Below, piece after piece: positions 1 to 64,000 of a stretch of 64,000 nt of DNA. The notes under the pieces are model-generated. The model saw nothing but the letters and a program-made list of their open reading frames with translations, did no database searches and was not told the origin of the DNA. Every line of letters starts with the position of its first letter. The stretch's first letter is position 1. The DNA lies in the IMG/VR virus record IMGVR_UViG_3300028800_000095. The stretch is one strand, 5' to 3'. The DNA is from an uncultured virus (IMG/VR IMGVR_UViG_3300028800_000095). Its lineage: Duplodnaviria; Heunggongvirae; Uroviricota; Caudoviricetes. Both the position numbers and the translations under genes were made by a program.

Positions 1-512
1 AGTTCCGTAGCGAGGGCCTTTAACCGGGAGGACGCGGCTTGGGCGTTCCCCGCATCCGCAAGAACAGAAGAGGCGACAGCTCTCTCCGGAGAGGTAGTCT
101 GCATCATCGTCTTAATCGCAGGCAGAGCCCGAGCCCCGGCATTAGCGGCCAAGCCGGTAGCAGCACCAGCCCCGGCCCCTACGAGGAGGTCAGAGGGTTT
201 CCCCTCCTTGATCGCCTCCGGTACCGCAGCGGCACCCCCTGCCGTTGCCCCGACCGCCGCAGAGCCTACCACGGGATGGGCGGTAATAAACTCCCGCAAG
301 GCACCGAGCCCCCTACTAATGCCCGGGTAGCGTCCTTTAAGCGCCATAGCGCCTGCCCCAAGGGCCGCAGCACCCCCGACCTCTAGCAGCCCCGCGTTAG
401 GACTCCCGTCGCCAGGAGCGGGGGCCTGCGCGTGTTCTGGGGGAGCCGAGGAGGCCGCAGCGACCGCCTTTTCGGTTGACTGCTCGTCGTATTTGTCGAA
501 GTAGTTACCCAT
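1..512 (-). CDS. Ala/Gly-rich putative internal virion/ejection protein, N-terminal part (runs off the window)
   Basis: ATG at 512 overlaps the upstream TAA (TAATG). My translation (MGNYFDKYDEQSTEKAVAAASS...) stays open to position 1. Not in the ORF track. Confidence 0.7.
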   Translation of the reverse strand, partial: MGNYFDKYDEQSTEKAVAAASSAPPEHAQAPAPGDGSPNAGLLEVGGAAALGAGAMALKGRYPGISRGLGALREFITAHPVVGSAAVGATAGGAAAVPEAIKEGKPSDLLVGAGAGAATGLAANAGARALPAIKTMMQTTSPERAVASSVLADAGNAQAASSRLKALATE

Positions 513-1963
513 TACTCTATCTCGCTTGGGAGGTACCCGTACTTAGCCTTAAAGTCATGCAGTAAGGTCGGGTTCTGTTTAAGAATGTCCGGGTTCGATA
601 GATCCGATACTGCAGCGGCTGGGGCCGGGTTTAACTCGTAGGCCGTGCGAGGCAGGATTCTAGCACGCCACTCGCTATCGACCATCGCGTGGTGAGCATC
701 GTAGGCCGGGGTACCTTCGTCGAAAGTCGGCATACCCATTCCGGCATAGAATTGGTTTTTCAGGTTATTCATTCGAGGAACAAGCATCGAGCGGTAGGCT
801 TTCGTAACTGCGTGGGTTACCGGACCCGAGAAGTCTCTACTGACCTTATGCCCCGCCTCCTCACGTTCGTTAACTCCACTTGTTTGAGATACGGCGTTCG
901 CGATCTCGCTTCCAACGAAGGTCTTAATGGCATCGTAAACGGCAGGAGCCGCCTCGCCTGTCTGCACCCCTAGGAAATTACCAAGACGGTTAAGCTGTTT
1001 AATGTCGTTATTGTGCAACGCATCAGCCGCCTGATCTAAGATGTGCATGTGGCTAATGGCGAGATTTAGGGAACTAAGCTTGCCCCCGCTGCTGTTAGGT
1101 GCCGAGGAGGTAAACTCCTTTCGGGTTTGGTTTATCTGGTTGTAGATGCCCTCCTGGTAGTTCGGGTACTTCTGCATCACGGCATTCATCGTCTCCATTG
1201 CACCAGGCTTAGTCAAAGCGTACTGACTAAACCCTGGCATATGGTAGGTTCCGATAGGGTCAACCATCCCTAGGTTCGGTGGGAGTTGATCGGAGAACGG
1301 CTCTCCTTGCGGGGTCGTGGTTCGGGCTACGGGGTCGAAGAGGACTCGCTGCTTCATACCCCCTCCAACATCGATGACCTTAAGCTGGGTGTGAGTTACC
1401 CCTCCCGGTGCCTTATCGGGAGCCGCTTCAACTCCGAGGGCCTTAACAGCGAACTTGTCCGCTCCCTGCTCGTGCAGTTTCTGCAACGCCATTTTTGCAT
1501 CGAGGCTCTTTGCATCGATCCCGTAGAGCTGTTTAGAGAGATCAACCCCACCGAGCGCCTGTTGCTGTTGGAATTCCCGCTCCTTCTCTAGCTCGTTTTT
1601 CTGCTCCCCTGCGACGTTCGCTAAGGTATCCCCGAAGCGACCGGTACGAGTAGGCGATAACCAGGCTTGAGCCATAGCTAGCTGGTTTTCTCTCGGTGTC
1701 GGCTGTAGGGCCGAGAGCTTATCCCGCGCATCCCGAAGCGCCTGCTTAACGCTCTCGGCATTAGCATTCATGCTAGAGAGGATGTCCTGCTCCCCCGCTT
1801 GGGTTGCTCCTGACTGGTACTTCTTTAGGAAAGCCGAAGCATCAGCCTTCGCCTCCTTAGTACTCGACTGCGGCTGTAGGAGCTGAGCTAACGCTCCCCC
1901 GCCACTCGGACTCTCGTCCGGGCCTTCGTCCTCGTCATCATCAATTAAGCTAGGGTCTGCCAT
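512..1963 (-). CDS. Putative DNA ejection/internal virion protein
   Basis: 483 aa, helical and Gln/Ala-rich; lies after the tail genes in a podovirus-type gene order. Confidence 0.6.
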   Translation of the reverse strand: MADPSLIDDDEDEGPDESPSGGGALAQLLQPQSSTKEAKADASAFLKKYQSGATQAGEQDILSSMNANAESVKQALRDARDKLSALQPTPRENQLAMAQAWLSPTRTGRFGDTLANVAGEQKNELEKEREFQQQQALGGVDLSKQLYGIDAKSLDAKMALQKLHEQGADKFAVKALGVEAAPDKAPGGVTHTQLKVIDVGGGMKQRVLFDPVARTTTPQGEPFSDQLPPNLGMVDPIGTYHMPGFSQYALTKPGAMETMNAVMQKYPNYQEGIYNQINQTRKEFTSSAPNSSGGKLSSLNLAISHMHILDQAADALHNNDIKQLNRLGNFLGVQTGEAAPAVYDAIKTFVGSEIANAVSQTSGVNEREEAGHKVSRDFSGPVTHAVTKAYRSMLVPRMNNLKNQFYAGMGMPTFDEGTPAYDAHHAMVDSEWRARILPRTAYELNPAPAAAVSDLSNPDILKQNPTLLHDFKAKYGYLPSEIE

Positions 1964-1965
1964 GA

Positions 1966-2970
1966 TTAGCCGCCACTCGGGTTAAGGAGGTTATAGAGCC
2001 CCAGAGACTGCGAGAGCGGGGAAGCACCGTAACTTGGTGCATACCCTGTCTGAGCACTCGTTGAGCTTCCCGGTACCGTAGTCGGTGTCGCAGTCCCCGA
2101 GAGGATCTGGGAGAGGTAACCGAGCTGTTGATACGGGTACTGCTGCTGGTTCTGGAAGTTCTGGTAACCGACGTTAAGGTTCTGCTGATTAAGTCCTTGC
2201 TGCTCTGCTCCGACCGTATCGAGTGCAGCCGCACCCTGCAAGCCGAGCGCTTGACCGGTCTGGGAGAGCGATCCGAGCTGAGAGGCCCCCTGCAACCCGA
2301 GGACACCCTGCTCGTATCCGAGACCACCGAGGGTCTGTCCGAGCGCACCGGTTGCCTGCCCAGCGGCGAGTCCCGTCTGCTGTGCGTTCGTGTACGCTTG
2401 GGAGAGAGCGGACCCCGCCGTATCTTGGATATTCTGCGTGATCTGCGCGGCCCCCTGGTTTTGGGCTCTCGTGTTCGCACTCGATCCCGCCTGCCCTGCC
2501 GCCGCGTACTGCTGGTTAATCGAGGGCTGGAGGGTGTTATTCCAGTACTGAGTAGCCTGGTCCTCCGCCTGCTTGATAACGTTGTTCGTATACGGATTTA
2601 GCTGTGCAGCCGTAGGAGCTACTGCATTATTGATATAGCTCGAAGCCTGTGGCACAAAACTCTGAGCTTGTGTTAGCGCCCCCGGGGTTGCCGAGGAGCT
2701 TGCTAACCCTATCGCCTGGTTTAGGGGGCTCTGGTACTGGCCCTGAAGGTTCTGTACCTCGCTCTGCGCCTGCGTCTGCGGGTCCGTAAACCCCGCGACT
2801 TGGGGACCCCCATAAGGCTGATATGGTTGCCCCGCTAGCGCCGCTGCCTGCCCTAAGATGCCCTGGCTATACTCCTGCAACCACGTCGGGACTTGAGACG
2901 ACGATGTCCCGTAGTTCGTGGTCGAGGTCGGAGCCTGACCTTGGAATAAGAAGTCGAGAACGGAACTCAT
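1966..2970 (-). CDS. Putative DNA ejection/pilot protein (Gln/Ala/Gly-rich)
   Basis: 334 aa with PYQPYGGPQVAGFT and QQQYPYQQL motifs typical of podovirus DNA-transfer proteins; position in the module. Confidence 0.6.
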   Translation of the reverse strand: MSSVLDFLFQGQAPTSTTNYGTSSSQVPTWLQEYSQGILGQAAALAGQPYQPYGGPQVAGFTDPQTQAQSEVQNLQGQYQSPLNQAIGLASSSATPGALTQAQSFVPQASSYINNAVAPTAAQLNPYTNNVIKQAEDQATQYWNNTLQPSINQQYAAAGQAGSSANTRAQNQGAAQITQNIQDTAGSALSQAYTNAQQTGLAAGQATGALGQTLGGLGYEQGVLGLQGASQLGSLSQTGQALGLQGAAALDTVGAEQQGLNQQNLNVGYQNFQNQQQYPYQQLGYLSQILSGTATPTTVPGSSTSAQTGYAPSYGASPLSQSLGLYNLLNPSGG

Positions 2971-2971
2971 G

Positions 2972-5395
2972 TTACTTCCCCTTCCCCAGATAAGCCAAGG
3001 GCTCTTTAGCCTTCATAAATTGTTTGCCTTTCACGAGGGACTTCCCCGCGTGCTTGCGAACCTGCTCCCGTAACTGATCGAGCTTTCGTGCCCCGGCATC
3101 ATTAGACCCGTTACCGAGCATCGAGACGGTGCCACCGTCCATAACGTATTCACCCCCGGAGAGCTTTGCGTTAACCTCGTCAGAGGTTCCGTCCCCATAG
3201 CCAGGGTCATCGACGTACCCCTCTCCCTCATGCATTCCAGAGGACTGACTTAAAGCTCCACCTCCCTTGGCCTTTAAAATAGGGGAAGAGCCAGGGCCTC
3301 CTGGTATCCCCCCCATATAAGGAGCAAGCTGCATGTTTGGTGTCCCGGCGGTCGTGGAAGAAGCGGCCGTAGGCGAGGCGGGAGAAACACCAGAAACAGC
3401 GGGGAGCTGGTTATTAGAGAAGAAGGTCTGTTCCGGCCCCTCTCCATATTTATACCATTGTTCAGGAGTCCAATTCGAAGTGGTCGGGCCTACGTACTGC
3501 CGGGAGTAGTTAGGCACCGAGAACGGGGTCGAGGGAGGCCCGTACCCAGCCGGGGGTGTGGTTGAGGGTTGGGTAGCATTCCCACTACCGGAGGACTTGC
3601 CCCCTAGCGAGGCGATGATCGGTGCGAGAGACGCAGCCGTTAACCCTAACTGGGATAAGGTCTGCGCCGTGCTCGGAGAGAGACCAAGCTTTCCTAGGAG
3701 GCTAGCGAGAGCCCCGCTCGCTCCCTTCCCCCCGCTGCTTGACGAGGTCAAATTGCTGCTAGGCAACTGCTGTAACTGGGAGAGCAGGTTAGGATCTAGT
3801 TGGGAGGCGCTTTGCAAATTCGGATCACTAAAGGACGGTGCGTTGCTAAAGAGCCCTAGGGAGTCTAGGTTACTAGAATCCATTACCTGGGTGCCGTCCC
3901 GTAAGGCCTGAGCGTTATAGTTAGCGGGCAGATCCCCGCTGGAACTAAAAGTCCCGAGGTCTAACGGGGAAGAGTTGTCAAAGATGCTAGAGAGGTCTAG
4001 GCTACTAGCGGGTGAATACGAGTTATCGAAACTAAAGGAGTCATCGACACTCCCGCCGTCATCGAAACTCTTTAACTTCTTCTTCATATGTCCACCTTGT
4101 GCCATGACGGGTCTCTGGGCTATCGGAGTTGGTTGCTGGGGCTCTAGGGAGGGCTGTGTCTGCATTTGAATCGAGCCGGGACGTTGTGCCTGCAAATACT
4201 GCTGTATCAAAGCAGAGGAGGGAACTACCCCGGCCGCAGTCGCAGACCCCATGTTCGCGGGAGTAGAGGGCGGCTGCGCTTGGGCTGCCCTGCTAGCCGC
4301 CAGAGACGCCTGCATCTCAGGGGTCATTCCCGCATAGGTAGGCAGCGTCGTGTCGATCTGCCCCTTGATGCCAATGGGGGTCGTGTTATCCAAGGTACCA
4401 TTCGTGTAATCCCCGATCAGGTTCTGGATTGCTCCCGAGAGGACCCCACCTACTCCGTTGTCAGGACCTACGATCCCCTGCCCGTTCGTTCTCTGGGTGA
4501 TATACGGGTTAATGACCGAGGAGTAGATGTCCGCAGCCGATTCTCCGGGCTTGATCGTTCCGGCACTGTAGCCCGAGTTGATCTGGTTAGCAATGTCGTT
4601 AAGGAACGACCCCTCCTGCATCCGTCCCCAAGTCTGTTCGATAGGCTCCGAATGCCCCGGGGTATTGTTCTTCGCATCGAAGATACCAGCGAGGGTCTCC
4701 ATCGACTGCTGAGGGGTAAGAGTCGAGAGCGCCCCTTGGGCCTTGGTCGGGTCCTGGTTATACGCCTGCGTGTATTGAGGGATAAGACTATTAACGGCGT
4801 CCGTCTCCGGGTCGTGTTTGCCTCCCCCGAAAGCCGAAGAGAGGGCTCCGATGGCCCCACCCGCCAGTCCCCCGATGACCGTCCCTACGGGGCCTACGAG
4901 AGAGCCAACCGAGGCTCCGGTCTCTGCACCAGAGAGGGCGTCGGGACCGGTAGCACCAGACTGCCAGTTCTTACCGAAGTTGTAGAGGGAGAGAGCCGCA
5001 CCAAGCGGACCTGCTACGTCTCCTAAGCCTTGAGATAGCGCGGTGTTTCCCGCCATCTGGGCTCCGTACTGACCTAATCGTAGTGCATCAACCCCTGCCT
5101 GACCGTACCCGGAGACGCCACCCTGCTCTAACCCGGTGTAGAGACCGAGACCCGAGCCTAGCGCACCCCCGGCTTGGCTTAACCCTGGGCTGTTTGTAAG
5201 CAACCCTCCGAGCTTCGCCGCATTAGCAGCCGCAATAGCGTCCCCTAGGGGAGTCCCCGCGTGCAGGCCGCCATAGATGCTTAGAGCGTCACTCGCCCCG
5301 CTAAGGGCAGTGCCTACTCCGTTATTATTCGAGGTAGGAGGAGCCCCAGAGCCGGTCGGGTAGGGAATGGTAGGCTGGTAATCGGTAGAGCTCAT
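2972..5395 (-). CDS. Putative DNA ejection protein with glycine zippers
   Basis: Start reassigned to MSSTDY (ATGA overlap at 5392-5395). Gly-zipper segments and a C-terminal GDGTSD..AKLS.GEYV motif. Confidence 0.6.
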   Translation of the reverse strand: MSSTDYQPTIPYPTGSGAPPTSNNNGVGTALSGASDALSIYGGLHAGTPLGDAIAAANAAKLGGLLTNSPGLSQAGGALGSGLGLYTGLEQGGVSGYGQAGVDALRLGQYGAQMAGNTALSQGLGDVAGPLGAALSLYNFGKNWQSGATGPDALSGAETGASVGSLVGPVGTVIGGLAGGAIGALSSAFGGGKHDPETDAVNSLIPQYTQAYNQDPTKAQGALSTLTPQQSMETLAGIFDAKNNTPGHSEPIEQTWGRMQEGSFLNDIANQINSGYSAGTIKPGESAADIYSSVINPYITQRTNGQGIVGPDNGVGGVLSGAIQNLIGDYTNGTLDNTTPIGIKGQIDTTLPTYAGMTPEMQASLAASRAAQAQPPSTPANMGSATAAGVVPSSALIQQYLQAQRPGSIQMQTQPSLEPQQPTPIAQRPVMAQGGHMKKKLKSFDDGGSVDDSFSFDNSYSPASSLDLSSIFDNSSPLDLGTFSSSGDLPANYNAQALRDGTQVMDSSNLDSLGLFSNAPSFSDPNLQSASQLDPNLLSQLQQLPSSNLTSSSSGGKGASGALASLLGKLGLSPSTAQTLSQLGLTAASLAPIIASLGGKSSGSGNATQPSTTPPAGYGPPSTPFSVPNYSRQYVGPTTSNWTPEQWYKYGEGPEQTFFSNNQLPAVSGVSPASPTAASSTTAGTPNMQLAPYMGGIPGGPGSSPILKAKGGGALSQSSGMHEGEGYVDDPGYGDGTSDEVNAKLSGGEYVMDGGTVSMLGNGSNDAGARKLDQLREQVRKHAGKSLVKGKQFMKAKEPLAYLGKGK

Positions 5396-5619
5396 AGAGG
5401 TACTGCCTGGATAAAGCGCATAGCCCACTCCCTCCAATCACCAAAGTGGCGGGGGTCCGGGGGATGGAATTGGGAGATCTTCGTACTCGACGAAACACTT
5501 ATCGCCCACCGCTGCCAGTCATGCTCCGAGAGGAGCGTAGGAACAGTAACTAGCTGCCCTAGATCCAGAGCGGTCAAGTCGCACCAATCCTTGACGTTAA
5601 GGCCTCTCGGGTCTATCAC
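5392..5619 (-). CDS. Small hypothetical tail-region protein (Trp-rich)
   Basis: 75 aa with coupled overlaps on both sides. Confidence 0.7.
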   Translation of the reverse strand: MIDPRGLNVKDWCDLTALDLGQLVTVPTLLSEHDWQRWAISVSSSTKISQFHPPDPRHFGDWREWAMRFIQAVPL

Positions 5620-7139
5620 GATGAGTACCTCCCGTCCGTTTCCTCGATGTGCGCGAGGGTGTGACCGAGGTAGTAGTCACCTCCGGGAGTGTTCGACTCG
5701 ATTTGGAAAGCAAGTAACCGCGCGTTCTCCTTTAGGTAAACGAGCTGGGTATCCGGCGTCGTTACTACCGCTGGAACGACCTTCGGCACCGAAGCGCTCT
5801 GAGACAACGTCGCATTCGCTCTCTGGTAGACGGTTAGAGTCAAATCCCCCGTCTGCCCAAAGTCAGGCTCCACGAGAGAGACGCCTAGCGCCTTATCCTT
5901 TGGCTGCGGAGCTACGAGCGGGGACATCTCCGTGGTCTTAAAGTACGAACGGATAGGGGTGATCTGCCCGTTCTGGTTTTTATCCAGTCCGGTCTCGTGC
6001 TGCCAAAGAGTAAATCCGGTCTCTGTTTCGTCGAGGTCCGTCATGTAAGGCTTGTTAAACGTGCGCGGGGAAGTACCCGAGGTACGTCCTAGGTCCGGAA
6101 GTGGCGTATCATACCAAACTCCTAACTGGGTGTTATAGATCACGGCATGGTTGCATTCCGTCGAGGACCCGAATGGGAAGCACCACCAGATCTCGCAAGC
6201 GGCCTGAACCTTAATGGCGAAGACCTTTTGACGGTACTGGAAATTTAGGTTCTTAAAGAAGAAGTCCAGATTCTGGGTATTCGGTAACTCCCGAACGATG
6301 CCGTTAAACATCGAGAAGTGATCGACCTCGGGCCAGTAGTAGATCCCGTCGAACTCTACGATGGCGCTAGAGGAGAGGACCGAGGTGTCGCTAGAGATCG
6401 TGTTAAAGTTAAACGGGATGCCCGCGAGCAACGCCGCGTTGTAGGTTGCTACGATAAGCTCGGACATTGACCAGAGGATCATCGCGGGCCCACCGGACCC
6501 GTTGCGCAGGGGCAGGCCCTTTACGATCTTTTGGTCTGATACGAAAGCCGAATTAGGAGCAGTAGTAACATTGTTGATGGCCGAGACATCGATACGACCG
6601 AAGTTACCGTATCCGATCAGGTAAGGAGAAACAGCAACGACGCCCCCGCTAACAGGGTCCATTCCTGAGGCGACTAAGGGAGTAGCCGCATTGACATCTC
6701 CGTAGTAGATCGGGGTCTCTGTAAGACTCGTGATCTCCGCTAGGTTAGGAGACCCGTTAGCTACTAGCACCGTTTGTCCGGAGGCCGTGTTATAAAAGGT
6801 GTCGAACTGCCAGAGGTTATTCGCATTAACAGCGAACCCAGCCGGAGTACGGTCATTCTGCGCCCCGGGGTTACCGAACTGGTCTGACTGGATCTGCTCT
6901 AAGAACGACTCGGAACCTAAGTGCAGGTAATTGATCCCCCCGAAGAAGTAGGCATCCATCCCGTAGACCTTCTCCGGGAGTTGAGAGGTGATGCTCTTAT
7001 ATCCTGCGATCTTTCGAGGCAGAGCACGGCGGGAAAACCGGCACCATTGCCCGTCCTTATACTCGTCGCCTTCCAGCAGGGTACCGTCCCGTTTGATACC
7101 AGGCTTCGAGATGATTCTAACTGGGGTTGGGGCTGTCAT
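5616..7139 (-). CDS. Tail tubular/nozzle (packaged-DNA stabilisation-like) protein
   Basis: Start reassigned to MTAPTP, just after the upstream stop. Beta-rich, about 507 aa, EIWWCFP motif, podovirus position. Confidence 0.65.
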   Translation of the reverse strand: MTAPTPVRIISKPGIKRDGTLLEGDEYKDGQWCRFSRRALPRKIAGYKSITSQLPEKVYGMDAYFFGGINYLHLGSESFLEQIQSDQFGNPGAQNDRTPAGFAVNANNLWQFDTFYNTASGQTVLVANGSPNLAEITSLTETPIYYGDVNAATPLVASGMDPVSGGVVAVSPYLIGYGNFGRIDVSAINNVTTAPNSAFVSDQKIVKGLPLRNGSGGPAMILWSMSELIVATYNAALLAGIPFNFNTISSDTSVLSSSAIVEFDGIYYWPEVDHFSMFNGIVRELPNTQNLDFFFKNLNFQYRQKVFAIKVQAACEIWWCFPFGSSTECNHAVIYNTQLGVWYDTPLPDLGRTSGTSPRTFNKPYMTDLDETETGFTLWQHETGLDKNQNGQITPIRSYFKTTEMSPLVAPQPKDKALGVSLVEPDFGQTGDLTLTVYQRANATLSQSASVPKVVPAVVTTPDTQLVYLKENARLLAFQIESNTPGGDYYLGHTLAHIEETDGRYSS

Positions 7140-7140
7140 G

Positions 7141-9123
7141 TTAAACCCAGAACGGCATCCAGCCGACACCCAGACCCTGCACGGCCACCCGAACCCAAGC
7201 AACGGGTTGAGCTCCTACCCCGGGGTATGTGGCCCCGCCGATGGAGGCAACACCACCTCCGGTGGCGGTATAGGGGAGATCGAGGTTTAGGGCAACGGGG
7301 TTGGCAGCAGTGGCGAAAAGGCGCATAGCTGTTTGCCCAATCCCCGCAGTAGCAAGATTCAGGGTAGGATTAAGAGCCCCGTTAGCGGAAGCTATGGTAA
7401 GAGAGGACCCGCCTACGGGGGGGGAGCCGATAAACATCCCGGAGGGAGCGATAAGGAGACGCGAGGAGACGGCCGTATTGTCATAGACCTCCCAGATGCC
7501 TCCACCCGAGATACCTACTCCCGCGTAGTAAGACCGCCCGGAATTACCATCCAGGTAATTAGCATATGCTCCGTGACCAGCTGAACCTAGGAGCTGGAGC
7601 TGAGGACTGCCCGCCGCATCACCCTGTACGGATAGAGTGGTACCTGCGGTAGCTCCATTAATGAGAATATTCCCGGTTCCCCCGATGGTTATTCGCGCTG
7701 CATTGTTTGTTACGAGGCTAAACGGTATCGCCTGAGCGGGCCCCATCCCGAATTGTTCCCCCGTCGGGCCGTTGGAGAAGGGACTTGCTGTATACCCAAC
7801 AGAGGTAAGAGTCAAGTTAACGAAGTGAGGTCCGTCGTTATAAAAATAGGCGCTTATGTCCCCGATGACTCCGCTGGTCCCAGGTCCCGCGTTCCAGGCC
7901 TGAGCACCGTTTAAATTAGCCTGGAAAAGACCTGCTTGGAATAGGCCACCTACGTTTAGGGTTGCACCGCTGGAGGACGCCGGGATGCTAAATTGCCCGG
8001 TACCCGACTGGTAGGTCATCGAACTACCGCCGAAGGCACCCGCATTGTTGTACTGTACCTGGGTATTAGCTCCTCCCGCCGTTGCGGCCGGGATAGACAC
8101 TGCGTTGATGACGTTCGTGCCATCGCAGTACAGAATTGCCCTATTACCCTGAGCTACTAGAACGGGAGCACCACCGGCGCTGAATCCTAGCGTAAAGGCT
8201 CCCGAAGTTTCATTATCTACCCAGTACTGCTGAATCGACCCTGGAACGATCACGGTCACGTTACCCGCGAGGGCTCCGGTAAACCGGTAGGAGATCCGAT
8301 TAAGTTGGGCTCCGGAGAGTACGTAGTTGCCGGGACCGACTCCGCCTAGGGAGATCTGCACGAAGTTAAAGGTAGAGACCACCGAGCGTCCGAACCCTAG
8401 GGTGACGAAGTTAATCCCGTCCGTAACGATGATGGCAGAATCAAAGGGCTGAAAGACTTGAGAGGCCGCTCCATTGATCGTCCCCGAGGGAGGCGTAACT
8501 GTTAGGGTACCGGTGCCCGAGTTCTGCACATAGGCGAACCACCCGGAACCTACGGTAGCCGGGTTAGGGAGAGTAAAGACACCACCGGAGCCTCCGGTCC
8601 ATTCGATCAGGGAAGCGCGATCTTGCAGAGGGCCAGAACCTATGACGTAGTTCGCACTCTGCTGGTTGATATTAATATTTTCATTCAGAGTAGTAGAGAT
8701 CGCCTTTAAGCCTGCCCCGGCAAGAGCCCCGGCATTCGCACTAGAGACCCCTGCACCGAATTGGAATACTCGCCACGTCCCGGCCTGCGTCGAATTATCG
8801 GCTAGGTAGATCTGCCAGACCTGCCCCGAGGGAACTACCATTAACGTGTTTCCGAGATTATCGGTAACCGTAAAGGAATTCGCCCCGACGTTATTAAACA
8901 GAGCGCAATAGCCCGTCGAGGATTCGCGGGCATCGTCTAGCCGAAGGGAGAGGCCCACAGCGGTCGCTGTGATATCTAAGATCTCGGCTAGGACTGGTTG
9001 CCCACCTGCGGTAAGCTCGGTAGGCCACCCAAGCAGGATATTGGTCGAAACCGTCAGAGGGATATAGGTCGGCAACGCCGGGGCGATGTTGTTGCCCCCG
9101 AAGACTGTTTGAAAAGAACCCAT
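7141..9123 (-). CDS. Tail fibre/appendage protein (no signal peptide)
   Basis: 660 aa, Gly/Ser/Thr-rich beta repeats (TLPNPATVGSGWF..QNSGTGTLTV; QVQYNNAGAFGG). Confidence 0.6.
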   Translation of the reverse strand: MGSFQTVFGGNNIAPALPTYIPLTVSTNILLGWPTELTAGGQPVLAEILDITATAVGLSLRLDDARESSTGYCALFNNVGANSFTVTDNLGNTLMVVPSGQVWQIYLADNSTQAGTWRVFQFGAGVSSANAGALAGAGLKAISTTLNENININQQSANYVIGSGPLQDRASLIEWTGGSGGVFTLPNPATVGSGWFAYVQNSGTGTLTVTPPSGTINGAASQVFQPFDSAIIVTDGINFVTLGFGRSVVSTFNFVQISLGGVGPGNYVLSGAQLNRISYRFTGALAGNVTVIVPGSIQQYWVDNETSGAFTLGFSAGGAPVLVAQGNRAILYCDGTNVINAVSIPAATAGGANTQVQYNNAGAFGGSSMTYQSGTGQFSIPASSSGATLNVGGLFQAGLFQANLNGAQAWNAGPGTSGVIGDISAYFYNDGPHFVNLTLTSVGYTASPFSNGPTGEQFGMGPAQAIPFSLVTNNAARITIGGTGNILINGATAGTTLSVQGDAAGSPQLQLLGSAGHGAYANYLDGNSGRSYYAGVGISGGGIWEVYDNTAVSSRLLIAPSGMFIGSPPVGGSSLTIASANGALNPTLNLATAGIGQTAMRLFATAANPVALNLDLPYTATGGGVASIGGATYPGVGAQPVAWVRVAVQGLGVGWMPFWV

Positions 9124-9126
9124 GAC

Positions 9127-9864
9127 CTAATCCTCCTTTCTAACCGAAGCTCTATCGACCACGCGAGTTAGGTCCTCGGTTCCTAGACCGGTCACGGCTT
9201 CCTCATACATCTCCTTCCAAACAGAGATACGCTCATCGTTTTTTAGGAATGGGGTGCATTCTAGGAGAGCCCGGTACAGCAGGGTCTCGGGGGCAAAATC
9301 CGTCCAGAAGTTTGTCTGGTTGGTACTATCGAGCAGGTTCGGTAATCCATAGTAGTTAATCTCCCAGGCATAGTCGATGTCGGGAGTCGGGACTATCAAC
9401 CAATGCTTATAGTCGTAGTCCGCATAGAATTCGGGGGGACCCGTCTGGGTAGAGTCCGGCCAGTAGGATCGGCAATACTCATACGAGCGAGCGAAGAGCG
9501 GCACCCGCTGATTCTGGTTATCTATCCCAAGAGAACTAACCTCGTCGATAGTTCCAGGACCGTCGATGGTTATTGGGCTATCCACGGTATCAGAATTCGA
9601 GCCTGCGGCACCGACACCGTAGTTCATCGAAGTAGTGCGACGCCATCCAGAGGGTTTAGCGTAGACCGGGACCCCTACCGTTAGGACAGAGGTCACCGGG
9701 ATTATCATGCCCGTGATTTTCAACCTACGCGCTATGGCCCTCTCCGCTAAGTTGATTAGACTCGGCAGTTGGTTATAGACAGTAGGGTCCGTAGAAGGAC
9801 CGCCACGCTCCAAATACGACTGAAGCGTTTTGATCAAACTCGTGAAAGTCAGGGCAGTGGCCAT
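9127..9864 (-). CDS. Tail tubular protein A / head-tail adaptor-like
   Basis: 245 aa; INLAERAIAR, P..YA, PTPD..Y and LLYRALLE pattern typical of adaptor proteins. Confidence 0.65.
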   Translation of the reverse strand: MATALTFTSLIKTLQSYLERGGPSTDPTVYNQLPSLINLAERAIARRLKITGMIIPVTSVLTVGVPVYAKPSGWRRTTSMNYGVGAAGSNSDTVDSPITIDGPGTIDEVSSLGIDNQNQRVPLFARSYEYCRSYWPDSTQTGPPEFYADYDYKHWLIVPTPDIDYAWEINYYGLPNLLDSTNQTNFWTDFAPETLLYRALLECTPFLKNDERISVWKEMYEEAVTGLGTEDLTRVVDRASVRKED

Positions 9865-10070
9865 TACGCCGCCTTATCCTGCGCTTCCGGTGGTACGGGA
9901 GGCGGAGGAGTAGGCAGAAGCGATACACGATTCGCTAAGATCATCCGTTGCTTCTCCTGCTGGATCTGCTGAATGACCCCGAAGACGAAGTTTAACTGGT
10001 TGCCCTTAACGACCAGGGCCTCCGAGGTCAACAGCGCTTCGATACTGTTAAGAGTTTCAAGAGATAACAT
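9864..10070 (-). CDS. Hypothetical protein
   Basis: 68 aa, coupled to its neighbours, AGGAG SD. Confidence 0.55.
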   Translation of the reverse strand: MLSLETLNSIEALLTSEALVVKGNQLNFVFGVIQQIQQEKQRMILANRVSLLPTPPPPVPPEAQDKAA

Positions 10071-10641
10071 TTTTGCTCCTTAGACGTTGGGTGAGGAAAG
10101 GACCCCACTCTTTTAGTTTCTCAGGTGTGAAAAAGTCGCTATGTCCGGAAACCACCGGCATCCCTTTCGTGATATCGCAATGGAAGTTCTGGATAGCTGG
10201 GTCGTTACCGACGTAACCGGTATGGCCTAGCTCTCCCCACTCCTCATCTACGATATGAGCCTTCTCCGCAAACTTGGCAACCTCGGTTATGCGATCCCCG
10301 CTGTTGCAGTAGACATCGATAAACTCGCACTTGTCGGGACGACGGATAGCGGACTGTAAAGCACCGTTAATGAACACGGCCCCCCTTACCGGGGCTCCCT
10401 GCAACAGTAAGTGGTAAGCAATCGCGCAGCCGTTAGAATGGCCTACGAGAATATCACCGGGCTCGATGTATGGAAGGAGAACCCCCTCGACTGCTGGGTT
10501 TAGCAACCGAGTCTCCACGGCGAGTTCATACCCGTACTCTGGGTAACGGGCATCGAAACCCGCATCCATCAAGTAGACGAGCAACCCCCGAACGGGGCTG
10601 TCTGGTGAGGTATGAATGCCGTGGATAAGGTGGACTTTCAT
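10057..10641 (-). CDS. Alpha/beta-hydrolase (esterase/lipase-like)
   Basis: LIHGI oxyanion strand, GHSNG nucleophile elbow, candidate Asp (SGD) and His (GHT/GHS). Confidence 0.75.
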   Translation of the reverse strand: MKVHLIHGIHTSPDSPVRGLLVYLMDAGFDARYPEYGYELAVETRLLNPAVEGVLLPYIEPGDILVGHSNGCAIAYHLLLQGAPVRGAVFINGALQSAIRRPDKCEFIDVYCNSGDRITEVAKFAEKAHIVDEEWGELGHTGYVGNDPAIQNFHCDITKGMPVVSGHSDFFTPEKLKEWGPFLTQRLRSKNVIS

Positions 10642-10643
10642 GG

Positions 10644-10910
10644 CTACGGAGCGTTGGCGATCTGCTGAAGTGAAGCGATTCCGCCGTCCAGCTTGGCATC
10701 GATGGCAACGCCCAGGGCCGTACCTTCCGAGGTCAGGAGACCCGGGAGCAGCAGGTCGAGTTGGCCGACGAGCTTTAGTTCAGCACCGGGGAAGTTACCA
10801 GCCCACTTTAGGGGATCGACCCCCATGTCGGCGCGGAACTGCTTAACGGCCTGAAGGGCCGAGATCAGGGAAGGCGCAGCGGCTTTAAGAACGGGATTCG
10901 GTGTGGACAT
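10644..10910 (-). CDS. Hypothetical protein in the lysis region
   Basis: 88 aa, AGGAG SD. Confidence 0.6.
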   Translation of the reverse strand: MSTPNPVLKAAAPSLISALQAVKQFRADMGVDPLKWAGNFPGAELKLVGQLDLLLPGLLTSEGTALGVAIDAKLDGGIASLQQIANAP

Positions 10911-10919
10911 CGTAAACTC

Positions 10920-11120
10920 CTACTTGTTTGGCGGCATTGCCGCATTGGGGAAGAAAATCGTGTGGGCGGCCGTCGCTATCGTGCCACCGAGGGTAACCCA
11001 GGCCATGGCCGTAGGGTTTAAACCGAGGGAGGCCGAATCAAGGGCCATCGCCCCGGAGAGGACGGTAAGCAAGGAAAGAACCTTGTCCCCGTTCTTAGCA
11101 AACCATTGATAAAGAGTCAT
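10920..11120 (-). CDS. Putative holin (2 TM)
   Basis: 66 aa, two hydrophobic helices, GGAGG SD, near the endolysin. Confidence 0.5.
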   Translation of the reverse strand: MTLYQWFAKNGDKVLSLLTVLSGAMALDSASLGLNPTAMAWVTLGGTIATAAHTIFFPNAAMPPNK

Positions 11121-11148
11121 TTTCGTTACCTCCAGGGTTCTTGCTGTT

Positions 11149-11361
11149 TTACGTGTGCTTCGCGATCATGTAAACGAGAGTAGCGGTAGAGACTAAAAGA
11201 GCGAGAATGGCAATCCAAGTATTACGTCCCTGGTCGGTGCGTTCCATCGCCACCTTTACTGTTTCTAAGGCCAGGATCGTGGCACGATCAAGGGCCGCTA
11301 ACCTCGTGTCTATATAGTCACGAAGAGATACCGTGTTGCTATGATCCTGGTCTTCGTTCAT
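11149..11361 (-). CDS. Small membrane protein (C-terminal TM), lysis cassette
   Basis: 70 aa, coiled N-terminus plus one TM; coupled to the endolysin. Confidence 0.55.
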   Translation of the reverse strand: MNEDQDHSNTVSLRDYIDTRLAALDRATILALETVKVAMERTDQGRNTWIAILALLVSTATLVYMIAKHT

Positions 11362-11732
11362 TTCGTCGCTCCTTCATCCGGAGTTAACGAGTAATGGTTA
11401 TTGTCCTTCGAGTGAAAGTCGCCCCCCCAACAGAAGTCGGGCTGTTGCAACTTCCACCAGGCCCCTAGCTCCTTATGTCCCGTATCGTCCGTGATATAGG
11501 TCCCATCCGGGAGATAGAGATTTACGTCGATGGCGAGACCTTCGAGATGCAGAGAGTTCGTGATGCCCTTACCGTCCTTCGCGTTTAGGGCGGCTACCCG
11601 AGGATCACGCACCCACTCGCAGCGACCGGCCAGGTAGCCGAGATCGAAAGCCTTATCGATCAAACGCGGAACCCACTTAGCGAAGCGGGTCTGTTTCTCT
11701 CGTAGGGTCTCGTTTACAGTAGGCTCTGGCAC
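11358..11732 (-). CDS. Endolysin, peptidase M15 family (L-Ala-D-Glu type)
   Basis: SLH..GLAID Zn-ligand motif, WGGDF and D..H. Confidence 0.85.
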   Translation of the reverse strand: MPEPTVNETLREKQTRFAKWVPRLIDKAFDLGYLAGRCEWVRDPRVAALNAKDGKGITNSLHLEGLAIDVNLYLPDGTYITDDTGHKELGAWWKLQQPDFCWGGDFHSKDNNHYSLTPDEGATK

Positions 11733-12118
11733 TTCGGCTCTCTATAGAAGAAGCGTTGGATGGTAAAGTACTCGCGATTTAATTTATCGATGTCCTCCGT
11801 TAGCTCCTGCTTAAAGGCGGGATCTGCGGCCTTGCATCGATCCGCTACCCGGTTGCGTATGGCGGTCTCTAGGCTCTGCGCTGCGATTAGATCTACCCGG
11901 GTCTGGATGGCAGTAACCGAGGACACCTGGGCAAAACCAGGGTAGACCGAGGGCAGCCAACCGCAGGCCAAGGCGATATGCAATACGGACCCGGAGATGA
12001 TCAGAATGAGAGCCGCGAAGACCATCCAACGCCAGCGGTTCTGCTCGTACTCGTCGTTCGTGTTCCGAGGGGGCAGTATGGCTTTAACGACCCCTAACCC
12101 GACATCTTCAAGACCCAT
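11714..12118 (-). CDS. Single-TM membrane protein (holin/antiholin-like candidate)
   Basis: Start reassigned to MGLEDV with AAGGAG SD; one TM followed by a soluble domain. Confidence 0.55.
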   Translation of the reverse strand: MGLEDVGLGVVKAILPPRNTNDEYEQNRWRWMVFAALILIISGSVLHIALACGWLPSVYPGFAQVSSVTAIQTRVDLIAAQSLETAIRNRVADRCKAADPAFKQELTEDIDKLNREYFTIQRFFYREPKCQSLL

Positions 12119-12128
12119 CTTCTTCTCC

Positions 12129-14336
12129 TTATGGTTGAACGAACGGCGTATTGGCATCCCAACGAGCTTTGGCGGGGAGCCCGCTTGTAGCGGTACACCC
12201 TGCTCCTGTGGGGGTCTGGAGCTTAGTGCCAGCAGCCGGGGTGACCCACGGCCAGGCATATCTGCAATTGATGCCTGAGGTACCGAACTCGGGAGGGGTC
12301 GTAGAGGTATACAGGGAACTCGGGAATACCTGCGAGTACCCCGCTGGGGTATCTACGATGCTGTTCGTAAAGAAGTCATAGTTTCCACTACGAAACAGGA
12401 GCTGGGGGTTATTAACCCCGTTAAGGTTGTTGTCGTTGCAGTAGATCCCACCGTTACCGCACTCGGAGCCGGTCCAGCCTAGAAGCCAGATCTCACCCTT
12501 ATTGTTTGGGCACCCGGCAGTCCCGAAGCATCCCTGATAGACGTAACCGTTAGCAGCGGTAGTGACACCAGAGATACCTAACACATTACCTACGTAGGCC
12601 ATCTCGTAATCCCACATCATAGCCCCCGCCGCACGCAGGGGGCCTGGGGGGTACGGGTAAGCTTGGCCGGTGGCGTACCCGAGCCCGCTGTTGTCGTTGA
12701 CGGTCCCGCTAGCAACTCCGAAGGTCACCGAGGAGCTAAGAGTCAGACTCGGGTCCGTAAAGGGAGGGCGCTGGGATAGAAACCAGTTACGGAAGAAGGT
12801 GTGAGCAGTGACGTTGCCGTGAGTCTCATCGTCGTCGCCGTTATCCCCCTGATTACCCTCGAAGAGGATTCCGTGGCAGCCGACGTAGTGGGAACCGTTA
12901 ACGCCCATATCGAGGAGGTAGTTACCGATGCCGCTGTTGGCCTGATACATCGTTTCACCGATGTAATTATAGGAGACCACGTTGCCCCCACCGCATGAGC
13001 GACCTACCATCCCCTTGCCGCCCAGTCTGATGATGCTGTTCGTAATCATCGACTCGGTAGTAGCGCCATCGATGGCTACGGGGTACTCGATCCCGTTGTT
13101 TTCGAGATCCGCCCCGTCGTGGAAGTAAACGGTATTAAGCTCGATCCGCAGAGAATTGCTGATGACTACGCCACCGCGCCATAGGAAGGTTTCCACGTTT
13201 TTAAGCCAGCACCCGTCGCAGTACTGGAAAACCACCGGGTCCTGGGTGGACCTCTCAATCGTAACATTCTCCAAACCCGCTCCGGAGATAAATGGCACGG
13301 AGGTACCGGAGGCGTTGGTTGGCCAGTAGACTTGAGCGAAATGGGGGCTACCGGCTCTAAACGCTACCGTCACCGGCGAGTCGAAGGTGATAGTGCAAAG
13401 GGCTCCTGGGCACACCGAACTGATGGCGGAGATCTTCTTCACCTCGCTAGTTTCCCGATCATAGACGGCCCCGTAGGCTTGCCCATCCTCCACCGTGGTG
13501 CAACCGGGGCAGTAGACTATCCTCCCGATCATCGGACTGGTGTTTGCGGCGGCATAGTCGAGTGCGCCGAAAAGGTTAGCTGCAAGACTCCCGCTGGTGT
13601 TCGCCGGGTTTGTCTGTGTAGTGGCTCCAGAGGCCTCGTCGATACGTACATCCATTCCTACGGCGAGATTAGCCACGCTATTAAGCTGGACGGTCGTTGC
13701 TCCCTGGAAAACGCTGAAAGCTAACTGCGCGCCGCACCCGGTGGCCGAAACTCCGTAGGGGCATCCTGCCCACCACAGGTTATTGTTCGGATTCGCTCCT
13801 ATCCGCACGGTCGCATTGGTGCTAACCCCGGGGCATGGGGAAGTCCCGGGGGCAGTTGCTCCGCAAGCACCCGAAGCTACGTAGGTCTGTAACATCCCAT
13901 TATAGACAAAGAATTCGGTTCCGCAGAAGGCAACGGGAGGTTCACCCCCACCGGCAACCGTACATGCGGCACCCCGAACGGTGATGCCCTTATTAATCAG
14001 AACGGTCTGAGTGTTATCGAGATAGAACTTACCCGAGGAAAGCTGAACGACCCCGTTAGCGGCGCAAGCGGCGATGGCAGCGGTAATCAGGGTGTAATCA
14101 TCTCCTGCCGTAGGAGGCGTAAGGTGGCCGCTAGGGCTAACGGTAGCTCCGCATTGGGTTCTGGTGGTAGGGATGCCGCCGTAGAACAGCATCCCGGCTT
14201 TCGGCCAGTTAGCTGCCGAGAGATCATTAATAGCTGGAAGAAACGGAGCCGTCGAGGCAACTCCTCGCCCATGCCGTATGGCGGCCTGTGCGTTTGCTAC
14301 CAGCAGAGAGAGCAGAAGGGCGATGATATATTTCAT
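12129..14336 (-). CDS. Pectin-lyase-like beta-helix protein (depolymerase/spike-like) with a signal peptide
   Basis: Start MKYIIALLLSLLVANAQA (ATGA overlap). DDYTLITAAIAAC..GVVQLSSGKF entry motif, GLENVTIE and NVVSYN repeats; Cys-rich. Confidence 0.7.
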   Translation of the reverse strand: MKYIIALLLSLLVANAQAAIRHGRGVASTAPFLPAINDLSAANWPKAGMLFYGGIPTTRTQCGATVSPSGHLTPPTAGDDYTLITAAIAACAANGVVQLSSGKFYLDNTQTVLINKGITVRGAACTVAGGGEPPVAFCGTEFFVYNGMLQTYVASGACGATAPGTSPCPGVSTNATVRIGANPNNNLWWAGCPYGVSATGCGAQLAFSVFQGATTVQLNSVANLAVGMDVRIDEASGATTQTNPANTSGSLAANLFGALDYAAANTSPMIGRIVYCPGCTTVEDGQAYGAVYDRETSEVKKISAISSVCPGALCTITFDSPVTVAFRAGSPHFAQVYWPTNASGTSVPFISGAGLENVTIERSTQDPVVFQYCDGCWLKNVETFLWRGGVVISNSLRIELNTVYFHDGADLENNGIEYPVAIDGATTESMITNSIIRLGGKGMVGRSCGGGNVVSYNYIGETMYQANSGIGNYLLDMGVNGSHYVGCHGILFEGNQGDNGDDDETHGNVTAHTFFRNWFLSQRPPFTDPSLTLSSSVTFGVASGTVNDNSGLGYATGQAYPYPPGPLRAAGAMMWDYEMAYVGNVLGISGVTTAANGYVYQGCFGTAGCPNNKGEIWLLGWTGSECGNGGIYCNDNNLNGVNNPQLLFRSGNYDFFTNSIVDTPAGYSQVFPSSLYTSTTPPEFGTSGINCRYAWPWVTPAAGTKLQTPTGAGCTATSGLPAKARWDANTPFVQP

Positions 14337-15829
14337 TGAAATGCGATAGCCGTTGCGAAAGCGGTGGACCCGTGTTGAGCAGCACCCATAACGAAATTCC
14401 AGTTCTGGGTTACTGTGGTTGCAAAGTTTGCGTGACCGAATTGGTCTGCGTTGTCCATACGGTCCTGGTCGAAGGTCGCCCCACCCGTGATTGCATAGGA
14501 GACGCAATCGAAGACCGCCCCTGCGGGAGCCCCGGCAGCCATCGCCCCCTGAGAGGCCGTGCCCGACCCGGTTTGGTCGATGACGAGGCCCGGGGCCGCG
14601 ATTGGGGTGATCGTCGGGAAATTAGAGATCACCGTACCACTGCCCGGAGCGGCCCCATTAAAACTCTGCGCATTTAAGAATGAGCTTGCTTGCGCTCCTA
14701 CTACATCCCAAAGGTGGATGGAGAACTGGGGTTGTCCTGCTCCGGATAGGTTAACTGTTAGGGTAAGGTTATTCCCCGAGGTCGCATTCTGGTGATAGAA
14801 AACCTGCGAAGTACCCGCCGCTCCCGGGTTCGTGTAAGTCTGACTGCCAGAATCCACGACCGATGAGACTGCATTGATGTTATTACCTGCTGCCATAGAG
14901 GCGACAAGCAAATTCCCATCGGAAGGGAATAGAAGAACATTTGCCCCATTCTGGGGGTTGACCACACTGTAATGAAGTAGTCGTTTGACACGGATGCCAG
15001 TTGGGGCCGCAGTGCCCGCGCTCGCGACTTTTAAAGCAACCGAGGCATCAACACAATTGGTCCCAGTAGACTGAGTGAACCCAAAACCAGGATTGATCGA
15101 CCCGTTAGTAGTCTGCACGTCGAACGATGACGCACTCGGGATCGTGGCGATGTTGTTCGCGTGCATAAAGGCAGGGGATACCCCACCGGTCTTCGAAATC
15201 GCCGTGGCCTGGGTGCTGATCCCGGTGCCGACGGGGTCGTTACTGATCGCGTAATTCCAGATCAGGTGGCCGCCGTTCGCGTCGTTGTTCGTCGTCGGAG
15301 TGTAGGCCCCCGCAGTGATCGAGGAGCAGGCCGCATTCGCCGTGCTATGACTGCCGTCCGCAGGACTCGCCGTGGCGATGTTATTAAACTCAGCAATCGC
15401 ATAGTGGAACGGTTTGATGAACGTATCGAAGGTTACGGTCAACGTGTGCAGGCAAGATCCCGTGGCATTCGGTAACACGTAGATCTTAGTGTTCATATTC
15501 CCGACCGAGGCGGTCCCTCCCGTGACCGTAGCGGCAGGCCAAGTGTCTCCGCAGGAATCAGAGATGGCCCAAGTACGAGAAGCACTGTAGGGGTATGCAA
15601 TCGATAGGAGGATCGGATTGCCCGTCCCCGTCGCATTAGGCAAGTTGATGACGAAGGCATTGCCGGTAATGCCGTTGTTATCGTTCAGGTCGGAACCGGT
15701 ACCCTGAATAAAGGTTGGCACCGGGGGCCCACCGCCGCCACCGCCAAGGGACATGCCGACACCGTGATGAATACGAGCATCGGCAAAGGAGAGGAAAAGA
15801 GCGAGCGCTAAGGCTAGAACCTTCTTCAT
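14333..15829 (-). CDS. Beta-rich fibre/adhesin-like protein with a signal peptide
   Basis: Start MKKVLALALALFLSFADA (ATGA overlap); two related Thr/Gly-rich beta-sandwich-like halves. Confidence 0.6.
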   Translation of the reverse strand: MKKVLALALALFLSFADARIHHGVGMSLGGGGGGPPVPTFIQGTGSDLNDNNGITGNAFVINLPNATGTGNPILLSIAYPYSASRTWAISDSCGDTWPAATVTGGTASVGNMNTKIYVLPNATGSCLHTLTVTFDTFIKPFHYAIAEFNNIATASPADGSHSTANAACSSITAGAYTPTTNNDANGGHLIWNYAISNDPVGTGISTQATAISKTGGVSPAFMHANNIATIPSASSFDVQTTNGSINPGFGFTQSTGTNCVDASVALKVASAGTAAPTGIRVKRLLHYSVVNPQNGANVLLFPSDGNLLVASMAAGNNINAVSSVVDSGSQTYTNPGAAGTSQVFYHQNATSGNNLTLTVNLSGAGQPQFSIHLWDVVGAQASSFLNAQSFNGAAPGSGTVISNFPTITPIAAPGLVIDQTGSGTASQGAMAAGAPAGAVFDCVSYAITGGATFDQDRMDNADQFGHANFATTVTQNWNFVMGAAQHGSTAFATAIAFQ

Positions 15830-16587
15830 GGCGAAACGTCCGCTCCCGATGCGATCTGATCGCATGACCCGGTAAAGGCAGCTGTTGCAGTTACGGTCGC
15901 CGCACCCGTAGTGTAGCTCGATACAACCGCGAGATTAGGACCGGTGGAGGCGTCCGAGTTTACCGTTGTCCCGCTAACCGCTCCCCACGCGGAGCAGCTC
16001 TGTGCGAACCCCGTGAATACCTGATGCCCCGTACCGCTGGTTATCGGGCCTATCGAGATCGGGCTGGCGGTCGCGGTCAGGATACTAGTGAAACCCGCAT
16101 TGGGGAACGCAGCACCGATGCTACCCTGATTAACCCCGGTAAACGAGATCGCGGATATGTGCGCTTCCCAAGACCCGGTCCAAGTACAGGTCAAGTTCTT
16201 AGTACCGCTGGTCGGAGCGATCAGGGCAAAAATGGTCGAGGCCCCGCTAAGACCTCCGTTCGTACCCGTGTTAGCACCGGTCAACTCGGTCATAGCCTGA
16301 TTAGTACCCGCAGGGTCCCAATGGCAGGCTAACCCGGTTGGGGTAGTAGAGAGACTAAACCAGAGAACAGCGGCAAGGGCACGATTAGACCCGCTGCCTA
16401 CCGTCATGGAGGCGGTCATCGTCGTGGCCCCGTTAACAGAGACCACCGCCGCCGTCTGGGCGTCGAAAACTACGGAACCCCCGCCGCCACCGCCGAACGA
16501 CCCCAGGCCCGGCCCAGGTCCCTGCCCCTGGCCCGCTAGGGCAACCCCGTAGAGTAGGGCCAGTAGAAGAGTAAGTACCTTTCTCAT
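15826..16587 (-). CDS. Beta-rich fibre/adhesin-like protein with a signal peptide
   Basis: MRKVLTLLLALLYGVALA, a poly-Gly linker, then a Thr/Ser/Gly beta domain. Confidence 0.6.
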   Translation of the reverse strand: MRKVLTLLLALLYGVALAGQGQGPGPGLGSFGGGGGGSVVFDAQTAAVVSVNGATTMTASMTVGSGSNRALAAVLWFSLSTTPTGLACHWDPAGTNQAMTELTGANTGTNGGLSGASTIFALIAPTSGTKNLTCTWTGSWEAHISAISFTGVNQGSIGAAFPNAGFTSILTATASPISIGPITSGTGHQVFTGFAQSCSAWGAVSGTTVNSDASTGPNLAVVSSYTTGAATVTATAAFTGSCDQIASGADVSP

Positions 16588-19580
16588 CGCGGCACGTTCC
16601 AGTTCAAAGTGATCGCTCCGGGCGTGATACTGGAACTGGTGTTGTTACAGACCTTAAAGTTCACGTTATTGGCCGAGGGGTAGGCGATGATGGTAAGCAT
16701 CCCCGAAGCACTCGGGGTGTAGCCGGTCACTGCGGTCGGATCACCGTTAAAACCCCAGTTAACAACGTCGGTGGTCGCAACTCCAGTAGCCGAAGTCGTA
16801 ACGGCGGTAGCACAAGTCCCGCTGGAGATCGCGCCCGTAGCGAGGGCCGAAGTACCGTTGGCAACGAGCTGACCGGCGCGGACCCCGTTTATCTGGGTGT
16901 TGGCAGCCGAGCCGCCGACGATGTTCGTGATCGTGCCTGAGTGGACATTCTCACCTAGGGTTATGGTCACGGCGGTTGTCGTCGTAGGCACTAAACCAAA
17001 GAGAGTAGTTCCGCTGCCCTCCTTAAAGATAATGGAACCGGGGAATCCGGTACCTGCCCCAGCCCCGGTGTTAAAGTTTAAAGTCCCACCGTTAGCATTG
17101 GCCGCGGCCCCGGGCGACCCGGTGGTAATGCTGATGGTACCTGCGGTAGCGCTGGCAGTGGCGGCTCCTCCGCTACCTGCGCTGATCGAGACGTTACCTC
17201 CGTTAGCTACACCGACGCTGGTGGTAGAACCGCCTGCACCGGCCGTAATGACGACATTGCCACCGGAAGCAGGTCCGGTAACAGCACTAGCTGAACCTGC
17301 CCCTCCGAATAGGCTAAGAGCCCCGCCATTGCCCGAAGTGGTACCGATACCACTACCTGCAGAGACGGTAGTCGCACCACCGGTCCCGGAAGTACTGCCG
17401 CCCGCTCCTCCTGTGACGTTTAAGGCCTGACCATTGGCGGCGGCACTTCCCGAAGCGGCGGTAAGATTACCGGCCGTCGTAGCCCCTAGGATTAGAGTAG
17501 TGCTGCCATCGAGCCAGAGGAAGTCGGGGGTACCAGTAAGGAGATTCGAGCCATTGCCGTAACCTACCTGACCAGCGGTAAGAGACCCACCGCAGTTACC
17601 TCCCGAGTCACTGATCTGCAAGGGACCGGTACCACCTACCGTTACGCAGTGACCTACGGTAAAGGAGCCGGTCGAACCAGGCAGTGTGCCAGCAGTACTC
17701 GGAATGGTGCTCCCGTTTACCGAGGTGACCCCGGGCAGCAAAGCCGAGTAGGCGGGATCTGCGGAGGCACCACCGGAAACGAGGGCCTGACCGGTCGAAC
17801 CGGTGGCAATGCCCTCTAGGGTAGTGCTGGTCACCCAGATCGCTGTCTGATGAACGGTCGGAGTACCCGAGGCGTTAAGGGATCCACCTCCGGCGACCAG
17901 AGCCGTACAGGCTGATACTTGGTAGTTCGTGCCATCACTCGTGATGTCGCAGCCGCGATTCGAGGCAATAGACAGGGAACTGGCCCCGTTAATCGTGCTG
18001 GTCGTAGGCGTAATGGTAAGAGTACCCGCCCCGATGTTCTGGGCCGTAAAGCCGAACCCCGCTCCGAAGCCTGTGGTAGTAGCTACCGGGAGCGTCGCGG
18101 CAATTGCCCCCGCATTATTATGGGTTACGAGCTTGTTGCCATCCGTAGCCAAGTAAGTGTACGTGGTGCCGGTCTGCGCATTAATCACGGCACTCGGGGC
18201 GAGAACCCCGGAGCTGATCCCGAGACCAGTGCCTACAGTAATAGGCGTGTTCTGCGCAGAGGAGTTAGAGGCCAGCAGGGCCGCGCTGGTCGGGTTAACC
18301 GCCCCATTGATCTGGTTTGCATTAACTACGCCAGTGCCGGTAGGACCGAGGCTCGCGCCCGTACCTACCAGGGCCGCCATACCGGTGTTCGTACCGGAGG
18401 TCAGGCCGCTAAAGGCGGTCGACCCACCCGAACCGCAGGCGCTACCGGTACCCGAAAAGAGCCCGGCTGAATTCGCTTGAATGCACTGGGTTAATCCCGT
18501 GATTCCCGAATCGGTAAAGCTAGAGGCAGTAGCCGCCCCGAGAATCGGGGTGATAAAGGTAGGGGTGTTGTTAAGGACTACCAGCCCAGTGCCGGTCTCG
18601 TTAGTGATAGCCGCTGCGAAGTTGGCGCTAGTCGGAGTGGCTAGGAAGGTCGCCACGCCGGTTGCTAAACCCGAGATACCCGTGCTGACCGGCAGGTTAA
18701 CCCCGTTGGTCAGATTCACCGCACTAGGAGTACCGAGGTTAGGCGTGATCAATACGGGGTTGTTGGAGAACACCACGAACCCGGTACCGGTCTCGTCGGT
18801 CAGAGCCGCCGCGAGGTTAGCGCTCGAAGGAGTCCCGAGGAAAGCCGCGACGTTAGTTCCAAGTCCCGTGATCCCCGCGAGAGGCGAGGAGGTCGCTACG
18901 ATAGAACCCGCGCCCGAGGTATCGAGGATTGCACCGGTACCCACCGTCATGTGGGCGAGGACGTTGGTGCTGGTGGTCAGGGCACTAAACGCCGAGGAGC
19001 TACCCGCACCGCAGCCGCCGCCCGAATCCGTAATGGAGGTCGAAGACGCCCACTGGACGCAATCTCCGGAGGTGATCACCCCGACCTGCACGGGGATACT
19101 TGCACCGGTCAGACTATTCGCCCCGGTACCTCCCGAAGACTGCGGAAGAGGAGTACCCGATAGGGTGATCGCGAAAATCCCAGAGGTCGTAATGGTCGAA
19201 GGGGAAACGGACAGGAAAGAGGGAACGGTTACCCCGATACTCGTAACCCCACCGCCTCCACCGCCGCCCGGGGCAGTACAACCCCCGGCACCGTTTACGA
19301 ACAGGAGGGGATTGCCTCCGCACGGGAAGAGGTTGATGATATCGCTCGCACTCGAAGTACCGGTTAGGGCCAAGGAACTGGTAGGCCCAAACATGTTAAA
19401 GAGCTGGTGAGTGGATGTATTGTACTTATACGCGAAGATATACCACGGATCACCCGACCCGGTGGATACCGGACCCGTCGCGGTACAGGCTACCCCGGTA
19501 GCACAGTTCGCTGGGTTATACTGAGCGTATGCCCCTCCGCATCCGAGCAACAGCAGTAGAGCGAGTAGAATCTTTTTCAT
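16584..19580 (-). CDS. Long tail-fibre-like protein with a signal peptide
   Basis: 998 aa, MKKILLALLLLLGCGGAYA; two copies of FL.TP.SAN.AAA.T.ETGTG..V..N.P..ITP.LG; repeated Cys pairs. Confidence 0.7.
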   Translation of the reverse strand: MKKILLALLLLLGCGGAYAQYNPANCATGVACTATGPVSTGSGDPWYIFAYKYNTSTHQLFNMFGPTSSLALTGTSSASDIINLFPCGGNPLLFVNGAGGCTAPGGGGGGGVTSIGVTVPSFLSVSPSTITTSGIFAITLSGTPLPQSSGGTGANSLTGASIPVQVGVITSGDCVQWASSTSITDSGGGCGAGSSSAFSALTTSTNVLAHMTVGTGAILDTSGAGSIVATSSPLAGITGLGTNVAAFLGTPSSANLAAALTDETGTGFVVFSNNPVLITPNLGTPSAVNLTNGVNLPVSTGISGLATGVATFLATPTSANFAAAITNETGTGLVVLNNTPTFITPILGAATASSFTDSGITGLTQCIQANSAGLFSGTGSACGSGGSTAFSGLTSGTNTGMAALVGTGASLGPTGTGVVNANQINGAVNPTSAALLASNSSAQNTPITVGTGLGISSGVLAPSAVINAQTGTTYTYLATDGNKLVTHNNAGAIAATLPVATTTGFGAGFGFTAQNIGAGTLTITPTTSTINGASSLSIASNRGCDITSDGTNYQVSACTALVAGGGSLNASGTPTVHQTAIWVTSTTLEGIATGSTGQALVSGGASADPAYSALLPGVTSVNGSTIPSTAGTLPGSTGSFTVGHCVTVGGTGPLQISDSGGNCGGSLTAGQVGYGNGSNLLTGTPDFLWLDGSTTLILGATTAGNLTAASGSAAANGQALNVTGGAGGSTSGTGGATTVSAGSGIGTTSGNGGALSLFGGAGSASAVTGPASGGNVVITAGAGGSTTSVGVANGGNVSISAGSGGAATASATAGTISITTGSPGAAANANGGTLNFNTGAGAGTGFPGSIIFKEGSGTTLFGLVPTTTTAVTITLGENVHSGTITNIVGGSAANTQINGVRAGQLVANGTSALATGAISSGTCATAVTTSATGVATTDVVNWGFNGDPTAVTGYTPSASGMLTIIAYPSANNVNFKVCNNTSSSITPGAITLNWNVPR

Positions 19581-19591
19581 GCTAGGAACCT

Positions 19592-19888
19592 CTATACATC
19601 GGGAGGGAAGGGGGCAGGAACCCCGTCGGTAAGGGGAACGTCAGGACGACAGAAGGGTAACGTGATGTTCTCGGTCTGCCGGGCCGGTAACCGGTACGGA
19701 TCGAGAACGTCTAAATCAGCTTCACAAACCATTAAACCTGGAGAATTCGGATCCATGAAAAGCTCGTCGAGGAAAAACTTTCGAGAGCACCGGGCACAAA
19801 GACCAATGCCAAAGGTAGAGCGGCCCCGGGGATCGAGGAAAATCGCTCCGTGACTTGCCTTGCTTCTACGGTGTCCCGAACGTCTCAT
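19592..19888 (-). CDS. Small Cys-containing (CxxC...C) head-tail region protein
   Basis: 98 aa, CARCSRK...MVC, coupled to the upstream gene. Confidence 0.65.
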   Translation of the reverse strand: MRRSGHRRSKASHGAIFLDPRGRSTFGIGLCARCSRKFFLDELFMDPNSPGLMVCEADLDVLDPYRLPARQTENITLPFCRPDVPLTDGVPAPFPPDV

Positions 19889-20961
19889 CTCGTGTAATTC
19901 CTGATCATAGGCCGGAGGTAAGTGGGACTTCCATCCGATTCACCGCCCCAGGCCTCGTTGATTAACCGGGCCGCTTCCGGCCCTAGCTCCTCTGCCACCC
20001 CCGCTTCGACCTCCGGGATCGTATACGCGAGTTGACGGGCAAGCTCGGTAATGACCGCAAGGAACCAGCGCTGAGGGATGGCTAACTGTTGGGTCATCGT
20101 CCCTACGTCCTCTACCTGCTGTTGGATGTAGCAAACGATCTGAGCGTAAGTAAACTGAAGCTGTGGAACCGGCCACAGGGTAATGACCGGTTGCATAAAT
20201 TGCTTGTTATACCAGAACTCTACCGGGCGACCCGCGAAGTCCTTGTCTGGGAGGTTAGCATAGTCATCCCGGTTGACCTTAGCTAAGGGGATCTCGTTAG
20301 GCCTTGTTCCGCAGACGAACTCGGTGACGTTTAGGACCGTGGCAGACCCCGCCTGCAATCGGACGTAGGATACACCGGCTTCCGGGATACCCTCGATATC
20401 AACCCAAATCCAAGCTCCCGAGGAAACAGAGAGGGATTCGGACCAAAAGGTTTCCCAGGTAACTCCGTCATCGGATGTTTGGATAGAGAGAGCCCAAGTA
20501 CCGGAGGCGTTAGGGAGAACCCCGAAGATCGTAGGCTGACTCGGAGTCGAGAACTTGACCTGGATGAATCCCCCTGGTACGACCTGGGTGCAGGCTGTCG
20601 CAAGGTCATTATCGAAGGCGTTGGCCGCTACTCCGCTAGACGCGCTCGGGATGGTCGAGTTCCCGTTCCTTGATATCTGGGTTAGGGTTCGCAGATTCGC
20701 GTTTAGAACATCGACGGTGCCATCGGGACACGGGACCGACTTAACCGAGTCATAGACAGGGAGGATGATCTTCTCGATGCAAAAGGTGGCCAGGCCCTTG
20801 CTAGAGAGAGTCGAGAGATACAGGTAGAGAAGGTCCTTGGCAATATCAATATATTCAGGATTGATTTGCTGAGGAGAGATTCTGCAACGGCCAAAGGCCC
20901 GATCAATGACCTTACGGGTGTTAAATACCGTGGTGGCTACGGTACCCGATGTGCTTGCCAA
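19885..20961 (-). CDS. Head-tail adaptor with an inserted discoidin-like beta domain
   Basis: TTG start with GGAG SD. IDRAFGRC, GRPVEFW, ITLWPVP adaptor pattern; IQTSDDGVTW insert. Confidence 0.6.
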   Translation of the reverse strand: MASTSGTVATTVFNTRKVIDRAFGRCRISPQQINPEYIDIAKDLLYLYLSTLSSKGLATFCIEKIILPVYDSVKSVPCPDGTVDVLNANLRTLTQISRNGNSTIPSASSGVAANAFDNDLATACTQVVPGGFIQVKFSTPSQPTIFGVLPNASGTWALSIQTSDDGVTWETFWSESLSVSSGAWIWVDIEGIPEAGVSYVRLQAGSATVLNVTEFVCGTRPNEIPLAKVNRDDYANLPDKDFAGRPVEFWYNKQFMQPVITLWPVPQLQFTYAQIVCYIQQQVEDVGTMTQQLAIPQRWFLAVITELARQLAYTIPEVEAGVAEELGPEAARLINEAWGGESDGSPTYLRPMIRNYTR

Positions 20962-21043
20962 AGTTCGCTGCTCCGGTAAGAACAGCTCGCCTACGCAAGC
21001 TTAAGTGTCTGAAGGTTAAGGTCGACACGGAGGTTACGCCGTA

Positions 21044-21802
21044 TTAGCGAGCCCGGGAAGCAGATTTGCCTCCCTTCGACGCCATACGCATCCGGGGGGC
21101 TAAGGGACGGCCTGCACCCGCTACCCTACCTACCGTAGGCATAGGGGGCCGGGGGCCTCCCGTCGGCACGTTCCCTATCGGCATCGGACGAGCCCCGAGG
21201 GTCGGAGGAGCACCAAGACGGTTTGGGGCCCCCATCATCGGCATACCGCCCCCCGCTAACCGGTCTTGAGTTCCCCCGGTCGCGAGCTTGTTAACGGTCC
21301 CTCCCGTTGCGAGCTTGTCGATGGTTCCCCCCGTTCCGTAGACGGCTCCACCGGCGTTGTGGTGCTTGACTTTCCCTCCCTTCTTGTAGTCGGGAGATCC
21401 CTTCGGGATCGAGGTCTCATCATGCACATGGCCGCCTTCCTTCATTGCGTGCTTCTCAGCCCACTTTTTCTCGTGGTGCTTCGGGATCTTCTTACCACCG
21501 TGGTAGTGGTTATGAACGTGAAAGTGCTTTTCAGCCTTACCACCCTTTGCAAACCCGGAGGTCAAGGGGCTCTTACCCCCGTGATCCGCTAGCTCCTCGG
21601 TAGAAGGAATGCGACGATCAACGGCGGAGTTGCCATGGTCCCTATCAGCCGAGTGGTTCGGATCAACCTGAGGAGGCATCTCCCGCACCATACCGCCGTG
21701 GGCTAGCTTGGCCACACTGCTCTCGGTCGAGATCCATTTCGTGTGGTGCGGGGCGTTGTGATGACCGTGAATGGTCTTCGTAGAGTCTTTAAAGCCTTTC
21801 AT
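21044..21802 (-). CDS. Low-complexity basic virion protein with many phi-x-x-GG motifs
   Basis: 252 aa; LAHGG, FAKGG, MKEGG, YKKGG, and a 9-aa tandem TGGTxxKLA repeat. Confidence 0.65.
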   Translation of the reverse strand: MKGFKDSTKTIHGHHNAPHHTKWISTESSVAKLAHGGMVREMPPQVDPNHSADRDHGNSAVDRRIPSTEELADHGGKSPLTSGFAKGGKAEKHFHVHNHYHGGKKIPKHHEKKWAEKHAMKEGGHVHDETSIPKGSPDYKKGGKVKHHNAGGAVYGTGGTIDKLATGGTVNKLATGGTQDRLAGGGMPMMGAPNRLGAPPTLGARPMPIGNVPTGGPRPPMPTVGRVAGAGRPLAPRMRMASKGGKSASRAR

Positions 21803-22128
21803 CCCATTACTCCTGACTGAACGAGTCTCATCGTTGAAGTGGTAGCCCCTACCGTTTGGTTCATGCGAAAGGCGGTCGCTTTGTCAGTGATTTTCGCAGC
21901 CACAGCGGCTACAGCTCCGACGAGAGCAGCCGCAGAGACAGAGAACCAATTACCGGTAGCGGGGTTATACCCAACAGCGAAAACATCGTCCAGAGTGTAC
22001 TGCACGGTCACGGTAGCCCCGGCCCCGGGTATGACCTCGATTCCGATGTCGGTCGGATTCTGGTACTGGTCTACCGGAACGGGAACCGAGGCAGCAACCC
22101 CGGTCACCGATATTGTTACTGGTCTCAT
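21799..22128 (-). CDS. Putative virion structural protein
   Basis: 109 aa, beta-rich, AAGGAG SD. Confidence 0.65.
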   Translation of the reverse strand: MRPVTISVTGVAASVPVPVDQYQNPTDIGIEVIPGAGATVTVQYTLDDVFAVGYNPATGNWFSVSAAALVGAVAAVAAKITDKATAFRMNQTVGATTSTMRLVQSGVMG

Positions 22129-22138
22129 GTGCTACTCC

Positions 22139-22933
22139 TTAGAACGGTGGGGTAGCATTGATGTTGATTCGATCCTTGGCGAAGTAGACCGTGTCGATCG
22201 ACAGAGTACGAGCCGCCGCCGTCGAGGCAAAGGCCGCAATCGTGTAGCAGAGGTTCGTAGCACCGGGGAATGTCGCAGGCATCACGCCCGCCTGTCCGGT
22301 TCCTGCCGCTCCGAGTTCTACCCGAGCCGCGCCCGAGGAGATACCGGCGATAAACTGATCGGCCTGAGCTACGTACCGGCCATTCGGCTGGCCCGCCGCG
22401 TAGATCGCCCCATCGTAGTAGGCGGACAATTGGATCTGCTGACCCGCTACGAGAGAGACGCCCATCGCTACGGTCGTAATCACACCGCCTACGGCGACGT
22501 TAAAGGACAAGGCACCGGTACCCGCAGCGGAAGAGAACCAGGCACCGTCCGTGATGCTAGCCGGGGTAAACGGGGTCGCGGTAGCGTTCATCAGACCGAA
22601 GATGACCTGGCCGAGGAGGTTGTCGATGGCCATACGGCCAAACATCCAGGTACGGAAGGACTTGGTGTGGGACATCGCCGCTGGGTTGTCCTGAATCGAG
22701 GCTGAGGCCGAAACGGCCGTTACCAGATTCAGGATACCGCCGTCACCGGCAGCGAGGGCTACGGAGCCACCGTTAAGGGTCTGCGTCCAATCACCTGCGA
22801 TATAGGAATCGAAGTCGTTGGGGTACTCGTGAACTCTGCCGAGCCGATGAGCTACGTAGAGATCGGAGAAGAGAGCGCTCTCCTTCTCGTTATTCACCCC
22901 TGGGTAGTGTCGAGTTACTGCAAGATCGTACAT
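22139..22933 (-). CDS. Putative virion structural/decoration protein
   Basis: 264 aa directly after the capsid gene, AGGAG SD. Confidence 0.6.
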   Translation of the reverse strand: MYDLAVTRHYPGVNNEKESALFSDLYVAHRLGRVHEYPNDFDSYIAGDWTQTLNGGSVALAAGDGGILNLVTAVSASASIQDNPAAMSHTKSFRTWMFGRMAIDNLLGQVIFGLMNATATPFTPASITDGAWFSSAAGTGALSFNVAVGGVITTVAMGVSLVAGQQIQLSAYYDGAIYAAGQPNGRYVAQADQFIAGISSGAARVELGAAGTGQAGVMPATFPGATNLCYTIAAFASTAAARTLSIDTVYFAKDRININATPPF

Positions 22934-22944
22934 TTGAATCTCCT

Positions 22945-22980
22945 AAGAGAAACCCCACCTCCGAAGAGGTGAGGCTTTCT
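22945..22980 (-). terminator. Intrinsic terminator after the major capsid gene
   Basis: Minus strand AGAAAGCCTCACCTC-TTCG-GAGGTGGGGTTTCTCTT: a UUCG-capped stem with a pyrimidine tail. Confidence 0.8.
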
Positions 22981-22988
22981 GGGGGGTG

Positions 22989-23909
22989 TTACAGGCCCGG
23001 AGTGCCGAAGAGGCAGCGGGGGTCAGTCCACGAGGGGATGTAACGCTCGGTGCTCTTATAGCGCATCGAGTCGGTCTCGAAGTCACCCTCCATCGACTTC
23101 TCCAGGGTCCGGCGCATGGCGAGCTTTAACCCCTGCTTGACGTCGGTCTGGATAAACCAGGCCGTGGTCGAAGTCATACGGGTGATATTCGCCTGCCCCT
23201 TCGGCAGGAGACCCATCGACTTAACGGGGTTGATATCGTTGTTCGCCGTACCCGCCCGCAGAACGCTCTTCAGGAGTACTTCGGCCTGAAAGACGTTCGA
23301 CGGACCCGTCACGATCTGCAACGGCTGCAAGCGAATACGCTTACCGTTGTTGTCGACCGCATTACGGATCTGGACTAACTGCTGCTCCAGAGAGGTCTGG
23401 GATAACGCAGCGGCGGTGGTCAGCTGGTTGCTGAAGGCACCGGCCGGGGGAGCGAGGGGATGAGCTACGTTGATCAGCGAGACGCCATCGCCGCCCGGGA
23501 AGGCTCCGTTAAACGCCGTGTTCAGGACGTTCGCACAGAGGGTTTCCTTCGTCTCGATCAGGGACTGCGCCAAATGTTCGGCGTAGATCTGCCCGATCTT
23601 GATATGGTCGCCGTCCTCCACCAGGACCTTGGTCAGGGCAAAGGCGAGACCATAGACGTTGTAGACGTACCGCTGAATGAACAGCACACCACCACTCTGA
23701 TAGGTGACCGGTGTACCGTCGGGCAGCGCGGGGGCCGCTCCCATACCGAAGAGGACCGGCTCTTCGTGGTACATGCGAGGCGTTCCACGGAATTCGCGGA
23801 AGACCATCTTCCACTCGTCCTCGCGCTGCTCGTAGATACCATCGAAGGTTTCGTTGAGGATCGGTTCGACGACTGACTTGAAGTCAGTACTGCGCATGGG
23901 CATTGCCAT
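22989..23909 (-). CDS. Major capsid protein
   Basis: 306 aa; GDGVSL...HP, TSTTAWFI and GDFETDSMRYK.TERY...W.DPR motifs; strongly biased codons; followed by a terminator. Confidence 0.85.
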   Translation of the reverse strand: MAMPMRSTDFKSVVEPILNETFDGIYEQREDEWKMVFREFRGTPRMYHEEPVLFGMGAAPALPDGTPVTYQSGGVLFIQRYVYNVYGLAFALTKVLVEDGDHIKIGQIYAEHLAQSLIETKETLCANVLNTAFNGAFPGGDGVSLINVAHPLAPPAGAFSNQLTTAAALSQTSLEQQLVQIRNAVDNNGKRIRLQPLQIVTGPSNVFQAEVLLKSVLRAGTANNDINPVKSMGLLPKGQANITRMTSTTAWFIQTDVKQGLKLAMRRTLEKSMEGDFETDSMRYKSTERYIPSWTDPRCLFGTPGL

Positions 23910-23933
23910 TTTCTTCTCCTAAGCTGCTACTGG

Positions 23934-24563
23934 TTAACGGACGATGGTGGGTGCGACATCCTGATGAAGTGCAATCTTCACCTGGATCACCGTGAACGCA
24001 TCGCCCACTGCATTGGCGATACCCGTATCGAAGCCGACGATACGCAGCTGATTGGCAAAGCCATTCGCTACGGTACCGAGGGCAACGGTCGTGTCCGCTG
24101 CAACAGTGGAAAAGCCGGAAATGAGGTTACCATTACCGGAGCCGTTGGCAGTAAAGGAGATCTGGTCCTGAAGCTGCGCTTGAGTCACGGGCCCATTCGC
24201 CTGAATGGTATACGTGATATTCGGATCACGAGTGTACCAGGCGATGATCTGGGTGGCGACGGTATTCGCCGGCCAGTAGTTCGATACGACCGGGCGACCC
24301 GTGGCCGTAAGGGTAAACTGACATCCCTGGAAGGTACCGACGAAGTAACTCGTGTTCGCCGGGGTTGCGGTCGTGGCCGCTCCGTTCGCGGGTGCTGCGA
24401 TCAGGTTGCCGTTAGGCGTGACCGTATCGATGCGAACCGGGGCGTTCTGGAATAAGTTGACCGCATACGCCGACGCTACTGGAGCGGACGGATATGCAGG
24501 CCGAACGATCCCAGACTCATGGAAGAGCGGGGCTAACCCATAGGGGTTTAGTGCTAATGACAT
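23934..24563 (-). CDS. Capsid-associated (decoration/cement-like) protein
   Basis: 209 aa; PYGLAP, VGTFQGC and DPN..Y.IQA; directly upstream of the capsid gene. Confidence 0.55.
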   Translation of the reverse strand: MSLALNPYGLAPLFHESGIVRPAYPSAPVASAYAVNLFQNAPVRIDTVTPNGNLIAAPANGAATTATPANTSYFVGTFQGCQFTLTATGRPVVSNYWPANTVATQIIAWYTRDPNITYTIQANGPVTQAQLQDQISFTANGSGNGNLISGFSTVAADTTVALGTVANGFANQLRIVGFDTGIANAVGDAFTVIQVKIALHQDVAPTIVR

Positions 24564-24596
24564 TTGGGGGACTCCGGAAAAGAGTATTCATTTCCG

Positions 24597-25166
24597 TTAG
24601 CCCTCGTCCTCTGCGGCAAAGGAGGGGGCCTCACGGGCCTTACCCAGCTCCTCGGTACCGGACTCGATCATTGGTCCCTTCATGCGACCACCCCGCTTGG
24701 CAGCTTGCGCAGCTTCCTCACCAACACCAAGAGCGTTGTTGTAAATCGCCTCCTCCTCACGCAGCGGAGCATCGTGATGCACTTCACGCATGTACGCTTC
24801 GTAAAGATGAAGAGGCAACTTCATCGCAATCATCTCATTGACGCCGATGGCTCCCGCATAGTCGCCCGTCTTGTTCCCGAGATGTTCCCAGCCCTGCATG
24901 TCTTTTGCCTGGATGATCTCGTAGCCAAGTCGAAGTCGCCCATGAACGGGGTCGCGTGGATTCTGCGTTGTAGCCCAGAACGTGTGATAACCGGGGATCT
25001 TTGGGAGATCCGGTAACGCGGACTGGAAAAACGAACGTCGCAGCAAATCAACGCGCTCGGCATCAGTGAGCGTCCGGTCTTCGGTGACGGTGCGGTCTTT
25101 TTCCGCTCGATCACCCCGAACAAGGCTCTTGTCCTTTCTCGCACGTTTCATAGGTTCTCTTGACAT
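24597..25166 (-). CDS. Head-module hypothetical protein
   Basis: 189 aa, LPKIPGYHTFW; lies between scaffold and capsid genes. Confidence 0.65.
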   Translation of the reverse strand: MSREPMKRARKDKSLVRGDRAEKDRTVTEDRTLTDAERVDLLRRSFFQSALPDLPKIPGYHTFWATTQNPRDPVHGRLRLGYEIIQAKDMQGWEHLGNKTGDYAGAIGVNEMIAMKLPLHLYEAYMREVHHDAPLREEEAIYNNALGVGEEAAQAAKRGGRMKGPMIESGTEELGKAREAPSFAAEDEG

Positions 25167-25192
25167 GAACTACTCCAACCTAGAGTAAAAAA

Positions 25193-26215
25193 TTAATGAC
25201 GGCGGGGAGTGCCGTGCTCTCGATCATAGCTCTGGTACCTCTTCAGGTACTTCTCCCGCAGAACTGGGTCATCCCAAACGCCTGCCTCCACCATGGCGGC
25301 TTTGCGTTCGGCATTGACATAAACCTCATTCTTTTTCAGGGGGCGTTCGCGCCCGCCCGTTGTGATTCGTGGGCCTCTCGGGGTCGAACGGCGAGCATCT
25401 TCGCGACTCTCGGCCTCGTCTTCGCCACCTTCGTCGTCATCGTCGTCTTCGGTGGCCACTTTCTTGCCTCCCTTAAACAGATGGGGGAGCCGCTTCGCAA
25501 GACGCTTGTTGTACTCCTCCCAGTAAGCGTCGGTTCGAGCATCCAGGCGACCTTCGCGGTAGAGATTATCCTCGACCGCCTTTGCCACCAGGGAGTCTTC
25601 GTTCCGTAGCTGCGGATCAAACCACTCGCTATTCTCGGACATCCAGCCCTGAGCCCTTGCGATGACCTGCGGGTCCGGGCCGGGCGGACGACGCGAAGCC
25701 TGAGCCTCCCGTGCCTGGTTGTCCTTGATCTGTTTAAGCTGCCCTACGCCATCGCGTAGTTGGTCCCGAATGCGTAAGGCCTCGGTAGCCTCATCCCCGG
25801 CACCCTTCTTGATGGCCTCGGCATGAATACCCTCGGCCTCTCGGATTCTCTGTTCGAGTTCGCTGATCCGAGAATCGATCTGGAGAGTCTCGGCCTGGCC
25901 CTGTCGAGCCTCGACCTGGGATTGTCGGCGTTCCAGCGCATCATTGCGTTGTCGTAGGAATCGTAACTCCGTTAGATCCCGCTGGCGCTGTTCCCGCTTT
26001 CGCTTCTTCTCCTCGCGGCGACGCTCACGTATCGCGGTACGGTCACCATCCTCCTCGGTACCGGATTCGGCATGACCTGCCCTTTCATCCGTACTATCGG
26101 AGTCGGAACCTTCAGGAGCGTCCTGCTCCTCGTCGGCGGAAACCACCTGTTCGTCCGTGTCCATTCCTGGACCGACTGGAACGATGGGTTCCTCCTTTGT
26201 TTCTTCCTTAGCCAT
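25193..26215 (-). CDS. Putative capsid scaffolding protein
   Basis: 340 aa; acidic N-terminus, long charged coiled coil, W...N.WF motif, position. Confidence 0.65.
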   Translation of the reverse strand: MAKEETKEEPIVPVGPGMDTDEQVVSADEEQDAPEGSDSDSTDERAGHAESGTEEDGDRTAIRERRREEKKRKREQRQRDLTELRFLRQRNDALERRQSQVEARQGQAETLQIDSRISELEQRIREAEGIHAEAIKKGAGDEATEALRIRDQLRDGVGQLKQIKDNQAREAQASRRPPGPDPQVIARAQGWMSENSEWFDPQLRNEDSLVAKAVEDNLYREGRLDARTDAYWEEYNKRLAKRLPHLFKGGKKVATEDDDDDEGGEDEAESREDARRSTPRGPRITTGGRERPLKKNEVYVNAERKAAMVEAGVWDDPVLREKYLKRYQSYDREHGTPRRH

Positions 26216-26235
26216 TGCAACCTCTCCAGCAGAAG

Positions 26236-26751
26236 TTAGATGTAAGCGACCATGTCAAGGACCTTGTCCTCAGGGACCAGACCTTTTAGGTCTAAGTCAT
26301 TAAAGAGAACGAACAGGGCCTTTCCGTCATGAGATCCAGGAACGTCAACCCACCAACGATCACCACCGTACTTCGGAACTCGGACATAGTCGCCGGGATT
26401 CGCCCAGGCCCCTTCGGGCCACGGAACGAGGGTCTCACGATTACAGAAGGTAACGGGACCAAGCGCGATTACTTTCGCAACCTGCATGTTCCACAGATCC
26501 GTTTCGCGGGACTCTTCGGGAATCCAGAGACCGCCAGCGGTCCTGGTACGGGGTGTTCGAAGTTGGATAAGGACATCGGAACCGAATGGTGTAAGGCCGG
26601 GGTCGGCCTCGGGGAAAGCCTGAGCAAGGCTGTCGTACTTGAACGTGGACTTCGCAAACTGCGCATTGGCCTTGCTGGCGGCTTCGGATAACGCTCCGTT
26701 ACCCACGCCCCGGTCGGCCCTACCGCTTTCGCGATGAATGGTTCGATCCAC
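26236..26751 (-). CDS. groES: Co-chaperonin GroES-like protein
   Basis: P.G..VLI...RTAGGLWIP mobile loop, AKVIALGP, GDYV..PKYGG, LFNDLDL. Exact start uncertain. Confidence 0.85.
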   Translation of the reverse strand: MDRTIHRESGRADRGVGNGALSEAASKANAQFAKSTFKYDSLAQAFPEADPGLTPFGSDVLIQLRTPRTRTAGGLWIPEESRETDLWNMQVAKVIALGPVTFCNRETLVPWPEGAWANPGDYVRVPKYGGDRWWVDVPGSHDGKALFVLFNDLDLKGLVPEDKVLDMVAYI

Positions 26752-26941
26752 CTGATTCCTCCTGATTTTCCTGGGGTTCCGTTTCGAGCAGCCGAAGCGC
26801 TATGTCTAGTCCCGCTTTGATCCCGCAGACGTAACCGAAATGCCACTCCGTTTTCTGGGTGTTGTTCGGTTGCAGGGAATCAGTCGCAGTCTTGATCTGA
26901 AGCTCTTTTAACTGCTCGATGTATTTTCCGATTGAGACCAT
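26720..26941 (-). CDS. Hypothetical protein
   Basis: 73 aa, helical, G..CG...GL pattern. Confidence 0.6.
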   Translation of the reverse strand: MVSIGKYIEQLKELQIKTATDSLQPNNTQKTEWHFGYVCGIKAGLDIALRLLETEPQENQEESGGSNHSSRKR

Positions 26942-26982
26942 ACTATGCTCGCAGGGTTCGGTTGTAAACTTTTAGCCTACGG

Positions 26983-27291
26983 CTAGTACTTCTTACCCCT
27001 GCTATGCCCACCCCCGTCCGTACCTACCCCTTCCGTATAGGGGCTCTCGCTACCGGTGTGCATACCGCCAGTGGTCTTATGAACGCTGTGGCCCTTGTGA
27101 CCGCCGCCGTGAGGACCGTTGGTCTCGTTGTGCTTGTGACCGCCGTGGTGCTCCTTCGGATGGTGACTCTCGACTTCCTTGTGCCCGTGATGCCTTGCGT
27201 GGTCGTGCATGTGCACGTGACCGCCCTTCTTCATACCCTCGGCATGACCGGTAGTGGCCAGCTGGTGGTGCTTGGTCGTTGGATCGCTCAT
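26983..27291 (-). CDS. His/Gly-rich small protein
   Basis: 102 aa, very His-rich, MKKGG motif, ATGA overlap. Confidence 0.6.
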   Translation of the reverse strand: MSDPTTKHHQLATTGHAEGMKKGGHVHMHDHARHHGHKEVESHHPKEHHGGHKHNETNGPHGGGHKGHSVHKTTGGMHTGSESPYTEGVGTDGGGHSRGKKY

Positions 27292-27518
27292 GAGGTCTTA
27301 TCTCCAGTGATATGTTGAACCGCCCAGAAACTCGCTTGCTGCATGTTCGTGATCGCGAGAGATAGCTCCCGAGATCTTCCGATGCGACCACAGGCAGAGA
27401 TAAAGTCGGCGGCGATGTCCTTTACCTCTGTCATCTGTAGTTTCTCCTCGTCCGAGAGCGGACGATAGGCGTGGCGAATAGCATTAGCCATCCGCTCGTC
27501 GGGAAGAGGCTCAGCCAT
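27288..27518 (-). CDS. Acb2/Tad1-like putative nucleotide-signal sponge (anti-defence)
   Basis: YRPLSDEEKLQMTEVKD resembles the Acb2 YR.LS.EE...M..VK segment. SRELSLAITNMQQASFWA resembles the Tad1/Acb2 helical hairpin. Confidence 0.7.
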   Translation of the reverse strand: MAEPLPDERMANAIRHAYRPLSDEEKLQMTEVKDIAADFISACGRIGRSRELSLAITNMQQASFWAVQHITGDKTS

Positions 27519-27708
27519 TGCGGGCCTTCCAGACCTCGCGCAGGTGACCGAAGTCGAGACCGCTATGGATTAGCAGGTCTTCGAGATCTTCGAGGCGCTT
27601 GACGCGCTTCTCCAGAAGCAAGAGAGGGTCACTCTCGAAAGCGTCCGGCTCCTGCACATCGGGTGCGTCCGGCTCCTCGGTCTCTGGGGTATCGTTTGGT
27701 TCGGTCAT
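27511..27708 (-). CDS. Hypothetical acidic protein
   Basis: 65 aa, GGAGG SD. Confidence 0.55.
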   Translation of the reverse strand: MTEPNDTPETEEPDAPDVQEPDAFESDPLLLLEKRVKRLEDLEDLLIHSGLDFGHLREVWKARNG

Positions 27709-27709
27709 C

Positions 27710-30313
27710 TTATGCTCCTCCGCTCATGGGACTTTCGTGGCCTTCCATCGCAGTCCCGGTTGATAAATTCGTTGAATGGCCAGTCTCGATCTTAGCAGCG
27801 GAGATCTCCAGAGCGGTAGCATTATCATCGGAGTTGATCTTCTGCTTACTATCGATCTCCGCCTGCGTGCGCTGATTATCGCCTTGCTGCTCGATGTTCG
27901 TCTGCTGCAATTCGAGCTGACCCTTAGCCTGATCCCCCTGCTGCTTAGTCTTCTCCAGGGCTTGAGCATTGCTACCCTTGATCTGCTCGATAGCCTGAGC
28001 GGTCGGGTCTGCCTGAGGCTTCGGTGCGAACTGCGCCGCCGTCTGTTGTGCCTGTCCGATTATCGGCATGACCTTTGAAAGAAGCTGCTGAAGCTTCCCG
28101 AGAACCTTTTCAGACCCCGCAGCAAGGGTCTTATCCATTTCCTTAGAAACACCTTTGTCCTTCATCTTCATGACCTTACCGAGATCGGTCCCGGAGGCAT
28201 GTTCGGTTAACTCGACGGTAAGGGTTAGGTAGAGGTAAAGGATATGTTCCTTTAAGTGCTGCAAGGCAGGACCAGTAAAGGTCGGGGCGATCAAAGGATT
28301 CTGGCCTAGGACCGGGCTCTGCATAAAGTCGCAAAGCAGCTGAATGTGTGCTAAGTGGTCTTGGTCAGGAAACGCCGTAACTGGACGGCCGAGCCCCATT
28401 GCAAGATTCTCATTAACCTGATTAAGCTCTGTAATCTGCGGCTGGGGTTTAAGGAGAGCCTTGGCGTTTGGTATCTTCGTCCGCTCAAGGATAAGCTCCT
28501 CAACCTTAAAAGCGTTGTAGAGCTCAGGATGTAGGTCCGCACGTTGTTGGATGATTTGAAGTTGCGCGAATCTCTGAACGTCTGAGAAAATCTCCGGATC
28601 AGAAACCGGCACGACGTCAACCGGTCCCTCGTAATCGCTCTGGTGGGCGAGCATTTCACCCGTGTCATCGAGGATGTCCTTATCGGTAATGTAGAGCCGG
28701 TTAATTCGGTGAAGGACTCCGATCACACGATCCATCGCGGAGTGCAATCTTAAGTGGATCGCGGCAAGGACCTTTAGTCCCTGCTCGATCATAGCCAGGG
28801 TAGTCCCAACGGGCATGTTTGCCCCGCCGTCCTCTGCAATCGTATCGAAGGTTGTGCGGACTACCTCCTCACCCTGCTCGGTACACCAACCAAGTAACTG
28901 GTAGAGCATGTTCGATGGAGGGTTAAAGGGGATCGGCATAATCAAGCTTCGAATGTCCCCCCCGAGGCTAGAGCCTTCGATTTCGTTAACCGTACAGGGA
29001 GCGAGGGTCATCGACTGCCCAGGCGTATTGCCCTTGATCTTAATTAGAGTTGGTACGTTCTGGACTAACGCCGTATCGAGCAAGGCCCGCAGACTTCCGG
29101 TACCGGCACCGGCGAGCGACCCCATGATATGGATTAACCCGACCGACTGCGCACCCCGCCACGGGATAAACGGGAAGTCGATCATCCAACACATATTCTC
29201 CTGCTGTTCGTCGGCCTCTTCCCAGTTACGAACAATCGAGAGAATGGTTTTAAGGTAGAGATCGACTTCGATCAGGTAGGGTTTCGGGCCATCACCTTTC
29301 GTCTTCTTGATCGATCTCGGGTCCGAGTCCTTAGCGCTGCGACCTCCAGCGATGCTTAGGTCATCATCATCGTCTTCGATGGTCGCAAGAGCCTCGACGA
29401 CGTAGATGGTTCGCAGTCCCTCCTCGTTATACGGAGAGCTGGTTAAGCCCTGGACTTGGTCCGTGGCGACCGCGGCCTCCGATTTATCTGGGGTTTGGGA
29501 AGGCGCTCCTAGATCGATCTCCCGATAGTACCCCTGCCTTACGCGGGCCTCGAATTCTGTTTGGGTGATCGTCTGCTTAAAGGTCCGGCGCTCGGAGGAG
29601 TAGAAGTCTGCCGCTGACTCGGGCAAGTAGACATCATCAATAGGGATAAAGGTCGGAACTGGTCTCTTCTTGCGAGAGTCGTACACAAGTCGTATGTACT
29701 GAGATCCCGCCAAAGGCTGCTGGGAGAGTAGCTTTTCAAGCTCGCTCCTGAATTCCGGCATCTGCCGTTTAAACTGCCAATTCATGTGGGCAGTCTTGCG
29801 CTTCGCCTTCTCGACCCGACCCTCGGTAGTCTCGCCAGGAATCCAATCCCTTACCGGGCCGTTCGGGGGCATCAGCTCCCCGATGGTATGCGATTGATAG
29901 TAGACGGTAGCTTTCGAGAGCATCGGGTGAACGGCTGTCGATCCGCCCTCGAAGGCGGGAGCACCGGGGGCCTCGTCACCTAAACCCGTGCGCTTGATCC
30001 CTTCCGAGTACTTATCATCCCGTTCCTTGCGCGAGTCCTTGTCGAACTCGATACGCTCAAGCAATTCGATAGCGAGCGTGTTAAGGGCGGTATTGTCAAG
30101 CTCCTCGGCTAGGTTGCAGTAGAAATCAGACTCACCCTCGTCCTCATCCTCGTCGTCTCCCATTTTAACGACGGCACCACCATCGTCGGTGTCCTCGACT
30201 CCGGTAGGGTTATCATCCGAGACGGTTTCGGTAGAGCCCTCGTCATCAGGCGAGTCCTGGTCTTGATCCTCGGGCTGATCCTCGTCGTCGTCTGGTTGGG
30301 TAGCCAAGATCAT
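27710..30313 (-). CDS. Portal protein
   Basis: 867 aa directly after TerL; NLAE, VHPML and PVGTTLAMIEQG motifs; Gln-rich C-terminal barrel. Confidence 0.85.
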   Translation of the reverse strand: MILATQPDDDEDQPEDQDQDSPDDEGSTETVSDDNPTGVEDTDDGGAVVKMGDDEDEDEGESDFYCNLAEELDNTALNTLAIELLERIEFDKDSRKERDDKYSEGIKRTGLGDEAPGAPAFEGGSTAVHPMLSKATVYYQSHTIGELMPPNGPVRDWIPGETTEGRVEKAKRKTAHMNWQFKRQMPEFRSELEKLLSQQPLAGSQYIRLVYDSRKKRPVPTFIPIDDVYLPESAADFYSSERRTFKQTITQTEFEARVRQGYYREIDLGAPSQTPDKSEAAVATDQVQGLTSSPYNEEGLRTIYVVEALATIEDDDDDLSIAGGRSAKDSDPRSIKKTKGDGPKPYLIEVDLYLKTILSIVRNWEEADEQQENMCWMIDFPFIPWRGAQSVGLIHIMGSLAGAGTGSLRALLDTALVQNVPTLIKIKGNTPGQSMTLAPCTVNEIEGSSLGGDIRSLIMPIPFNPPSNMLYQLLGWCTEQGEEVVRTTFDTIAEDGGANMPVGTTLAMIEQGLKVLAAIHLRLHSAMDRVIGVLHRINRLYITDKDILDDTGEMLAHQSDYEGPVDVVPVSDPEIFSDVQRFAQLQIIQQRADLHPELYNAFKVEELILERTKIPNAKALLKPQPQITELNQVNENLAMGLGRPVTAFPDQDHLAHIQLLCDFMQSPVLGQNPLIAPTFTGPALQHLKEHILYLYLTLTVELTEHASGTDLGKVMKMKDKGVSKEMDKTLAAGSEKVLGKLQQLLSKVMPIIGQAQQTAAQFAPKPQADPTAQAIEQIKGSNAQALEKTKQQGDQAKGQLELQQTNIEQQGDNQRTQAEIDSKQKINSDDNATALEISAAKIETGHSTNLSTGTAMEGHESPMSGGA

Positions 30314-31818
30314 CGACCTCCGTCATATGGGTTCTTTCGACTCTTGCCCTTAAGGACTCTTAGGGCCTCTTCGGTTGCCTTAACCGGATCAGAGCGAACG
30401 GTAAACTTAAAGCCGAAGCGATCCATCAGGTAGCGAATCGCTTGGGTGCCGGTATCGAGCAGATCGTCATGTTCTAAGCTCCCCTCGCCTACGTAGGTGC
30501 AGAACTGTGTGATAACGTCCTGAGCCCAGCTCTTCGGTTCCCCTTTCCTTTCCGGCCTCTCGGACTCTATAACCCATACCCTACGGGCAGGGAAGCAGGG
30601 GGATACGGCGTGTAGCCGGGACAGTTTGTCCATCGCGCCAGGATTATAGCTTTCCGTAAAGATGTTCTCTACTGCAAGCATTTGCCGTAGGGAAATGCCT
30701 GATCCTTTCTCCTCAATCAGGATTAGATCGGCAGGCCTGCCTTGGTGATTCGGTCTCTGCCCTTTTTGTAGAAGCGAAGGCTTGATAACCGGCTCGTCTG
30801 CATCCCCGTAGGTGTAGGTTTTCTGTAGCTTGACCCGGCGAATTAGCTCGGGCATACCGAGATGGTCTTCCCACGCATCGAGTAGCATCACGTGCTCTTT
30901 CCGGTCGTGATCGAAGAGACCCCACACCGTGCAACCGGTCGGATCTCCCGTTTGTTTCTTTTTATCCCAAGTCTCCTCGGTCAGAGCCGTATCAAGCGAC
31001 ATAATGATAAACCGGAACCGGGGCAGCGCTTTCCCGGCAGGCCAGAGCCGGAATTGGGATCTCTTGACAAACCCGCCTTCTTCCGGGTCTAGGATCTCGC
31101 CATAGAGTTCCTGTCTTCCTATTGTCGTCCCCTCGTACTTCGCGACATTCTCGTAGAAGGAGTCCGGCAGGTTCTCCGCGTTCTCGTAGGTTGTCCCGGA
31201 GACGACCACAGAGCGTGGGAGCTTAACGAGCTTTCGGATAAAGGGTTTCGGTTTCGGAGTGCCGGTCCAGAAGATGCGAGGGTGTTTACCGAGACGCAGA
31301 CCGAAGGACAAGTTATCCCAAGCTAAGTCCGGGTATCGCCAGGAGGCGATCTCGTCGAGCCAAGCGCGGCTAGCCTGCGGTCCACGAAGGCGCTCGGGAG
31401 AGTCGGCAGAGAAACCCCGGATGATCGAGTCATTCCACAGGACGATGTACGGCGGACTCTTGGTTGAAACCTTAATCAGAGACTTCGGTATGACCGAATG
31501 CAGACCGGTCGGCCCGTAGAAGCAGACACCGATTAAGTCTTCGTGGGTTGGGGCGATCACGAAGTTGTACGAACCCGGGTCACGACAGGCTTCGATCCCG
31601 AGCCAGTTTGCGGCGCAAAGTGTCTTACCGAAACCTCGACCGGACTTGATCCCGAAGTACGTCCACTCGTCGTCTTCTGGGGGAAGCTGCTTTTTACGAG
31701 CTTTCGCCTTCCACCCTAGCTGCCAGCGCAGTAGCTCTAGGTCCTCCCGGGTAAAGGCTTCTAGCTCCTTACGGAGTTCTTCAGGGACTAGCTTTAGGGG
31801 GAATGAAGCTACGGCCAT
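30310..31818 (-). CDS. terL: Terminase large subunit
   Basis: KQ motif, Walker A GRGFGKT, LRGPQ...WLDE Walker B, GTP coupling motif, RQELYGE, nuclease HDDLLD. Confidence 0.95.
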   Translation of the reverse strand: MAVASFPLKLVPEELRKELEAFTREDLELLRWQLGWKAKARKKQLPPEDDEWTYFGIKSGRGFGKTLCAANWLGIEACRDPGSYNFVIAPTHEDLIGVCFYGPTGLHSVIPKSLIKVSTKSPPYIVLWNDSIIRGFSADSPERLRGPQASRAWLDEIASWRYPDLAWDNLSFGLRLGKHPRIFWTGTPKPKPFIRKLVKLPRSVVVSGTTYENAENLPDSFYENVAKYEGTTIGRQELYGEILDPEEGGFVKRSQFRLWPAGKALPRFRFIIMSLDTALTEETWDKKKQTGDPTGCTVWGLFDHDRKEHVMLLDAWEDHLGMPELIRRVKLQKTYTYGDADEPVIKPSLLQKGQRPNHQGRPADLILIEEKGSGISLRQMLAVENIFTESYNPGAMDKLSRLHAVSPCFPARRVWVIESERPERKGEPKSWAQDVITQFCTYVGEGSLEHDDLLDTGTQAIRYLMDRFGFKFTVRSDPVKATEEALRVLKGKSRKNPYDGGR

Positions 31819-31845
31819 CCGGGCAGGATAGCGGATGTGTCCCCT

Positions 31846-32019
31846 TTATGGAAGTTTACGTTTCCCCTTGCCACCCTTGCGACCGGCAGCGGCGGCCAGT
31901 TCTCTGTTTAAGGAGAAGGCCCGCTTCTCAGGGGGGATCGCTTTCCCTCCGAGGCTCGCGATCTCCTTATGGCGTTCGGGATCGATGGCGGCGAACCCGC
32001 GCTTCTTAGGCTGCAACAT
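31846..32019 (-). CDS. KGG-repeat general stress protein (YciG/GsiB/Con-10-like)
   Basis: My translation, below the ORF-track cutoff: MLQPKKRGFAAIDPERHKEIASLGGKAIPPEKRAFSLNRELAAAAGRKGGKGKRKLP. Confidence 0.85.
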   Translation of the reverse strand: MLQPKKRGFAAIDPERHKEIASLGGKAIPPEKRAFSLNRELAAAAGRKGGKGKRKLP

Positions 32020-32476
32020 CTTTCCTATCCCTCGCCTCTTTTAGCTCCTTACGCAGATCCCTGTTCTCGGTTAACAGCTCAGTGATCTGTTCGGTTAACT
32101 TCGTAACCTGATCTAAGAGTTTCGTAAGTTGGGCGCTGTTATCCGGGGGCGGTGCCTCGGGTGCCTTAGCCCCGGCACGCACACCCCCAAGGCCTCGGGC
32201 TACCGCTGACTCGGGCTTATAGGTTTCTCTGTTTGTTGCCCTTGCCGCGCGTTGTGCGATCTCCTCGGGCGAGCGAGGCACGTGCTTGTAAACGATGCCC
32301 CGGTCCTTGCTCTCCTCGGAGGCGTTGCAGGCAAGACATTTCACCCAACCCCAGCGCTGGCCTCCGGAACCCATCTTGCCATCGGAGCCGATCAAGGGGA
32401 CTTTCGACCCCCGGGGGGAGGCCATCACCAGCCCGGGAACTAGACCGTTCTTACACTCCGGGTTTTGACACGTCAT
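32006..32476 (-). CDS. Zn-ribbon plus coiled-coil hypothetical protein
   Basis: C....C and CLAC pairs; C-terminal heptads; GAGG SD. Confidence 0.6.
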   Translation of the reverse strand: MTCQNPECKNGLVPGLVMASPRGSKVPLIGSDGKMGSGGQRWGWVKCLACNASEESKDRGIVYKHVPRSPEEIAQRAARATNRETYKPESAVARGLGGVRAGAKAPEAPPPDNSAQLTKLLDQVTKLTEQITELLTENRDLRKELKEARDRKDVAA

Positions 32477-32843
32477 CGAACACCTCTGGGTATGGCTTCC
32501 CCTCTAGGGAGAAGAGCTTATGATCAAGACCGGGGATCGCGACACGGGTAGTGATCTTTTGCAGGGCAAGTCTCCCCATCGCGGCAGTCTGGTAATCTTC
32601 GAGAATCCGATGACCCGGGCCATACCGCCAGTAGAGAGTAGGACCATACTCGGCCCGCAGTTCCGTAAACTGATTTAAGAGCGCAGCCCGTAGACTCTCC
32701 ATAGGAATCTGTGGTTTGCTAAAGAACCCGAGAGAGATGTACGGATACCGGTTGCCCTGCGGGTCCTGGTGAAAAGCTCTATAGTCCCCGTTGATGCAGT
32801 CGAAGAGCTTTTCAATCTCGGTAACCAGCTCATCAAGCGTCAT
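32451..32843 (-). CDS. Hypothetical protein
   Basis: 130 aa, GGAG SD. Confidence 0.6.
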   Translation of the reverse strand: MTLDELVTEIEKLFDCINGDYRAFHQDPQGNRYPYISLGFFSKPQIPMESLRAALLNQFTELRAEYGPTLYWRYGPGHRILEDYQTAAMGRLALQKITTRVAIPGLDHKLFSLEGKPYPEVFDDVSKPGV

Positions 32844-33060
32844 TAGGTTTCTCCTCCGGTTTCGGGAACCGGGCCATTCTCTGTTTAAGGATATGAAGGT
32901 ACTCGCTCATCGCATGGGCCTGGCGAGTTAACAGAGAACGCTCCTCGTCGGGCAGTCCGGCGAAGACCAGGTGCCGGTGAAACTCTTCGAGCTTCTTAAG
33001 CTTCTCCGCTAAGGCGTTATGCTCATCGACGATACGCAGCTGATAGGGTAATAGGGTCAT
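32833..33060 (-). CDS. crAss001_48-like helical hairpin protein
   Basis: PYQ.R...E...L..K..KL..F...F..L...E..LL..Q..AM..Y..IL..R pattern. Confidence 0.7.
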   Translation of the reverse strand: MTLLPYQLRIVDEHNALAEKLKKLEEFHRHLVFAGLPDEERSLLTRQAHAMSEYLHILKQRMARFPKPEEKPNDA

Positions 33061-33266
33061 GTCCCGTCTCCTCTTGGTCTTTCGAATCCGACATCGTTAC
33101 AGGCCTCGATCCGGTCGGCCGTAACCACGCGGGGCTTAAGGTCCGTGTTATCTTCTACCAGGTAGTGATCCGGCCCTAACTGCCGGATGATGCGCCCGCG
33201 AAACCAGAACTTGTAATTAGCCTGGCTCTTAAAGCGCACCGTCTGCCCGTAGTAGAACTTAGCCAT
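33057..33266 (-). CDS. Small SH3/KOW-like protein
   Basis: Start reassigned to MAKFYYGQTVRF; F..GQ.V...G.I pattern. Confidence 0.5.
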   Translation of the reverse strand: MAKFYYGQTVRFKSQANYKFWFRGRIIRQLGPDHYLVEDNTDLKPRVVTADRIEACNDVGFERPRGDGT

Positions 33267-33534
33267 CAAGCGCCGGTTTAAACTGCCCGCACCACTGCCC
33301 CTCGATAGCGGTAGGCCAGATGGCGTTCGTAAGCCACTGCGCTTTGCCGTCCGCCCCTGCAACGAGTTGGGCTACCGGCACCGGGGGGTGAAGTCTGCAA
33401 ATCCCCGTTGTCTTATGCAAGGCCCCGTAGAACGAGCATTTCGAGCAGTCACGTCCCGCAGGCCGCTCGATGATCTCCGGTGGAGGAGGAGGTGGCGCAG
33501 GCTGTAGAGCTTCCGGAATCGGTGTCTTCTCCAT
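33259..33534 (-). CDS. Cys-rich phage protein (CxxC..F, G.CR..PP, WCG.F)
   Basis: Four-Cys motif common in phage hypotheticals. Confidence 0.65.
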   Translation of the reverse strand: MEKTPIPEALQPAPPPPPPEIIERPAGRDCSKCSFYGALHKTTGICRLHPPVPVAQLVAGADGKAQWLTNAIWPTAIEGQWCGQFKPALDG

Positions 33535-33884
33535 TAGAGTCTCTCAAGTCGGTTGATCTGCCCGTGAAGAGAGATAAGACTCGCCTCGATGTTAGTGATC
33601 AGGCCGTGAAGTTGACTTACGGTCCCGGAGTTCTGTAGCCCCTCTTTATCCCTTCCCTCCTGTTCGGGCATCGAGCCAAAAGTACGATCAGCTATGATCT
33701 GTACTTTATTCCCGAGATCAGAGACATTCTTTAGGACCTCGGCTAACCGTGCCTGAAGAATTGACATCTGATGGTCCTGGGCTGCTCCGGCCTTTAGCAT
33801 TGACATCTGATGGTCCTGGACTGCTCCGGCCTTTAGCACCGAGCTACACTCGTTAATGCCACTTGTGTTCGAACGCGATTGCAT
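33534..33884 (-). CDS. Coiled-coil hypothetical protein with a 13-aa duplication
   Basis: Start reassigned to MQSRSN (AGGAG SD). Confidence 0.55.
   Translation of the reverse strand: MQSRSNTSGINECSSVLKAGAVQDHQMSMLKAGAAQDHQMSILQARLAEVLKNVSDLGNKVQIIADRTFGSMPEQEGRDKEGLQNSGTVSQLHGLITNIEASLISLHGQINRLERL
33760..33837. repeat. 39-bp tandem duplication (2 copies, 1 mismatch)
   Basis: ATTGACATCTGATGGTCCTGG(G/A)CTGCTCCGGCCTTTAGC twice, in frame within the CDS. Confidence 0.95.
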
Positions 33885-33958
33885 TTCTTGCTCCTGTTTA
33901 CGTCGTATTACACACCACGCACAATAGCATGGTTCTCCTCCGAGAAGGAATACGCCAT

Positions 33959-34156
33959 TCACGGCTCCTCCCCGGTTAATACCCAGTGATTGAATTGTTC
34001 GCGCGTCCAGCCGCGTAGGCGAGCGCGATACCAATTGCTCGGATCGTTCGCATCAATCGAACGGATACCGGAGTTGATGCTTGCGGCAATGGAAACCTTA
34101 CGGTCAGGCTTATCCCGCTCCGGTAGCTCCTCGTTATCCCACTGCCCTTTAGTCAT
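33959..34156 (-). CDS. Hypothetical protein
   Basis: 65 aa, ATGA overlap with the upstream gene. Confidence 0.55.
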   Translation of the reverse strand: MTKGQWDNEELPERDKPDRKVSIAASINSGIRSIDANDPSNWYRARLRGWTREQFNHWVLTGEEP

Positions 34157-34656
34157 TGCGGTCTGCCATCATCCACGTGCGGTTCGGAGAACGTCGGCGG
34201 AGTCACGCAACCGAGGTCGTGATCGGAAGTCCAAACAGCGATGTCCCCGGCCTTGCACTGGTGGATGACGAAACCCCCTAGGGGGGCCTGCTTAATGATC
34301 AGAGGATAGGAGCTGATGGTCTTTCTTGATGCTACGACGGTGCCGATAGAAGACCACGTAAGTTTCCCTGGGTCTACGGGTTTGGCTATCGGCAAGGAGG
34401 CGGCGGGGCAAGTGGCCCCAGCATCGCTGAGTAGGCCCGTCCCAGAGTCCTTATAGACGCAGCCTCCGTTAGGGAACGTAACAATAACTCCTTCCCCCGA
34501 GTTTAAGGGAACAAACGCTTTCTTCTCTGGTTCCGATCCCGGACCGGGAGCCCAAGCCAGAGTCGGTCGTGTAGGTGTTCCGGTTACGTGTGCGTAGAAG
34601 GCACCGAGACCTGACGCCGCGATGACAGCGAGAAGGAAACAGAGTAGGGTTTTCAT
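34153..34656 (-). CDS. Exported or membrane-anchored hypothetical protein
   Basis: MKTLLCFLLAVIAASGLGAFYA N-terminus; ATGA overlap. Confidence 0.55.
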   Translation of the reverse strand: MKTLLCFLLAVIAASGLGAFYAHVTGTPTRPTLAWAPGPGSEPEKKAFVPLNSGEGVIVTFPNGGCVYKDSGTGLLSDAGATCPAASLPIAKPVDPGKLTWSSIGTVVASRKTISSYPLIIKQAPLGGFVIHQCKAGDIAVWTSDHDLGCVTPPTFSEPHVDDGRPQ

Positions 34657-34874
34657 GCCGTTAGTATCCTTACGTTTCTCCACGGCCAGTGGCGATCAAG
34701 CTTGATCTTATGGTCTCCGCATCGTAGAGCGACGGGCTTCTTGTTCAAGTTTACATCCGTCTGCCCCTGCTCCCAAGCAAAGGTGCCGATGATTGCGTTG
34801 TTAATGCACCGTCCACCGCTCCTATCTAAACGGTGACCGCACTGCGCGTGGATAGGGGTTGCCTGCTTCGACAT
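34653..34874 (-). CDS. Small Cys/His protein
   Basis: 73 aa, AAGGAG SD, QC..RC..C.DH. Confidence 0.55.
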   Translation of the reverse strand: MSKQATPIHAQCGHRLDRSGGRCINNAIIGTFAWEQGQTDVNLNKKPVALRCGDHKIKLDRHWPWRNVRILTA

Positions 34875-35019
34875 GCTCTCTCCTTACACCTCGGCCTGCA
34901 CACTCTCAGCACGGCGTTGAATCCGGCCCGGTGTCCGCTCTCATTTAAGGAGTGACCTACCCGGATAACTCGTTTATTAAGTGTGCAGGCTCCGGATCGT
35001 TTACGTCGCTCCGGGGGTA

Positions 35020-35113
35020 GCTGCACCAGGTAGGAATCGAACCTACGCATAACCGGTAATCACGGAATCACCCGCTTTGTCAGTCTGCTCTACCTGTCTG
35101 AGCTACTGGCAGC
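35020..35113 (-). ncRNA. tRNA-like RNA with an expanded anticodon arm
   Basis: Minus strand: TA-GCTC-AGACAGGTA-GAGC D-arm; GTAGG-TTCGATT-CCTAC T-arm; imperfect acceptor stem; GACTG/CGGTT stem enclosing 25 nt. Confidence 0.7.
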
Positions 35114-35158
35114 CGCGTGATAAGCGCAGCCATCCAGCTACCCCCTCGGCATTCTGGG

Positions 35159-35524
35159 TTAGCCCCCGGTTGCAGCCGGAGTGGCAGCGGCAACGGCGGC
35201 GGTGATGTTCGCTACCTTCGTGCCGATGGCATTGACCGAGTCTACCAGGGCGGTAAAGTCAACGGTCGGCAACTGTGCTTCGAGTGCTGCGATCTGGGAG
35301 TTAAGGTTCGCGACTTCGGTAGAGATACCGGCGACCTCGGAGGTGACGGTTGTCCCGAGTGTGTCGACTGCGGTCTGGAGGGTGGCGATGGCGGCTGTCA
35401 AGTCGGCTGCGGTTTGCATGAGGTCTCCTAATCGTAAGATGATGCTTGCGTTCTGGCGTGCGATACGAAGATTCTGCTCTAGGAGCAGGTTAAGGGTTGC
35501 GCGATCCTGGCGGGTAAAGAACAA
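35159..35524 (-). CDS. Ala/Thr-rich coiled-coil protein (two possible starts)
   Basis: TTG at 35524 with GGGAG; in-frame ATG at 35419 with AGGAG. Confidence 0.65.
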   Translation of the reverse strand: MFFTRQDRATLNLLLEQNLRIARQNASIILRLGDLMQTAADLTAAIATLQTAVDTLGTTVTSEVAGISTEVANLNSQIAALEAQLPTVDFTALVDSVNAIGTKVANITAAVAAATPAATGG

Positions 35525-35729
35525 TTCGCTCTCCCTAGGGGGAGTCGGGGAGTGTTACCCGACAACGGAGCGAAGCTTAACGCTAAGAGCTTAAGCGTGC
35601 AAGCTGGACTGGTTTTACCGGGGAATCCGCATGATGTTTATCCCCCACGCCTGCATTAAGATGGCGCGCACGCTCTGCCGTACCTTCCAGTTTACCTTCG
35701 GCAGGTTCCTGGTATTGTACTTAAATGCC

Positions 35730-36044
35730 TTACTCACGGAATGCTTCTAACCACTTATCCGCCTCGCCACCCTCACCCCAGACCGGTAACCAGATCTTCT
35801 CCATCCCGGGTCGCAGGATCTCCGTGAACCGTGCGTGAGCCATTACCTTACTTCTCTGGTAGGTGGGGAGGAGTTCTCGCGTTCCGGGGTTTAAAAACCA
35901 TGCATCGACTGAAGTAAAATACTTACTCAAGTCGGTCTTAGGTGCGTTAGGTAGAAAGATCAGAGCCTTGTCTAACGCACGCCACGGGACTAGGGGTGCG
36001 CCAGCTGCGCCTGCGAGCATCGAAATAAAGCCACGACGGTTCAT
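35730..36044 (-). CDS. Twin-arginine-signal-like protein with capsid-like peptides
   Basis: MNRRGFISMLAGAAG N-terminus; ATGA overlap. Confidence 0.6.
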   Translation of the reverse strand: MNRRGFISMLAGAAGAPLVPWRALDKALIFLPNAPKTDLSKYFTSVDAWFLNPGTRELLPTYQRSKVMAHARFTEILRPGMEKIWLPVWGEGGEADKWLEAFRE

Positions 36045-36187
36045 GGAATAAAGGCGAAGCGGAGAATGGCTAGCAGGATGATCACCTCACCGTAGTCAAG
36101 GAGTAGCCCGGTAAAGCGTCTCCAGACTCTAACGAGGAGCGGAGGGTCAGGCGACCACGAGTGAACGTATCTATCGCGGACTCTCAC
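36041..36187 (-). CDS. Small membrane peptide
   Basis: My translation MRVRDRYVHSWSPDPP...VIILLAILRFAFIP; GTGA/ATGA coupling on both sides. Confidence 0.5.
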   Translation of the reverse strand: MRVRDRYVHSWSPDPPLLVRVWRRFTGLLLDYGEVIILLAILRFAFIP

Positions 36188-36411
36188 TTCGACCTCACAG
36201 GTGGGGTTTTTAATCCCTTATCCATCGTGTATGAATGCACTCTGCCCTGAACGCAAAGGACAACGAGGATCTTATCGTCCTTATCCAGTCCTATCGTCGG
36301 GTCGGCCTTAAGACACTCTTCCTGGGTGGTGTACTCCTTAAGTCCGGGCCAACTCTCGATAGAAGCAGCGTAAGGGAAACGAACCCAGAGAAGCATTATC
36401 CAGGTTGTCAT
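36184..36411 (-). CDS. Hypothetical protein
   Basis: Start reassigned to MTTWIMLL (ATGA overlap). Confidence 0.5.
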   Translation of the reverse strand: MTTWIMLLWVRFPYAASIESWPGLKEYTTQEECLKADPTIGLDKDDKILVVLCVQGRVHSYTMDKGLKTPPVRSK

Positions 36412-36596
36412 TCGATTGCCTTTACTGGTTGGTCGTAGAACCTGCGCTCTACTAGGGACTCGTCCGGCGTGCTGGACCGAAGCCAGTAGGGTGTATCGCA
36501 TTTGCAGTAGAGCCGGTTGTGATCGCACCCGGGGATAACCTTACGCGGGTGGGCAAACGCGTTAATGGTGCGGGTCTCGGTGGTCGATAGGGTCAC
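36408..36596 (-). CDS. Small Cys-containing hypothetical protein
   Basis: 62 aa, fills the operon between coupled genes. Confidence 0.45.
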   Translation of the reverse strand: MTLSTTETRTINAFAHPRKVIPGCDHNRLYCKCDTPYWLRSSTPDESLVERRFYDQPVKAIE

Positions 36597-36918
36597 GGAT
36601 TTCGATCTCCACGTCTTCGATAGAGTCAGGGTTAAGCAGGACCGGAGCTGGCGAGAGGAAACTTAGCACCCAGCGCCAGCCTAGGAATCCGATGCGACGC
36701 TTAGGGCCAGGCGGGTGGCTTGCGGAAACGAGTGCGACACCGTCGTTGATGCGGAAGGAATTGCGTAACGCTTCGTTGTACCGCACGTTAAGGACGGCCA
36801 TTTCCTCGGGTGTGCACTCCCGAAGCTCACCGGTATGCTCGTCATGCTTCCACGCCTTAGCCTTACCGATGGTCGAGTGCGTGTACCGGTCGCTAAGGTC
36901 GGTATGCTCGTTACCCAT
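36562..36918 (-). CDS. Hypothetical protein resembling a capsid-protein fragment
   Basis: DGVALVSASHP and LNPDSIEDVEIEIRD resemble capsid DGVSLINVAHP and LSQTSLEQQLVQIRN. Confidence 0.55.
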   Translation of the reverse strand: MGNEHTDLSDRYTHSTIGKAKAWKHDEHTGELRECTPEEMAVLNVRYNEALRNSFRINDGVALVSASHPPGPKRRIGFLGWRWVLSFLSPAPVLLNPDSIEDVEIEIRDPIDHRDPHH

Positions 36919-36966
36919 TACGGCTCTGCCGTGCTAACCAGTCTCGGTAGGTATCGTAGGTCCAGG

Positions 36967-37539
36967 TCACGTCCGGGCTCCTTGCTTCTTAGGTTCGGGG
37001 TCAGGCTTCGGTGTAACGAGTGCGAGAATGCTATCGATGATGCTGTTACGGTCCTCTACCTTTACGCCGATAGCCCCACCGTCCTTGCCGGTATGCTCGT
37101 TATGGCTTCTCGTCTTCCACTCCTCCTTGCGACGGTTCTCTAACCAGTAGCGTTGGGCGGGAAACTGCCCGAGCGCCTTCTTCTTAACGGTCAGCACGGT
37201 CGGGTCACGCCCACCGACAGCCTGCTCCTCCTCAAATTCGTAGCCTACGGCAGTGCGGTACATCGCATAGAGCACGTCGCCATCCGGCTTAGACCTGCCT
37301 TCGGCTAGGGCGGCATCGAGACTTGGGTAGAGCTTGCGCCACTTGCCTAGAGTGCCAGGCGGTAGCAGGCAGATTTGTTCGATCTCGGAGTCAGTCGCGC
37401 CCTTGCAGGCGAGCATACGCACCAGGTTCTCCTCGGATGGCAGGTATACGCCTGACGGCGTTCCTAGCTTGCTGGATGGCTTCGTAGGCGGTGGCGAGTG
37501 GACCCGCTTCGTATGCTTGCGCGCATTCCGGTATGCCAT
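36967..37539 (-). CDS. terS: Terminase small subunit (HTH-type)
   Basis: LA..GATD.EI...TL.KWRK.YP....AL.EG, A.GY, A..YWL.NR...W pattern; AAGGAG SD; first large gene of the late strand. Confidence 0.75.
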   Translation of the reverse strand: MAYRNARKHTKRVHSPPPTKPSSKLGTPSGVYLPSEENLVRMLACKGATDSEIEQICLLPPGTLGKWRKLYPSLDAALAEGRSKPDGDVLYAMYRTAVGYEFEEEQAVGGRDPTVLTVKKKALGQFPAQRYWLENRRKEEWKTRSHNEHTGKDGGAIGVKVEDRNSIIDSILALVTPKPDPEPKKQGART

Positions 37540-37805
37540 CTAACAGTCTCCTTGCGGGTGCAGGTAGGAGCGCGGCGAAAGGCTAGCGCGTTCCTAGCCT
37601 GACTGCATCGAAGCATGTATAACCGCGTCTCCTACCGTAGGGGGTAAGGGCGGTAACGCACGGTGCAGTACCTACGAAGGAGACTAATCCCGCTAACCAC
37701 ATGCGCCGTGCGTCGCCGCGAAGCGAACCTTAGCAGCACTACGACAACGATGTCGAATCGCACGCACACTCGGTGGCTAGCGTTCTCTGGGTGTACGGCT
37801 GCGCG

Positions 37806-38045
37806 TTAGTCTGCAATCGTAGTGCGAACGGTGTCAGTTCCTAACTCTTGGGAGTGCGTCTCTGCCGTGTCTTCGAATCCTTTGCCAGGCACGTAACCTC
37901 CAGCCGTTCGCGCATAGCCATGCGATAGCAGCCAATTCTTCGCGGTCTCGCTACCGGCCTTGCGTCCCATATCTGCGATCTCGCGCAGACACTGAACCGC
38001 ATACGCCAGCATTTCCGTATCCGTTACTTTTAACTGGGTTGGCAT
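37806..38045 (-). CDS. Hypothetical protein
   Basis: 79 aa, AGGAG SD. Confidence 0.55.
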   Translation of the reverse strand: MPTQLKVTDTEMLAYAVQCLREIADMGRKAGSETAKNWLLSHGYARTAGGYVPGKGFEDTAETHSQELGTDTVRTTIAD

Positions 38046-38054
38046 TCTCTACTC

Positions 38055-38243
38055 CTAACCTAAACTCTTATCCCAAGAGGGATCGGAACCATGCGGCTCT
38101 GCCGTATGAGTTGTATTTCTCTTTTGCAGTTCGCGCAAGATTGCTAGCAACAGGTGCGCTTCGACTGACTGGGATTTTAAGTACCCTCCCTTTTCGTCGG
38201 TCGCACGTACCCAACCGAAGGTGTCGATGGTAAATGTGTGCAT
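38055..38243 (-). CDS. Hypothetical protein
   Basis: 62 aa, AAGGAG SD. Confidence 0.55.
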   Translation of the reverse strand: MHTFTIDTFGWVRATDEKGGYLKSQSVEAHLLLAILRELQKRNTTHTAEPHGSDPSWDKSLG

Positions 38244-38309
38244 TTTCTACTCCTTGATGACAACGGAAACTGGTTACCCGTAGTATAGCAGAATTTCCCT
38301 GGGCCAAGG

Positions 38310-38760
38310 AGAGACATTCACATAATCCCCTGAAATAAATGAAATAATGAGAAATATATAAATATACTGATTATGTTAACTAAACCATTGCTTTCCCCGG
38401 AAATCAGGTAATTGGATACGTTGGATACAGTTATTACCAACAAAATACGCTGCTAACTCCTTAATTCTATTACTCTTCTTCTTCTCTATAGGATAATTGG
38501 ACATCGCATTGCATTAATTAAGATATACGCGTATAGGGGGAACTCCTCTTTCATTGCACTATTCCCTGGTTTATGCTAATCAGCTCCTCTCTCCTCCTCT
38601 CCTCTACCCGCCGAATATCCAACGCCCTGTTTTCGCACTATTCTCCTTATATTTCCGTAACTTACGTCTGGAAAATCGCGAAATAACTGGACCACACGCT
38701 TGCTAAAATTCCTTTCAAATCCTATACTTGCGCGTGGTGCCCCTTCCCTAGATGATGGAT
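38310..38760. promoter_or_regulatory. AT-rich non-coding region between the divergent late and early arms (origin/promoters/terminus candidate)
   Basis: Abrupt drop in GC, no ORFs, TTGGATAC tandem at about 38412-38428, CT-rich tract at about 38584-38605. Confidence 0.55.
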
Positions 38761-38765
38761 AAACC

Positions 38766-38969
38766 GTGAAAAAACGACCCGTAAACTTGACAAAACGTGC
38801 CGAATCGGTCGCCCGAATCCAGGCGCATAGGCTCCGCGCGTTGCGCTATGCGAGCCCGAAAATCCACCCCGTAACTCTTAAACCTCTTGCGAAATTTACC
38901 CTAGAGGATTTCCCCCTAGACGAGACCCTTGACTCACCGCACAAACCGCTGTCCCCTAAAAACGACTAA
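38766..38969 (+). CDS. Hypothetical basic protein
   Basis: 67 aa, GTG start, weak SD. Confidence 0.35.
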   Translation: MKKRPVNLTKRAESVARIQAHRLRALRYASPKIHPVTLKPLAKFTLEDFPLDETLDSPHKPLSPKND

Positions 38970-39263
38970 TCCCTGACGCATCGCAGCATGATTAAGTTAA
39001 ATAGCGTCGGGGAATGCTACCCTAGCGGGTACCTCGCAAGTCTGCCGTAATCGCCTCTAATGCGCTCCTATCGCATTCCCCTTTTCGGCCTCGGATCGAT
39101 CCCCTGCGAACCTTCTCGCCTAGATAAGGAGTAACCTGATTGTGCATCGCCGCGAAAATAAATTCAAAATTCGCACTGCACAAATCAGCACGGCCTGAAA
39201 TTCCTGCTAGCATAGGCAGCAAGTAGGGTCAATACCGAGCCTACTACTAAGGAGACTAAGCAA

Positions 39264-39635
39264 ATGAAAACCTCTACCTCTTCTGCCCCGGTCGGAACCG
39301 CCGTCGCCGTTATCGCAAACGCGAAACCCGGCAAGGCCCCCCGCAAGCTCGTTGCAAAAGCCGCAAAGAAGACCGTCGCGAAGGTCGCGAAGAAGGAGAC
39401 TGTCAAGACCCCGACTAACGGCAAGCCGTTAAAGGTCTTCTGCGGCGACTACGGCCTTTCCCCGAAGCGCGCCCGCGTATTGCTGCGCAAGGCCTGGCGC
39501 GCCGATGCCGGGCTCCTGCACTCGCTTCGCAATCGTTGGGTTTTCTCCGCCGCCCAGGAGCGGCTGGCCCGCACCGTCTTTAAGGCGCACCAGGTCAGCC
39601 CCGCAATCGCGAACGAGAGCGACGACGAAGAGTAA
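39264..39635 (+). CDS. Lys/Ala-rich (histone-H1-like) protein with a C-terminal HTH-like domain
   Basis: TAAGGAG SD, AKAAKKTVAKVAKK, followed by a terminator. Confidence 0.75.
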   Translation: MKTSTSSAPVGTAVAVIANAKPGKAPRKLVAKAAKKTVAKVAKKETVKTPTNGKPLKVFCGDYGLSPKRARVLLRKAWRADAGLLHSLRNRWVFSAAQERLARTVFKAHQVSPAIANESDDEE

Positions 39636-39657
39636 TCCGCCCCGCAGTGCAGCAAAC

Positions 39658-39685
39658 GAGGCCCCCTAACCCGGGGCCTCTTCTT
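39658..39685 (+). terminator. Intrinsic terminator
   Basis: GAGGCCCC-CTAACCC-GGGGCCTC-TTCTT. Confidence 0.75.
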
Positions 39686-39760
39686 GTGCGCACTCCTCGC
39701 AAGCATCCCGCCTATCGACTACCCTAGGGACTGCCCCCCTAACCTCTTAAGGAGCCCGCT

Positions 39761-39985
39761 ATGCGCCGCAAGCCCGACCCTCTACCCGAACCCTTTGCGC
39801 ATCCCTCCCGCGTGCGGTCTGCTCCGGCAACGCGAGGACCTATGCCTAGCCGCACCGAAGCAGCCGCCCTGCGAATCGTTATCGCCTACCTGCGCAAATG
39901 CGAGCGGGTGCAAAGAGATTCCGGAGGCCTGCGCTGCATCCCTACCCTGCGCAGAAAGCTTGCCCTAACTTTCCCGGAGACCTAA
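39761..39985 (+). CDS. Hypothetical early protein
   Basis: TAAGGAG SD, 74 aa. Confidence 0.55.
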   Translation: MRRKPDPLPEPFAHPSRVRSAPATRGPMPSRTEAAALRIVIAYLRKCERVQRDSGGLRCIPTLRRKLALTFPET

Positions 39986-40363
39986 ATGACAATCCTATCC
40001 GTGACACTGACCGATGGCACTGTGCTGTCAATCGACGAAGACGAGTACTGGAATGTGCGCAGCCGATTCCAACGTAAGATGCAGGCTCACACCTTTATGC
40101 GTGTCGGGGATTTCCATATCGCAATAGGGGACAGCGACCTCGCTGTATACGAACAAGCCACACCCGAGATCCCGCCGGTGTGGACTACGCCGGAAATGCT
40201 TCGTGATCGCGTCCACTTCCAAATGCCCGCTATCGAAAAGGCGCTGTGGAAATTCCATGCCCACCCGTTTGCTGCACGGATCGCCCAAGCAGTCCTACAT
40301 GAAATCAGCGAGTGGGATAAGTCTCTTGACAACGAGATTAAGGAACGGGCCAAGACCTCTTAA
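39986..40363 (+). CDS. Hypothetical early protein
   Basis: GGAG SD, 125 aa. Confidence 0.65.
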   Translation: MTILSVTLTDGTVLSIDEDEYWNVRSRFQRKMQAHTFMRVGDFHIAIGDSDLAVYEQATPEIPPVWTTPEMLRDRVHFQMPAIEKALWKFHAHPFAARIAQAVLHEISEWDKSLDNEIKERAKTS

Positions 40364-40457
40364 TACGCACGCGCGTACCCGCTCCCTGACTCCTATCGCA
40401 ATGCAGCATAGCGGCAAGGCGCATACTCTAATCCCCGCTACCTAAAGGAGACTACCA

Positions 40458-41171
40458 GTGGAAGCTAACGACCGAATCATAGAGCGAATCCGCAAGATGC
40501 TCGCCCTGGCTAACGACGCGGGAGCGACCGAGGGGGAGCGTGACAACGCACTCCGGGCCGCCCATGCGACGTTAGCGAAGTACAATCTCGATATGGCCGA
40601 AGTCGAGCAACACAAGACAGCGAAGCAGAAACAGGCCGAAGGCGAACCGCGCACGGTGCACAACGCACAGTTCTTTGGCAGGCCGTGGGCACGCGCCGCT
40701 ATAATGGCGGTAGCGAAGCTCTGCTTTTGCTCCTATGTGTACGGAGCGGCTACGAACGCGAAGCTAACCAAGCACTACTTCGTAGGCCGGTACTCTAATA
40801 GCGTCACTGCCTCTCTGCTATCCGAGTACGTGGTTAACTCGATTAACAGAGAAGGGCGCACCCGCCAACGCCGGGAGGGCAGACTAAATCCTTGGTTTAT
40901 CTCCTTCGCATGGGGGGCAGCGGTAGCGATCACGCAACGTGTCGAGCAGCTACTGCGCGACGGCAGCCAAGAACTTAATCGGGGAGCCGGTACCGATCTT
41001 GTCCTCGCTTCCCTCTACGATACGGAAGCGCGTGCTAATGCCCTGGTTGTGCAAGAGCGATGGCCTAAGCTACGCACGGGCCTTAAGGGCAAGGGCATCC
41101 ACGACCTGGACGGCTACTCTAACGGCCAAGCATTCGGAACTACCATTAACTTGGATAGGAGTCTCTCATGA
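40458..41171 (+). CDS. DUF2786-domain protein
   Basis: IIERIRKMLALA...ATEGE..NA...A...LAKYNL N-terminus; SF..G and GY..G near the C-terminus. Confidence 0.8.
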   Translation: MEANDRIIERIRKMLALANDAGATEGERDNALRAAHATLAKYNLDMAEVEQHKTAKQKQAEGEPRTVHNAQFFGRPWARAAIMAVAKLCFCSYVYGAATNAKLTKHYFVGRYSNSVTASLLSEYVVNSINREGRTRQRREGRLNPWFISFAWGAAVAITQRVEQLLRDGSQELNRGAGTDLVLASLYDTEARANALVVQERWPKLRTGLKGKGIHDLDGYSNGQAFGTTINLDRSLS

Positions 41172-41272
41172 TACTCGCAATCATCGCAGGACTTGTCATC
41201 GGCTTCTTCGTTGGCAAGATCCTAAACGCCCCGGAGCCTGACTTCTCGGAGACATTAAATGAGCACTGGTAA
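41168..41272 (+). CDS. Small single-TM peptide
   Basis: MILAIIAGLVIGFFVGKILN...; ATGA overlap and AGGAG SD; not in the track. Confidence 0.5.
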   Translation: MILAIIAGLVIGFFVGKILNAPEPDFSETLNEHW

Positions 41273-41564
41273 ACTGCTCCTCGTCTATCCGAGCGGCGCT
41301 TCCATCGAGGAGGTTGTCACGGATAAGAAGGGACCGTCCCTGGAAACCTTACAGCGAGTGGTTGGTGGTTATATCGAGCGGATCAAAGTCCGGTATAACG
41401 ACCGCACGCGCGATGCCTACGTCAACGAGGATGGCATAGCTAGGAACCTGCCCTATAACGGCATAGCGAGCCGCATGACAAACGGGACTATCTTCGCAGG
41501 CGCTAACATCATAGGCGTCTGCGCTGTCTGGATCCCCGACCCGAAACGAAAGGAGAAGATGTAA
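41259..41564 (+). CDS. DUF3846-like protein
   Basis: LETLQRVVGGYIE, YVNEDG and LPYN..AS. Confidence 0.75.
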   Translation: MSTGKLLLVYPSGASIEEVVTDKKGPSLETLQRVVGGYIERIKVRYNDRTRDAYVNEDGIARNLPYNGIASRMTNGTIFAGANIIGVCAVWIPDPKRKEKM

Positions 41565-41962
41565 TGGATAAGCAAGAGATCTTTAACAAGGTCGCCGTAC
41601 ACCTCTTAACCCAAAAGGCGCAAGCGGGTAGAAAAGAGGGGGATGCACCCTTTGCCTGTCTCTACCGTGCCCCCGATGGTAAGAAGTGCGCAGCCGGTTG
41701 CCTAATCACCGACGAAGCCTACATCCCGTATCTAGAGCAGAAGACCGTGACTTCTGAGGTCGTTACGAGGGCTCTGATAAAGTCCGGTGTATTTCCGGAT
41801 CTCTCTACCAGGGAGTACCGAGACCGGCGTGATATGCTAGCGCACTTGCAGAGCATTCACGACGGGACTCTGGTCTCGAATTGGAAGAACGCTCTTCTGA
41901 ATATCGGGGAGTTAAACGGCCTCGACACCTCGGTGGTAAAGGAGTTCCATGACTGGCCCTAA
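41564..41962 (+). CDS. Phage hypothetical protein (CLYR..G.KCA.GCLI, LQ..HD)
   Basis: Recurrent phage motif; AAGGAG SD. Confidence 0.7.
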   Translation: MDKQEIFNKVAVHLLTQKAQAGRKEGDAPFACLYRAPDGKKCAAGCLITDEAYIPYLEQKTVTSEVVTRALIKSGVFPDLSTREYRDRRDMLAHLQSIHDGTLVSNWKNALLNIGELNGLDTSVVKEFHDWP

Positions 41963-42197
41963 AAAAGGAACGAGGGAGTACGTACTCTCTTTCTGTGTCA
42001 TCGAGAGCGCTGGTGCAGAGGAGGGTGACGAGCTAACTCCTAAAGCGGGATATGTTCTACTGTACGGAGGCGAGCATGTCACCGCTCTATACCCGAAACA
42101 GCGAATGGTCTTTTGCGGAGTCGATGGAAACGACGATGGTGCCTATAAGGAGAACGTCGTTTGGTCTAAGTTTCAAGTCTTTAAGGAGGTAGAATGA
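41949..42197 (+). CDS. Hypothetical protein
   Basis: AAGGAG SD, 82 aa. Confidence 0.6.
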   Translation: MTGPKKGTREYVLSFCVIESAGAEEGDELTPKAGYVLLYGGEHVTALYPKQRMVFCGVDGNDDGAYKENVVWSKFQVFKEVE

Positions 42198-42487
42198 AAG
42201 CAGCGACTATAACACAACACGAGGGACTTACTGTGTTCGCAGGCACCGAGGCGGTCGAAGTCTTCCGCCTTACCGCCCTCGTTAGCGCCCTACGCCTAGA
42301 GCAGGGGGGCCTACGCCTATCCCGCAGGGTATCCGCCCTTAAGATTGCTAAGGGGGTTACGGGGAACCGTAGCAACGACCGAGGGAAGCAAATCCTGCTA
42401 CTTGAAATCCTGATCGACGAGGCGAAACGGAAGGTGACCTATGACGCAGGTCCCGTCCTTGTCCCGGGTCCGGAGACCATCCAATGA
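42194..42487 (+). CDS. Hypothetical protein
   Basis: TAAGGAGGT SD, ATGA overlap. Confidence 0.65.
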   Translation: MKAATITQHEGLTVFAGTEAVEVFRLTALVSALRLEQGGLRLSRRVSALKIAKGVTGNRSNDRGKQILLLEILIDEAKRKVTYDAGPVLVPGPETIQ

Positions 42488-42771
42488 GTTGTTTTTCCCG
42501 CCCTGAACCCGAACTGACCGAAGACGAGGAGCGCGCCAAGAGCTGGGCTGACCTTAAAGAGCGGCTGAAAACTGAACCGCCGAAAAAGACCACGTATGAC
42601 CTTTACTGGGTTGATGACGAGGGGGATATGGTCTGCCGTCATTGCCGGGCCTCCTATAACTTCGGCCACTTCCCAGGTTGTCTCTACGATGCGGACTGGC
42701 AGACTGATAGGCGCACTGTCGAACTAAAGAAGCGACTAAGAGCCCTAGGAGATACTGCATGGCCTACGTAG
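42484..42771 (+). CDS. Hypothetical Zn-finger protein (CxxC...H..C)
   Basis: CRHC and HFPGC; coupled to the upstream gene. Confidence 0.6.
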   Translation: MSCFSRPEPELTEDEERAKSWADLKERLKTEPPKKTTYDLYWVDDEGDMVCRHCRASYNFGHFPGCLYDADWQTDRRTVELKKRLRALGDTAWPT

Positions 42772-43043
42772 CCCAAAAGGTCCTTGAAGATCTCGTTACA
42801 CGAATCAACCAAGTAACAGGAGAATCTACGCAAGCCTACCTCAGAGATGAATGGGGGGAGCTTCATGCTCAAGAGGGTCATTACCAGTTGCTGTCTGTAA
42901 ACGGGTTCTACTCTTTAGTTAGGCTCCGTAAGGGAGGAGGTGTTCTTACCATCATCGATGGACGACCGAAAAGTCAACTGCTCTCTCTACTTAAGTCTCT
43001 GCTACTTGGAATCGAGATCGGCAAGAGAGTCCCTAATCGGTGA
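42759..43043 (+). CDS. Hypothetical protein
   Basis: AGGAG SD, 94 aa. Confidence 0.6.
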   Translation: MAYVAQKVLEDLVTRINQVTGESTQAYLRDEWGELHAQEGHYQLLSVNGFYSLVRLRKGGGVLTIIDGRPKSQLLSLLKSLLLGIEIGKRVPNR

Positions 43044-43127
43044 GTCTTTCTGAGTTTTGTACTAGCAACGCTGTTTAACTTAATTTAACGTAGTCCCCGT
43101 ACCTACCCTAACGCAAGGAGCATAGAA

Positions 43128-43319
43128 GTGAAGAACGTATCCATGAAAGTCGAGAAGGACATCCTGACCATTACGGTTAAGCTCAAGGAGCGGCACGGCG
43201 TCTCCTCCTCGGGCAAGACCGACATCATCGCGACAACCTCGGGTAACGCCGATGTCGGCGTAGACGGTATCAAGTTCGGCTTGAACGTCTTCGTCAAGCG
43301 TGCGGACGCGGGGAAGTAA
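43128..43319 (+). CDS. Small beta protein (S.SGKT..IATT.GN motif)
   Basis: AAGGAG SD, GTG start, strongly biased codons. Confidence 0.7.
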   Translation: MKNVSMKVEKDILTITVKLKERHGVSSSGKTDIIATTSGNADVGVDGIKFGLNVFVKRADAGK

Positions 43320-43511
43320 ATGCCCGCGCGCATCTGCATCATCGAAGAGTGTGGGCAGAAGCTCTCCGAGAACACAACCAGCGAGATCTGCCGTCAGTGC
43401 CGGTCGGGTTTCTACTACTGGCAGAAGAAGTCCCCGGCACTGATCGGACGGCGTAAGAAGCAGCTGGTCAAGTTGCAGGACCGGTTTGCCAATATGCCGG
43501 GCAAGAGCTGA
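43320..43511 (+). CDS. Small Zn-finger protein
   Basis: C....C and CxxC; basic C-terminus. Confidence 0.6.
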   Translation: MPARICIIEECGQKLSENTTSEICRQCRSGFYYWQKKSPALIGRRKKQLVKLQDRFANMPGKS

Positions 43512-43579
43512 AATCCAGCCGGTTGGGGATTGCCCGCGCAGTCCTCTTCCGGGTGCATTTCGCACCACAGGAGACTAAG

Positions 43580-43810
43580 ATGCCGTTGACAAAGCACGAG
43601 GCGAAGAAGGTGCTGATTGTTGCCCGCAAGGTGCAGGATGCGGTCGATGAGGCGATGGAGGTTCTGACCCCCGAGGAGCGCTTGCACGCTGAAGCGACGT
43701 GGGCCTCCCAACTGCGGAGCCTGACCGTGCAGCGCGTCGAGGGAGATGACTCCCCGTTCGCCCTGCCGGTGATGGAAGCCGAGCTGATCCTGGATAGCGG
43801 CGCCGGTTGA
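43580..43810 (+). CDS. Hypothetical protein
   Basis: Start reassigned to MPLTKH (AGGAGACTA SD). Confidence 0.65.
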   Translation: MPLTKHEAKKVLIVARKVQDAVDEAMEVLTPEERLHAEATWASQLRSLTVQRVEGDDSPFALPVMEAELILDSGAG

Positions 43811-43882
43811 CTGGTATTGCTACCCTTTAGCCTATTCCCGCGAGTAGGCTATCGGGTGCAATCCCGCACCGAGGAGACTACC

Positions 43883-44296
43883 ATGACCATTAGCACTCCC
43901 AAGAACTGGATTGGCGACGAAGGCCGCAGGAACCGCGTTCACGCGCTGCTTTACGCCAATATCATTACTCGGGCCTACGGGGCTACCTTCGAACTCTTCG
44001 TCGGGCATCACGTTGCCTTTAAGGCGAAGCACGACAACCTGACCACCGAGAACGAGATCCCCTCGGCTGACACTCTGCTCTTCGATCACGAGATCATGCG
44101 CGAGTTGTTCGGGAATCAGGCGATCCCGGTGATGCAGCAACTCGCCGCGGTGCCATGCAACGCACGTGAGCAACTGCTCGAATCAATGCTCTCGACTCCG
44201 GACGTGCTCTGTCCGTATCGGATCGCAGCCCACCTCGCGTCGCTCGAAGAGCGCAGTGAGGATTGGGGGCAGATCGAACGTCAGGTAAGGCGGTAG
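43883..44296 (+). CDS. Hypothetical protein
   Basis: Start reassigned to MTISTP (GAGGAGACTA SD). Confidence 0.65.
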   Translation: MTISTPKNWIGDEGRRNRVHALLYANIITRAYGATFELFVGHHVAFKAKHDNLTTENEIPSADTLLFDHEIMRELFGNQAIPVMQQLAAVPCNAREQLLESMLSTPDVLCPYRIAAHLASLEERSEDWGQIERQVRR

Positions 44297-44302
44297 TCCC
44301 TT

Positions 44303-44337
44303 AGGCGGGGGCCGGTTAACTCTGGCCTCCGCTTTTA
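44303..44337 (+). terminator. Intrinsic terminator
   Basis: AGGCGGGGGCCGG-TTAACT-CTGGCCTCCGC-TTTT. Confidence 0.7.
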
Positions 44338-44352
44338 CCAAGGAGAATCCCT

Positions 44353-44436
44353 ATGAGAAGCTTTATCCTCTGCTGGGTGCTCGTAAGACTTGTCATCGCG
44401 ATTTTCGCTGTCCTAATCCTTTCACCTCTTATCTAA
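44353..44436 (+). CDS. 27-aa hydrophobic peptide
   Basis: AAGGAG SD; MRSFILCWVLVRLVIAIFAVLILSPLI. Confidence 0.45.
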   Translation: MRSFILCWVLVRLVIAIFAVLILSPLI

Positions 44437-44448
44437 GGAGACTCTACC

Positions 44449-44766
44449 ATGAATAAACGTCTACGTGATCGTTGGATTGCCGCTCTACGGAGCGGAAAGT
44501 ACAAGCAGGGCAACGGGGCCTTAAAGTCCAACGACCCTGACGATCCGGAATCGGCCCAGTACTACTTCTGCTGTCTCGGTGTTCTACGGGAGATCGACCC
44601 GAAGATCAAACCGAGACCAGGAGCGAGGAACAGCTACTTGGACGAGAAGAGTAGCGGTATTTCCAAGGAGACCCAACTTTTCTTGGCTCAAATGAACGAT
44701 GGGAGCGATGGTCAAAAGGAACGAGGGTTCCGAGGGATCGCCCAGTGGATAGAGCGTAACCTCTAA
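44449..44766 (+). CDS. Phage hypothetical protein (W..ALRSG.Y.QG...CCLGV)
   Basis: Recurrent phage motif; TAAGGAG SD. Confidence 0.75.
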   Translation: MNKRLRDRWIAALRSGKYKQGNGALKSNDPDDPESAQYYFCCLGVLREIDPKIKPRPGARNSYLDEKSSGISKETQLFLAQMNDGSDGQKERGFRGIAQWIERNL

Positions 44767-44777
44767 GGAGAAGGACA

Positions 44778-45104
44778 ATGACCGAAGAAGGCAAACAGAA
44801 CCTAAAGGCCGCGTGGACTCCGGAGCGCCGTGCAGCGCAGGCGAAACGGATGCGGGACCGTAGGCGCAAGGCAAAGGGAAAGCCGCTAGGACGGCGTAAG
44901 GGCAAGGCCCGTAGGGCGGTAGCGGCCCCCCGTGCGAAGTCCGCCCGTAAGGGGTCCCTAGGCCCTCAGGCAGAGGCTATCCTTTACCTCGGGCAGGCCT
45001 GCGCCCTCTTGCAGGCCGATTACCGGGAGGGTCGGTCTGTCGGGGACTCCGACCCGCTCGTGTTCCTTGCCTACCGGGCTCTAACGCGGAGAACCCCGTC
45101 GTGA
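44778..45104 (+). CDS. Basic Arg/Lys-rich protein
   Basis: TAAGGAG SD, WTPERRAAQA. Confidence 0.65.
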   Translation: MTEEGKQNLKAAWTPERRAAQAKRMRDRRRKAKGKPLGRRKGKARRAVAAPRAKSARKGSLGPQAEAILYLGQACALLQADYREGRSVGDSDPLVFLAYRALTRRTPS

Positions 45105-45222
45105 GTTGCGAGCATTCCTGGGGGGTCCTCCTTTTAAACATCGCCCTACTAGTCGCCTCGTGGGTCGGATGCTATCTTGCCGGTCGGTCGGACGGTAAGT
45201 ACTACGAACAACGAAGGAGACG

Positions 45223-45441
45223 TTGGTGAGAAAACACGACGATGACTCGACCCGCAAGGAAAGCAAGTATGGGCAGAAGCGCACGAGTGGCAAGATGATG
45301 TATGGCCCCGGTTGCTGTGCGCATACGATCTCTGCGGATCAAGTCCGTAAGGCGAAGGAGGAAGCTCGCCGCAATGGGGCCTACCGGGAGAGCTACCACT
45401 CAAGAATCTACCGTGACTTCGCCTACGGGAGCGCCGATTGA
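45223..45441 (+). CDS. Hypothetical protein
   Basis: AAGGAG SD, 72 aa. Confidence 0.5.
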   Translation: MVRKHDDDSTRKESKYGQKRTSGKMMYGPGCCAHTISADQVRKAKEEARRNGAYRESYHSRIYRDFAYGSAD

Positions 45442-46301
45442 TGATGACCCTCGATGACCTGCTTGTCATGCTCGCGGCAACGGTCGATGTTCTCGCTAAG
45501 AGCAGTGAGGAGGACGAGCGTATCACCTTCGTGATCGACCGCAAGAAGCTAGACAGGGAGGTGTTAATCGAAGACGCCGATTCTCTCCTAATCGTCCTGC
45601 GTGAGAACCTCCTGCGCCTAAAGGAGATCGATGAGAAGGAGACCTACTTTAAGTCACGCAGGCCCGGGGCAACAGCGGCGGACTGCATCGGGTTCCTATA
45701 CCAGCAAAAGGCCCTCCTAGAGAAGGAGCCTGCCGGGCTCGCCAGGGACCTCGGTAGGAGGTTCCTAGACGCTACGGTAGCGCACTTGCAGGAACTGCAC
45801 GGTCGTAGGGAGGCAGCGGATAAGGACGCCTATAAGCGACGGGAGGAGGCCGCAGAGGCCGCCCGGGAGAAGCGCAGAGCCTACGAGAAACAGAACGCCG
45901 AACGTGAAAGAGCGTATAAACAAAAGCAGCATGAATCCGCTACCGGCCAGCAGAAACAGTATCGGAGTCCATTCGAGGAGTACTTTACCGGTAGGGCGCA
46001 AACCAGAGAAGATAAAGAGCGTATGGAGGAGATGTATAAGGCCTTTAACAGCGCTTTCGGTGGAGATCCCTTCGGCTTTTCCTCCGCGAAGGATAAGGAG
46101 AGCAAGAAGACCCGTCCCTCCAGGTCCGGTACTAAGTGGTTCGAAGTCCTAGGCGTTAGCGCCGGGGCGGATAAGAAGACGATTAACGACGCCTGGCGAA
46201 AGCTTGCGAAGCAGCATCACCCCGATAGGGCCGGTGGCTCTAACGAGAAGATGTCACAAATCAATGCAGCGCGTGACGAGGGGTTAGGTGGTCTTCTCTA
46301 G
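45438..46301 (+). CDS. Protein with a C-terminal DnaJ (J) domain
   Basis: WFEVLGV...I..AWRKLAKQHHPDR.GG....M..IN.A; HPD intact. Confidence 0.85.
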   Translation: MMMTLDDLLVMLAATVDVLAKSSEEDERITFVIDRKKLDREVLIEDADSLLIVLRENLLRLKEIDEKETYFKSRRPGATAADCIGFLYQQKALLEKEPAGLARDLGRRFLDATVAHLQELHGRREAADKDAYKRREEAAEAAREKRRAYEKQNAERERAYKQKQHESATGQQKQYRSPFEEYFTGRAQTREDKERMEEMYKAFNSAFGGDPFGFSSAKDKESKKTRPSRSGTKWFEVLGVSAGADKKTINDAWRKLAKQHHPDRAGGSNEKMSQINAARDEGLGGLL

Positions 46302-48515
46302 CTTCTTGATATTCTTGATCCGCTTCGGCCAATAGCAGGTCTTACCGTCTATATCACCGGTAGCGATCAAGTCGCCTAGGATCAAGTTCGTGAGGATCTC
46401 GTCAAGCTCCCGCCCACGTATATAGCGAGAGAGGCGCATCAGCATCGACTTAGGTAACAGGCCGCGTTTAACCAGAGCGTGTTCTACCGGGCTACGCGCC
46501 CGGCTCTGATGCTCCCGGACGTGGGTTATGATCCGCTCGATAAACTTCGACCCTCTCTCTGTTGAGTTTCTAGCCGATGACTGCTCGACACGACGCACCC
46601 AAGACTCGGAAGTCCAAGTCAAGAAGCGGGTAGCCCAAGTCGCGATCTCTTCCGTAATCATCGGCTTCTCTGCGTTGATCCCTACCGCAACAATGCCAGC
46701 GACGATAAGAGCGTTTTGGTTCGCCCTACCCCAGATCTCGGAAGTTCCACCCGAGGCGGCGCTTTCGCGGCATTTAAGGTAGAAGTCATTAAACTGCCCC
46801 CACACCTTAGTAGACTCAAACCGGATGCGACGGAATGGTAAATCGGCGTGGGGTCTCTTAATCGCCTTAAAGGCTAAGAGCTTGTCTTCTATCCGGGACG
46901 GGAAGATATGATCGCGAGCTTCGTTCATGCGAGGCATCTTCTCCCCGGCATCAAGAAGGATAAAGCGATTGACAAGGCCTAGTTGCAACTCAGCCTCGGT
47001 AAGAGCTTCGAGCAGATGTCCTGGTTGGGCTGCCGCGAGCACCGAGAAGAAGGGATAGTCAATAGACTTGATCGCATTCTTTCGAGCTGGCAATCCCGGG
47101 ATCGAGGAGGCTCCCTTGCCGTACATCTCTAATAGGTGAGTTACGATAGCATAATCCTGTCCCCCGGTAGATCTCGCGGCGCTCTTAAGCTTTCGAGCGC
47201 ACTCGTCCCACAGCATTAAAGCGGCGGATGGGGGATTAGCGAGCGTGTCGAGCATCGCGTGATAGCTCTGGAATCCCTTAAACACGTTCTCGCCTAGTCC
47301 GACACGACGAGCGGCTAGGAATACGGAATCCATAGCGGACTCCTTACCACTAGCTGTCGGGGCGATCAATAGGAAGTAGGGTTGAAGAGGGGTATCCCAA
47401 TAATCTACGATGTAGTTATTGCGCGAGCAGAGGGCTACCGTCGAGAGACCGGCTGCAAGATTAAACAGCGGTTGATTCGAGAATGAGCGCTTCGAGGCCC
47501 AAGTCGAGATCTCCCCGACTAACCCCGGTACTTGCAAGAGCCTAGGATCAATACGGAAGGCATCATCCCCGGGCTCGTCTCCCTCGTCAGGAGGCATTTC
47601 CTCTTCGCTCTTCTTTCCTCCGATCCACTCCCGAAGGCAGCGCAGATTATCACCGGAGATCCACTGCGAGAGGGCAGGCCAACCCGGGATCTTATTCCCC
47701 TCCTTAAAATTCTTTAGGACGTTACTGATCGTCCTCTCGTGCTTCGTTCGGTCCTCTCCGTCAGACGCGGCGGCATCTAACGTCGCTGATGTAAAGTGCA
47801 GGATCTCCTTAGAATCCCAACCATTCCAGCAAAGGGCACCGGACAGGGCGACTAGGAAATCATGGCGAGATCCCTTAGTAGGCCAGCATATGGCAGCGAG
47901 TGCCGCAGCCGAGACGTGACGGATAAGAAGTTCTAGGCGAGATCGTGGGATTCTCTTAAAGGCCGTATCGTGGTAGATCTCATACGGCTCACTACTTGGA
48001 TGGATCGATGGCGGCAATACGCTCTGAGTTCCCGTTGATCTTATCTCTGCAATGGTTCCGATCTCCGGGGTCTGGAACTTTCTGGTATTGATTCCCTCGC
48101 ACCTATAGAGGTAGTGAGATCCTGGTGCTGATTTCCTGCCGTAGATAAAGGTCTCTGGTAGCATTCTGCGGGCGGCTAAACAGGCCTCCTCGGTATCAAG
48201 GTCTATGTCAACAACCCAGCCCGAGGGTTCGCCCCACAGACCTCCTACGTTGTATCCCCGATAGAAGAAGCGCTCGATGGCGTCCTCGGTCACGCGCATC
48301 TTATTCCAGCCCTTGCCCCCTACCGGTTTCTTGCTCCTTTTCGCTAGGGGTACGGGCAGAATGCCTAGGGAAAGCCAATCCTTAGCAATAGCGGCTGAAT
48401 CGATTTGCTTAATCGGGTGCGATCCGTTAAGCTTCTTCGCGCTAGAGATCTTGGTCGGTATCAAACGGCGCGTAGGCTTTCCCCCCTGCGCGTCGTTTCT
48501 TTGTATGCGGATCAA
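46284..48515 (-). CDS. Bifunctional primase-polymerase fused to a P-loop helicase-like domain
   Basis: KKP..KGW, NVG, VDIDLD, SHYLY and PPSIHPS prim-pol motifs; APTASGKE Walker A and WDE Walker B. Confidence 0.85.
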   Translation of the reverse strand: MIRIQRNDAQGGKPTRRLIPTKISSAKKLNGSHPIKQIDSAAIAKDWLSLGILPVPLAKRSKKPVGGKGWNKMRVTEDAIERFFYRGYNVGGLWGEPSGWVVDIDLDTEEACLAARRMLPETFIYGRKSAPGSHYLYRCEGINTRKFQTPEIGTIAEIRSTGTQSVLPPSIHPSSEPYEIYHDTAFKRIPRSRLELLIRHVSAAALAAICWPTKGSRHDFLVALSGALCWNGWDSKEILHFTSATLDAAASDGEDRTKHERTISNVLKNFKEGNKIPGWPALSQWISGDNLRCLREWIGGKKSEEEMPPDEGDEPGDDAFRIDPRLLQVPGLVGEISTWASKRSFSNQPLFNLAAGLSTVALCSRNNYIVDYWDTPLQPYFLLIAPTASGKESAMDSVFLAARRVGLGENVFKGFQSYHAMLDTLANPPSAALMLWDECARKLKSAARSTGGQDYAIVTHLLEMYGKGASSIPGLPARKNAIKSIDYPFFSVLAAAQPGHLLEALTEAELQLGLVNRFILLDAGEKMPRMNEARDHIFPSRIEDKLLAFKAIKRPHADLPFRRIRFESTKVWGQFNDFYLKCRESAASGGTSEIWGRANQNALIVAGIVAVGINAEKPMITEEIATWATRFLTWTSESWVRRVEQSSARNSTERGSKFIERIITHVREHQSRARSPVEHALVKRGLLPKSMLMRLSRYIRGRELDEILTNLILGDLIATGDIDGKTCYWPKRIKNIKKLEKTT

Positions 48516-48619
48516 ATCACGTTCCCCTCGAATGTGCTGGTTCGTTTACTTGTGGATACGTAGGATTTAACCTACGCCGAGCTTCGCAAAGTTAAACGCA
48601 AAATTCCGGGGAAGCAAGA

Positions 48620-49162
48620 GTGAAACTAGTAGTTGTAGAAGGCCCCGACGGGGCTGGCAAGAGTACGCTGATCTACCGACTAAAGCAGGAAAGTAAACGA
48701 CACTTCGTAGTCCTGCACCGAGCAAACCCCCCAGAGAACGTATCGCAGATAGTAGGGGCAACTGACATCCTATCTGCCGCGTCCTTCTCGGATGTTAACG
48801 TCGTATGCGACCGACACCCCTTTATCTCCGAGCCTATCTATGGTCTAACCCTACGGGGTAAGAACCTCCTAGAGGGACTGTACGGTCACTCGATGCTCCG
48901 GGCGACTCTTGCTGATACGGTAGATCGGGTCATCTACTGTCGTCCTCCGATAGAGGTCATCGTCGAGAACGCTAAGAACCAGCACCAGCTCTCCGGGGTT
49001 CACGAAAGAATCCTGACCCTTATCGAAGCCTACGACGAGATGATGAGCAGCATCCGTAATGAGCTAGGTATACCGGTCCTTCGCTATGACTGGACCGACG
49101 AGCTTTCCACCTTCGGCCCTACCTACCCTATCGAACGCCTTTTCTTTGGAGACGTAAAGTGA
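48620..49162 (+). CDS. dNMP kinase (thymidylate-kinase-like)
   Basis: VVEGPDGAGKSTL P-loop; DRH..SE..YG. Confidence 0.85.
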   Translation: MKLVVVEGPDGAGKSTLIYRLKQESKRHFVVLHRANPPENVSQIVGATDILSAASFSDVNVVCDRHPFISEPIYGLTLRGKNLLEGLYGHSMLRATLADTVDRVIYCRPPIEVIVENAKNQHQLSGVHERILTLIEAYDEMMSSIRNELGIPVLRYDWTDELSTFGPTYPIERLFFGDVK

Positions 49163-49770
49163 AAGACCGCCTCGGAGAGATCTTCGAACGCCAGCTCTCG
49201 TACTATAAGAGCTTAAGCCCGGTCATGCTCTTAAACGGATTCTTTCCGTATGACTACCCGTTAGACATACAGGACCGAAAGGACCAAGAACATTTACGGC
49301 TCCTAGCCTGGCGATTGACCGAGGAGTTAATCGAGGCCCTTAACAGCTATAACAGTCTGCTTGAGGAGCTGTCCGACGCTCTGCATTTCCTGGTCGAACT
49401 ATCCCTAGCCTCCGGAGTTTCCCAGGCCGAACTCTCTACCGGGGTAGAACACACTTCCTTGGAACTCGTAGGCGATCAAGACGTGCTTGGGATCATGTTC
49501 GAGAATCCGAGCGAGGAGTTTGGGTCTAGCAATGGCTTTGCCTTTCGGGTCTATCGCACCATCGATATCCTCGGGCAGACGATGAACTCCTTACGCCAAC
49601 GTCCGTGGCGCAGAGAGGATCGACCGAGTGATCGCAAGGTTTTCGTAGCCGGTCTCTCTCTGGTTTTTAAGTCCTTTATCAACGCAGTGGCGTATAGGCA
49701 TACGGATCAGGAACTATTCGACGCCTACTTCGCTAAGGCAAAGGTTAATGACGAGCGACAAAAGGTATGA
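49159..49770 (+). CDS. All-alpha dNTP pyrophosphatase (dimeric dUTPase/dCTPase, MazG-like)
   Basis: EELIEA and EELSDALHF metal motifs; KPW-like RPW; Y..K..VN..RQ terminus. Confidence 0.8.
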   Translation: MKDRLGEIFERQLSYYKSLSPVMLLNGFFPYDYPLDIQDRKDQEHLRLLAWRLTEELIEALNSYNSLLEELSDALHFLVELSLASGVSQAELSTGVEHTSLELVGDQDVLGIMFENPSEEFGSSNGFAFRVYRTIDILGQTMNSLRQRPWRREDRPSDRKVFVAGLSLVFKSFINAVAYRHTDQELFDAYFAKAKVNDERQKV

Positions 49771-50570
49771 GTCTCTGGTCTGCTCCTCTCCTCTATACCG
49801 TTGCGAAGACCCCGACGGTAGGATGGCAAGCGATTGGGAAGGTAGTTCAGGATATAACCTATCGAACGACTAGACTGCCTCGTTGGAATTACTCCGACTG
49901 GGGTTACGGAACGAACAAGGTAAAACAGTTAGAGCGCAATTACATCAATGAAGAAGAGATCGAGCGAGTCAAGCAAGTCCTTAAGAGGCGGAGCCTCGTT
50001 AAGTATACGTCCGTGGCGCTCTCTCTGCGTGGCAAACCGAAGGATGCCAGGTCGCAAGGGTGGTGCATGTTATCTATGGTTGTTTCCAGGACGGCGGAAC
50101 GCACTTCGGTCGAAATGCAATACCGCACCACAGAGGCTATCCTTAAGTACGCAGCCGACGTAATCTTCATTCAGGACATCTTTCGGCGTCTGGAGATTGA
50201 CCCTACTGCCTTTACCTTTCGGTTCGCCAACATCGCTCTCTCCGGGGCCTACTTCCCCTACCTCGTTGACAAACTCGATCTCCCTACGTTCCTAAAAGAG
50301 ATACACCGGGAAGACCCAGAGTTTTTCCTACGTACCACTCGTTTCCTGCTTAAGGCAAGTTACGAGAAGGACCAATACCACCCGTTCTCTCCCGAGCGGG
50401 TAAGCCACAAGTTCCTTTGGGAGCGGGCAAGTAGCCGGCAGATCAAGGAAATCCGAAATTTTCTGGAACCTCTGCACAAGGCTACTGGACGCCCGCTCCC
50501 GAAGGACTTTCACTCGGCTGATACCTACATCCCGAAAGGGCAACGTAACGATGAAGGGGAAGAAGAATGA
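49767..50570 (+). CDS. Divergent thymidylate-synthase-fold protein (paralogue 1)
   Basis: GWCMLSMVV...YRTTEAILKYAAD aligns by eye with TS PC...RSxD...(N/D). Confidence 0.6.
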   Translation: MSLWSAPLLYTVAKTPTVGWQAIGKVVQDITYRTTRLPRWNYSDWGYGTNKVKQLERNYINEEEIERVKQVLKRRSLVKYTSVALSLRGKPKDARSQGWCMLSMVVSRTAERTSVEMQYRTTEAILKYAADVIFIQDIFRRLEIDPTAFTFRFANIALSGAYFPYLVDKLDLPTFLKEIHREDPEFFLRTTRFLLKASYEKDQYHPFSPERVSHKFLWERASSRQIKEIRNFLEPLHKATGRPLPKDFHSADTYIPKGQRNDEGEEE

Positions 50571-50947
50571 AAATCTGCTTGATTGGTAGCACTCGATTCA
50601 TGGATCTCTACCGGGAATGGAATCGTCGATTAACCCTAGCAGGACACGTAGTCTATACGGTAGCTACGATCTCTAGTAGTGCGGCAGCCCAGCACATAAA
50701 GGCAGAAGCCTTTATTACGGACGACCAAAAAGAGACACTGGATTTAGTTCACCTGCGTAAGATTCAAGAGAGCGATGCGATAGTCCTCATCACGGATCAG
50801 ACCAACTACGTTGGGTTCTCAACAAAACGTGAGTTAAAGTGGGCCCGTATGCTTCGTAAAATTCGATACACAGTTCTAAATGAGAAGGATATGGATTTCC
50901 TCTGCTCGATGATCGATGGTGATCCGGAGGAGGGTATTCCGGTATGA
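50567..50947 (+). CDS. Nucleoside 2-deoxyribosyltransferase-like (NDT-fold) protein
   Basis: ICLIGS, HLRKI..SDAI, YVG.ST..E..WA. Confidence 0.65.
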   Translation: MKICLIGSTRFMDLYREWNRRLTLAGHVVYTVATISSSAAAQHIKAEAFITDDQKETLDLVHLRKIQESDAIVLITDQTNYVGFSTKRELKWARMLRKIRYTVLNEKDMDFLCSMIDGDPEEGIPV

Positions 50948-51789
50948 GGACCTACGCGACCTTCTCCCACGCTCGACAGGCTCTTAGCGATCTATTCGAG
51001 CAGGGTAGCTACATCGTTCATGCACCGAAGTGGCAGGGAGTTGACGTCTCTACGAAGCCTGAGATGGCGATGCACGAAGTCCTTAACCCGGATTTTCAGG
51101 TCGCGTTGCGCCCGGCTCCTCTCAAGCATTGGCAGGAAGACATCAAGCCTAACCTGCCTTTCGCTGACGTGCATTTCGAGGAGCGGGTGGGGGGACACCC
51201 CACGAACCCCGGCGAGGCGTGGAAGATCTGGCCCTGGGGGCATAACGCGGCCGGTTTCCTAGAGGTAAACGGGCTGCAATTTACGCATACCTACCAGGAG
51301 AGATTCTGGCCTAAGTTCGCCGGGTTAACTAAGGGGCCTCATGGACCCGAACAAACGGCCTACGTAAAGAAACGAGGAGCTAAGCCCCTAGAGGGGGTAC
51401 GGTATGAATATGCTGATCTTAATGACCTCGTTGATCACCTTGTTTCTGATCCGCTGTCTCGTCAAGCTTACCTACCAATCTGGTTTCCAGAGGACGGGAC
51501 CTGCACTGGCCGTAAGCCTTGCACTCTCGGTTACCATTTCATGCTTCGTCACGAATACCTGCATGTCACTTACCTGATTAGGTCCTGCGACTTCTACCGT
51601 CACTTTAACGATGATTGCTATCTTACGCTCCGACTCCTTCTTTGGATGATCGAGCGGTTAGCCGAGAAGGACCCGAGGTGGGAGTCCGTGCGACCGGGTT
51701 TTCTGGTTTTTAAGTGCGGTAGCCTTCACATGTTCCGAGGGGACTATGATCGACTCTTCCCGCCGAAAACCCGTAAAGCTTCCACATAA
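50944..51789 (+). CDS. Thymidylate-synthase-family dCMP-modifying enzyme (paralogue 2)
   Basis: HFEERV, TYQER, DPLSRQAYLPIW, PCTLGYHF, RSCDFYRHFNDD, SLH; Asp at the N177/D179 specificity position. Confidence 0.85.
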   Translation: MRTYATFSHARQALSDLFEQGSYIVHAPKWQGVDVSTKPEMAMHEVLNPDFQVALRPAPLKHWQEDIKPNLPFADVHFEERVGGHPTNPGEAWKIWPWGHNAAGFLEVNGLQFTHTYQERFWPKFAGLTKGPHGPEQTAYVKKRGAKPLEGVRYEYADLNDLVDHLVSDPLSRQAYLPIWFPEDGTCTGRKPCTLGYHFMLRHEYLHVTYLIRSCDFYRHFNDDCYLTLRLLLWMIERLAEKDPRWESVRPGFLVFKCGSLHMFRGDYDRLFPPKTRKAST

Positions 51790-51932
51790 ATTTAAGGCAC
51801 TCATTTTCCTAGACGGGGGCCGTTGGTGGTGCCAGGAATGGCAATCGGAACAATACCCGGAACTGCGGGTCAGAGTCCACGGGAATAGGAAAACCGGCCA
51901 GAAGTTTAGAACCTACCACATCGAGAATTCTA

Positions 51933-52478
51933 ATGCCCAAGTCGAGAGTCTTGCCGATGCGATTAAATCCATTCGGTCTAACCATTCCCGACTTCTGGAA
52001 CAACCAAGTCCCGAAGTACGAGTCAAAAAACTACGGAACGATGGTCGTAGACCTGATCTGGAATCCGAAGTACGGTCGAGCGATAGAACAGATAAGCGCG
52101 AAGCGAGCCGCAAACCGGTGGAACAACTACGTAAGCCCCATCGAATTGGAAAGAGTCAAGGCGAAACTGACCTCGAAGGGCGAGGCGTCCATTCGGTTCG
52201 GAGCGGAAAAAACAGGCCACGGCTACTCCGGAGAGCGCGGTGACTTCTGTCTAGTAGGCGGAGTAATCAAGGGAAAGAACCTGGCTCTGTTCTATCGCAG
52301 CTTAGAGCTGATCGGTGGATTCGCCTATGACCTGACTCTGATTAATGGTCTAGGGGATAACCTCGGGATTAAGTTAAACTTAGTTACGATTTACACCTGC
52401 AAGGCCTTTACCTTCGCTCTGAAAGGAAACTCGAATGAGAAGCTCTACCCGAAGTTACAAACCATTTTCAAAACTTGA
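51933..52478 (+). CDS. Divergent thymidylate-synthase-fold protein (paralogue 3)
   Basis: DFCLVGGV...FYRSLELIGGFAYD; NYVSPIELERVK matches NYINEEEIERVK of paralogue 1. Confidence 0.6.
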   Translation: MPKSRVLPMRLNPFGLTIPDFWNNQVPKYESKNYGTMVVDLIWNPKYGRAIEQISAKRAANRWNNYVSPIELERVKAKLTSKGEASIRFGAEKTGHGYSGERGDFCLVGGVIKGKNLALFYRSLELIGGFAYDLTLINGLGDNLGIKLNLVTIYTCKAFTFALKGNSNEKLYPKLQTIFKT

Positions 52479-52686
52479 TCTCTGGTTAGACAAAAGGATA
52501 TCCCTCTGGAGCGGTTGGATTAGTGGTATTGGAGGAGTTATCTTAGGGGAGGGGGTAGGCCAGGTAATCCATAGCCATTATTGGTTCGCGGCTTTACTTA
52601 TCGCGACCGGGGCTATGATCATTACCCTATGTTTTCGCTCTATCATTGTGCATTGGAGAATGTTCGAGGAGAGATTTCGTGGATAG
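52435..52686 (+). CDS. Small 2-TM membrane protein
   Basis: Two hydrophobic segments; AAAGGA SD. Confidence 0.5.
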   Translation: MRSSTRSYKPFSKLDLWLDKRISLWSGWISGIGGVILGEGVGQVIHSHYWFAALLIATGAMIITLCFRSIIVHWRMFEERFRG

Positions 52687-53098
52687 ACTAGAACGCGAGG
52701 AGTTTCTGATCGAGGTCGCAAAGCTTTGCGCCAGGCGTTCTACCTGCGGGCGATTGCAGGTAGGAGCCGTCATTAGCGATATGGGGCGCATTATCGCGAC
52801 CGGGTATAACGGACCCCCAAGCGGGTTTAAGCATTGCCTGGAGAATAACTGCGATATCTCGGAGATCTGCACCAGGACGGTTCATGCCGAGACTAACGCG
52901 ATTGCCTTCGCCGCCCGGTTCGGGATACGGACTAACGGGGCCTCTATGTACGCTACCGATAGTCCCTGTGAGCAGTGCGCTAAGTTTATCATCCAGGCGG
53001 GGATTAAGCTGTTCGTGTACTATCGAACGTATCGGGATACGAAGCCGGTTCAACTTATGCGTGACGCCGGGATCGAAGTAAGGCTCTATGCCCCGTAA
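52679..53098 (+). CDS. dCMP deaminase
   Basis: RSTC.R.QVGAV, TGYNG, HAE.NA and PC..C; GTG start at 52679 with GAGGAG SD. Confidence 0.92.
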   Translation: MDRLEREEFLIEVAKLCARRSTCGRLQVGAVISDMGRIIATGYNGPPSGFKHCLENNCDISEICTRTVHAETNAIAFAARFGIRTNGASMYATDSPCEQCAKFIIQAGIKLFVYYRTYRDTKPVQLMRDAGIEVRLYAP

Positions 53099-55559
53099 CG
53101 CCTTTTGCGAACTCTGTCCTCTGCACCACGGAGCGAGGCATGTTTGTCTGTGGGGAGAAGGCGACGAGAATGCGGAGGTCATGGTAGTAGCCGAAAACCC
53201 AGAGAAACGGGACGACCAAACGGGGCATCCTTTCGAAGGCCAGGGCGGGCAGATGATCCGTGCGGAGCTTAAGAAGCTTGGGTTTAACTCCGTTTACTTT
53301 ACCTACGCTACTAAGTGCGCGACAGCGGGCAAGATAGGAGCGAAGGACGCGAAGGCCTGCAAACCTTACCTGGAAGAGGAGATCAAGCGTGTTAAACCGA
53401 AGTACGTGGTCACTCTCGGAAGCTTGGCTTCGAAGGTTGTACTTAAGAAGTCTAAGATCACCGAGGAGCACGGCCAGCTCGTCGAACTACCAGGCTTTCA
53501 GGGAATGCCGGTTTACCAGGCCTCCTATGCAATTCGAGATCCGAGTAAGCTCCCCGCTATCCAATACGACCTGGCCCGGCTTAAGCGCACGATAGATGGA
53601 ACAACCATAGAAGACCCCTTTCGATGGTCTCTGGTTAAGGATGTTGGTAGCTTCGAGCATTTCCTGCGTGAGTTTATCGAGGCCGAGGAGTTCTCCTTTG
53701 ATACAGAAACCAGTAGTCTCTTCCCCCACGACGGAAAAGGATTTGTTCGCTGCATTGGTATTGGCCTTCCTATACGGGCTTGGGTTATCCCTCTGGATAT
53801 GCCCGGTTCACCTTTCGAGGGCAAGCCATCTCTGGTTAGGGCTATTGGGCATATCCTGCGTTATTACGCTAGAGGCAAGGGAACGGTGGCGCAGAACGGG
53901 AAGTTCGATAACGAGTGGTTAACCTACTGCGCTGGGGGCGGGTTCTACGAGAACTTCGATACGATGCTCGCTCATCACGTCCTTGACGAGAACCAGCCGC
54001 ATGATCTTAAGTACCTCGCTCGAATGGAATTAGACTGCCCCGAGTATGACATACCGAAGAAGGAGAAAACCGGTGGTTCGCTTCACATACCGGCTAAGAG
54101 GCTTGAGTATTGGGAATACTGCGCGCGGGACGCTTGGAATACGCTTCGACTTAAGTGGGTATTTAAGAAGCGGCTTAACGCAAGTCTACCGTTGCGTCGC
54201 CTCTTCTATCAGATCGTTATGCCAGCTTCCCGGGTACTCGAAAAGGCGGAGATGGAAGGCCTTACGCTCGATCTACCGAGATATGCCCAGGTCGAACAAG
54301 AGGCTAGAACCAAGAGACTGAACTTGGAGCTAGAGTTAAAAGCGATTGCTGATATTAACTGGAATTCTCCCGACCAAGTCGCAGCGATTCTGTTCGATGA
54401 CTTAGGACTAAAGTCAACCGTTAAGACCGACGGGGGCAAACGCTCTACCGGTGAGGCTGCTCTCGTTGACTTAAAGGGCAAACACCCGGTCGCGGATACG
54501 TTAATCTCCTTCCGCGAAACCGATAAATTTATTGGCACCTACCTCGAAGGCTGGAAGGATTTCATACATGAAGGACGACTCTACTTGGGATATAAAATTC
54601 ACGGTACGGTTACGGGAAGATATAGCTCGCGGCTTCATCAAGTGCCTCGTGATGGATCCATCCGTAATCTTGTCGTTGCACCTGATGGCTGGGAGTTCTG
54701 TCAGGCAGACCTATCGCAAGCCGAACTCCGAATTGCTGCCGAGTTATCCGGCGACCTTGAATTGGTTTCGTGCTTCCGACCTGGGGGGGCCGATGTCCAC
54801 TGGCGCACCATGCTCCATATCGTGGCAACCGGAGCTTCCTCCGAGTACGACAAGCTCGCAAAGTCTACCGCAGCCCAGCTCTCACGAAGTCGCTCTGAAC
54901 CGCGCATTACTGAAGCAGTGGAGATCCTCCGTTCGGTCGGGCATGATGCCGCGATAGCGGTCGATAAGGTTTGGAAAGAGGCTCGTAAGCGAGGCAAGTC
55001 AATTAACTTCGGGTTCGTCTTTGGAATGTATGAAAACAAATTTATCGAAACCTGCAAAACGAAATACGGCTACGAGCCGACGTGGGAAGAGGCCCATGCC
55101 TTCCGTCAAGCGTACTTCGAGCTTTACCAGGGTGTCCCTAAGTGGCACGATAAACAAAAGAGACTTGTTAAACTTTATGGCGAAGTGTCTAACCTCTTCG
55201 GAAGGGTTCGCAGACTTCCCGGAATTTACTCCTCTGACCGTGCGCTTCGTAGTGAGTGTGAAAGGCAGGCGATCAACTCCCCCGTCCAAGGAGCCATAGG
55301 CGATTGGAAAGCCGCAGCGATGGTGGAAATAGACGAGCGAATTGATCGCGACGAGCTTAGGATAGTCGGGGAGCATCACGACGCATTGCTTATGATAGTT
55401 CGCAAGGGCTGCGAGGACCGGACACTCCCGACCGTGCGAAGCATCATGCGCAAGCCGAGACTGTTGGAAACTTTCAAGATCGATATGAAGGTTCCGATGG
55501 AGTCCGAGATCGAACTAGGCCCCTGGGGGGCCGGTAAAGCCTACAAAGGAGACTTATAG
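53088..55559 (+). CDS. polA: Family A DNA polymerase with an N-terminal family-4 UDG-like domain and a 3'-5' exonuclease
   Basis: CELC..KC..C Fe-S ligands; FDTET, QNGKFD and YCARD exonuclease; TGRYSS, DLSQAELR, K..NFG..FG, INSPVQG and HDA polymerase motifs. Confidence 0.95.
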   Translation: MPRNAFCELCPLHHGARHVCLWGEGDENAEVMVVAENPEKRDDQTGHPFEGQGGQMIRAELKKLGFNSVYFTYATKCATAGKIGAKDAKACKPYLEEEIKRVKPKYVVTLGSLASKVVLKKSKITEEHGQLVELPGFQGMPVYQASYAIRDPSKLPAIQYDLARLKRTIDGTTIEDPFRWSLVKDVGSFEHFLREFIEAEEFSFDTETSSLFPHDGKGFVRCIGIGLPIRAWVIPLDMPGSPFEGKPSLVRAIGHILRYYARGKGTVAQNGKFDNEWLTYCAGGGFYENFDTMLAHHVLDENQPHDLKYLARMELDCPEYDIPKKEKTGGSLHIPAKRLEYWEYCARDAWNTLRLKWVFKKRLNASLPLRRLFYQIVMPASRVLEKAEMEGLTLDLPRYAQVEQEARTKRLNLELELKAIADINWNSPDQVAAILFDDLGLKSTVKTDGGKRSTGEAALVDLKGKHPVADTLISFRETDKFIGTYLEGWKDFIHEGRLYLGYKIHGTVTGRYSSRLHQVPRDGSIRNLVVAPDGWEFCQADLSQAELRIAAELSGDLELVSCFRPGGADVHWRTMLHIVATGASSEYDKLAKSTAAQLSRSRSEPRITEAVEILRSVGHDAAIAVDKVWKEARKRGKSINFGFVFGMYENKFIETCKTKYGYEPTWEEAHAFRQAYFELYQGVPKWHDKQKRLVKLYGEVSNLFGRVRRLPGIYSSDRALRSECERQAINSPVQGAIGDWKAAAMVEIDERIDRDELRIVGEHHDALLMIVRKGCEDRTLPTVRSIMRKPRLLETFKIDMKVPMESEIELGPWGAGKAYKGDL

Positions 55560-56545
55560 TGCCAGAGACCCGCTATTCTATGGTTAAGGCGTATCGTCGC
55601 TGCCCAAAGAGCTTCGAGTATCGATACGTTAAGAACCTGCAACGTACCAGGCCGTCGCCCCCGTTGCTCCGGGGAACGATCATTCACGCAATGCTCGATG
55701 TCCGAGCTATCGGCACCGGGGCTAAGAAGCCGATGACGGTCCTTAGCGAGTACGAGGAGAAATACAAAGCCCTCTTCCGGGAAGAACAGGAGCTTTACGG
55801 TGAGAACTTTATCTCTGATATCCGTCGTATCTTCGAAGGCTACGAGCGCACTTACGGGACCGTGGAAGAGGATGGTCTTATCTACGAAGCTTCCGAAGAG
55901 TTTGTCGCTACTGACCTTACCCCCGATATTCGGTATACGGGTCACCTCGACAAACGGGTTGTCACCCGACGCGATGGGCGTCGCTGGATCTTGGATCATA
56001 AATCACACCGGGTGATTCCGACCGAGGAGCAGAGATTTCAGGACTACCAGATTCTGATGTACGTTTGGGCGTATAACCGCGAGCACCCGAAGGACAAGAT
56101 CGATGGTGTTATGTGGGATTACATCCGAACGAAGGCCCCAACGATTCCCGAGGTACTAAAGGCCGGGGGGCTCTCGCAGGCGAAGAACATCGATACGGAC
56201 TACTACACGTATACGAAGGAGCTAACCCGCCTACGCATTGATCCGAAGCCGTACAAGGATTTCCTAGCGGCTCTTAAGGCCCGGTCTGCCGAGCGCTTTT
56301 TCCTACGGGTTAAGCTGCCCGCGCCATCGAAGGCAATGACCGAGCAGGTCGTTAAGGACTTCCGCGAGACCTCCGTGATTATGAATAATCTAAAGGTCTA
56401 CCCCCGGACGATGACACGTGATTGCTCCTTCTGCGATTTCTACCGCCTCTGCAATGCCGAATTGCGCGGGCTCGATGCGGCGTTTATTCAGAAAACCGAA
56501 TACGAGGAGTGCACAGTTGGCGAAGATCATACCGAAGAAGTCTAA
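55559..56545 (+). CDS. PD-(D/E)XK exonuclease (Cas4/RecB-like)
   Basis: CP..F.Y.Y, GT..H, G.LD, ILDHKS, Q..MY, C..C.F..LC. Confidence 0.85.
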   Translation: MPETRYSMVKAYRRCPKSFEYRYVKNLQRTRPSPPLLRGTIIHAMLDVRAIGTGAKKPMTVLSEYEEKYKALFREEQELYGENFISDIRRIFEGYERTYGTVEEDGLIYEASEEFVATDLTPDIRYTGHLDKRVVTRRDGRRWILDHKSHRVIPTEEQRFQDYQILMYVWAYNREHPKDKIDGVMWDYIRTKAPTIPEVLKAGGLSQAKNIDTDYYTYTKELTRLRIDPKPYKDFLAALKARSAERFFLRVKLPAPSKAMTEQVVKDFRETSVIMNNLKVYPRTMTRDCSFCDFYRLCNAELRGLDAAFIQKTEYEECTVGEDHTEEV

Positions 56546-57335
56546 TGGCCCTAAGAAGGCCAGTAGCAAATCGATCCTATCGAAGATCAAGCCGGTAGGG
56601 GATATCGAATCGCAGCTAACGATGCTCTGTTACGGGAAGGCCGGGACGGGTAAGACCGTTTTTGGCTGCTCGTTTCCGAAGCCGTTACTGTTGATTGACA
56701 TTAAGGAGAAGGGCCACGAGTCCATCCTGGATGTCGAGGGCGTCGATCTCCTCCCCGTCGAGAAGTGGAGCGAGCTTGAGGAGATCTACTGGGAGCTTAA
56801 GGGAGGGACTAAGTACAAGTCTATCGTGCTCGATCAGTTAACCTCGATGCAGGCCCTAGCGATGGCTAAGATCCGCGAGGATAAGGGCGTTGGGGCCGAG
56901 GAGGTTATCTCTCAGCGAGCATGGGGGCAGATCTCCGGGTTGATGCAGACCTGGCTCTATAACTTCCGGGAACTCTACTCGGACGGTTACCATATCTGCT
57001 TTAACGCTCACGAACGGTTACGGGAACCGCAGGAGGAGAACGACGAGCGTATCGCCCCATCGGTAGGTTCGAACCTGATGCAGTCGGTTGCCTCCTTTGC
57101 AAACGGGATGGTCTCGGTTATCGGGAATACCTTTATCCGGGAACACGAGGTGGAGAAGAAGAAGTACGAAATTCAGTTCTGTATGAGGGTTGGCCCGCAC
57201 GCCTATTATGCTGCTAAGATTCGCCGCCCGGTATCGGCGGGTCCCGCACCCGGCATTATCGTAAACCCTTCATTCGACAAGGTGATGAAGATCTCAAGAG
57301 GCGAGAGCCTTAACCGAACAATCAAACGTAAGTAG
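56517..57335 (+). CDS. AAA_24/Sak4-like recombination ATPase
   Basis: YGKAGTGKT, LLID and SIVLD; TTG start at 56517 with GAGGAG SD. Confidence 0.8.
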   Translation: MAKIIPKKSNGPKKASSKSILSKIKPVGDIESQLTMLCYGKAGTGKTVFGCSFPKPLLLIDIKEKGHESILDVEGVDLLPVEKWSELEEIYWELKGGTKYKSIVLDQLTSMQALAMAKIREDKGVGAEEVISQRAWGQISGLMQTWLYNFRELYSDGYHICFNAHERLREPQEENDERIAPSVGSNLMQSVASFANGMVSVIGNTFIREHEVEKKKYEIQFCMRVGPHAYYAAKIRRPVSAGPAPGIIVNPSFDKVMKISRGESLNRTIKRK

Positions 57336-57340
57336 GAGCA

Positions 57341-58063
57341 GTGAAAATGGCAGTTAAAGCGAAGAAGAAAGGCTGGTCAGTCGAGGTTGACTTCGAGGGC
57401 GTAGAGTCCGGTGGCTTTACCCTCGATGACGGAACCTACCAGGCCGAGATCGTCAAGGCCGAAAGCACGGAGTCCTCCGAGGGCAATCCGATGCTGGTCC
57501 TTGGGTGGGTCGTGACCGAGGGCAAGAAGAAGGGTACGAAGTTAAACTTCGATAACGTCTCCCTTATGCCCCAGGCTCTCTGGAAGCTGAAAGGCCTCCT
57601 TGAGGCTCTCGAAGTCGAAGTTCCGGACGGCGCACTGGAGATCGAGGAGAGTGATCTCGTCGGTGGGCAGTGCGGTATCGAGGTCACTAACGAGACCTAC
57701 GAGGGCAAGAAGCGACCGAAGATCACCGGCTATGTCTCCGGCGGAGAGGGCGGCGAATCGTCCGACGATGATGATGACGATGATGACGATGACAAGAAGG
57801 TCGCCAAGAAGCCTGCGAAGAAGGCGGACAAGGCCAAGGACGATGACGACGCCGACGACGAGGATGACGACGGGGACAAGAAGGTTGGAAAGAAGCCTTC
57901 GAAGACCGCGAAGTTCAAGGAAGGTCAGCGGGTCAAGTTCCGAGACGACAAGGACAAGCTCGTCAAGGGTAAGGTAGTCGAGATCGAAGGCGATACCGCC
58001 AAGGTCGAAGATGCCGAGGGCGATACCTGGGAGCTGGAGGTCTCGGACCTCGAAGCCGTCTGA
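57341..58063 (+). CDS. DUF669-like ssDNA-binding protein with acidic linker and C-terminal SH3/KOW-like domain
   Basis: GTY.AEI..AE...S..GNPML, ALWKLK and ETYEGK; poly-Asp linker; FKEGQRV. Confidence 0.75.
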   Translation: MKMAVKAKKKGWSVEVDFEGVESGGFTLDDGTYQAEIVKAESTESSEGNPMLVLGWVVTEGKKKGTKLNFDNVSLMPQALWKLKGLLEALEVEVPDGALEIEESDLVGGQCGIEVTNETYEGKKRPKITGYVSGGEGGESSDDDDDDDDDDKKVAKKPAKKADKAKDDDDADDEDDDGDKKVGKKPSKTAKFKEGQRVKFRDDKDKLVKGKVVEIEGDTAKVEDAEGDTWELEVSDLEAV

Positions 58064-59397
58064 TGATTAAGACCCCTCTACTGCCCTATCAGAAGAGGGC
58101 GTCTAACCGGGCCGTCACCGCTTTAACCGGCGGTGGCGGTTTTCTGTTGTTACCCGAGCCTCGGGCGCGAAAGACCCTGATCGCTCTGGATATAATGGAC
58201 CACCTAAAACCGGACTGGACTATCGTAGTCTGTCCGAAAGTTGCTATCCCCGAGTGGACCAGGCAGCTTGAAACCCATTTTAAACTCGATTGGAAGATGC
58301 AACTGACTCTGGTTAACTACGAGCAGATGGTCTCTAATCGAAAGTTTTGGTATAAGTCGGTAAAGACTGATGCCGAAATCCTACTGATCGCTGACGAAGC
58401 TCACGCCCTAAAGACACGGGGCTCCTCCCGGTCTATGGTCGTAAGGCACGTCTCGAAGTATTGCGACTACCGACTAGGGTTAACGGGGACGCCGTTAGCC
58501 CAAGGCCCGGAGGATGCTTGGGCGCTCTGCGACTTTGCTGACCCTACCGTCTTCGGTAAGTGGGATGACAAGATTAACAAGAAGACCAAGGAGGTCCTTG
58601 AGGAAGGGTTCGATACCCGTTATCTGGTTTGGGGCGGATTTAAGGACAAGGAACTCGTTGGGTATAAGAACCAGGAGGAGTTTAAGGAGAAACTTCACTC
58701 TATCTCGTACCGCATTACCCTGCGTGAGGCGAAGCGGGAAGGGGGCCAAGCCCCGTTAAAGATCCAATACTCAAAGATGATGGTCGATCTCTCCTCCCGG
58801 AGCCGACGTGCCTACGATACGATGGAGAAACAGCTCTACGCTATCGTAAACCAGAAAAAGGTCAAGGCTAAGAACGTCCTCTCCGTAGCGATTAAGCTCC
58901 AGCAAATTACGGGCGGGTCTCTGATCGACGAGGAGGGTATTGCCCGGGTAATCGATAGTGAGAAAATCGAGGCCCTGCATACCTTTGTTCGGAGCCTGCG
59001 CGCCCGGTCGAAATTTATTGTCATCTGCCGGTTCCTGCACGAGATCGATAGGGTTAAGAGCCACCTAGAGAAGCTAGGGTGCTCCGTCGCTCTCGTTAAG
59101 GGGGGGTCTCCCTACGATGGGGAGTTTAAGACCGACGCTATTGTAATGCAGATCCAGAGCGGCATGGCAGTAGATATGTCTAAGGCCGATAACATAGTCT
59201 TCTACTCTGCGGACTACTCCCAGATAAATTTTGAACAGTCCCGCTTTAGGTCACTCTCATATTCGAAGTCCTTTGTACATTATCATTTTTTACTTGCCAG
59301 GGATACCGTTGATGAGATAATCTATGAGGCGCTAAGTAGAAAGGTGAATCTATCGAGACTGATCATCGATAGTTACCGAACCAGGAGCGGGAAGTGA
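58063..59397 (+). CDS. SNF2-like SF2 helicase
   Basis: LLPYQ, VVCP, NYE, DEAH, LTGTP, KLQQI, Q...R, TVDE.I. Confidence 0.85.
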   Translation: MIKTPLLPYQKRASNRAVTALTGGGGFLLLPEPRARKTLIALDIMDHLKPDWTIVVCPKVAIPEWTRQLETHFKLDWKMQLTLVNYEQMVSNRKFWYKSVKTDAEILLIADEAHALKTRGSSRSMVVRHVSKYCDYRLGLTGTPLAQGPEDAWALCDFADPTVFGKWDDKINKKTKEVLEEGFDTRYLVWGGFKDKELVGYKNQEEFKEKLHSISYRITLREAKREGGQAPLKIQYSKMMVDLSSRSRRAYDTMEKQLYAIVNQKKVKAKNVLSVAIKLQQITGGSLIDEEGIARVIDSEKIEALHTFVRSLRARSKFIVICRFLHEIDRVKSHLEKLGCSVALVKGGSPYDGEFKTDAIVMQIQSGMAVDMSKADNIVFYSADYSQINFEQSRFRSLSYSKSFVHYHFLLARDTVDEIIYEALSRKVNLSRLIIDSYRTRSGK

Positions 59398-59747
59398 ACG
59401 ACCTTAAAGACAGTATTGCCTTGGTAAAGGAGGCGCTAGCTAGCGCTCCTCCGGAGCCGGGTACCATTAGGAAAGGAGCAAGGAAAGTGCCGAAGAAAGT
59501 TGAAAAGGTGACGAAGAAGGTCACTAAGGTGGCGAAGCCCGAAAAGGCAGCGAAGAAGAGCGAGAAGGAGGTTGACGAGAACGTCGTCACGCTCGCTCAG
59601 CTCGCAGCCGAGGCCGAGATTGCCCCGCAGTCCGCGCGGGTCAAGTTGCGGGAGGCGAACGTCAGCCGTCCCGAGGGTCGCTGGCAGTGGCCGGTCGGTT
59701 CGAAGGCCCTTAAGGAGGCCCGCAAGATCGTTGGCCTCGAAGGCTAA
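59394..59747 (+). CDS. Lys-rich protein with a C-terminal HTH-like domain
   Basis: VTLAQLAAE..I.P..ARVKLR...RW.W. Confidence 0.65.
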   Translation: MNDLKDSIALVKEALASAPPEPGTIRKGARKVPKKVEKVTKKVTKVAKPEKAAKKSEKEVDENVVTLAQLAAEAEIAPQSARVKLREANVSRPEGRWQWPVGSKALKEARKIVGLEG

Positions 59748-59749
59748 CT

Positions 59750-59785
59750 AAGGACGGGGGAAGGCTCCTCCTTCCCCTACCTTTA
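59750..59785 (+). terminator. Putative intrinsic terminator
   Basis: GGGGAAGG-CTCCT-CCTTCCCC followed by TACCTTT. Confidence 0.5.
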
Positions 59786-59799
59786 ACACGGAAGTTCGT

Positions 59800-60102
59800 A
59801 TGGGTCAGGCAGTTCATTACACGAAGAGGCAGCAGTGGGTTTGCTCTACCTGCCAGAAAGAGATCCCCGCCAGTGAGATCCTTAGTCCGAGAGAGTTCCA
59901 AATACTCCTCGAATACGCTAAGGGCAAACAGGCAACCCAGATGGCACGAGAGATGTTTCTCTCCATTAAGACCATCAGCACCCACTTGATGAGAATTCGA
60001 GCCAAGCTTGGAGTATCTACTACCCGGTTACTCCTGATCTATGCTTGGGAGCACGGACTAATGTCCGGGGACTCTAGTAAGGGTTGCGTCCATCACAAGT
60101 GA
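59800..60102 (+). CDS. LuxR/GerE-type HTH regulator with N-terminal CxxC
   Basis: LSPREFQIL...AKG.....A....LS.KT.STH..RI..KLGV. Confidence 0.85.
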   Translation: MGQAVHYTKRQQWVCSTCQKEIPASEILSPREFQILLEYAKGKQATQMAREMFLSIKTISTHLMRIRAKLGVSTTRLLLIYAWEHGLMSGDSSKGCVHHK

Positions 60103-60114
60103 GAAGGAGACTTT

Positions 60115-60489
60115 ATGAAAACTGCAATTTTGATTCTCGCCCTGCTCGCGTCCCCGGCTTTCGCTACCGACCTATCCCCGGCAACCATTTGCCCGTCGTA
60201 TTGCACGGGGATCACTACCAATGACCTCGCCGTCACGGTCGATTACCTTAACCTGAATTCGGGCGGAGACACCACGATTATCTCGATCAACGGCGTGACT
60301 TACCGGGGAACCTCTGCCTGGACTTCGCTGACCACGAACCTGCTGCACGAGGACGTATACCTGTTCTCCCCGGACGGAACTCCGTTGCACTTCGTAGGCG
60401 ACATGCGCGATACCCGAACCTGCGTAAAGTCCGGACGCGGACAGCACTGCACGGATCGCCTTTACTTCCTGGGTGGGACGGTAGAGTAA
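60115..60489 (+). CDS. Secreted protein (Sec signal, Cys pairs)
   Basis: MKTAILILALLASPAFA; AAGGAG SD. Confidence 0.7.
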   Translation: MKTAILILALLASPAFATDLSPATICPSYCTGITTNDLAVTVDYLNLNSGGDTTIISINGVTYRGTSAWTSLTTNLLHEDVYLFSPDGTPLHFVGDMRDTRTCVKSGRGQHCTDRLYFLGGTVE

Positions 60490-60746
60490 TGAAGGCTGGT
60501 CTCCTCCTCCGTTGGGGTTCTTTCTGGGTTGGGGTGCATTGGGCTCCCGAGCACAAACGCCTCTGCGTTAATCTCCTTCCCTGCGTCACCCTCTGGGTGA
60601 TAGGTGAGGGAGGAGATGTTCCTTCGGCGCATCAGCACCGGTGGAAACTCTACGCCCGCCGATTAGATCATACGGGTTGGTCCTCTCATCTCGAATGCAA
60701 GTATTGCCCCGAACGCAAAATTGTCTATGATGGAGAAGGGCCGTGA
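60489..60746 (+). CDS. Hypothetical protein (W.G.HW motif, CxxC)
   Basis: Coupled to both neighbours. Confidence 0.55.
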   Translation: MKAGLLLRWGSFWVGVHWAPEHKRLCVNLLPCVTLWVIGEGGDVPSAHQHRWKLYARRLDHTGWSSHLECKYCPERKIVYDGEGP

Positions 60747-61168
60747 GTGAAGCTAGCTTCTGGGATTACCTTCGCGTTCGGTTACCGAAGGACATTCACT
60801 ACTCTCGGATTGAGTCCGATACCTGCCCGGGGTTCCCCGATGTTCACTACACTCTCGACCGTGAAACCGGGACCATCGAACTGAAGGACGCTAAACTCCC
60901 AGCGGGAAAGTACCCGTTCTCTGGTAAGAGCGGATTGCGGGACTCTCAGCTTAACTGGATGGATGACGAGCTAGCCTCCGGAGGCAGGGTTCTCCTAGCC
61001 CTCCAGAAACATAACGAGATCTACATCCTACGAGCTAATGTGAATTATAGGATGCTCTCTACGATGACCCTTCGGCAGATCGAAACAGCGTCCCTCCTTC
61101 GTTGGATGAAGAGATCGGAACCCGACAACCTGACTAAGCTACTTTACGACACCCTGATTTCCCTATAG
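60743..61168 (+). CDS. VRR-NUC/Holliday-junction-resolvase-like nuclease
   Basis: SE..FW, RIE, GFPDV, IELK, Q..W, GG. Confidence 0.8.
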   Translation: MSEASFWDYLRVRLPKDIHYSRIESDTCPGFPDVHYTLDRETGTIELKDAKLPAGKYPFSGKSGLRDSQLNWMDDELASGGRVLLALQKHNEIYILRANVNYRMLSTMTLRQIETASLLRWMKRSEPDNLTKLLYDTLISL

Positions 61169-61198
61169 ACTTAACGCTCCTAGGGCAAGGAGACTAAA

Positions 61199-61768
61199 GT
61201 GGAAAGATCGGTTCGGTATATCAGGGTAGACGGGATGAAACCCGCCTTATGTTTTAGAGGCAAGAAACATGCCTATGCGATTATCAACGACGAGCCCTGT
61301 GTCAGGGCCGTCGAGGTAGATCTAAAGACCCACGACCTAGCCGGGGTTGTTGGCAAGGGATTCTTCCCCTACCCGCATGGGGAGTTTACCGAGAGGATGC
61401 AGGCCGTAGGCACCCGTAAGGGCATTACCCTACGCGCCCTGGCGCTCCTAGCCGTCCCGGAAGGTGCGGAGGACCCCGAGACCCTACCCCCCGACGAGAT
61501 CGCCGCTCCGGAGCCCGCAGAGCGTCCTAGCCCCCCTCCGAAACCCCCGGCAAGCGAACGGAGAGCCCCAAAGCGGGCCGAACGGCAGGTAACCCCTAGC
61601 CCGACCCCTAAACGGGGTGTTGGCGAACGGGGGAGCCTTATTGCAAAGCTTGCGGCCGAGCTAAATATTGCACCGCAGCAATTACGCTTAAGCTTACGGA
61701 TGGCAGGCCTCCGAGCCCCCTACGACGACGAGGTTAAGATCCGCGCCGTGATTAAAGGAAAGAAGTAA
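61199..61768 (+). CDS. Hypothetical protein with Pro-rich linker and C-terminal HTH-like domain
   Basis: AAGGAGACTA SD; LAAELNIAPQQLRLSLR. Confidence 0.65.
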   Translation: MERSVRYIRVDGMKPALCFRGKKHAYAIINDEPCVRAVEVDLKTHDLAGVVGKGFFPYPHGEFTERMQAVGTRKGITLRALALLAVPEGAEDPETLPPDEIAAPEPAERPSPPPKPPASERRAPKRAERQVTPSPTPKRGVGERGSLIAKLAAELNIAPQQLRLSLRMAGLRAPYDDEVKIRAVIKGKK

Positions 61769-61989
61769 TGCCCCACCATATCAGAGCCGTGTTCGTTCCT
61801 TTCGAGATCGGGGCTGACGGACTGGCGAAGAAGCGGGATGACTTACCCCGCTTTGCCGAGGACGAGATCGAGGCGATCAAGGACTATATCCAAAGCCACC
61901 CGAGACTCGGGAGATCCAAACTAGAGTGGCGTCTGCACTCCGAGAAGGATCTGATAGCCGAGTACGTAGCCGGAGTAGGGGCTACCTAA
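61768..61989 (+). CDS. Hypothetical protein
   Basis: TAATG coupling; last plus-strand gene. Confidence 0.55.
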   Translation: MPHHIRAVFVPFEIGADGLAKKRDDLPRFAEDEIEAIKDYIQSHPRLGRSKLEWRLHSEKDLIAEYVAGVGAT

Positions 61990-62876
61990 TCCTCACTTCC
62001 CAGGTCTTCCTCTAACCGTTCAGAAAGCCAGTCGGATAAACCGCCCGTCTTATCATGCTGTTTTAGTAACTTGTTCACCACGGTGGGGCCGTTTGCATCA
62101 AAGTGCTGTTGATAGAGATCATCTGGGTGAACTCCCAGTTGATTCGCCTTCTCTTCTACAGCGGAGAGAAAGTTCTGAGCCTTCCCTGTAAGCTTTGGAT
62201 TCCAGCTAGGCAGCTCATCTTGCAGTCTCTGATGAGGAGAGAAACCCAGAGCCTCTTCGGTCCTCGATATGGTTGATTTAACCGTTGGTGCTATATCCGC
62301 TATATCATTAGGGTGCATCTTAGGAATCATGCTCGTCGCCTGCGTTAAGGGTGACGCTGCCTTCTGCGCTACGGGTGCGGCCTCCTGCATCGTATGAGTC
62401 GCAAGCTTCGCAGCGGGTGCGGCGGCAGCACTAGCCGCAAGCAATTTTAGCAGGGTACGCCGTCCGGCATCTACCACCCCGCCACCGCCTGCTAGTTTCT
62501 GTTTCGGCATTCCATGGCCTGCGAGGCTTTGGCCTAAGTGCGGGAGCTTGATCGCAGCCCCCCCGATCTTCTGGTCTATGTTACGCATCGTATCCTGGAT
62601 AGGAATGCGAGGAGCGTGGAAGTGCATCATCCCGCCGAAGGCACTGTTGCCTCCTAGGTGCTGAACTCCCATCGGATTCCCGAAACCCCCTCCATGCCCT
62701 ATGACGCTAGAGAGCGGGGAGACCGGGCCGCCGGTAGCGTGCTCCCACTTACCAACCTGCTTATCCGCTTCATGGAAGTCGTGAGCGACCTTCTTCGACG
62801 GATGTTTCCCTGGGGGATTCCACCCGTGGTCGATAGCCGACATGTAATGAGCCTGCTTTTTACTACTGGATGGCAC
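61986..62876 (-). CDS. Late/virion protein with MPS.SKKQ..M.A..H N-terminus and GG motifs
   Basis: 296 aa, GGGAG SD, GTG start; HATGG and LAGGG. Confidence 0.65.
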   Translation of the reverse strand: MPSSSKKQAHYMSAIDHGWNPPGKHPSKKVAHDFHEADKQVGKWEHATGGPVSPLSSVIGHGGGFGNPMGVQHLGGNSAFGGMMHFHAPRIPIQDTMRNIDQKIGGAAIKLPHLGQSLAGHGMPKQKLAGGGGVVDAGRRTLLKLLAASAAAAPAAKLATHTMQEAAPVAQKAASPLTQATSMIPKMHPNDIADIAPTVKSTISRTEEALGFSPHQRLQDELPSWNPKLTGKAQNFLSAVEEKANQLGVHPDDLYQQHFDANGPTVVNKLLKQHDKTGGLSDWLSERLEEDLGSED

Positions 62877-63657
62877 CGGTGGTACTCCCCTTTGGTAGGG
62901 CGTTGATGATCTTATCGGAAGCGGTATTAGCCCCTCCGAGGATCGCGGAATCGGTTAGGAGTCGGGTTGCCGTTGCCGGGCGAAGAGCCCCGGTAAGTTC
63001 CATAAGACGTTTAGCCAAGGACGCCTTCTGTCCGGCTGCTCCCATCGGAATCGGAGAGGAGAGTTGACCTACCGCATCGAGGAGGTGGTCTGGCAGGCCG
63101 TGAGCTTCCCCGACCCCCGTTTGTTGGACTACTCTCCTGTTTAACTCCGCGAGCCGCCCGGCTGCATCGGTCGAGAACTTAGGAGCCCACTTCCCGAGCA
63201 TCGATGGGGCCGCTAGGATCTCGTCCATAAATTTCGGATTGCCCTTTGTCAAGCTGGTTGACCCGTCCGGGTTCTTTAGGAAATGAGAGGACCCTAGGAA
63301 CTGCGGGTTACCCTCCTCGTCAAGCCCGTAGAATTGGGAAGCAACCCCCGTCGCTAATCGAGCACGAGCCTCCGCCCCACCAGCGGGTCCTAGCTCCGCT
63401 GCGACATCCGAGATCTTACGCAGCGAAGAGTCTTGGTCTACGTCGCTCGTATCTACCTGCCCACCTTCGGCAAAGGACGGTGGGGGATTGTTAAGCGCGT
63501 AGCTCGGAGGCATGTACCCGAGACGCATCATCGCAGAGTTAACCAACCAGTTAAGACCCGCGTTAGCGCCTGCATCCCCCGGGGTCGCCGCAGCGATAGC
63601 GGATAACTCCGCCGCATACGGATCACCTTCCGGGGTTTTCTCTGTTGGGTTTGCCAT
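62863..63657 (-). CDS. Late/virion protein with FAEGG motif
   Basis: Start reassigned to MANPTEK, just after the upstream stop. Confidence 0.6.
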   Translation of the reverse strand: MANPTEKTPEGDPYAAELSAIAAATPGDAGANAGLNWLVNSAMMRLGYMPPSYALNNPPPSFAEGGQVDTSDVDQDSSLRKISDVAAELGPAGGAEARARLATGVASQFYGLDEEGNPQFLGSSHFLKNPDGSTSLTKGNPKFMDEILAAPSMLGKWAPKFSTDAAGRLAELNRRVVQQTGVGEAHGLPDHLLDAVGQLSSPIPMGAAGQKASLAKRLMELTGALRPATATRLLTDSAILGGANTASDKIINALPKGSTTGAIQ

Positions 63658-63661
63658 CGCC

Positions 63662-64000
63662 TTACTCCGTTGGCTGCTTCGAGATCGCCTGCGGTAGGAC
63701 AGCACCGGCTGCCCCGCCACCGAGAACGGTCGCTGCAGTCCCGGCTCCCGCCCCTAGCTGCTTCGCTCGTTGCACACGAGCCGCTACGTCAGCGAGTCTA
63801 GCGAGTTGGTCTCCCCCGGCTTGACCGGATTGACTCATGATACTAGAGACCCCGCCCATATTAGGAGCAGCCGCCTTGGCTGCTAACCGTAGGGCTGTTA
63901 ACTTAGGATGAACTACCGCATCCGCTATCGAGCTGATCGGACCTGCGCTAGGAGCGACGGCGGTGGCCGGTCCCTTCTTCGCGGCAGTAGTCATTACCTT
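63662..64000 (-). CDS. C-terminal part of an Ala/Gly-rich late protein (open at the window edge)
   Basis: The frame is open to position 64000; composition resembles the ORF leaving at position 1. Confidence 0.6.
   Translation of the reverse strand, partial: KVMTTAAKKGPATAVAPSAGPISSIADAVVHPKLTALRLAAKAAAPNMGGVSSIMSQSGQAGGDQLARLADVAARVQRAKQLGAGAGTAATVLGGGAAGAVLPQAISKQPTE

Follow-up and report, generated by a model that had tools for sequence, protein, structure and literature searches.

Gene content of the module

In the window, i.e., the whole stretch of 64,000 nucleotides that was analysed (IMG/VR record IMGVR_UViG_3300028800_000095), lies the half of a replication module that serves nucleotide metabolism (Table 1); the phage is tailed and about 65 kb long. 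The list of open reading frames bore out the positions of the eight cluster genes described in an earlier note on this DNA. The module was compared among 19 loci, 16 of which were fetched with TS1 (one being the same phage) and 3 with TS2. Its left border is a divergently transcribed primase gene, placed alike in 14 of the 19 loci, and its right border a PD-(D/E)XK/Cas4-like exonuclease gene, present in 18 of them (the remaining locus ends at a contig end).

Table 1. Genes and open reading frames of the module and its borders (positions in the window).
Feature	Coordinates	Strand	Basis of annotation
Primase/primase-polymerase	46284..48515	-	phrog_3022 DNA primase, 1.6e-50
P-loop dNMP kinase (thymidylate-kinase-like)	48620..49162	+	phrog_761 thymidylate kinase, 1.3e-18
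All-alpha NTP pyrophosphatase, dimeric dUTPase/dCTPase-like family	49159..49770	+	PF08761 dUTPase_2; phrog_12184
TS1, TS-fold protein	49767..50570	+	AlphaFold2 model, Foldseek
126-aa protein, accessory	50567..50947	+	Structural neighbours of ESM-Atlas model
TS2, divergent thymidylate-synthase homologue	50944..51789	+	PF00303; phrog_160
Small conserved ORF, Cys/Trp-rich N-terminal domain and basic tail	51746..52243	+	DUF5818 (weak, E 0.012)
TS3, minimal TS-fold protein	51933..52478	+	AlphaFold2 model, Foldseek
83-aa ORF, hydrophobic by eye, gene status uncertain	52435..52686	+	Spans the TS3-deaminase gap
Zinc dCMP/dCTP-type deaminase	52646..53098	+	PF00383, 2.3e-23; phrog_174, 1.7e-46
UDG-PolA: family-A DNA polymerase, 3'-5' exonuclease, N-terminal family-4 UDG-like domain	53088..55559	+	Pfam
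PD-(D/E)XK/Cas4-like exonuclease	55559..56545	+	phrog_1218, 3.3e-49

The kinase was found in 17 of the 19 loci; its Pfam matches (dNK and Thymidylate_kin) were weak and each below cut-off. The NTP pyrophosphatase scored 28.8 bits against PF08761 (cut-off 22.9, E 1.8e-6) and 1.3e-12 against phrog_12184; a PDB sequence search at E≤1 gave no match, and similarity to T4 gp56 was limited to a local match of 20 bits. The deaminase was present in all 19 loci, and its best solved relative was the T4 dCMP deaminase, cd (1vq2, 1.2e-26); the PBCV-1 structure 7fh4 matched at 2.2e-15. Pfam recognised UDG (6.1e-19), DNA_pol_A_exo1 (3.1e-15) and DNA_pol_A (7.1e-65) domains in UDG-PolA. When the UDG domain was aligned with the Thermus thermophilus UDG (1ui0), the FHPAY column read YQASY, Gln replacing the motif-B His of the HPAY motif.

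The 126-aa protein, present in 11 loci and missing in 8, had no match in Pfam, PHROG or NCBIfam. Its ESM-Atlas model had PF05014 Nuc_deoxyrib_tr (TM 0.76, 110 aligned residues) and DUF4406 as neighbours, and on that model the protein probably adopts a nucleoside 2-deoxyribosyltransferase-like fold, a lead rather than a proof. The small Cys/Trp-rich ORF extends over the 5' third of TS3, read in a different frame. It was matched by jackhmmer in 12 of 20 loci, with the N-terminal part in 10 of those and the tail alone at L017 and L018, and its homologues sit between TS2 and the deaminase gene where TS3 is missing. The 83-aa ORF had no family match in Pfam, PHROG or NCBIfam, and its sole match, in L016, was a 100%-identical fragment from the same phage.

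Distribution of the TS-like genes

TS1, TS2, the deaminase and PolA occurred together in 19/19 loci, but TS3 in 8/19 only. TS1 is constant in the loci examined and TS3 is accessory. Both TS1 and TS3 are encoded, along with TS2, by the isolated phages PMBT14, Almagne and Lebethron, while Serbin and Strzyga have TS1 and TS2; neither TS1 nor TS3 was found in T4, SPO1, Xp12 or PaMx74. In Gordonia phage Yakult, TS3 lies behind PolA, adjoining a DNA methyltransferase gene. An apparent TS3-deaminase fusion in PMBT14 was an artefact, corresponding to a CDS over-extended in another frame, and we saw neither TS1 nor TS3 fused or otherwise physically linked to a partner. For PMBT14, Serbin, Strzyga, P744 and Muddy, the literature searched did not mention modified DNA.

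TS1 and TS3 form a family with a reduced TS fold

Neither TS1 nor TS3 had a TS match in Pfam or NCBIfam, and hhalign comparisons with the TS2 family were not significant (probability 0.2% and 0.1%, respectively). The AlphaFold2 models of both were confident (pLDDT 93.7 for TS1 and 89.2 for TS3), and their top Foldseek matches were exclusively TS-family structures, the first one for TS3 being MilA; a VIA comparison also supported the fold. Together with the PF00303 and phrog_160 matches of TS2, these models upheld the view that the three proteins share the TS fold. The Cys contexts GWC, KPC and DFC and the motifs described in the earlier note were present in the translations, and an Asp lies literally 11 residues after the Arg in TS1, TS2 and TS3.

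The TS-fold part of TS1 spans about residues 1-171 and is followed by a helical C-terminal extension. About 155-167 of the 264 residues of ThyA aligned with the TS1 and TS3 models and, as read from the order of secondary-structure elements, much of the region between ThyA helix B and the strand preceding the catalytic Cys is missing, as is the C-terminus. The invariant residues, equated with TS positions by secondary-structure order and spacing and not by residue-level superposition, are Cys100, Tyr119-Arg120, Glu123, Asp131 and Tyr59 in TS1, and Cys106, Tyr121-Arg122, Glu125 and Asp133 in TS3. We recovered 378 representatives of the family at E≤0.001 (256 at E≤1e-10), and a credible Pfam match was obtained for 0 of 146. 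Among 147 representatives of clusters at 50% identity, the Cys was conserved in 145 (2 gaps), the Arg in 144 (3 gaps), the Asp in 144 (3 gaps) and Tyr59 in 143 (4 gaps). The Glu123 column (E134/D9/N1 of 144) agreed with the earlier observation of Glu rather than Asp at Arg+3.

TS1 and TS3 are mutual paralogues with a stripped-down TS fold, and belong to an undescribed family. We take them to be putative active Cys-dependent enzymes, which would bind a cytosine mononucleotide and act at C5/C6. Because they are real TS-fold proteins with invariant Cys, Arg, Asp and Tyr, it is possible that they carry out further steps or use another donor, as had been suggested.

TS2 is a predicted dCMP-modifying enzyme

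TS2 scored just above the PF00303 cut-off (24.9 versus 24.3 bits, E 1.3e-5) and matched phrog_160 (1.5e-23), but was far under the NCBIfam thymidylate-synthase equivalog cut-offs (30.6 versus 174.55 bits and 17.8 versus 327). By comparison, the Xp12 and PaMx74 TS homologues match PF00303 at 1e-42 to 1e-44. No Xanthomonas phage or PaMx74 was named among the matches listed (30 of 118 records; 10 of 17 organism names). TS2 represents a clade separate from, and far more divergent than, these assayed homologues, a distance that counts against the cytosine-replacement reading.

Cys193, Asp216, Asp223, Asp224 and Arg190, the latter at Cys-3, were each conserved in 40/40 sequences of the TS2 family alignment, and position 194 was Thr (29) or Ser (11). 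The family thus has Asp instead of Asn at the position of ThyA Asn177 (Asp224) and Thr/Ser instead of His at that of His147 (Thr194) throughout. In an ungapped motif comparison of four positions (Cys-3/Cys+1/Arg+3/Arg+11), TS2 reads R/T/D/D, T4 gp42 D/T/D/D, the Xp12 and PaMx74 homologues N/P/D/D and E. coli ThyA L/H/D/N; the SPO1 and M6 homologues read D/N/D, with Ala at Arg+11 and Asn at Arg+12. A pairwise HMMER alignment placed Asn222 of TS2 on Asn177 through a 2-residue gap; we consider this a coincidence, position 222 being variable (R17/G7/A6/N4/S3 and 3 others) whereas Asp223 and Asp224 are invariant.

Positions 177 and 147 discriminate cytosine-modified from unmodified contigs in a metavirome association study (PMC8670742). 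The verified dUMP hydroxymethylase homologues of SPO1 and M6 kept Asn at both. The Asp at the Asn177 position, common to TS2, T4 gp42 and the Xp12/PaMx74 homologues, reads as a dCMP signature, and TS2 is a predicted dCMP C5 one-carbon transferase. The presence of ThyX in 3/19 relatives (L003, L021 and L022) also argues against TS2 being the dTMP synthase.

As for the product, a study of T4 dCMP hydroxymethylase reports that the enzyme needs the Asp/Glu at Cys-3 to activate water and to hydroxymethylate (PMC6400193). This residue is Arg in 40/40 TS2 sequences, making T4-like hydroxymethylation doubtful. Since TS2 lacks the residue needed by hydroxymethylases, 5-methyl-dCMP seems somewhat likelier than 5-hydroxymethyl-dCMP; Arg is however unlike both methylases (Leu, Asn) and hydroxymethylases (Asp/Glu), so that this prediction is a guess.

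Comparison with known systems

The same enzyme types make up the T4 hydroxymethylcytosine pathway (gp56 dCTPase, gp42 dCMP hydroxymethylase, gp1 kinase and cd deaminase), and the TS2 segment past the catalytic strand aligns ungapped with gp42, including the Thr after the Cys and the Asp at Arg+11. The differences with T4 are the Arg replacing the water-activating Asp145, the presence of TS1 and TS3, and the absence of a glycosyltransferase among the 68 ORFs scanned, as already remarked. TS2 resembles the Xp12/PaMx74 homologues in having Asp at the Asn177 position and no Asp/Glu at Cys-3, but the latter have Asn at Cys-3 and lack TS1/TS3 partners, and the TS2 product is a prediction. The SPO1/M6 dUMP hydroxymethylase pathways also combine a TS homologue, a deaminase and a PolA with an N-terminal UDG domain; their base-specifying residue is Asn instead of Asp, and here the UDG motif-B His is replaced.

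MilB, the N-glycosidase partner of the CMP hydroxymethylase MilA in the mildiomycin pathway, has a deoxyribosyltransferase fold. The module similarly has a TS-fold gene beside a candidate deoxyribosyltransferase-fold gene, but the mildiomycin pathway makes a free-base antibiotic and acts on a ribonucleotide, and the 126-aa protein, its fold suggested by Atlas neighbours, is not constant among the loci. The flavin-dependent 5-hydroxy-dCMP synthases (AfhB of phage HY126, PDB 9iqu/9iqc; RB69 gp48; DLP3 gp80) are only 8-13% identical in sequence, and the D169N replacement that marks 5-hydroxylases (PMC13326640) is absent, the position being Asp in TS2 and Glu in TS1/TS3.

Discussion

Our preferred reading, with a probability of about 0.55, is that the module encodes a pathway of the T4/Xp12 kind for the pre-replicative replacement of cytosine, to which TS1 and TS3 are added as putative active enzymes. 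The all-alpha NTP pyrophosphatase would convert dCTP to dCMP, acting as a dCTPase that excludes dCTP. Cys193 of TS2 would then attack C6 of dCMP, the substrate suggested by the residues, and a folate-derived one-carbon unit, somewhat more likely ending as methyl than as hydroxymethyl, would be added at C5. Phosphorylation of the modified dCMP up to the triphosphate would fall to the P-loop kinase together with the NDP kinase of the host, and PolA would incorporate the product. The zinc deaminase would supply dU/dT nucleotides, possibly via the modified C nucleotide, by analogy with a 5mC-selective phage deaminase.

The same arrangement is known from cytosine-modified phage contigs. In a preprint (bioRxiv 10.1101/2024.12.05.627091), TS homologues linked to a deaminase made 5mdCMP in 5/7 tests, the deaminase mSCD-B5 converted 5mdCTP to dTTP, and TS, NTP-PPase and DNA_pol_A with its exonuclease were co-localised; TS2 likewise has as neighbours a deaminase (PF00383), an NTP pyrophosphatase and a family-A polymerase that carries its exonuclease. 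The pathway formed by the kinase, pyrophosphatase, deaminase and PolA is thus of an already known kind. The earlier interpretation holds best for the replacement of C by a form modified at C5 and synthesised as a nucleotide, which we consider most likely given the residues of TS2 at positions 177 and 147; its suggestion of a new pathway is not upheld for the pathway as a whole.

Proteins of the TS fold are obligate dimers whose subunits share their active sites. TS1 and TS3 could be nucleotide-binding partners, regulators or decoys in an otherwise identical cytosine pathway, possibly as subunits that join TS2 or the deaminase and scaffold a complex for dNTP synthesis, or as proteins that poison a host dimeric TS or sequester a nucleotide. 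The strict coupling of TS1 to TS2, the loss of much of ThyA and the mobility of TS3 as an accessory gene (Yakult) would fit such roles; the invariant Cys at the nucleophile position with Arg, Asp and Tyr is, however, the pattern of a catalyst and not of a binder, and the only candidate link was the PMBT14 artefact. We regard non-enzymatic roles as rather unlikely.

In an SPO1-like replacement of thymine, the deaminase would make dUMP, TS2 5hmdUMP, and UDG-PolA would guard against dU, with TS1/TS3 serving this pathway. This would fit the neighbourhood of the dCMP deaminase, in which a TS homologue and UDG-PolA adjoin it; the T4 cytosine pathway, too, includes a dCMP deaminase. The association of active-UDG PolA fusions with T-modified phages (PMC13697223) counts against the cytosine reading and for replacement of thymine, and some relatives are annotated 'pyrimidine hmase'; the pairing of Asn222 with Asn177 would also agree. 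We nevertheless find replacement of thymine improbable: Asn222 occurs in 4/40 sequences and Asp224 in 40/40, TS2 has Thr/Ser and Asp where SPO1 and M6 have Asn after the Cys and at the base-specifying turn, it lacks the Cys-3 Asp/Glu of these homologues and of T4 dCH, and the UDG domain has Gln for His. Ordinary salvage, with TS2 as a divergent dTMP synthase, canonical virion DNA and TS1/TS3 as decayed non-catalytic duplicates, would account for the PF00303 score, for the name thymidylate synthase in GenBank records of TS2 homologues and for the many sequenced isolates bearing the module with no DNA oddity reported in the literature searched. It appears very doubtful in view of the residues at 177 and 147, the equivalog scores, the ThyX genes and the invariant residues of the 147 TS1/TS3 representatives, unlike those of decaying duplicates.

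Under the cytosine-replacement reading, TS1 and TS3 would stand beside the known core as two paralogous TS-fold proteins. The module would thus combine a known cytosine-replacement gene set with two stripped-down TS relatives of an undescribed family.

Genome Context and Gene Content of the Module

The window corresponds to approximately an entire tailed-phage genome, the same proteins being recorded in the database on contigs of at most 65,057 bases. As far as about 38 kb, the minus strand carries the terminase, portal, capsid and tail genes, which are followed by a plus-strand early and replication region. The module containing the three thymidylate synthase (TS)-fold proteins, TS1, TS2, and TS3, consists of closely packed or overlapping plus-strand genes, with a primase upstream on the opposite strand and, downstream, a Cas4-like exonuclease, a Sak4-like annealase, an SSB-like protein, and a helicase. 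The 126-aa protein encoded between TS1 and TS2 had no sequence-family match in Pfam, PHROG or NCBIfam; the neighbors of its Atlas model (pLDDT 0.73) were PF05014 (TM 0.76) and DUF4406 (TM 0.70), which makes a nucleoside 2-deoxyribosyltransferase-like fold a candidate for it. No glycosyltransferase or other post-replicative modification enzyme was found among the 68 longest of the 95 ORFs of at least 60 aa, which were scanned with PHROGs (40 with Pfam).

Two further ORFs were noticed around TS3. The longer one is read in another frame; it covers the end of TS2 and the initial 310 nt of TS3 and has a Cys/Trp-rich N-terminal part (C-x-E-W … Y-P-D/E-L … R-V-H) and a basic tail. It was matched in 12 of 20 loci by jackhmmer, the N-terminal part in 10 of these 12, and in loci lacking TS3 it occupies the interval between TS2 and the deaminase by itself; where TS3 is present, the similarity of the tail may simply reflect the nucleotide conservation of TS3. 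Its match to DUF5818 was weak (E 0.012). The shorter one, hydrophobic by eye, spans the interval between TS3 and the deaminase and is doubtful as a gene because it was matched only in L016, an identical fragment of the same phage.

Coordinates of the features discussed, in the window and in related loci (L-numbers)
Feature	Location	Coordinates	Strand	Remarks
DnaJ-domain protein	window	45438-46301	+	287 aa, C-terminal J domain (PF00226, 7.5e-10); just upstream of the primase
P-loop kinase	window	48620-49162	+	phrog_761, 1.3e-18
All-alpha NTP pyrophosphatase	window	49159-49770	+	PF08761 over cut-off
TS1	window	49767-50570	+	
126-aa protein	window	50567-50947	+	
TS2	window	50944-51789	+	
Longer ORF	window	51746-52243	+	165 codons
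TS3	window	51933-52478	+	
Shorter ORF	window	52435-52686	+	83 codons
Zinc deaminase	window	52646-53098	+	PF00383, 2.3e-23
UDG-PolA	window	53088-55559	+	PolA with 3'-5' exonuclease and N-terminal UDG domain (Pfam)
UDG domain of PolA	window	53088-53630	+	
ThyX	L003	8612-9244		R-H-R-x-x-S motif; GenBank annotation
ThyX	L021	11217-11966		R-H-R-x-x-S motif
ThyX	L022	9363-10079		R-H-R-x-x-S motif
Supposed TS3-deaminase fusion	L032 (PMBT14, MG596800.2)	4986-5955		rejected
TS3 of PMBT14	L032	4986-5534		182 aa, unannotated
TS3 homologue of Yakult	L045	4465-4974		40.8% identity to TS3 of the window
307-327 aa protein and second small P-loop protein	L026	9136-10618		
307-327 aa protein and second small P-loop protein	L027	4295-5849		
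307-327 aa protein and second small P-loop protein	L029	9190-10580		
Module of Muddy (Mycobacterium)	L040	1341-6872		
Module of Fribs8 (Gordonia)	L042	1879-8350		

Three Proteins With the Thymidylate Synthase Fold

The earlier note had claimed three TS-fold proteins, and we recovered all of them, TS2 from its sequence and TS1 and TS3 from structural matches to the TS family. TS2 scored 24.9 bits against PF00303 (cut-off 24.3) and matched phrog_160 (1.5e-23), and the profile of its family matched thymidylate synthases in the PDB at 3.4e-5. TS1 and TS3 gave no match to PF00303 at E≤0.1 and were blank in Pfam, PHROG function, and NCBIfam; their overall fold agrees, across most of the domain, with solved structures of the TS family. 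Alignment of their profiles with the TS2 family by hhalign was not significant (probabilities of 0.2% and 0.1%), and structure is therefore the basis for calling them homologous to TS. TS1 and TS3 are paralogous (BLASTP 4e-5; hhalign 96.7%, E 3.5e-10). Since only about 155-167 of their residues can be aligned to E. coli thymidylate synthase (ThyA), which has 264, both represent reduced forms of the fold, with an extra helical C-terminal extension in TS1. Complex prediction for the TS2 and TS1 families scored 0.01 against a mark of 0.32, a value uninformative for or against binding. The BFVD entry at rank 9, A0A8S5MQL3, a 408-aa uncultured-myovirus protein named CMP/dCMP-type deaminase domain-containing, gave an alignment of 273 columns with the TS1 model (TM 0.45) and may be a TS-fold/deaminase fusion.

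Predicted Substrate and Product of TS2

The TS2 family was aligned (alignment A3, 40 sequences, from which the column counts are taken) and compared without gaps with reference enzymes from public records at positions counted from the catalytic Cys and from the conserved phosphate-binding Arg. Arg190, Cys193, Asp216, Asp223, and Asp224 were each present in all 40 sequences; position 194 was Thr in 29 and Ser in 11, and position 222 was variable (R17/G7/A6/N4/S3 and three others).

Residues of TS2 and reference enzymes relative to the catalytic Cys and the conserved Arg
Protein	Cys-3	Cys+1	Arg+3	Arg+11
E. coli ThyA	L	H	D	N
T4 gp42	D	T	D	D
Xp12 and PaMx74 TS homologues	N	P	D	D
SPO1 and M6 TS homologues	D	N	D	A (Asn at Arg+12)
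TS2	R	T	D	D

The five printed alignments of the TS2 profile with PDB entries were all to the L. casei thymidylate synthase, and none of them fixed the turn of ThyA Asn177 because four ended at R-S-x-D and one was gapped there; the turn was settled instead through the column counts and the ungapped motif comparison. A pairwise HMMER alignment with the T4 thymidylate synthase, containing a two-residue gap, had made Asn222 the equivalent of Asn177. This register was ruled out, Asn222 being found in 4/40 sequences and Asp224 in 40/40. The Asp 11 residues past the conserved Arg, which the earlier note had taken as the mark of a dCMP enzyme, thus held for TS2, its register being ungapped relative to T4 gp42 and Xp12. 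TS2 has neither the Asn at 177 nor the His at 147 of ThyA, and it scored far under the cut-offs of the NCBIfam thymidylate synthase equivalogs. Positions 177 and 147 separate cytosine-modified from unmodified contigs in a metavirome association study (PMC8670742), and on these two positions TS2 reads as an enzyme acting on dCMP.

With regard to the product, one study describes Asp or Glu at Cys-3 as activating water in hydroxymethylases, the D145N substitution in T4 dCH abolishing product formation (PMC6400193). Pyrimidine hydroxymethylases of this kind include T4 dCH, SPO1 gp29, and MilA. The T4, SPO1, and M6 enzymes have Asp at this position and the TS2 family an invariant Arg. Asn at the position of ThyA Asp169 is the mark of 5-hydroxy-dCMP synthases (PMC13326640); here TS2 has the invariant Asp216, and the TS1/TS3 family (Glu123 in TS1) has Glu in 134, Asp in 9, and Asn in 1 of 144 sequences. 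In a preprint (bioRxiv 10.1101/2024.12.05.627091), TS homologues linked to deaminases in cytosine-modified contigs yielded 5mdCMP in 5 of 7 tests. These three observations together make us lean, without conviction, toward a methyl rather than a hydroxymethyl group as the predicted product of TS2.

Conservation and Spread of the Module

We compared 19 loci, 16 from IMG/VR obtained with the TS1 profile (one of them, L016, being the 100%-identical fragment of the same phage) and three from GenBank phages obtained with TS2. TS1, TS2, the deaminase, and PolA were present in the same order in 19/19, followed by the exonuclease (18), the kinase (17), the primase (14), the 126-aa protein (11), the NTP pyrophosphatase (10, phmmer E≤1e-4), and TS3 (8). 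Of the conserved three-TS neighborhood for which a search had been suggested, the association of TS1 with TS2 was thus universal among these loci, but that of TS3 was limited to 8.

By tblastn, TS1 was found in 10 GenBank phage records, PMBT14 (two records), Almagne, Lebethron, and STP12 (Pseudomonas), Stutzerimonas STP9, Yersinia P744, a Desulfofustis phage, and two uncultured phages, and by profile search in Serbin and Strzyga. TS3 was present in seven GenBank phage records, including all five Pseudomonas/Stutzerimonas phages and the Gordonia phage Yakult. Neither protein was found in T4, SPO1, Xp12 or PaMx74. TS3 behaves as a mobile accessory gene. The homologue in Yakult lies downstream of PolA, away from the TS gene, and adjoins a gene annotated as a DNA methyltransferase. 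A TS3-deaminase fusion considered in PMBT14 was rejected, TS3 being a separate ORF in another frame; the 319-aa "dCMP deaminase" CDS of this phage is over-extended at its 5' end.

Some relatives differ in gene content. In three loci, a 307-327 aa protein with D-H-H and G-G-G-H motifs, DHH-type phosphoesterase-like by eye, is encoded between the 126-aa gene and TS2, followed by a second small P-loop protein. The actinobacteriophages Muddy and Fribs8 keep the gene order of the window, namely kinase, dUTPase-like protein, ~300-aa hypothetical protein, TS2 homologue, deaminase, PolA. Their TS2 homologues (matched by the TS2 profile at E 4e-63 and 9e-68) have Arg at Cys-3, Thr after the Cys, and Asp at Arg+11. 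The syntenic ~300-aa proteins preceding the TS gene, Muddy gp47 and Fribs8 gp43, gave E values of 0.0099-0.21 in a nine-sequence search with TS1 profiles, which are not significant, and no match in the other TS1-profile search. They display a G-S-C-M-L-S … S-R … D(Arg+11) pattern and may be distant analogues of TS1.

Residues of the TS1/TS3 Family

A joint TS1/TS3 profile (A4, 87 sequences) searched against 1.84 billion cluster representatives recovered 378 representatives at E≤0.001, 256 of them at E≤1e-10. A Pfam scan of 146 of them returned no credible match and no informative fusion; a single Herpes_HEPA match (17.9 bits) was under the cut-off and was discarded. When these 146 representatives were aligned with TS1 of the window (TS1 numbering), Cys100 was present in 145 (2 gaps), Arg120 in 144 (3 gaps), Asp131 in 144 (3 gaps), Tyr59 in 143 (4 gaps), and Tyr119 in 135. 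In the models, a strand begins directly after Cys100 of TS1 and Cys106 of TS3, the next strand ends with Arg120 and Arg122, respectively, and the Asp is located early in the helix that follows. This layout would correspond to Cys146, Arg166, and Asn177 of ThyA by the order of the elements rather than by superposition; in TS-family catalysts, the nucleophilic Cys opens the central strand and the phosphate-binding Arg follows a strand later. The invariant Cys, Arg, and Asp, together with this arrangement, point to an active Cys-dependent enzyme predicted to read the cytosine base. Glu in place of Asp at Arg+3, a position facing the cofactor, together with the absent segments, suggests that another co-substrate, or none, would be used.

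Discussion

The earlier note had proposed a new cytosine-modification pathway. A nucleotide-level C5-cytosine route is indeed likely in this phage, but the route itself is not new, since the module matches neighborhoods of known kind. In the preprint describing them (bioRxiv 10.1101/2024.12.05.627091), the domains ranked highest within 3 kb of the dCMP-deaminase genes of modified contigs are thymidylate synthase, the NTP pyrophosphatase domain, and DNA_pol_A with its exonuclease, TS being co-located in 104/149 modified versus 17/277 unmodified contigs; one such deaminase turns 5mdCTP into dTTP, as proposed for Xp12. The nearest solved structure to the deaminase of the window is T4 cd (1.2e-26). 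In 3 of the 19 relatives, a gene for ThyX, the flavin-dependent thymidylate synthase, lies inside the module, which would make little sense if TS2 were a dTMP synthase. The new element of the module is the TS1/TS3 family. Our literature search, in which subscription journals were thinly covered, found neither a description of this family nor a report of DNA modification in isolates bearing the module.

The UDG-PolA fusion could be read instead as a sign that thymine is the replaced base, PolA carrying a fused, active UDG domain being found in phages with T-modified DNA and N4-like fusions having lost the residues for UDG catalysis (PMC13697223). The UDG domain of the window aligns well with the T. 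thermophilus UDG (2.8e-21), yet Gln replaces the His of the H-P-A-Y motif, and the TS2 residues (Asp at the 177 position, Thr/Ser at 147) also speak against thymine replacement; on both grounds we consider it improbable. As to the marks of a family-4 UDG, the Pfam UDG match is present (6.1e-19) and the motif His is absent, the column of 1ui0 that reads FHPAY being YQASY, so that we do not class the domain in this family. It has A-E-N-P-E where the T. thermophilus enzyme has G-E-G-P-G, and its glycosylase may be inactive or altered. The domain also keeps Cys residues aligned to the four Cys that serve as Fe-S ligands in the T. thermophilus UDG.

Within a cytosine pathway, TS1, and in some phages also TS3, could be a new TS-fold enzyme whose Cys would activate a mononucleotide of cytosine in the absence of the usual apparatus for folate binding, a reading to which we assign a probability of about 0.2. 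Such an enzyme might turn the TS2 product, via an exocyclic-methylene intermediate or some other electrophile, into a derivative of cytosine so far not known from DNA; alternatively, it might catalyze a zinc-independent, Cys-driven deamination or exchange.

Nearly all pre-replicative modifications of pyrimidines known from phage DNA, whether methyl, hydroxymethyl or, recently, hydroxyl, have a TS-fold enzyme as their entry point. The TS1/TS3 branch is undescribed and stripped-down, with a putative nucleophile and a putative base-reading Asp, both invariant; it accompanies a dCMP-type TS homologue in all the loci compared and has cultured carriers among the phages of Pseudomonas, Serratia, Brevundimonas, and Yersinia. 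Its members are labeled "hypothetical" or "pyrimidine hmase synthase", or are unannotated beneath an over-extended deaminase CDS. Pfam-based association screens are blind to them because no Pfam model exists, which may explain why published neighborhood analyses list only TS, deaminase, NTP pyrophosphatase, and polymerase. The family is thus a candidate, open to direct testing, for new nucleotide chemistry or a new part of cytosine-replacement pathways. If TS1 is indeed a new TS-fold enzyme, the phages carrying both TS1 and TS2, including the culturable PMBT14, Serbin, and Strzyga, would hold an undescribed DNA base or nucleotide reaction.
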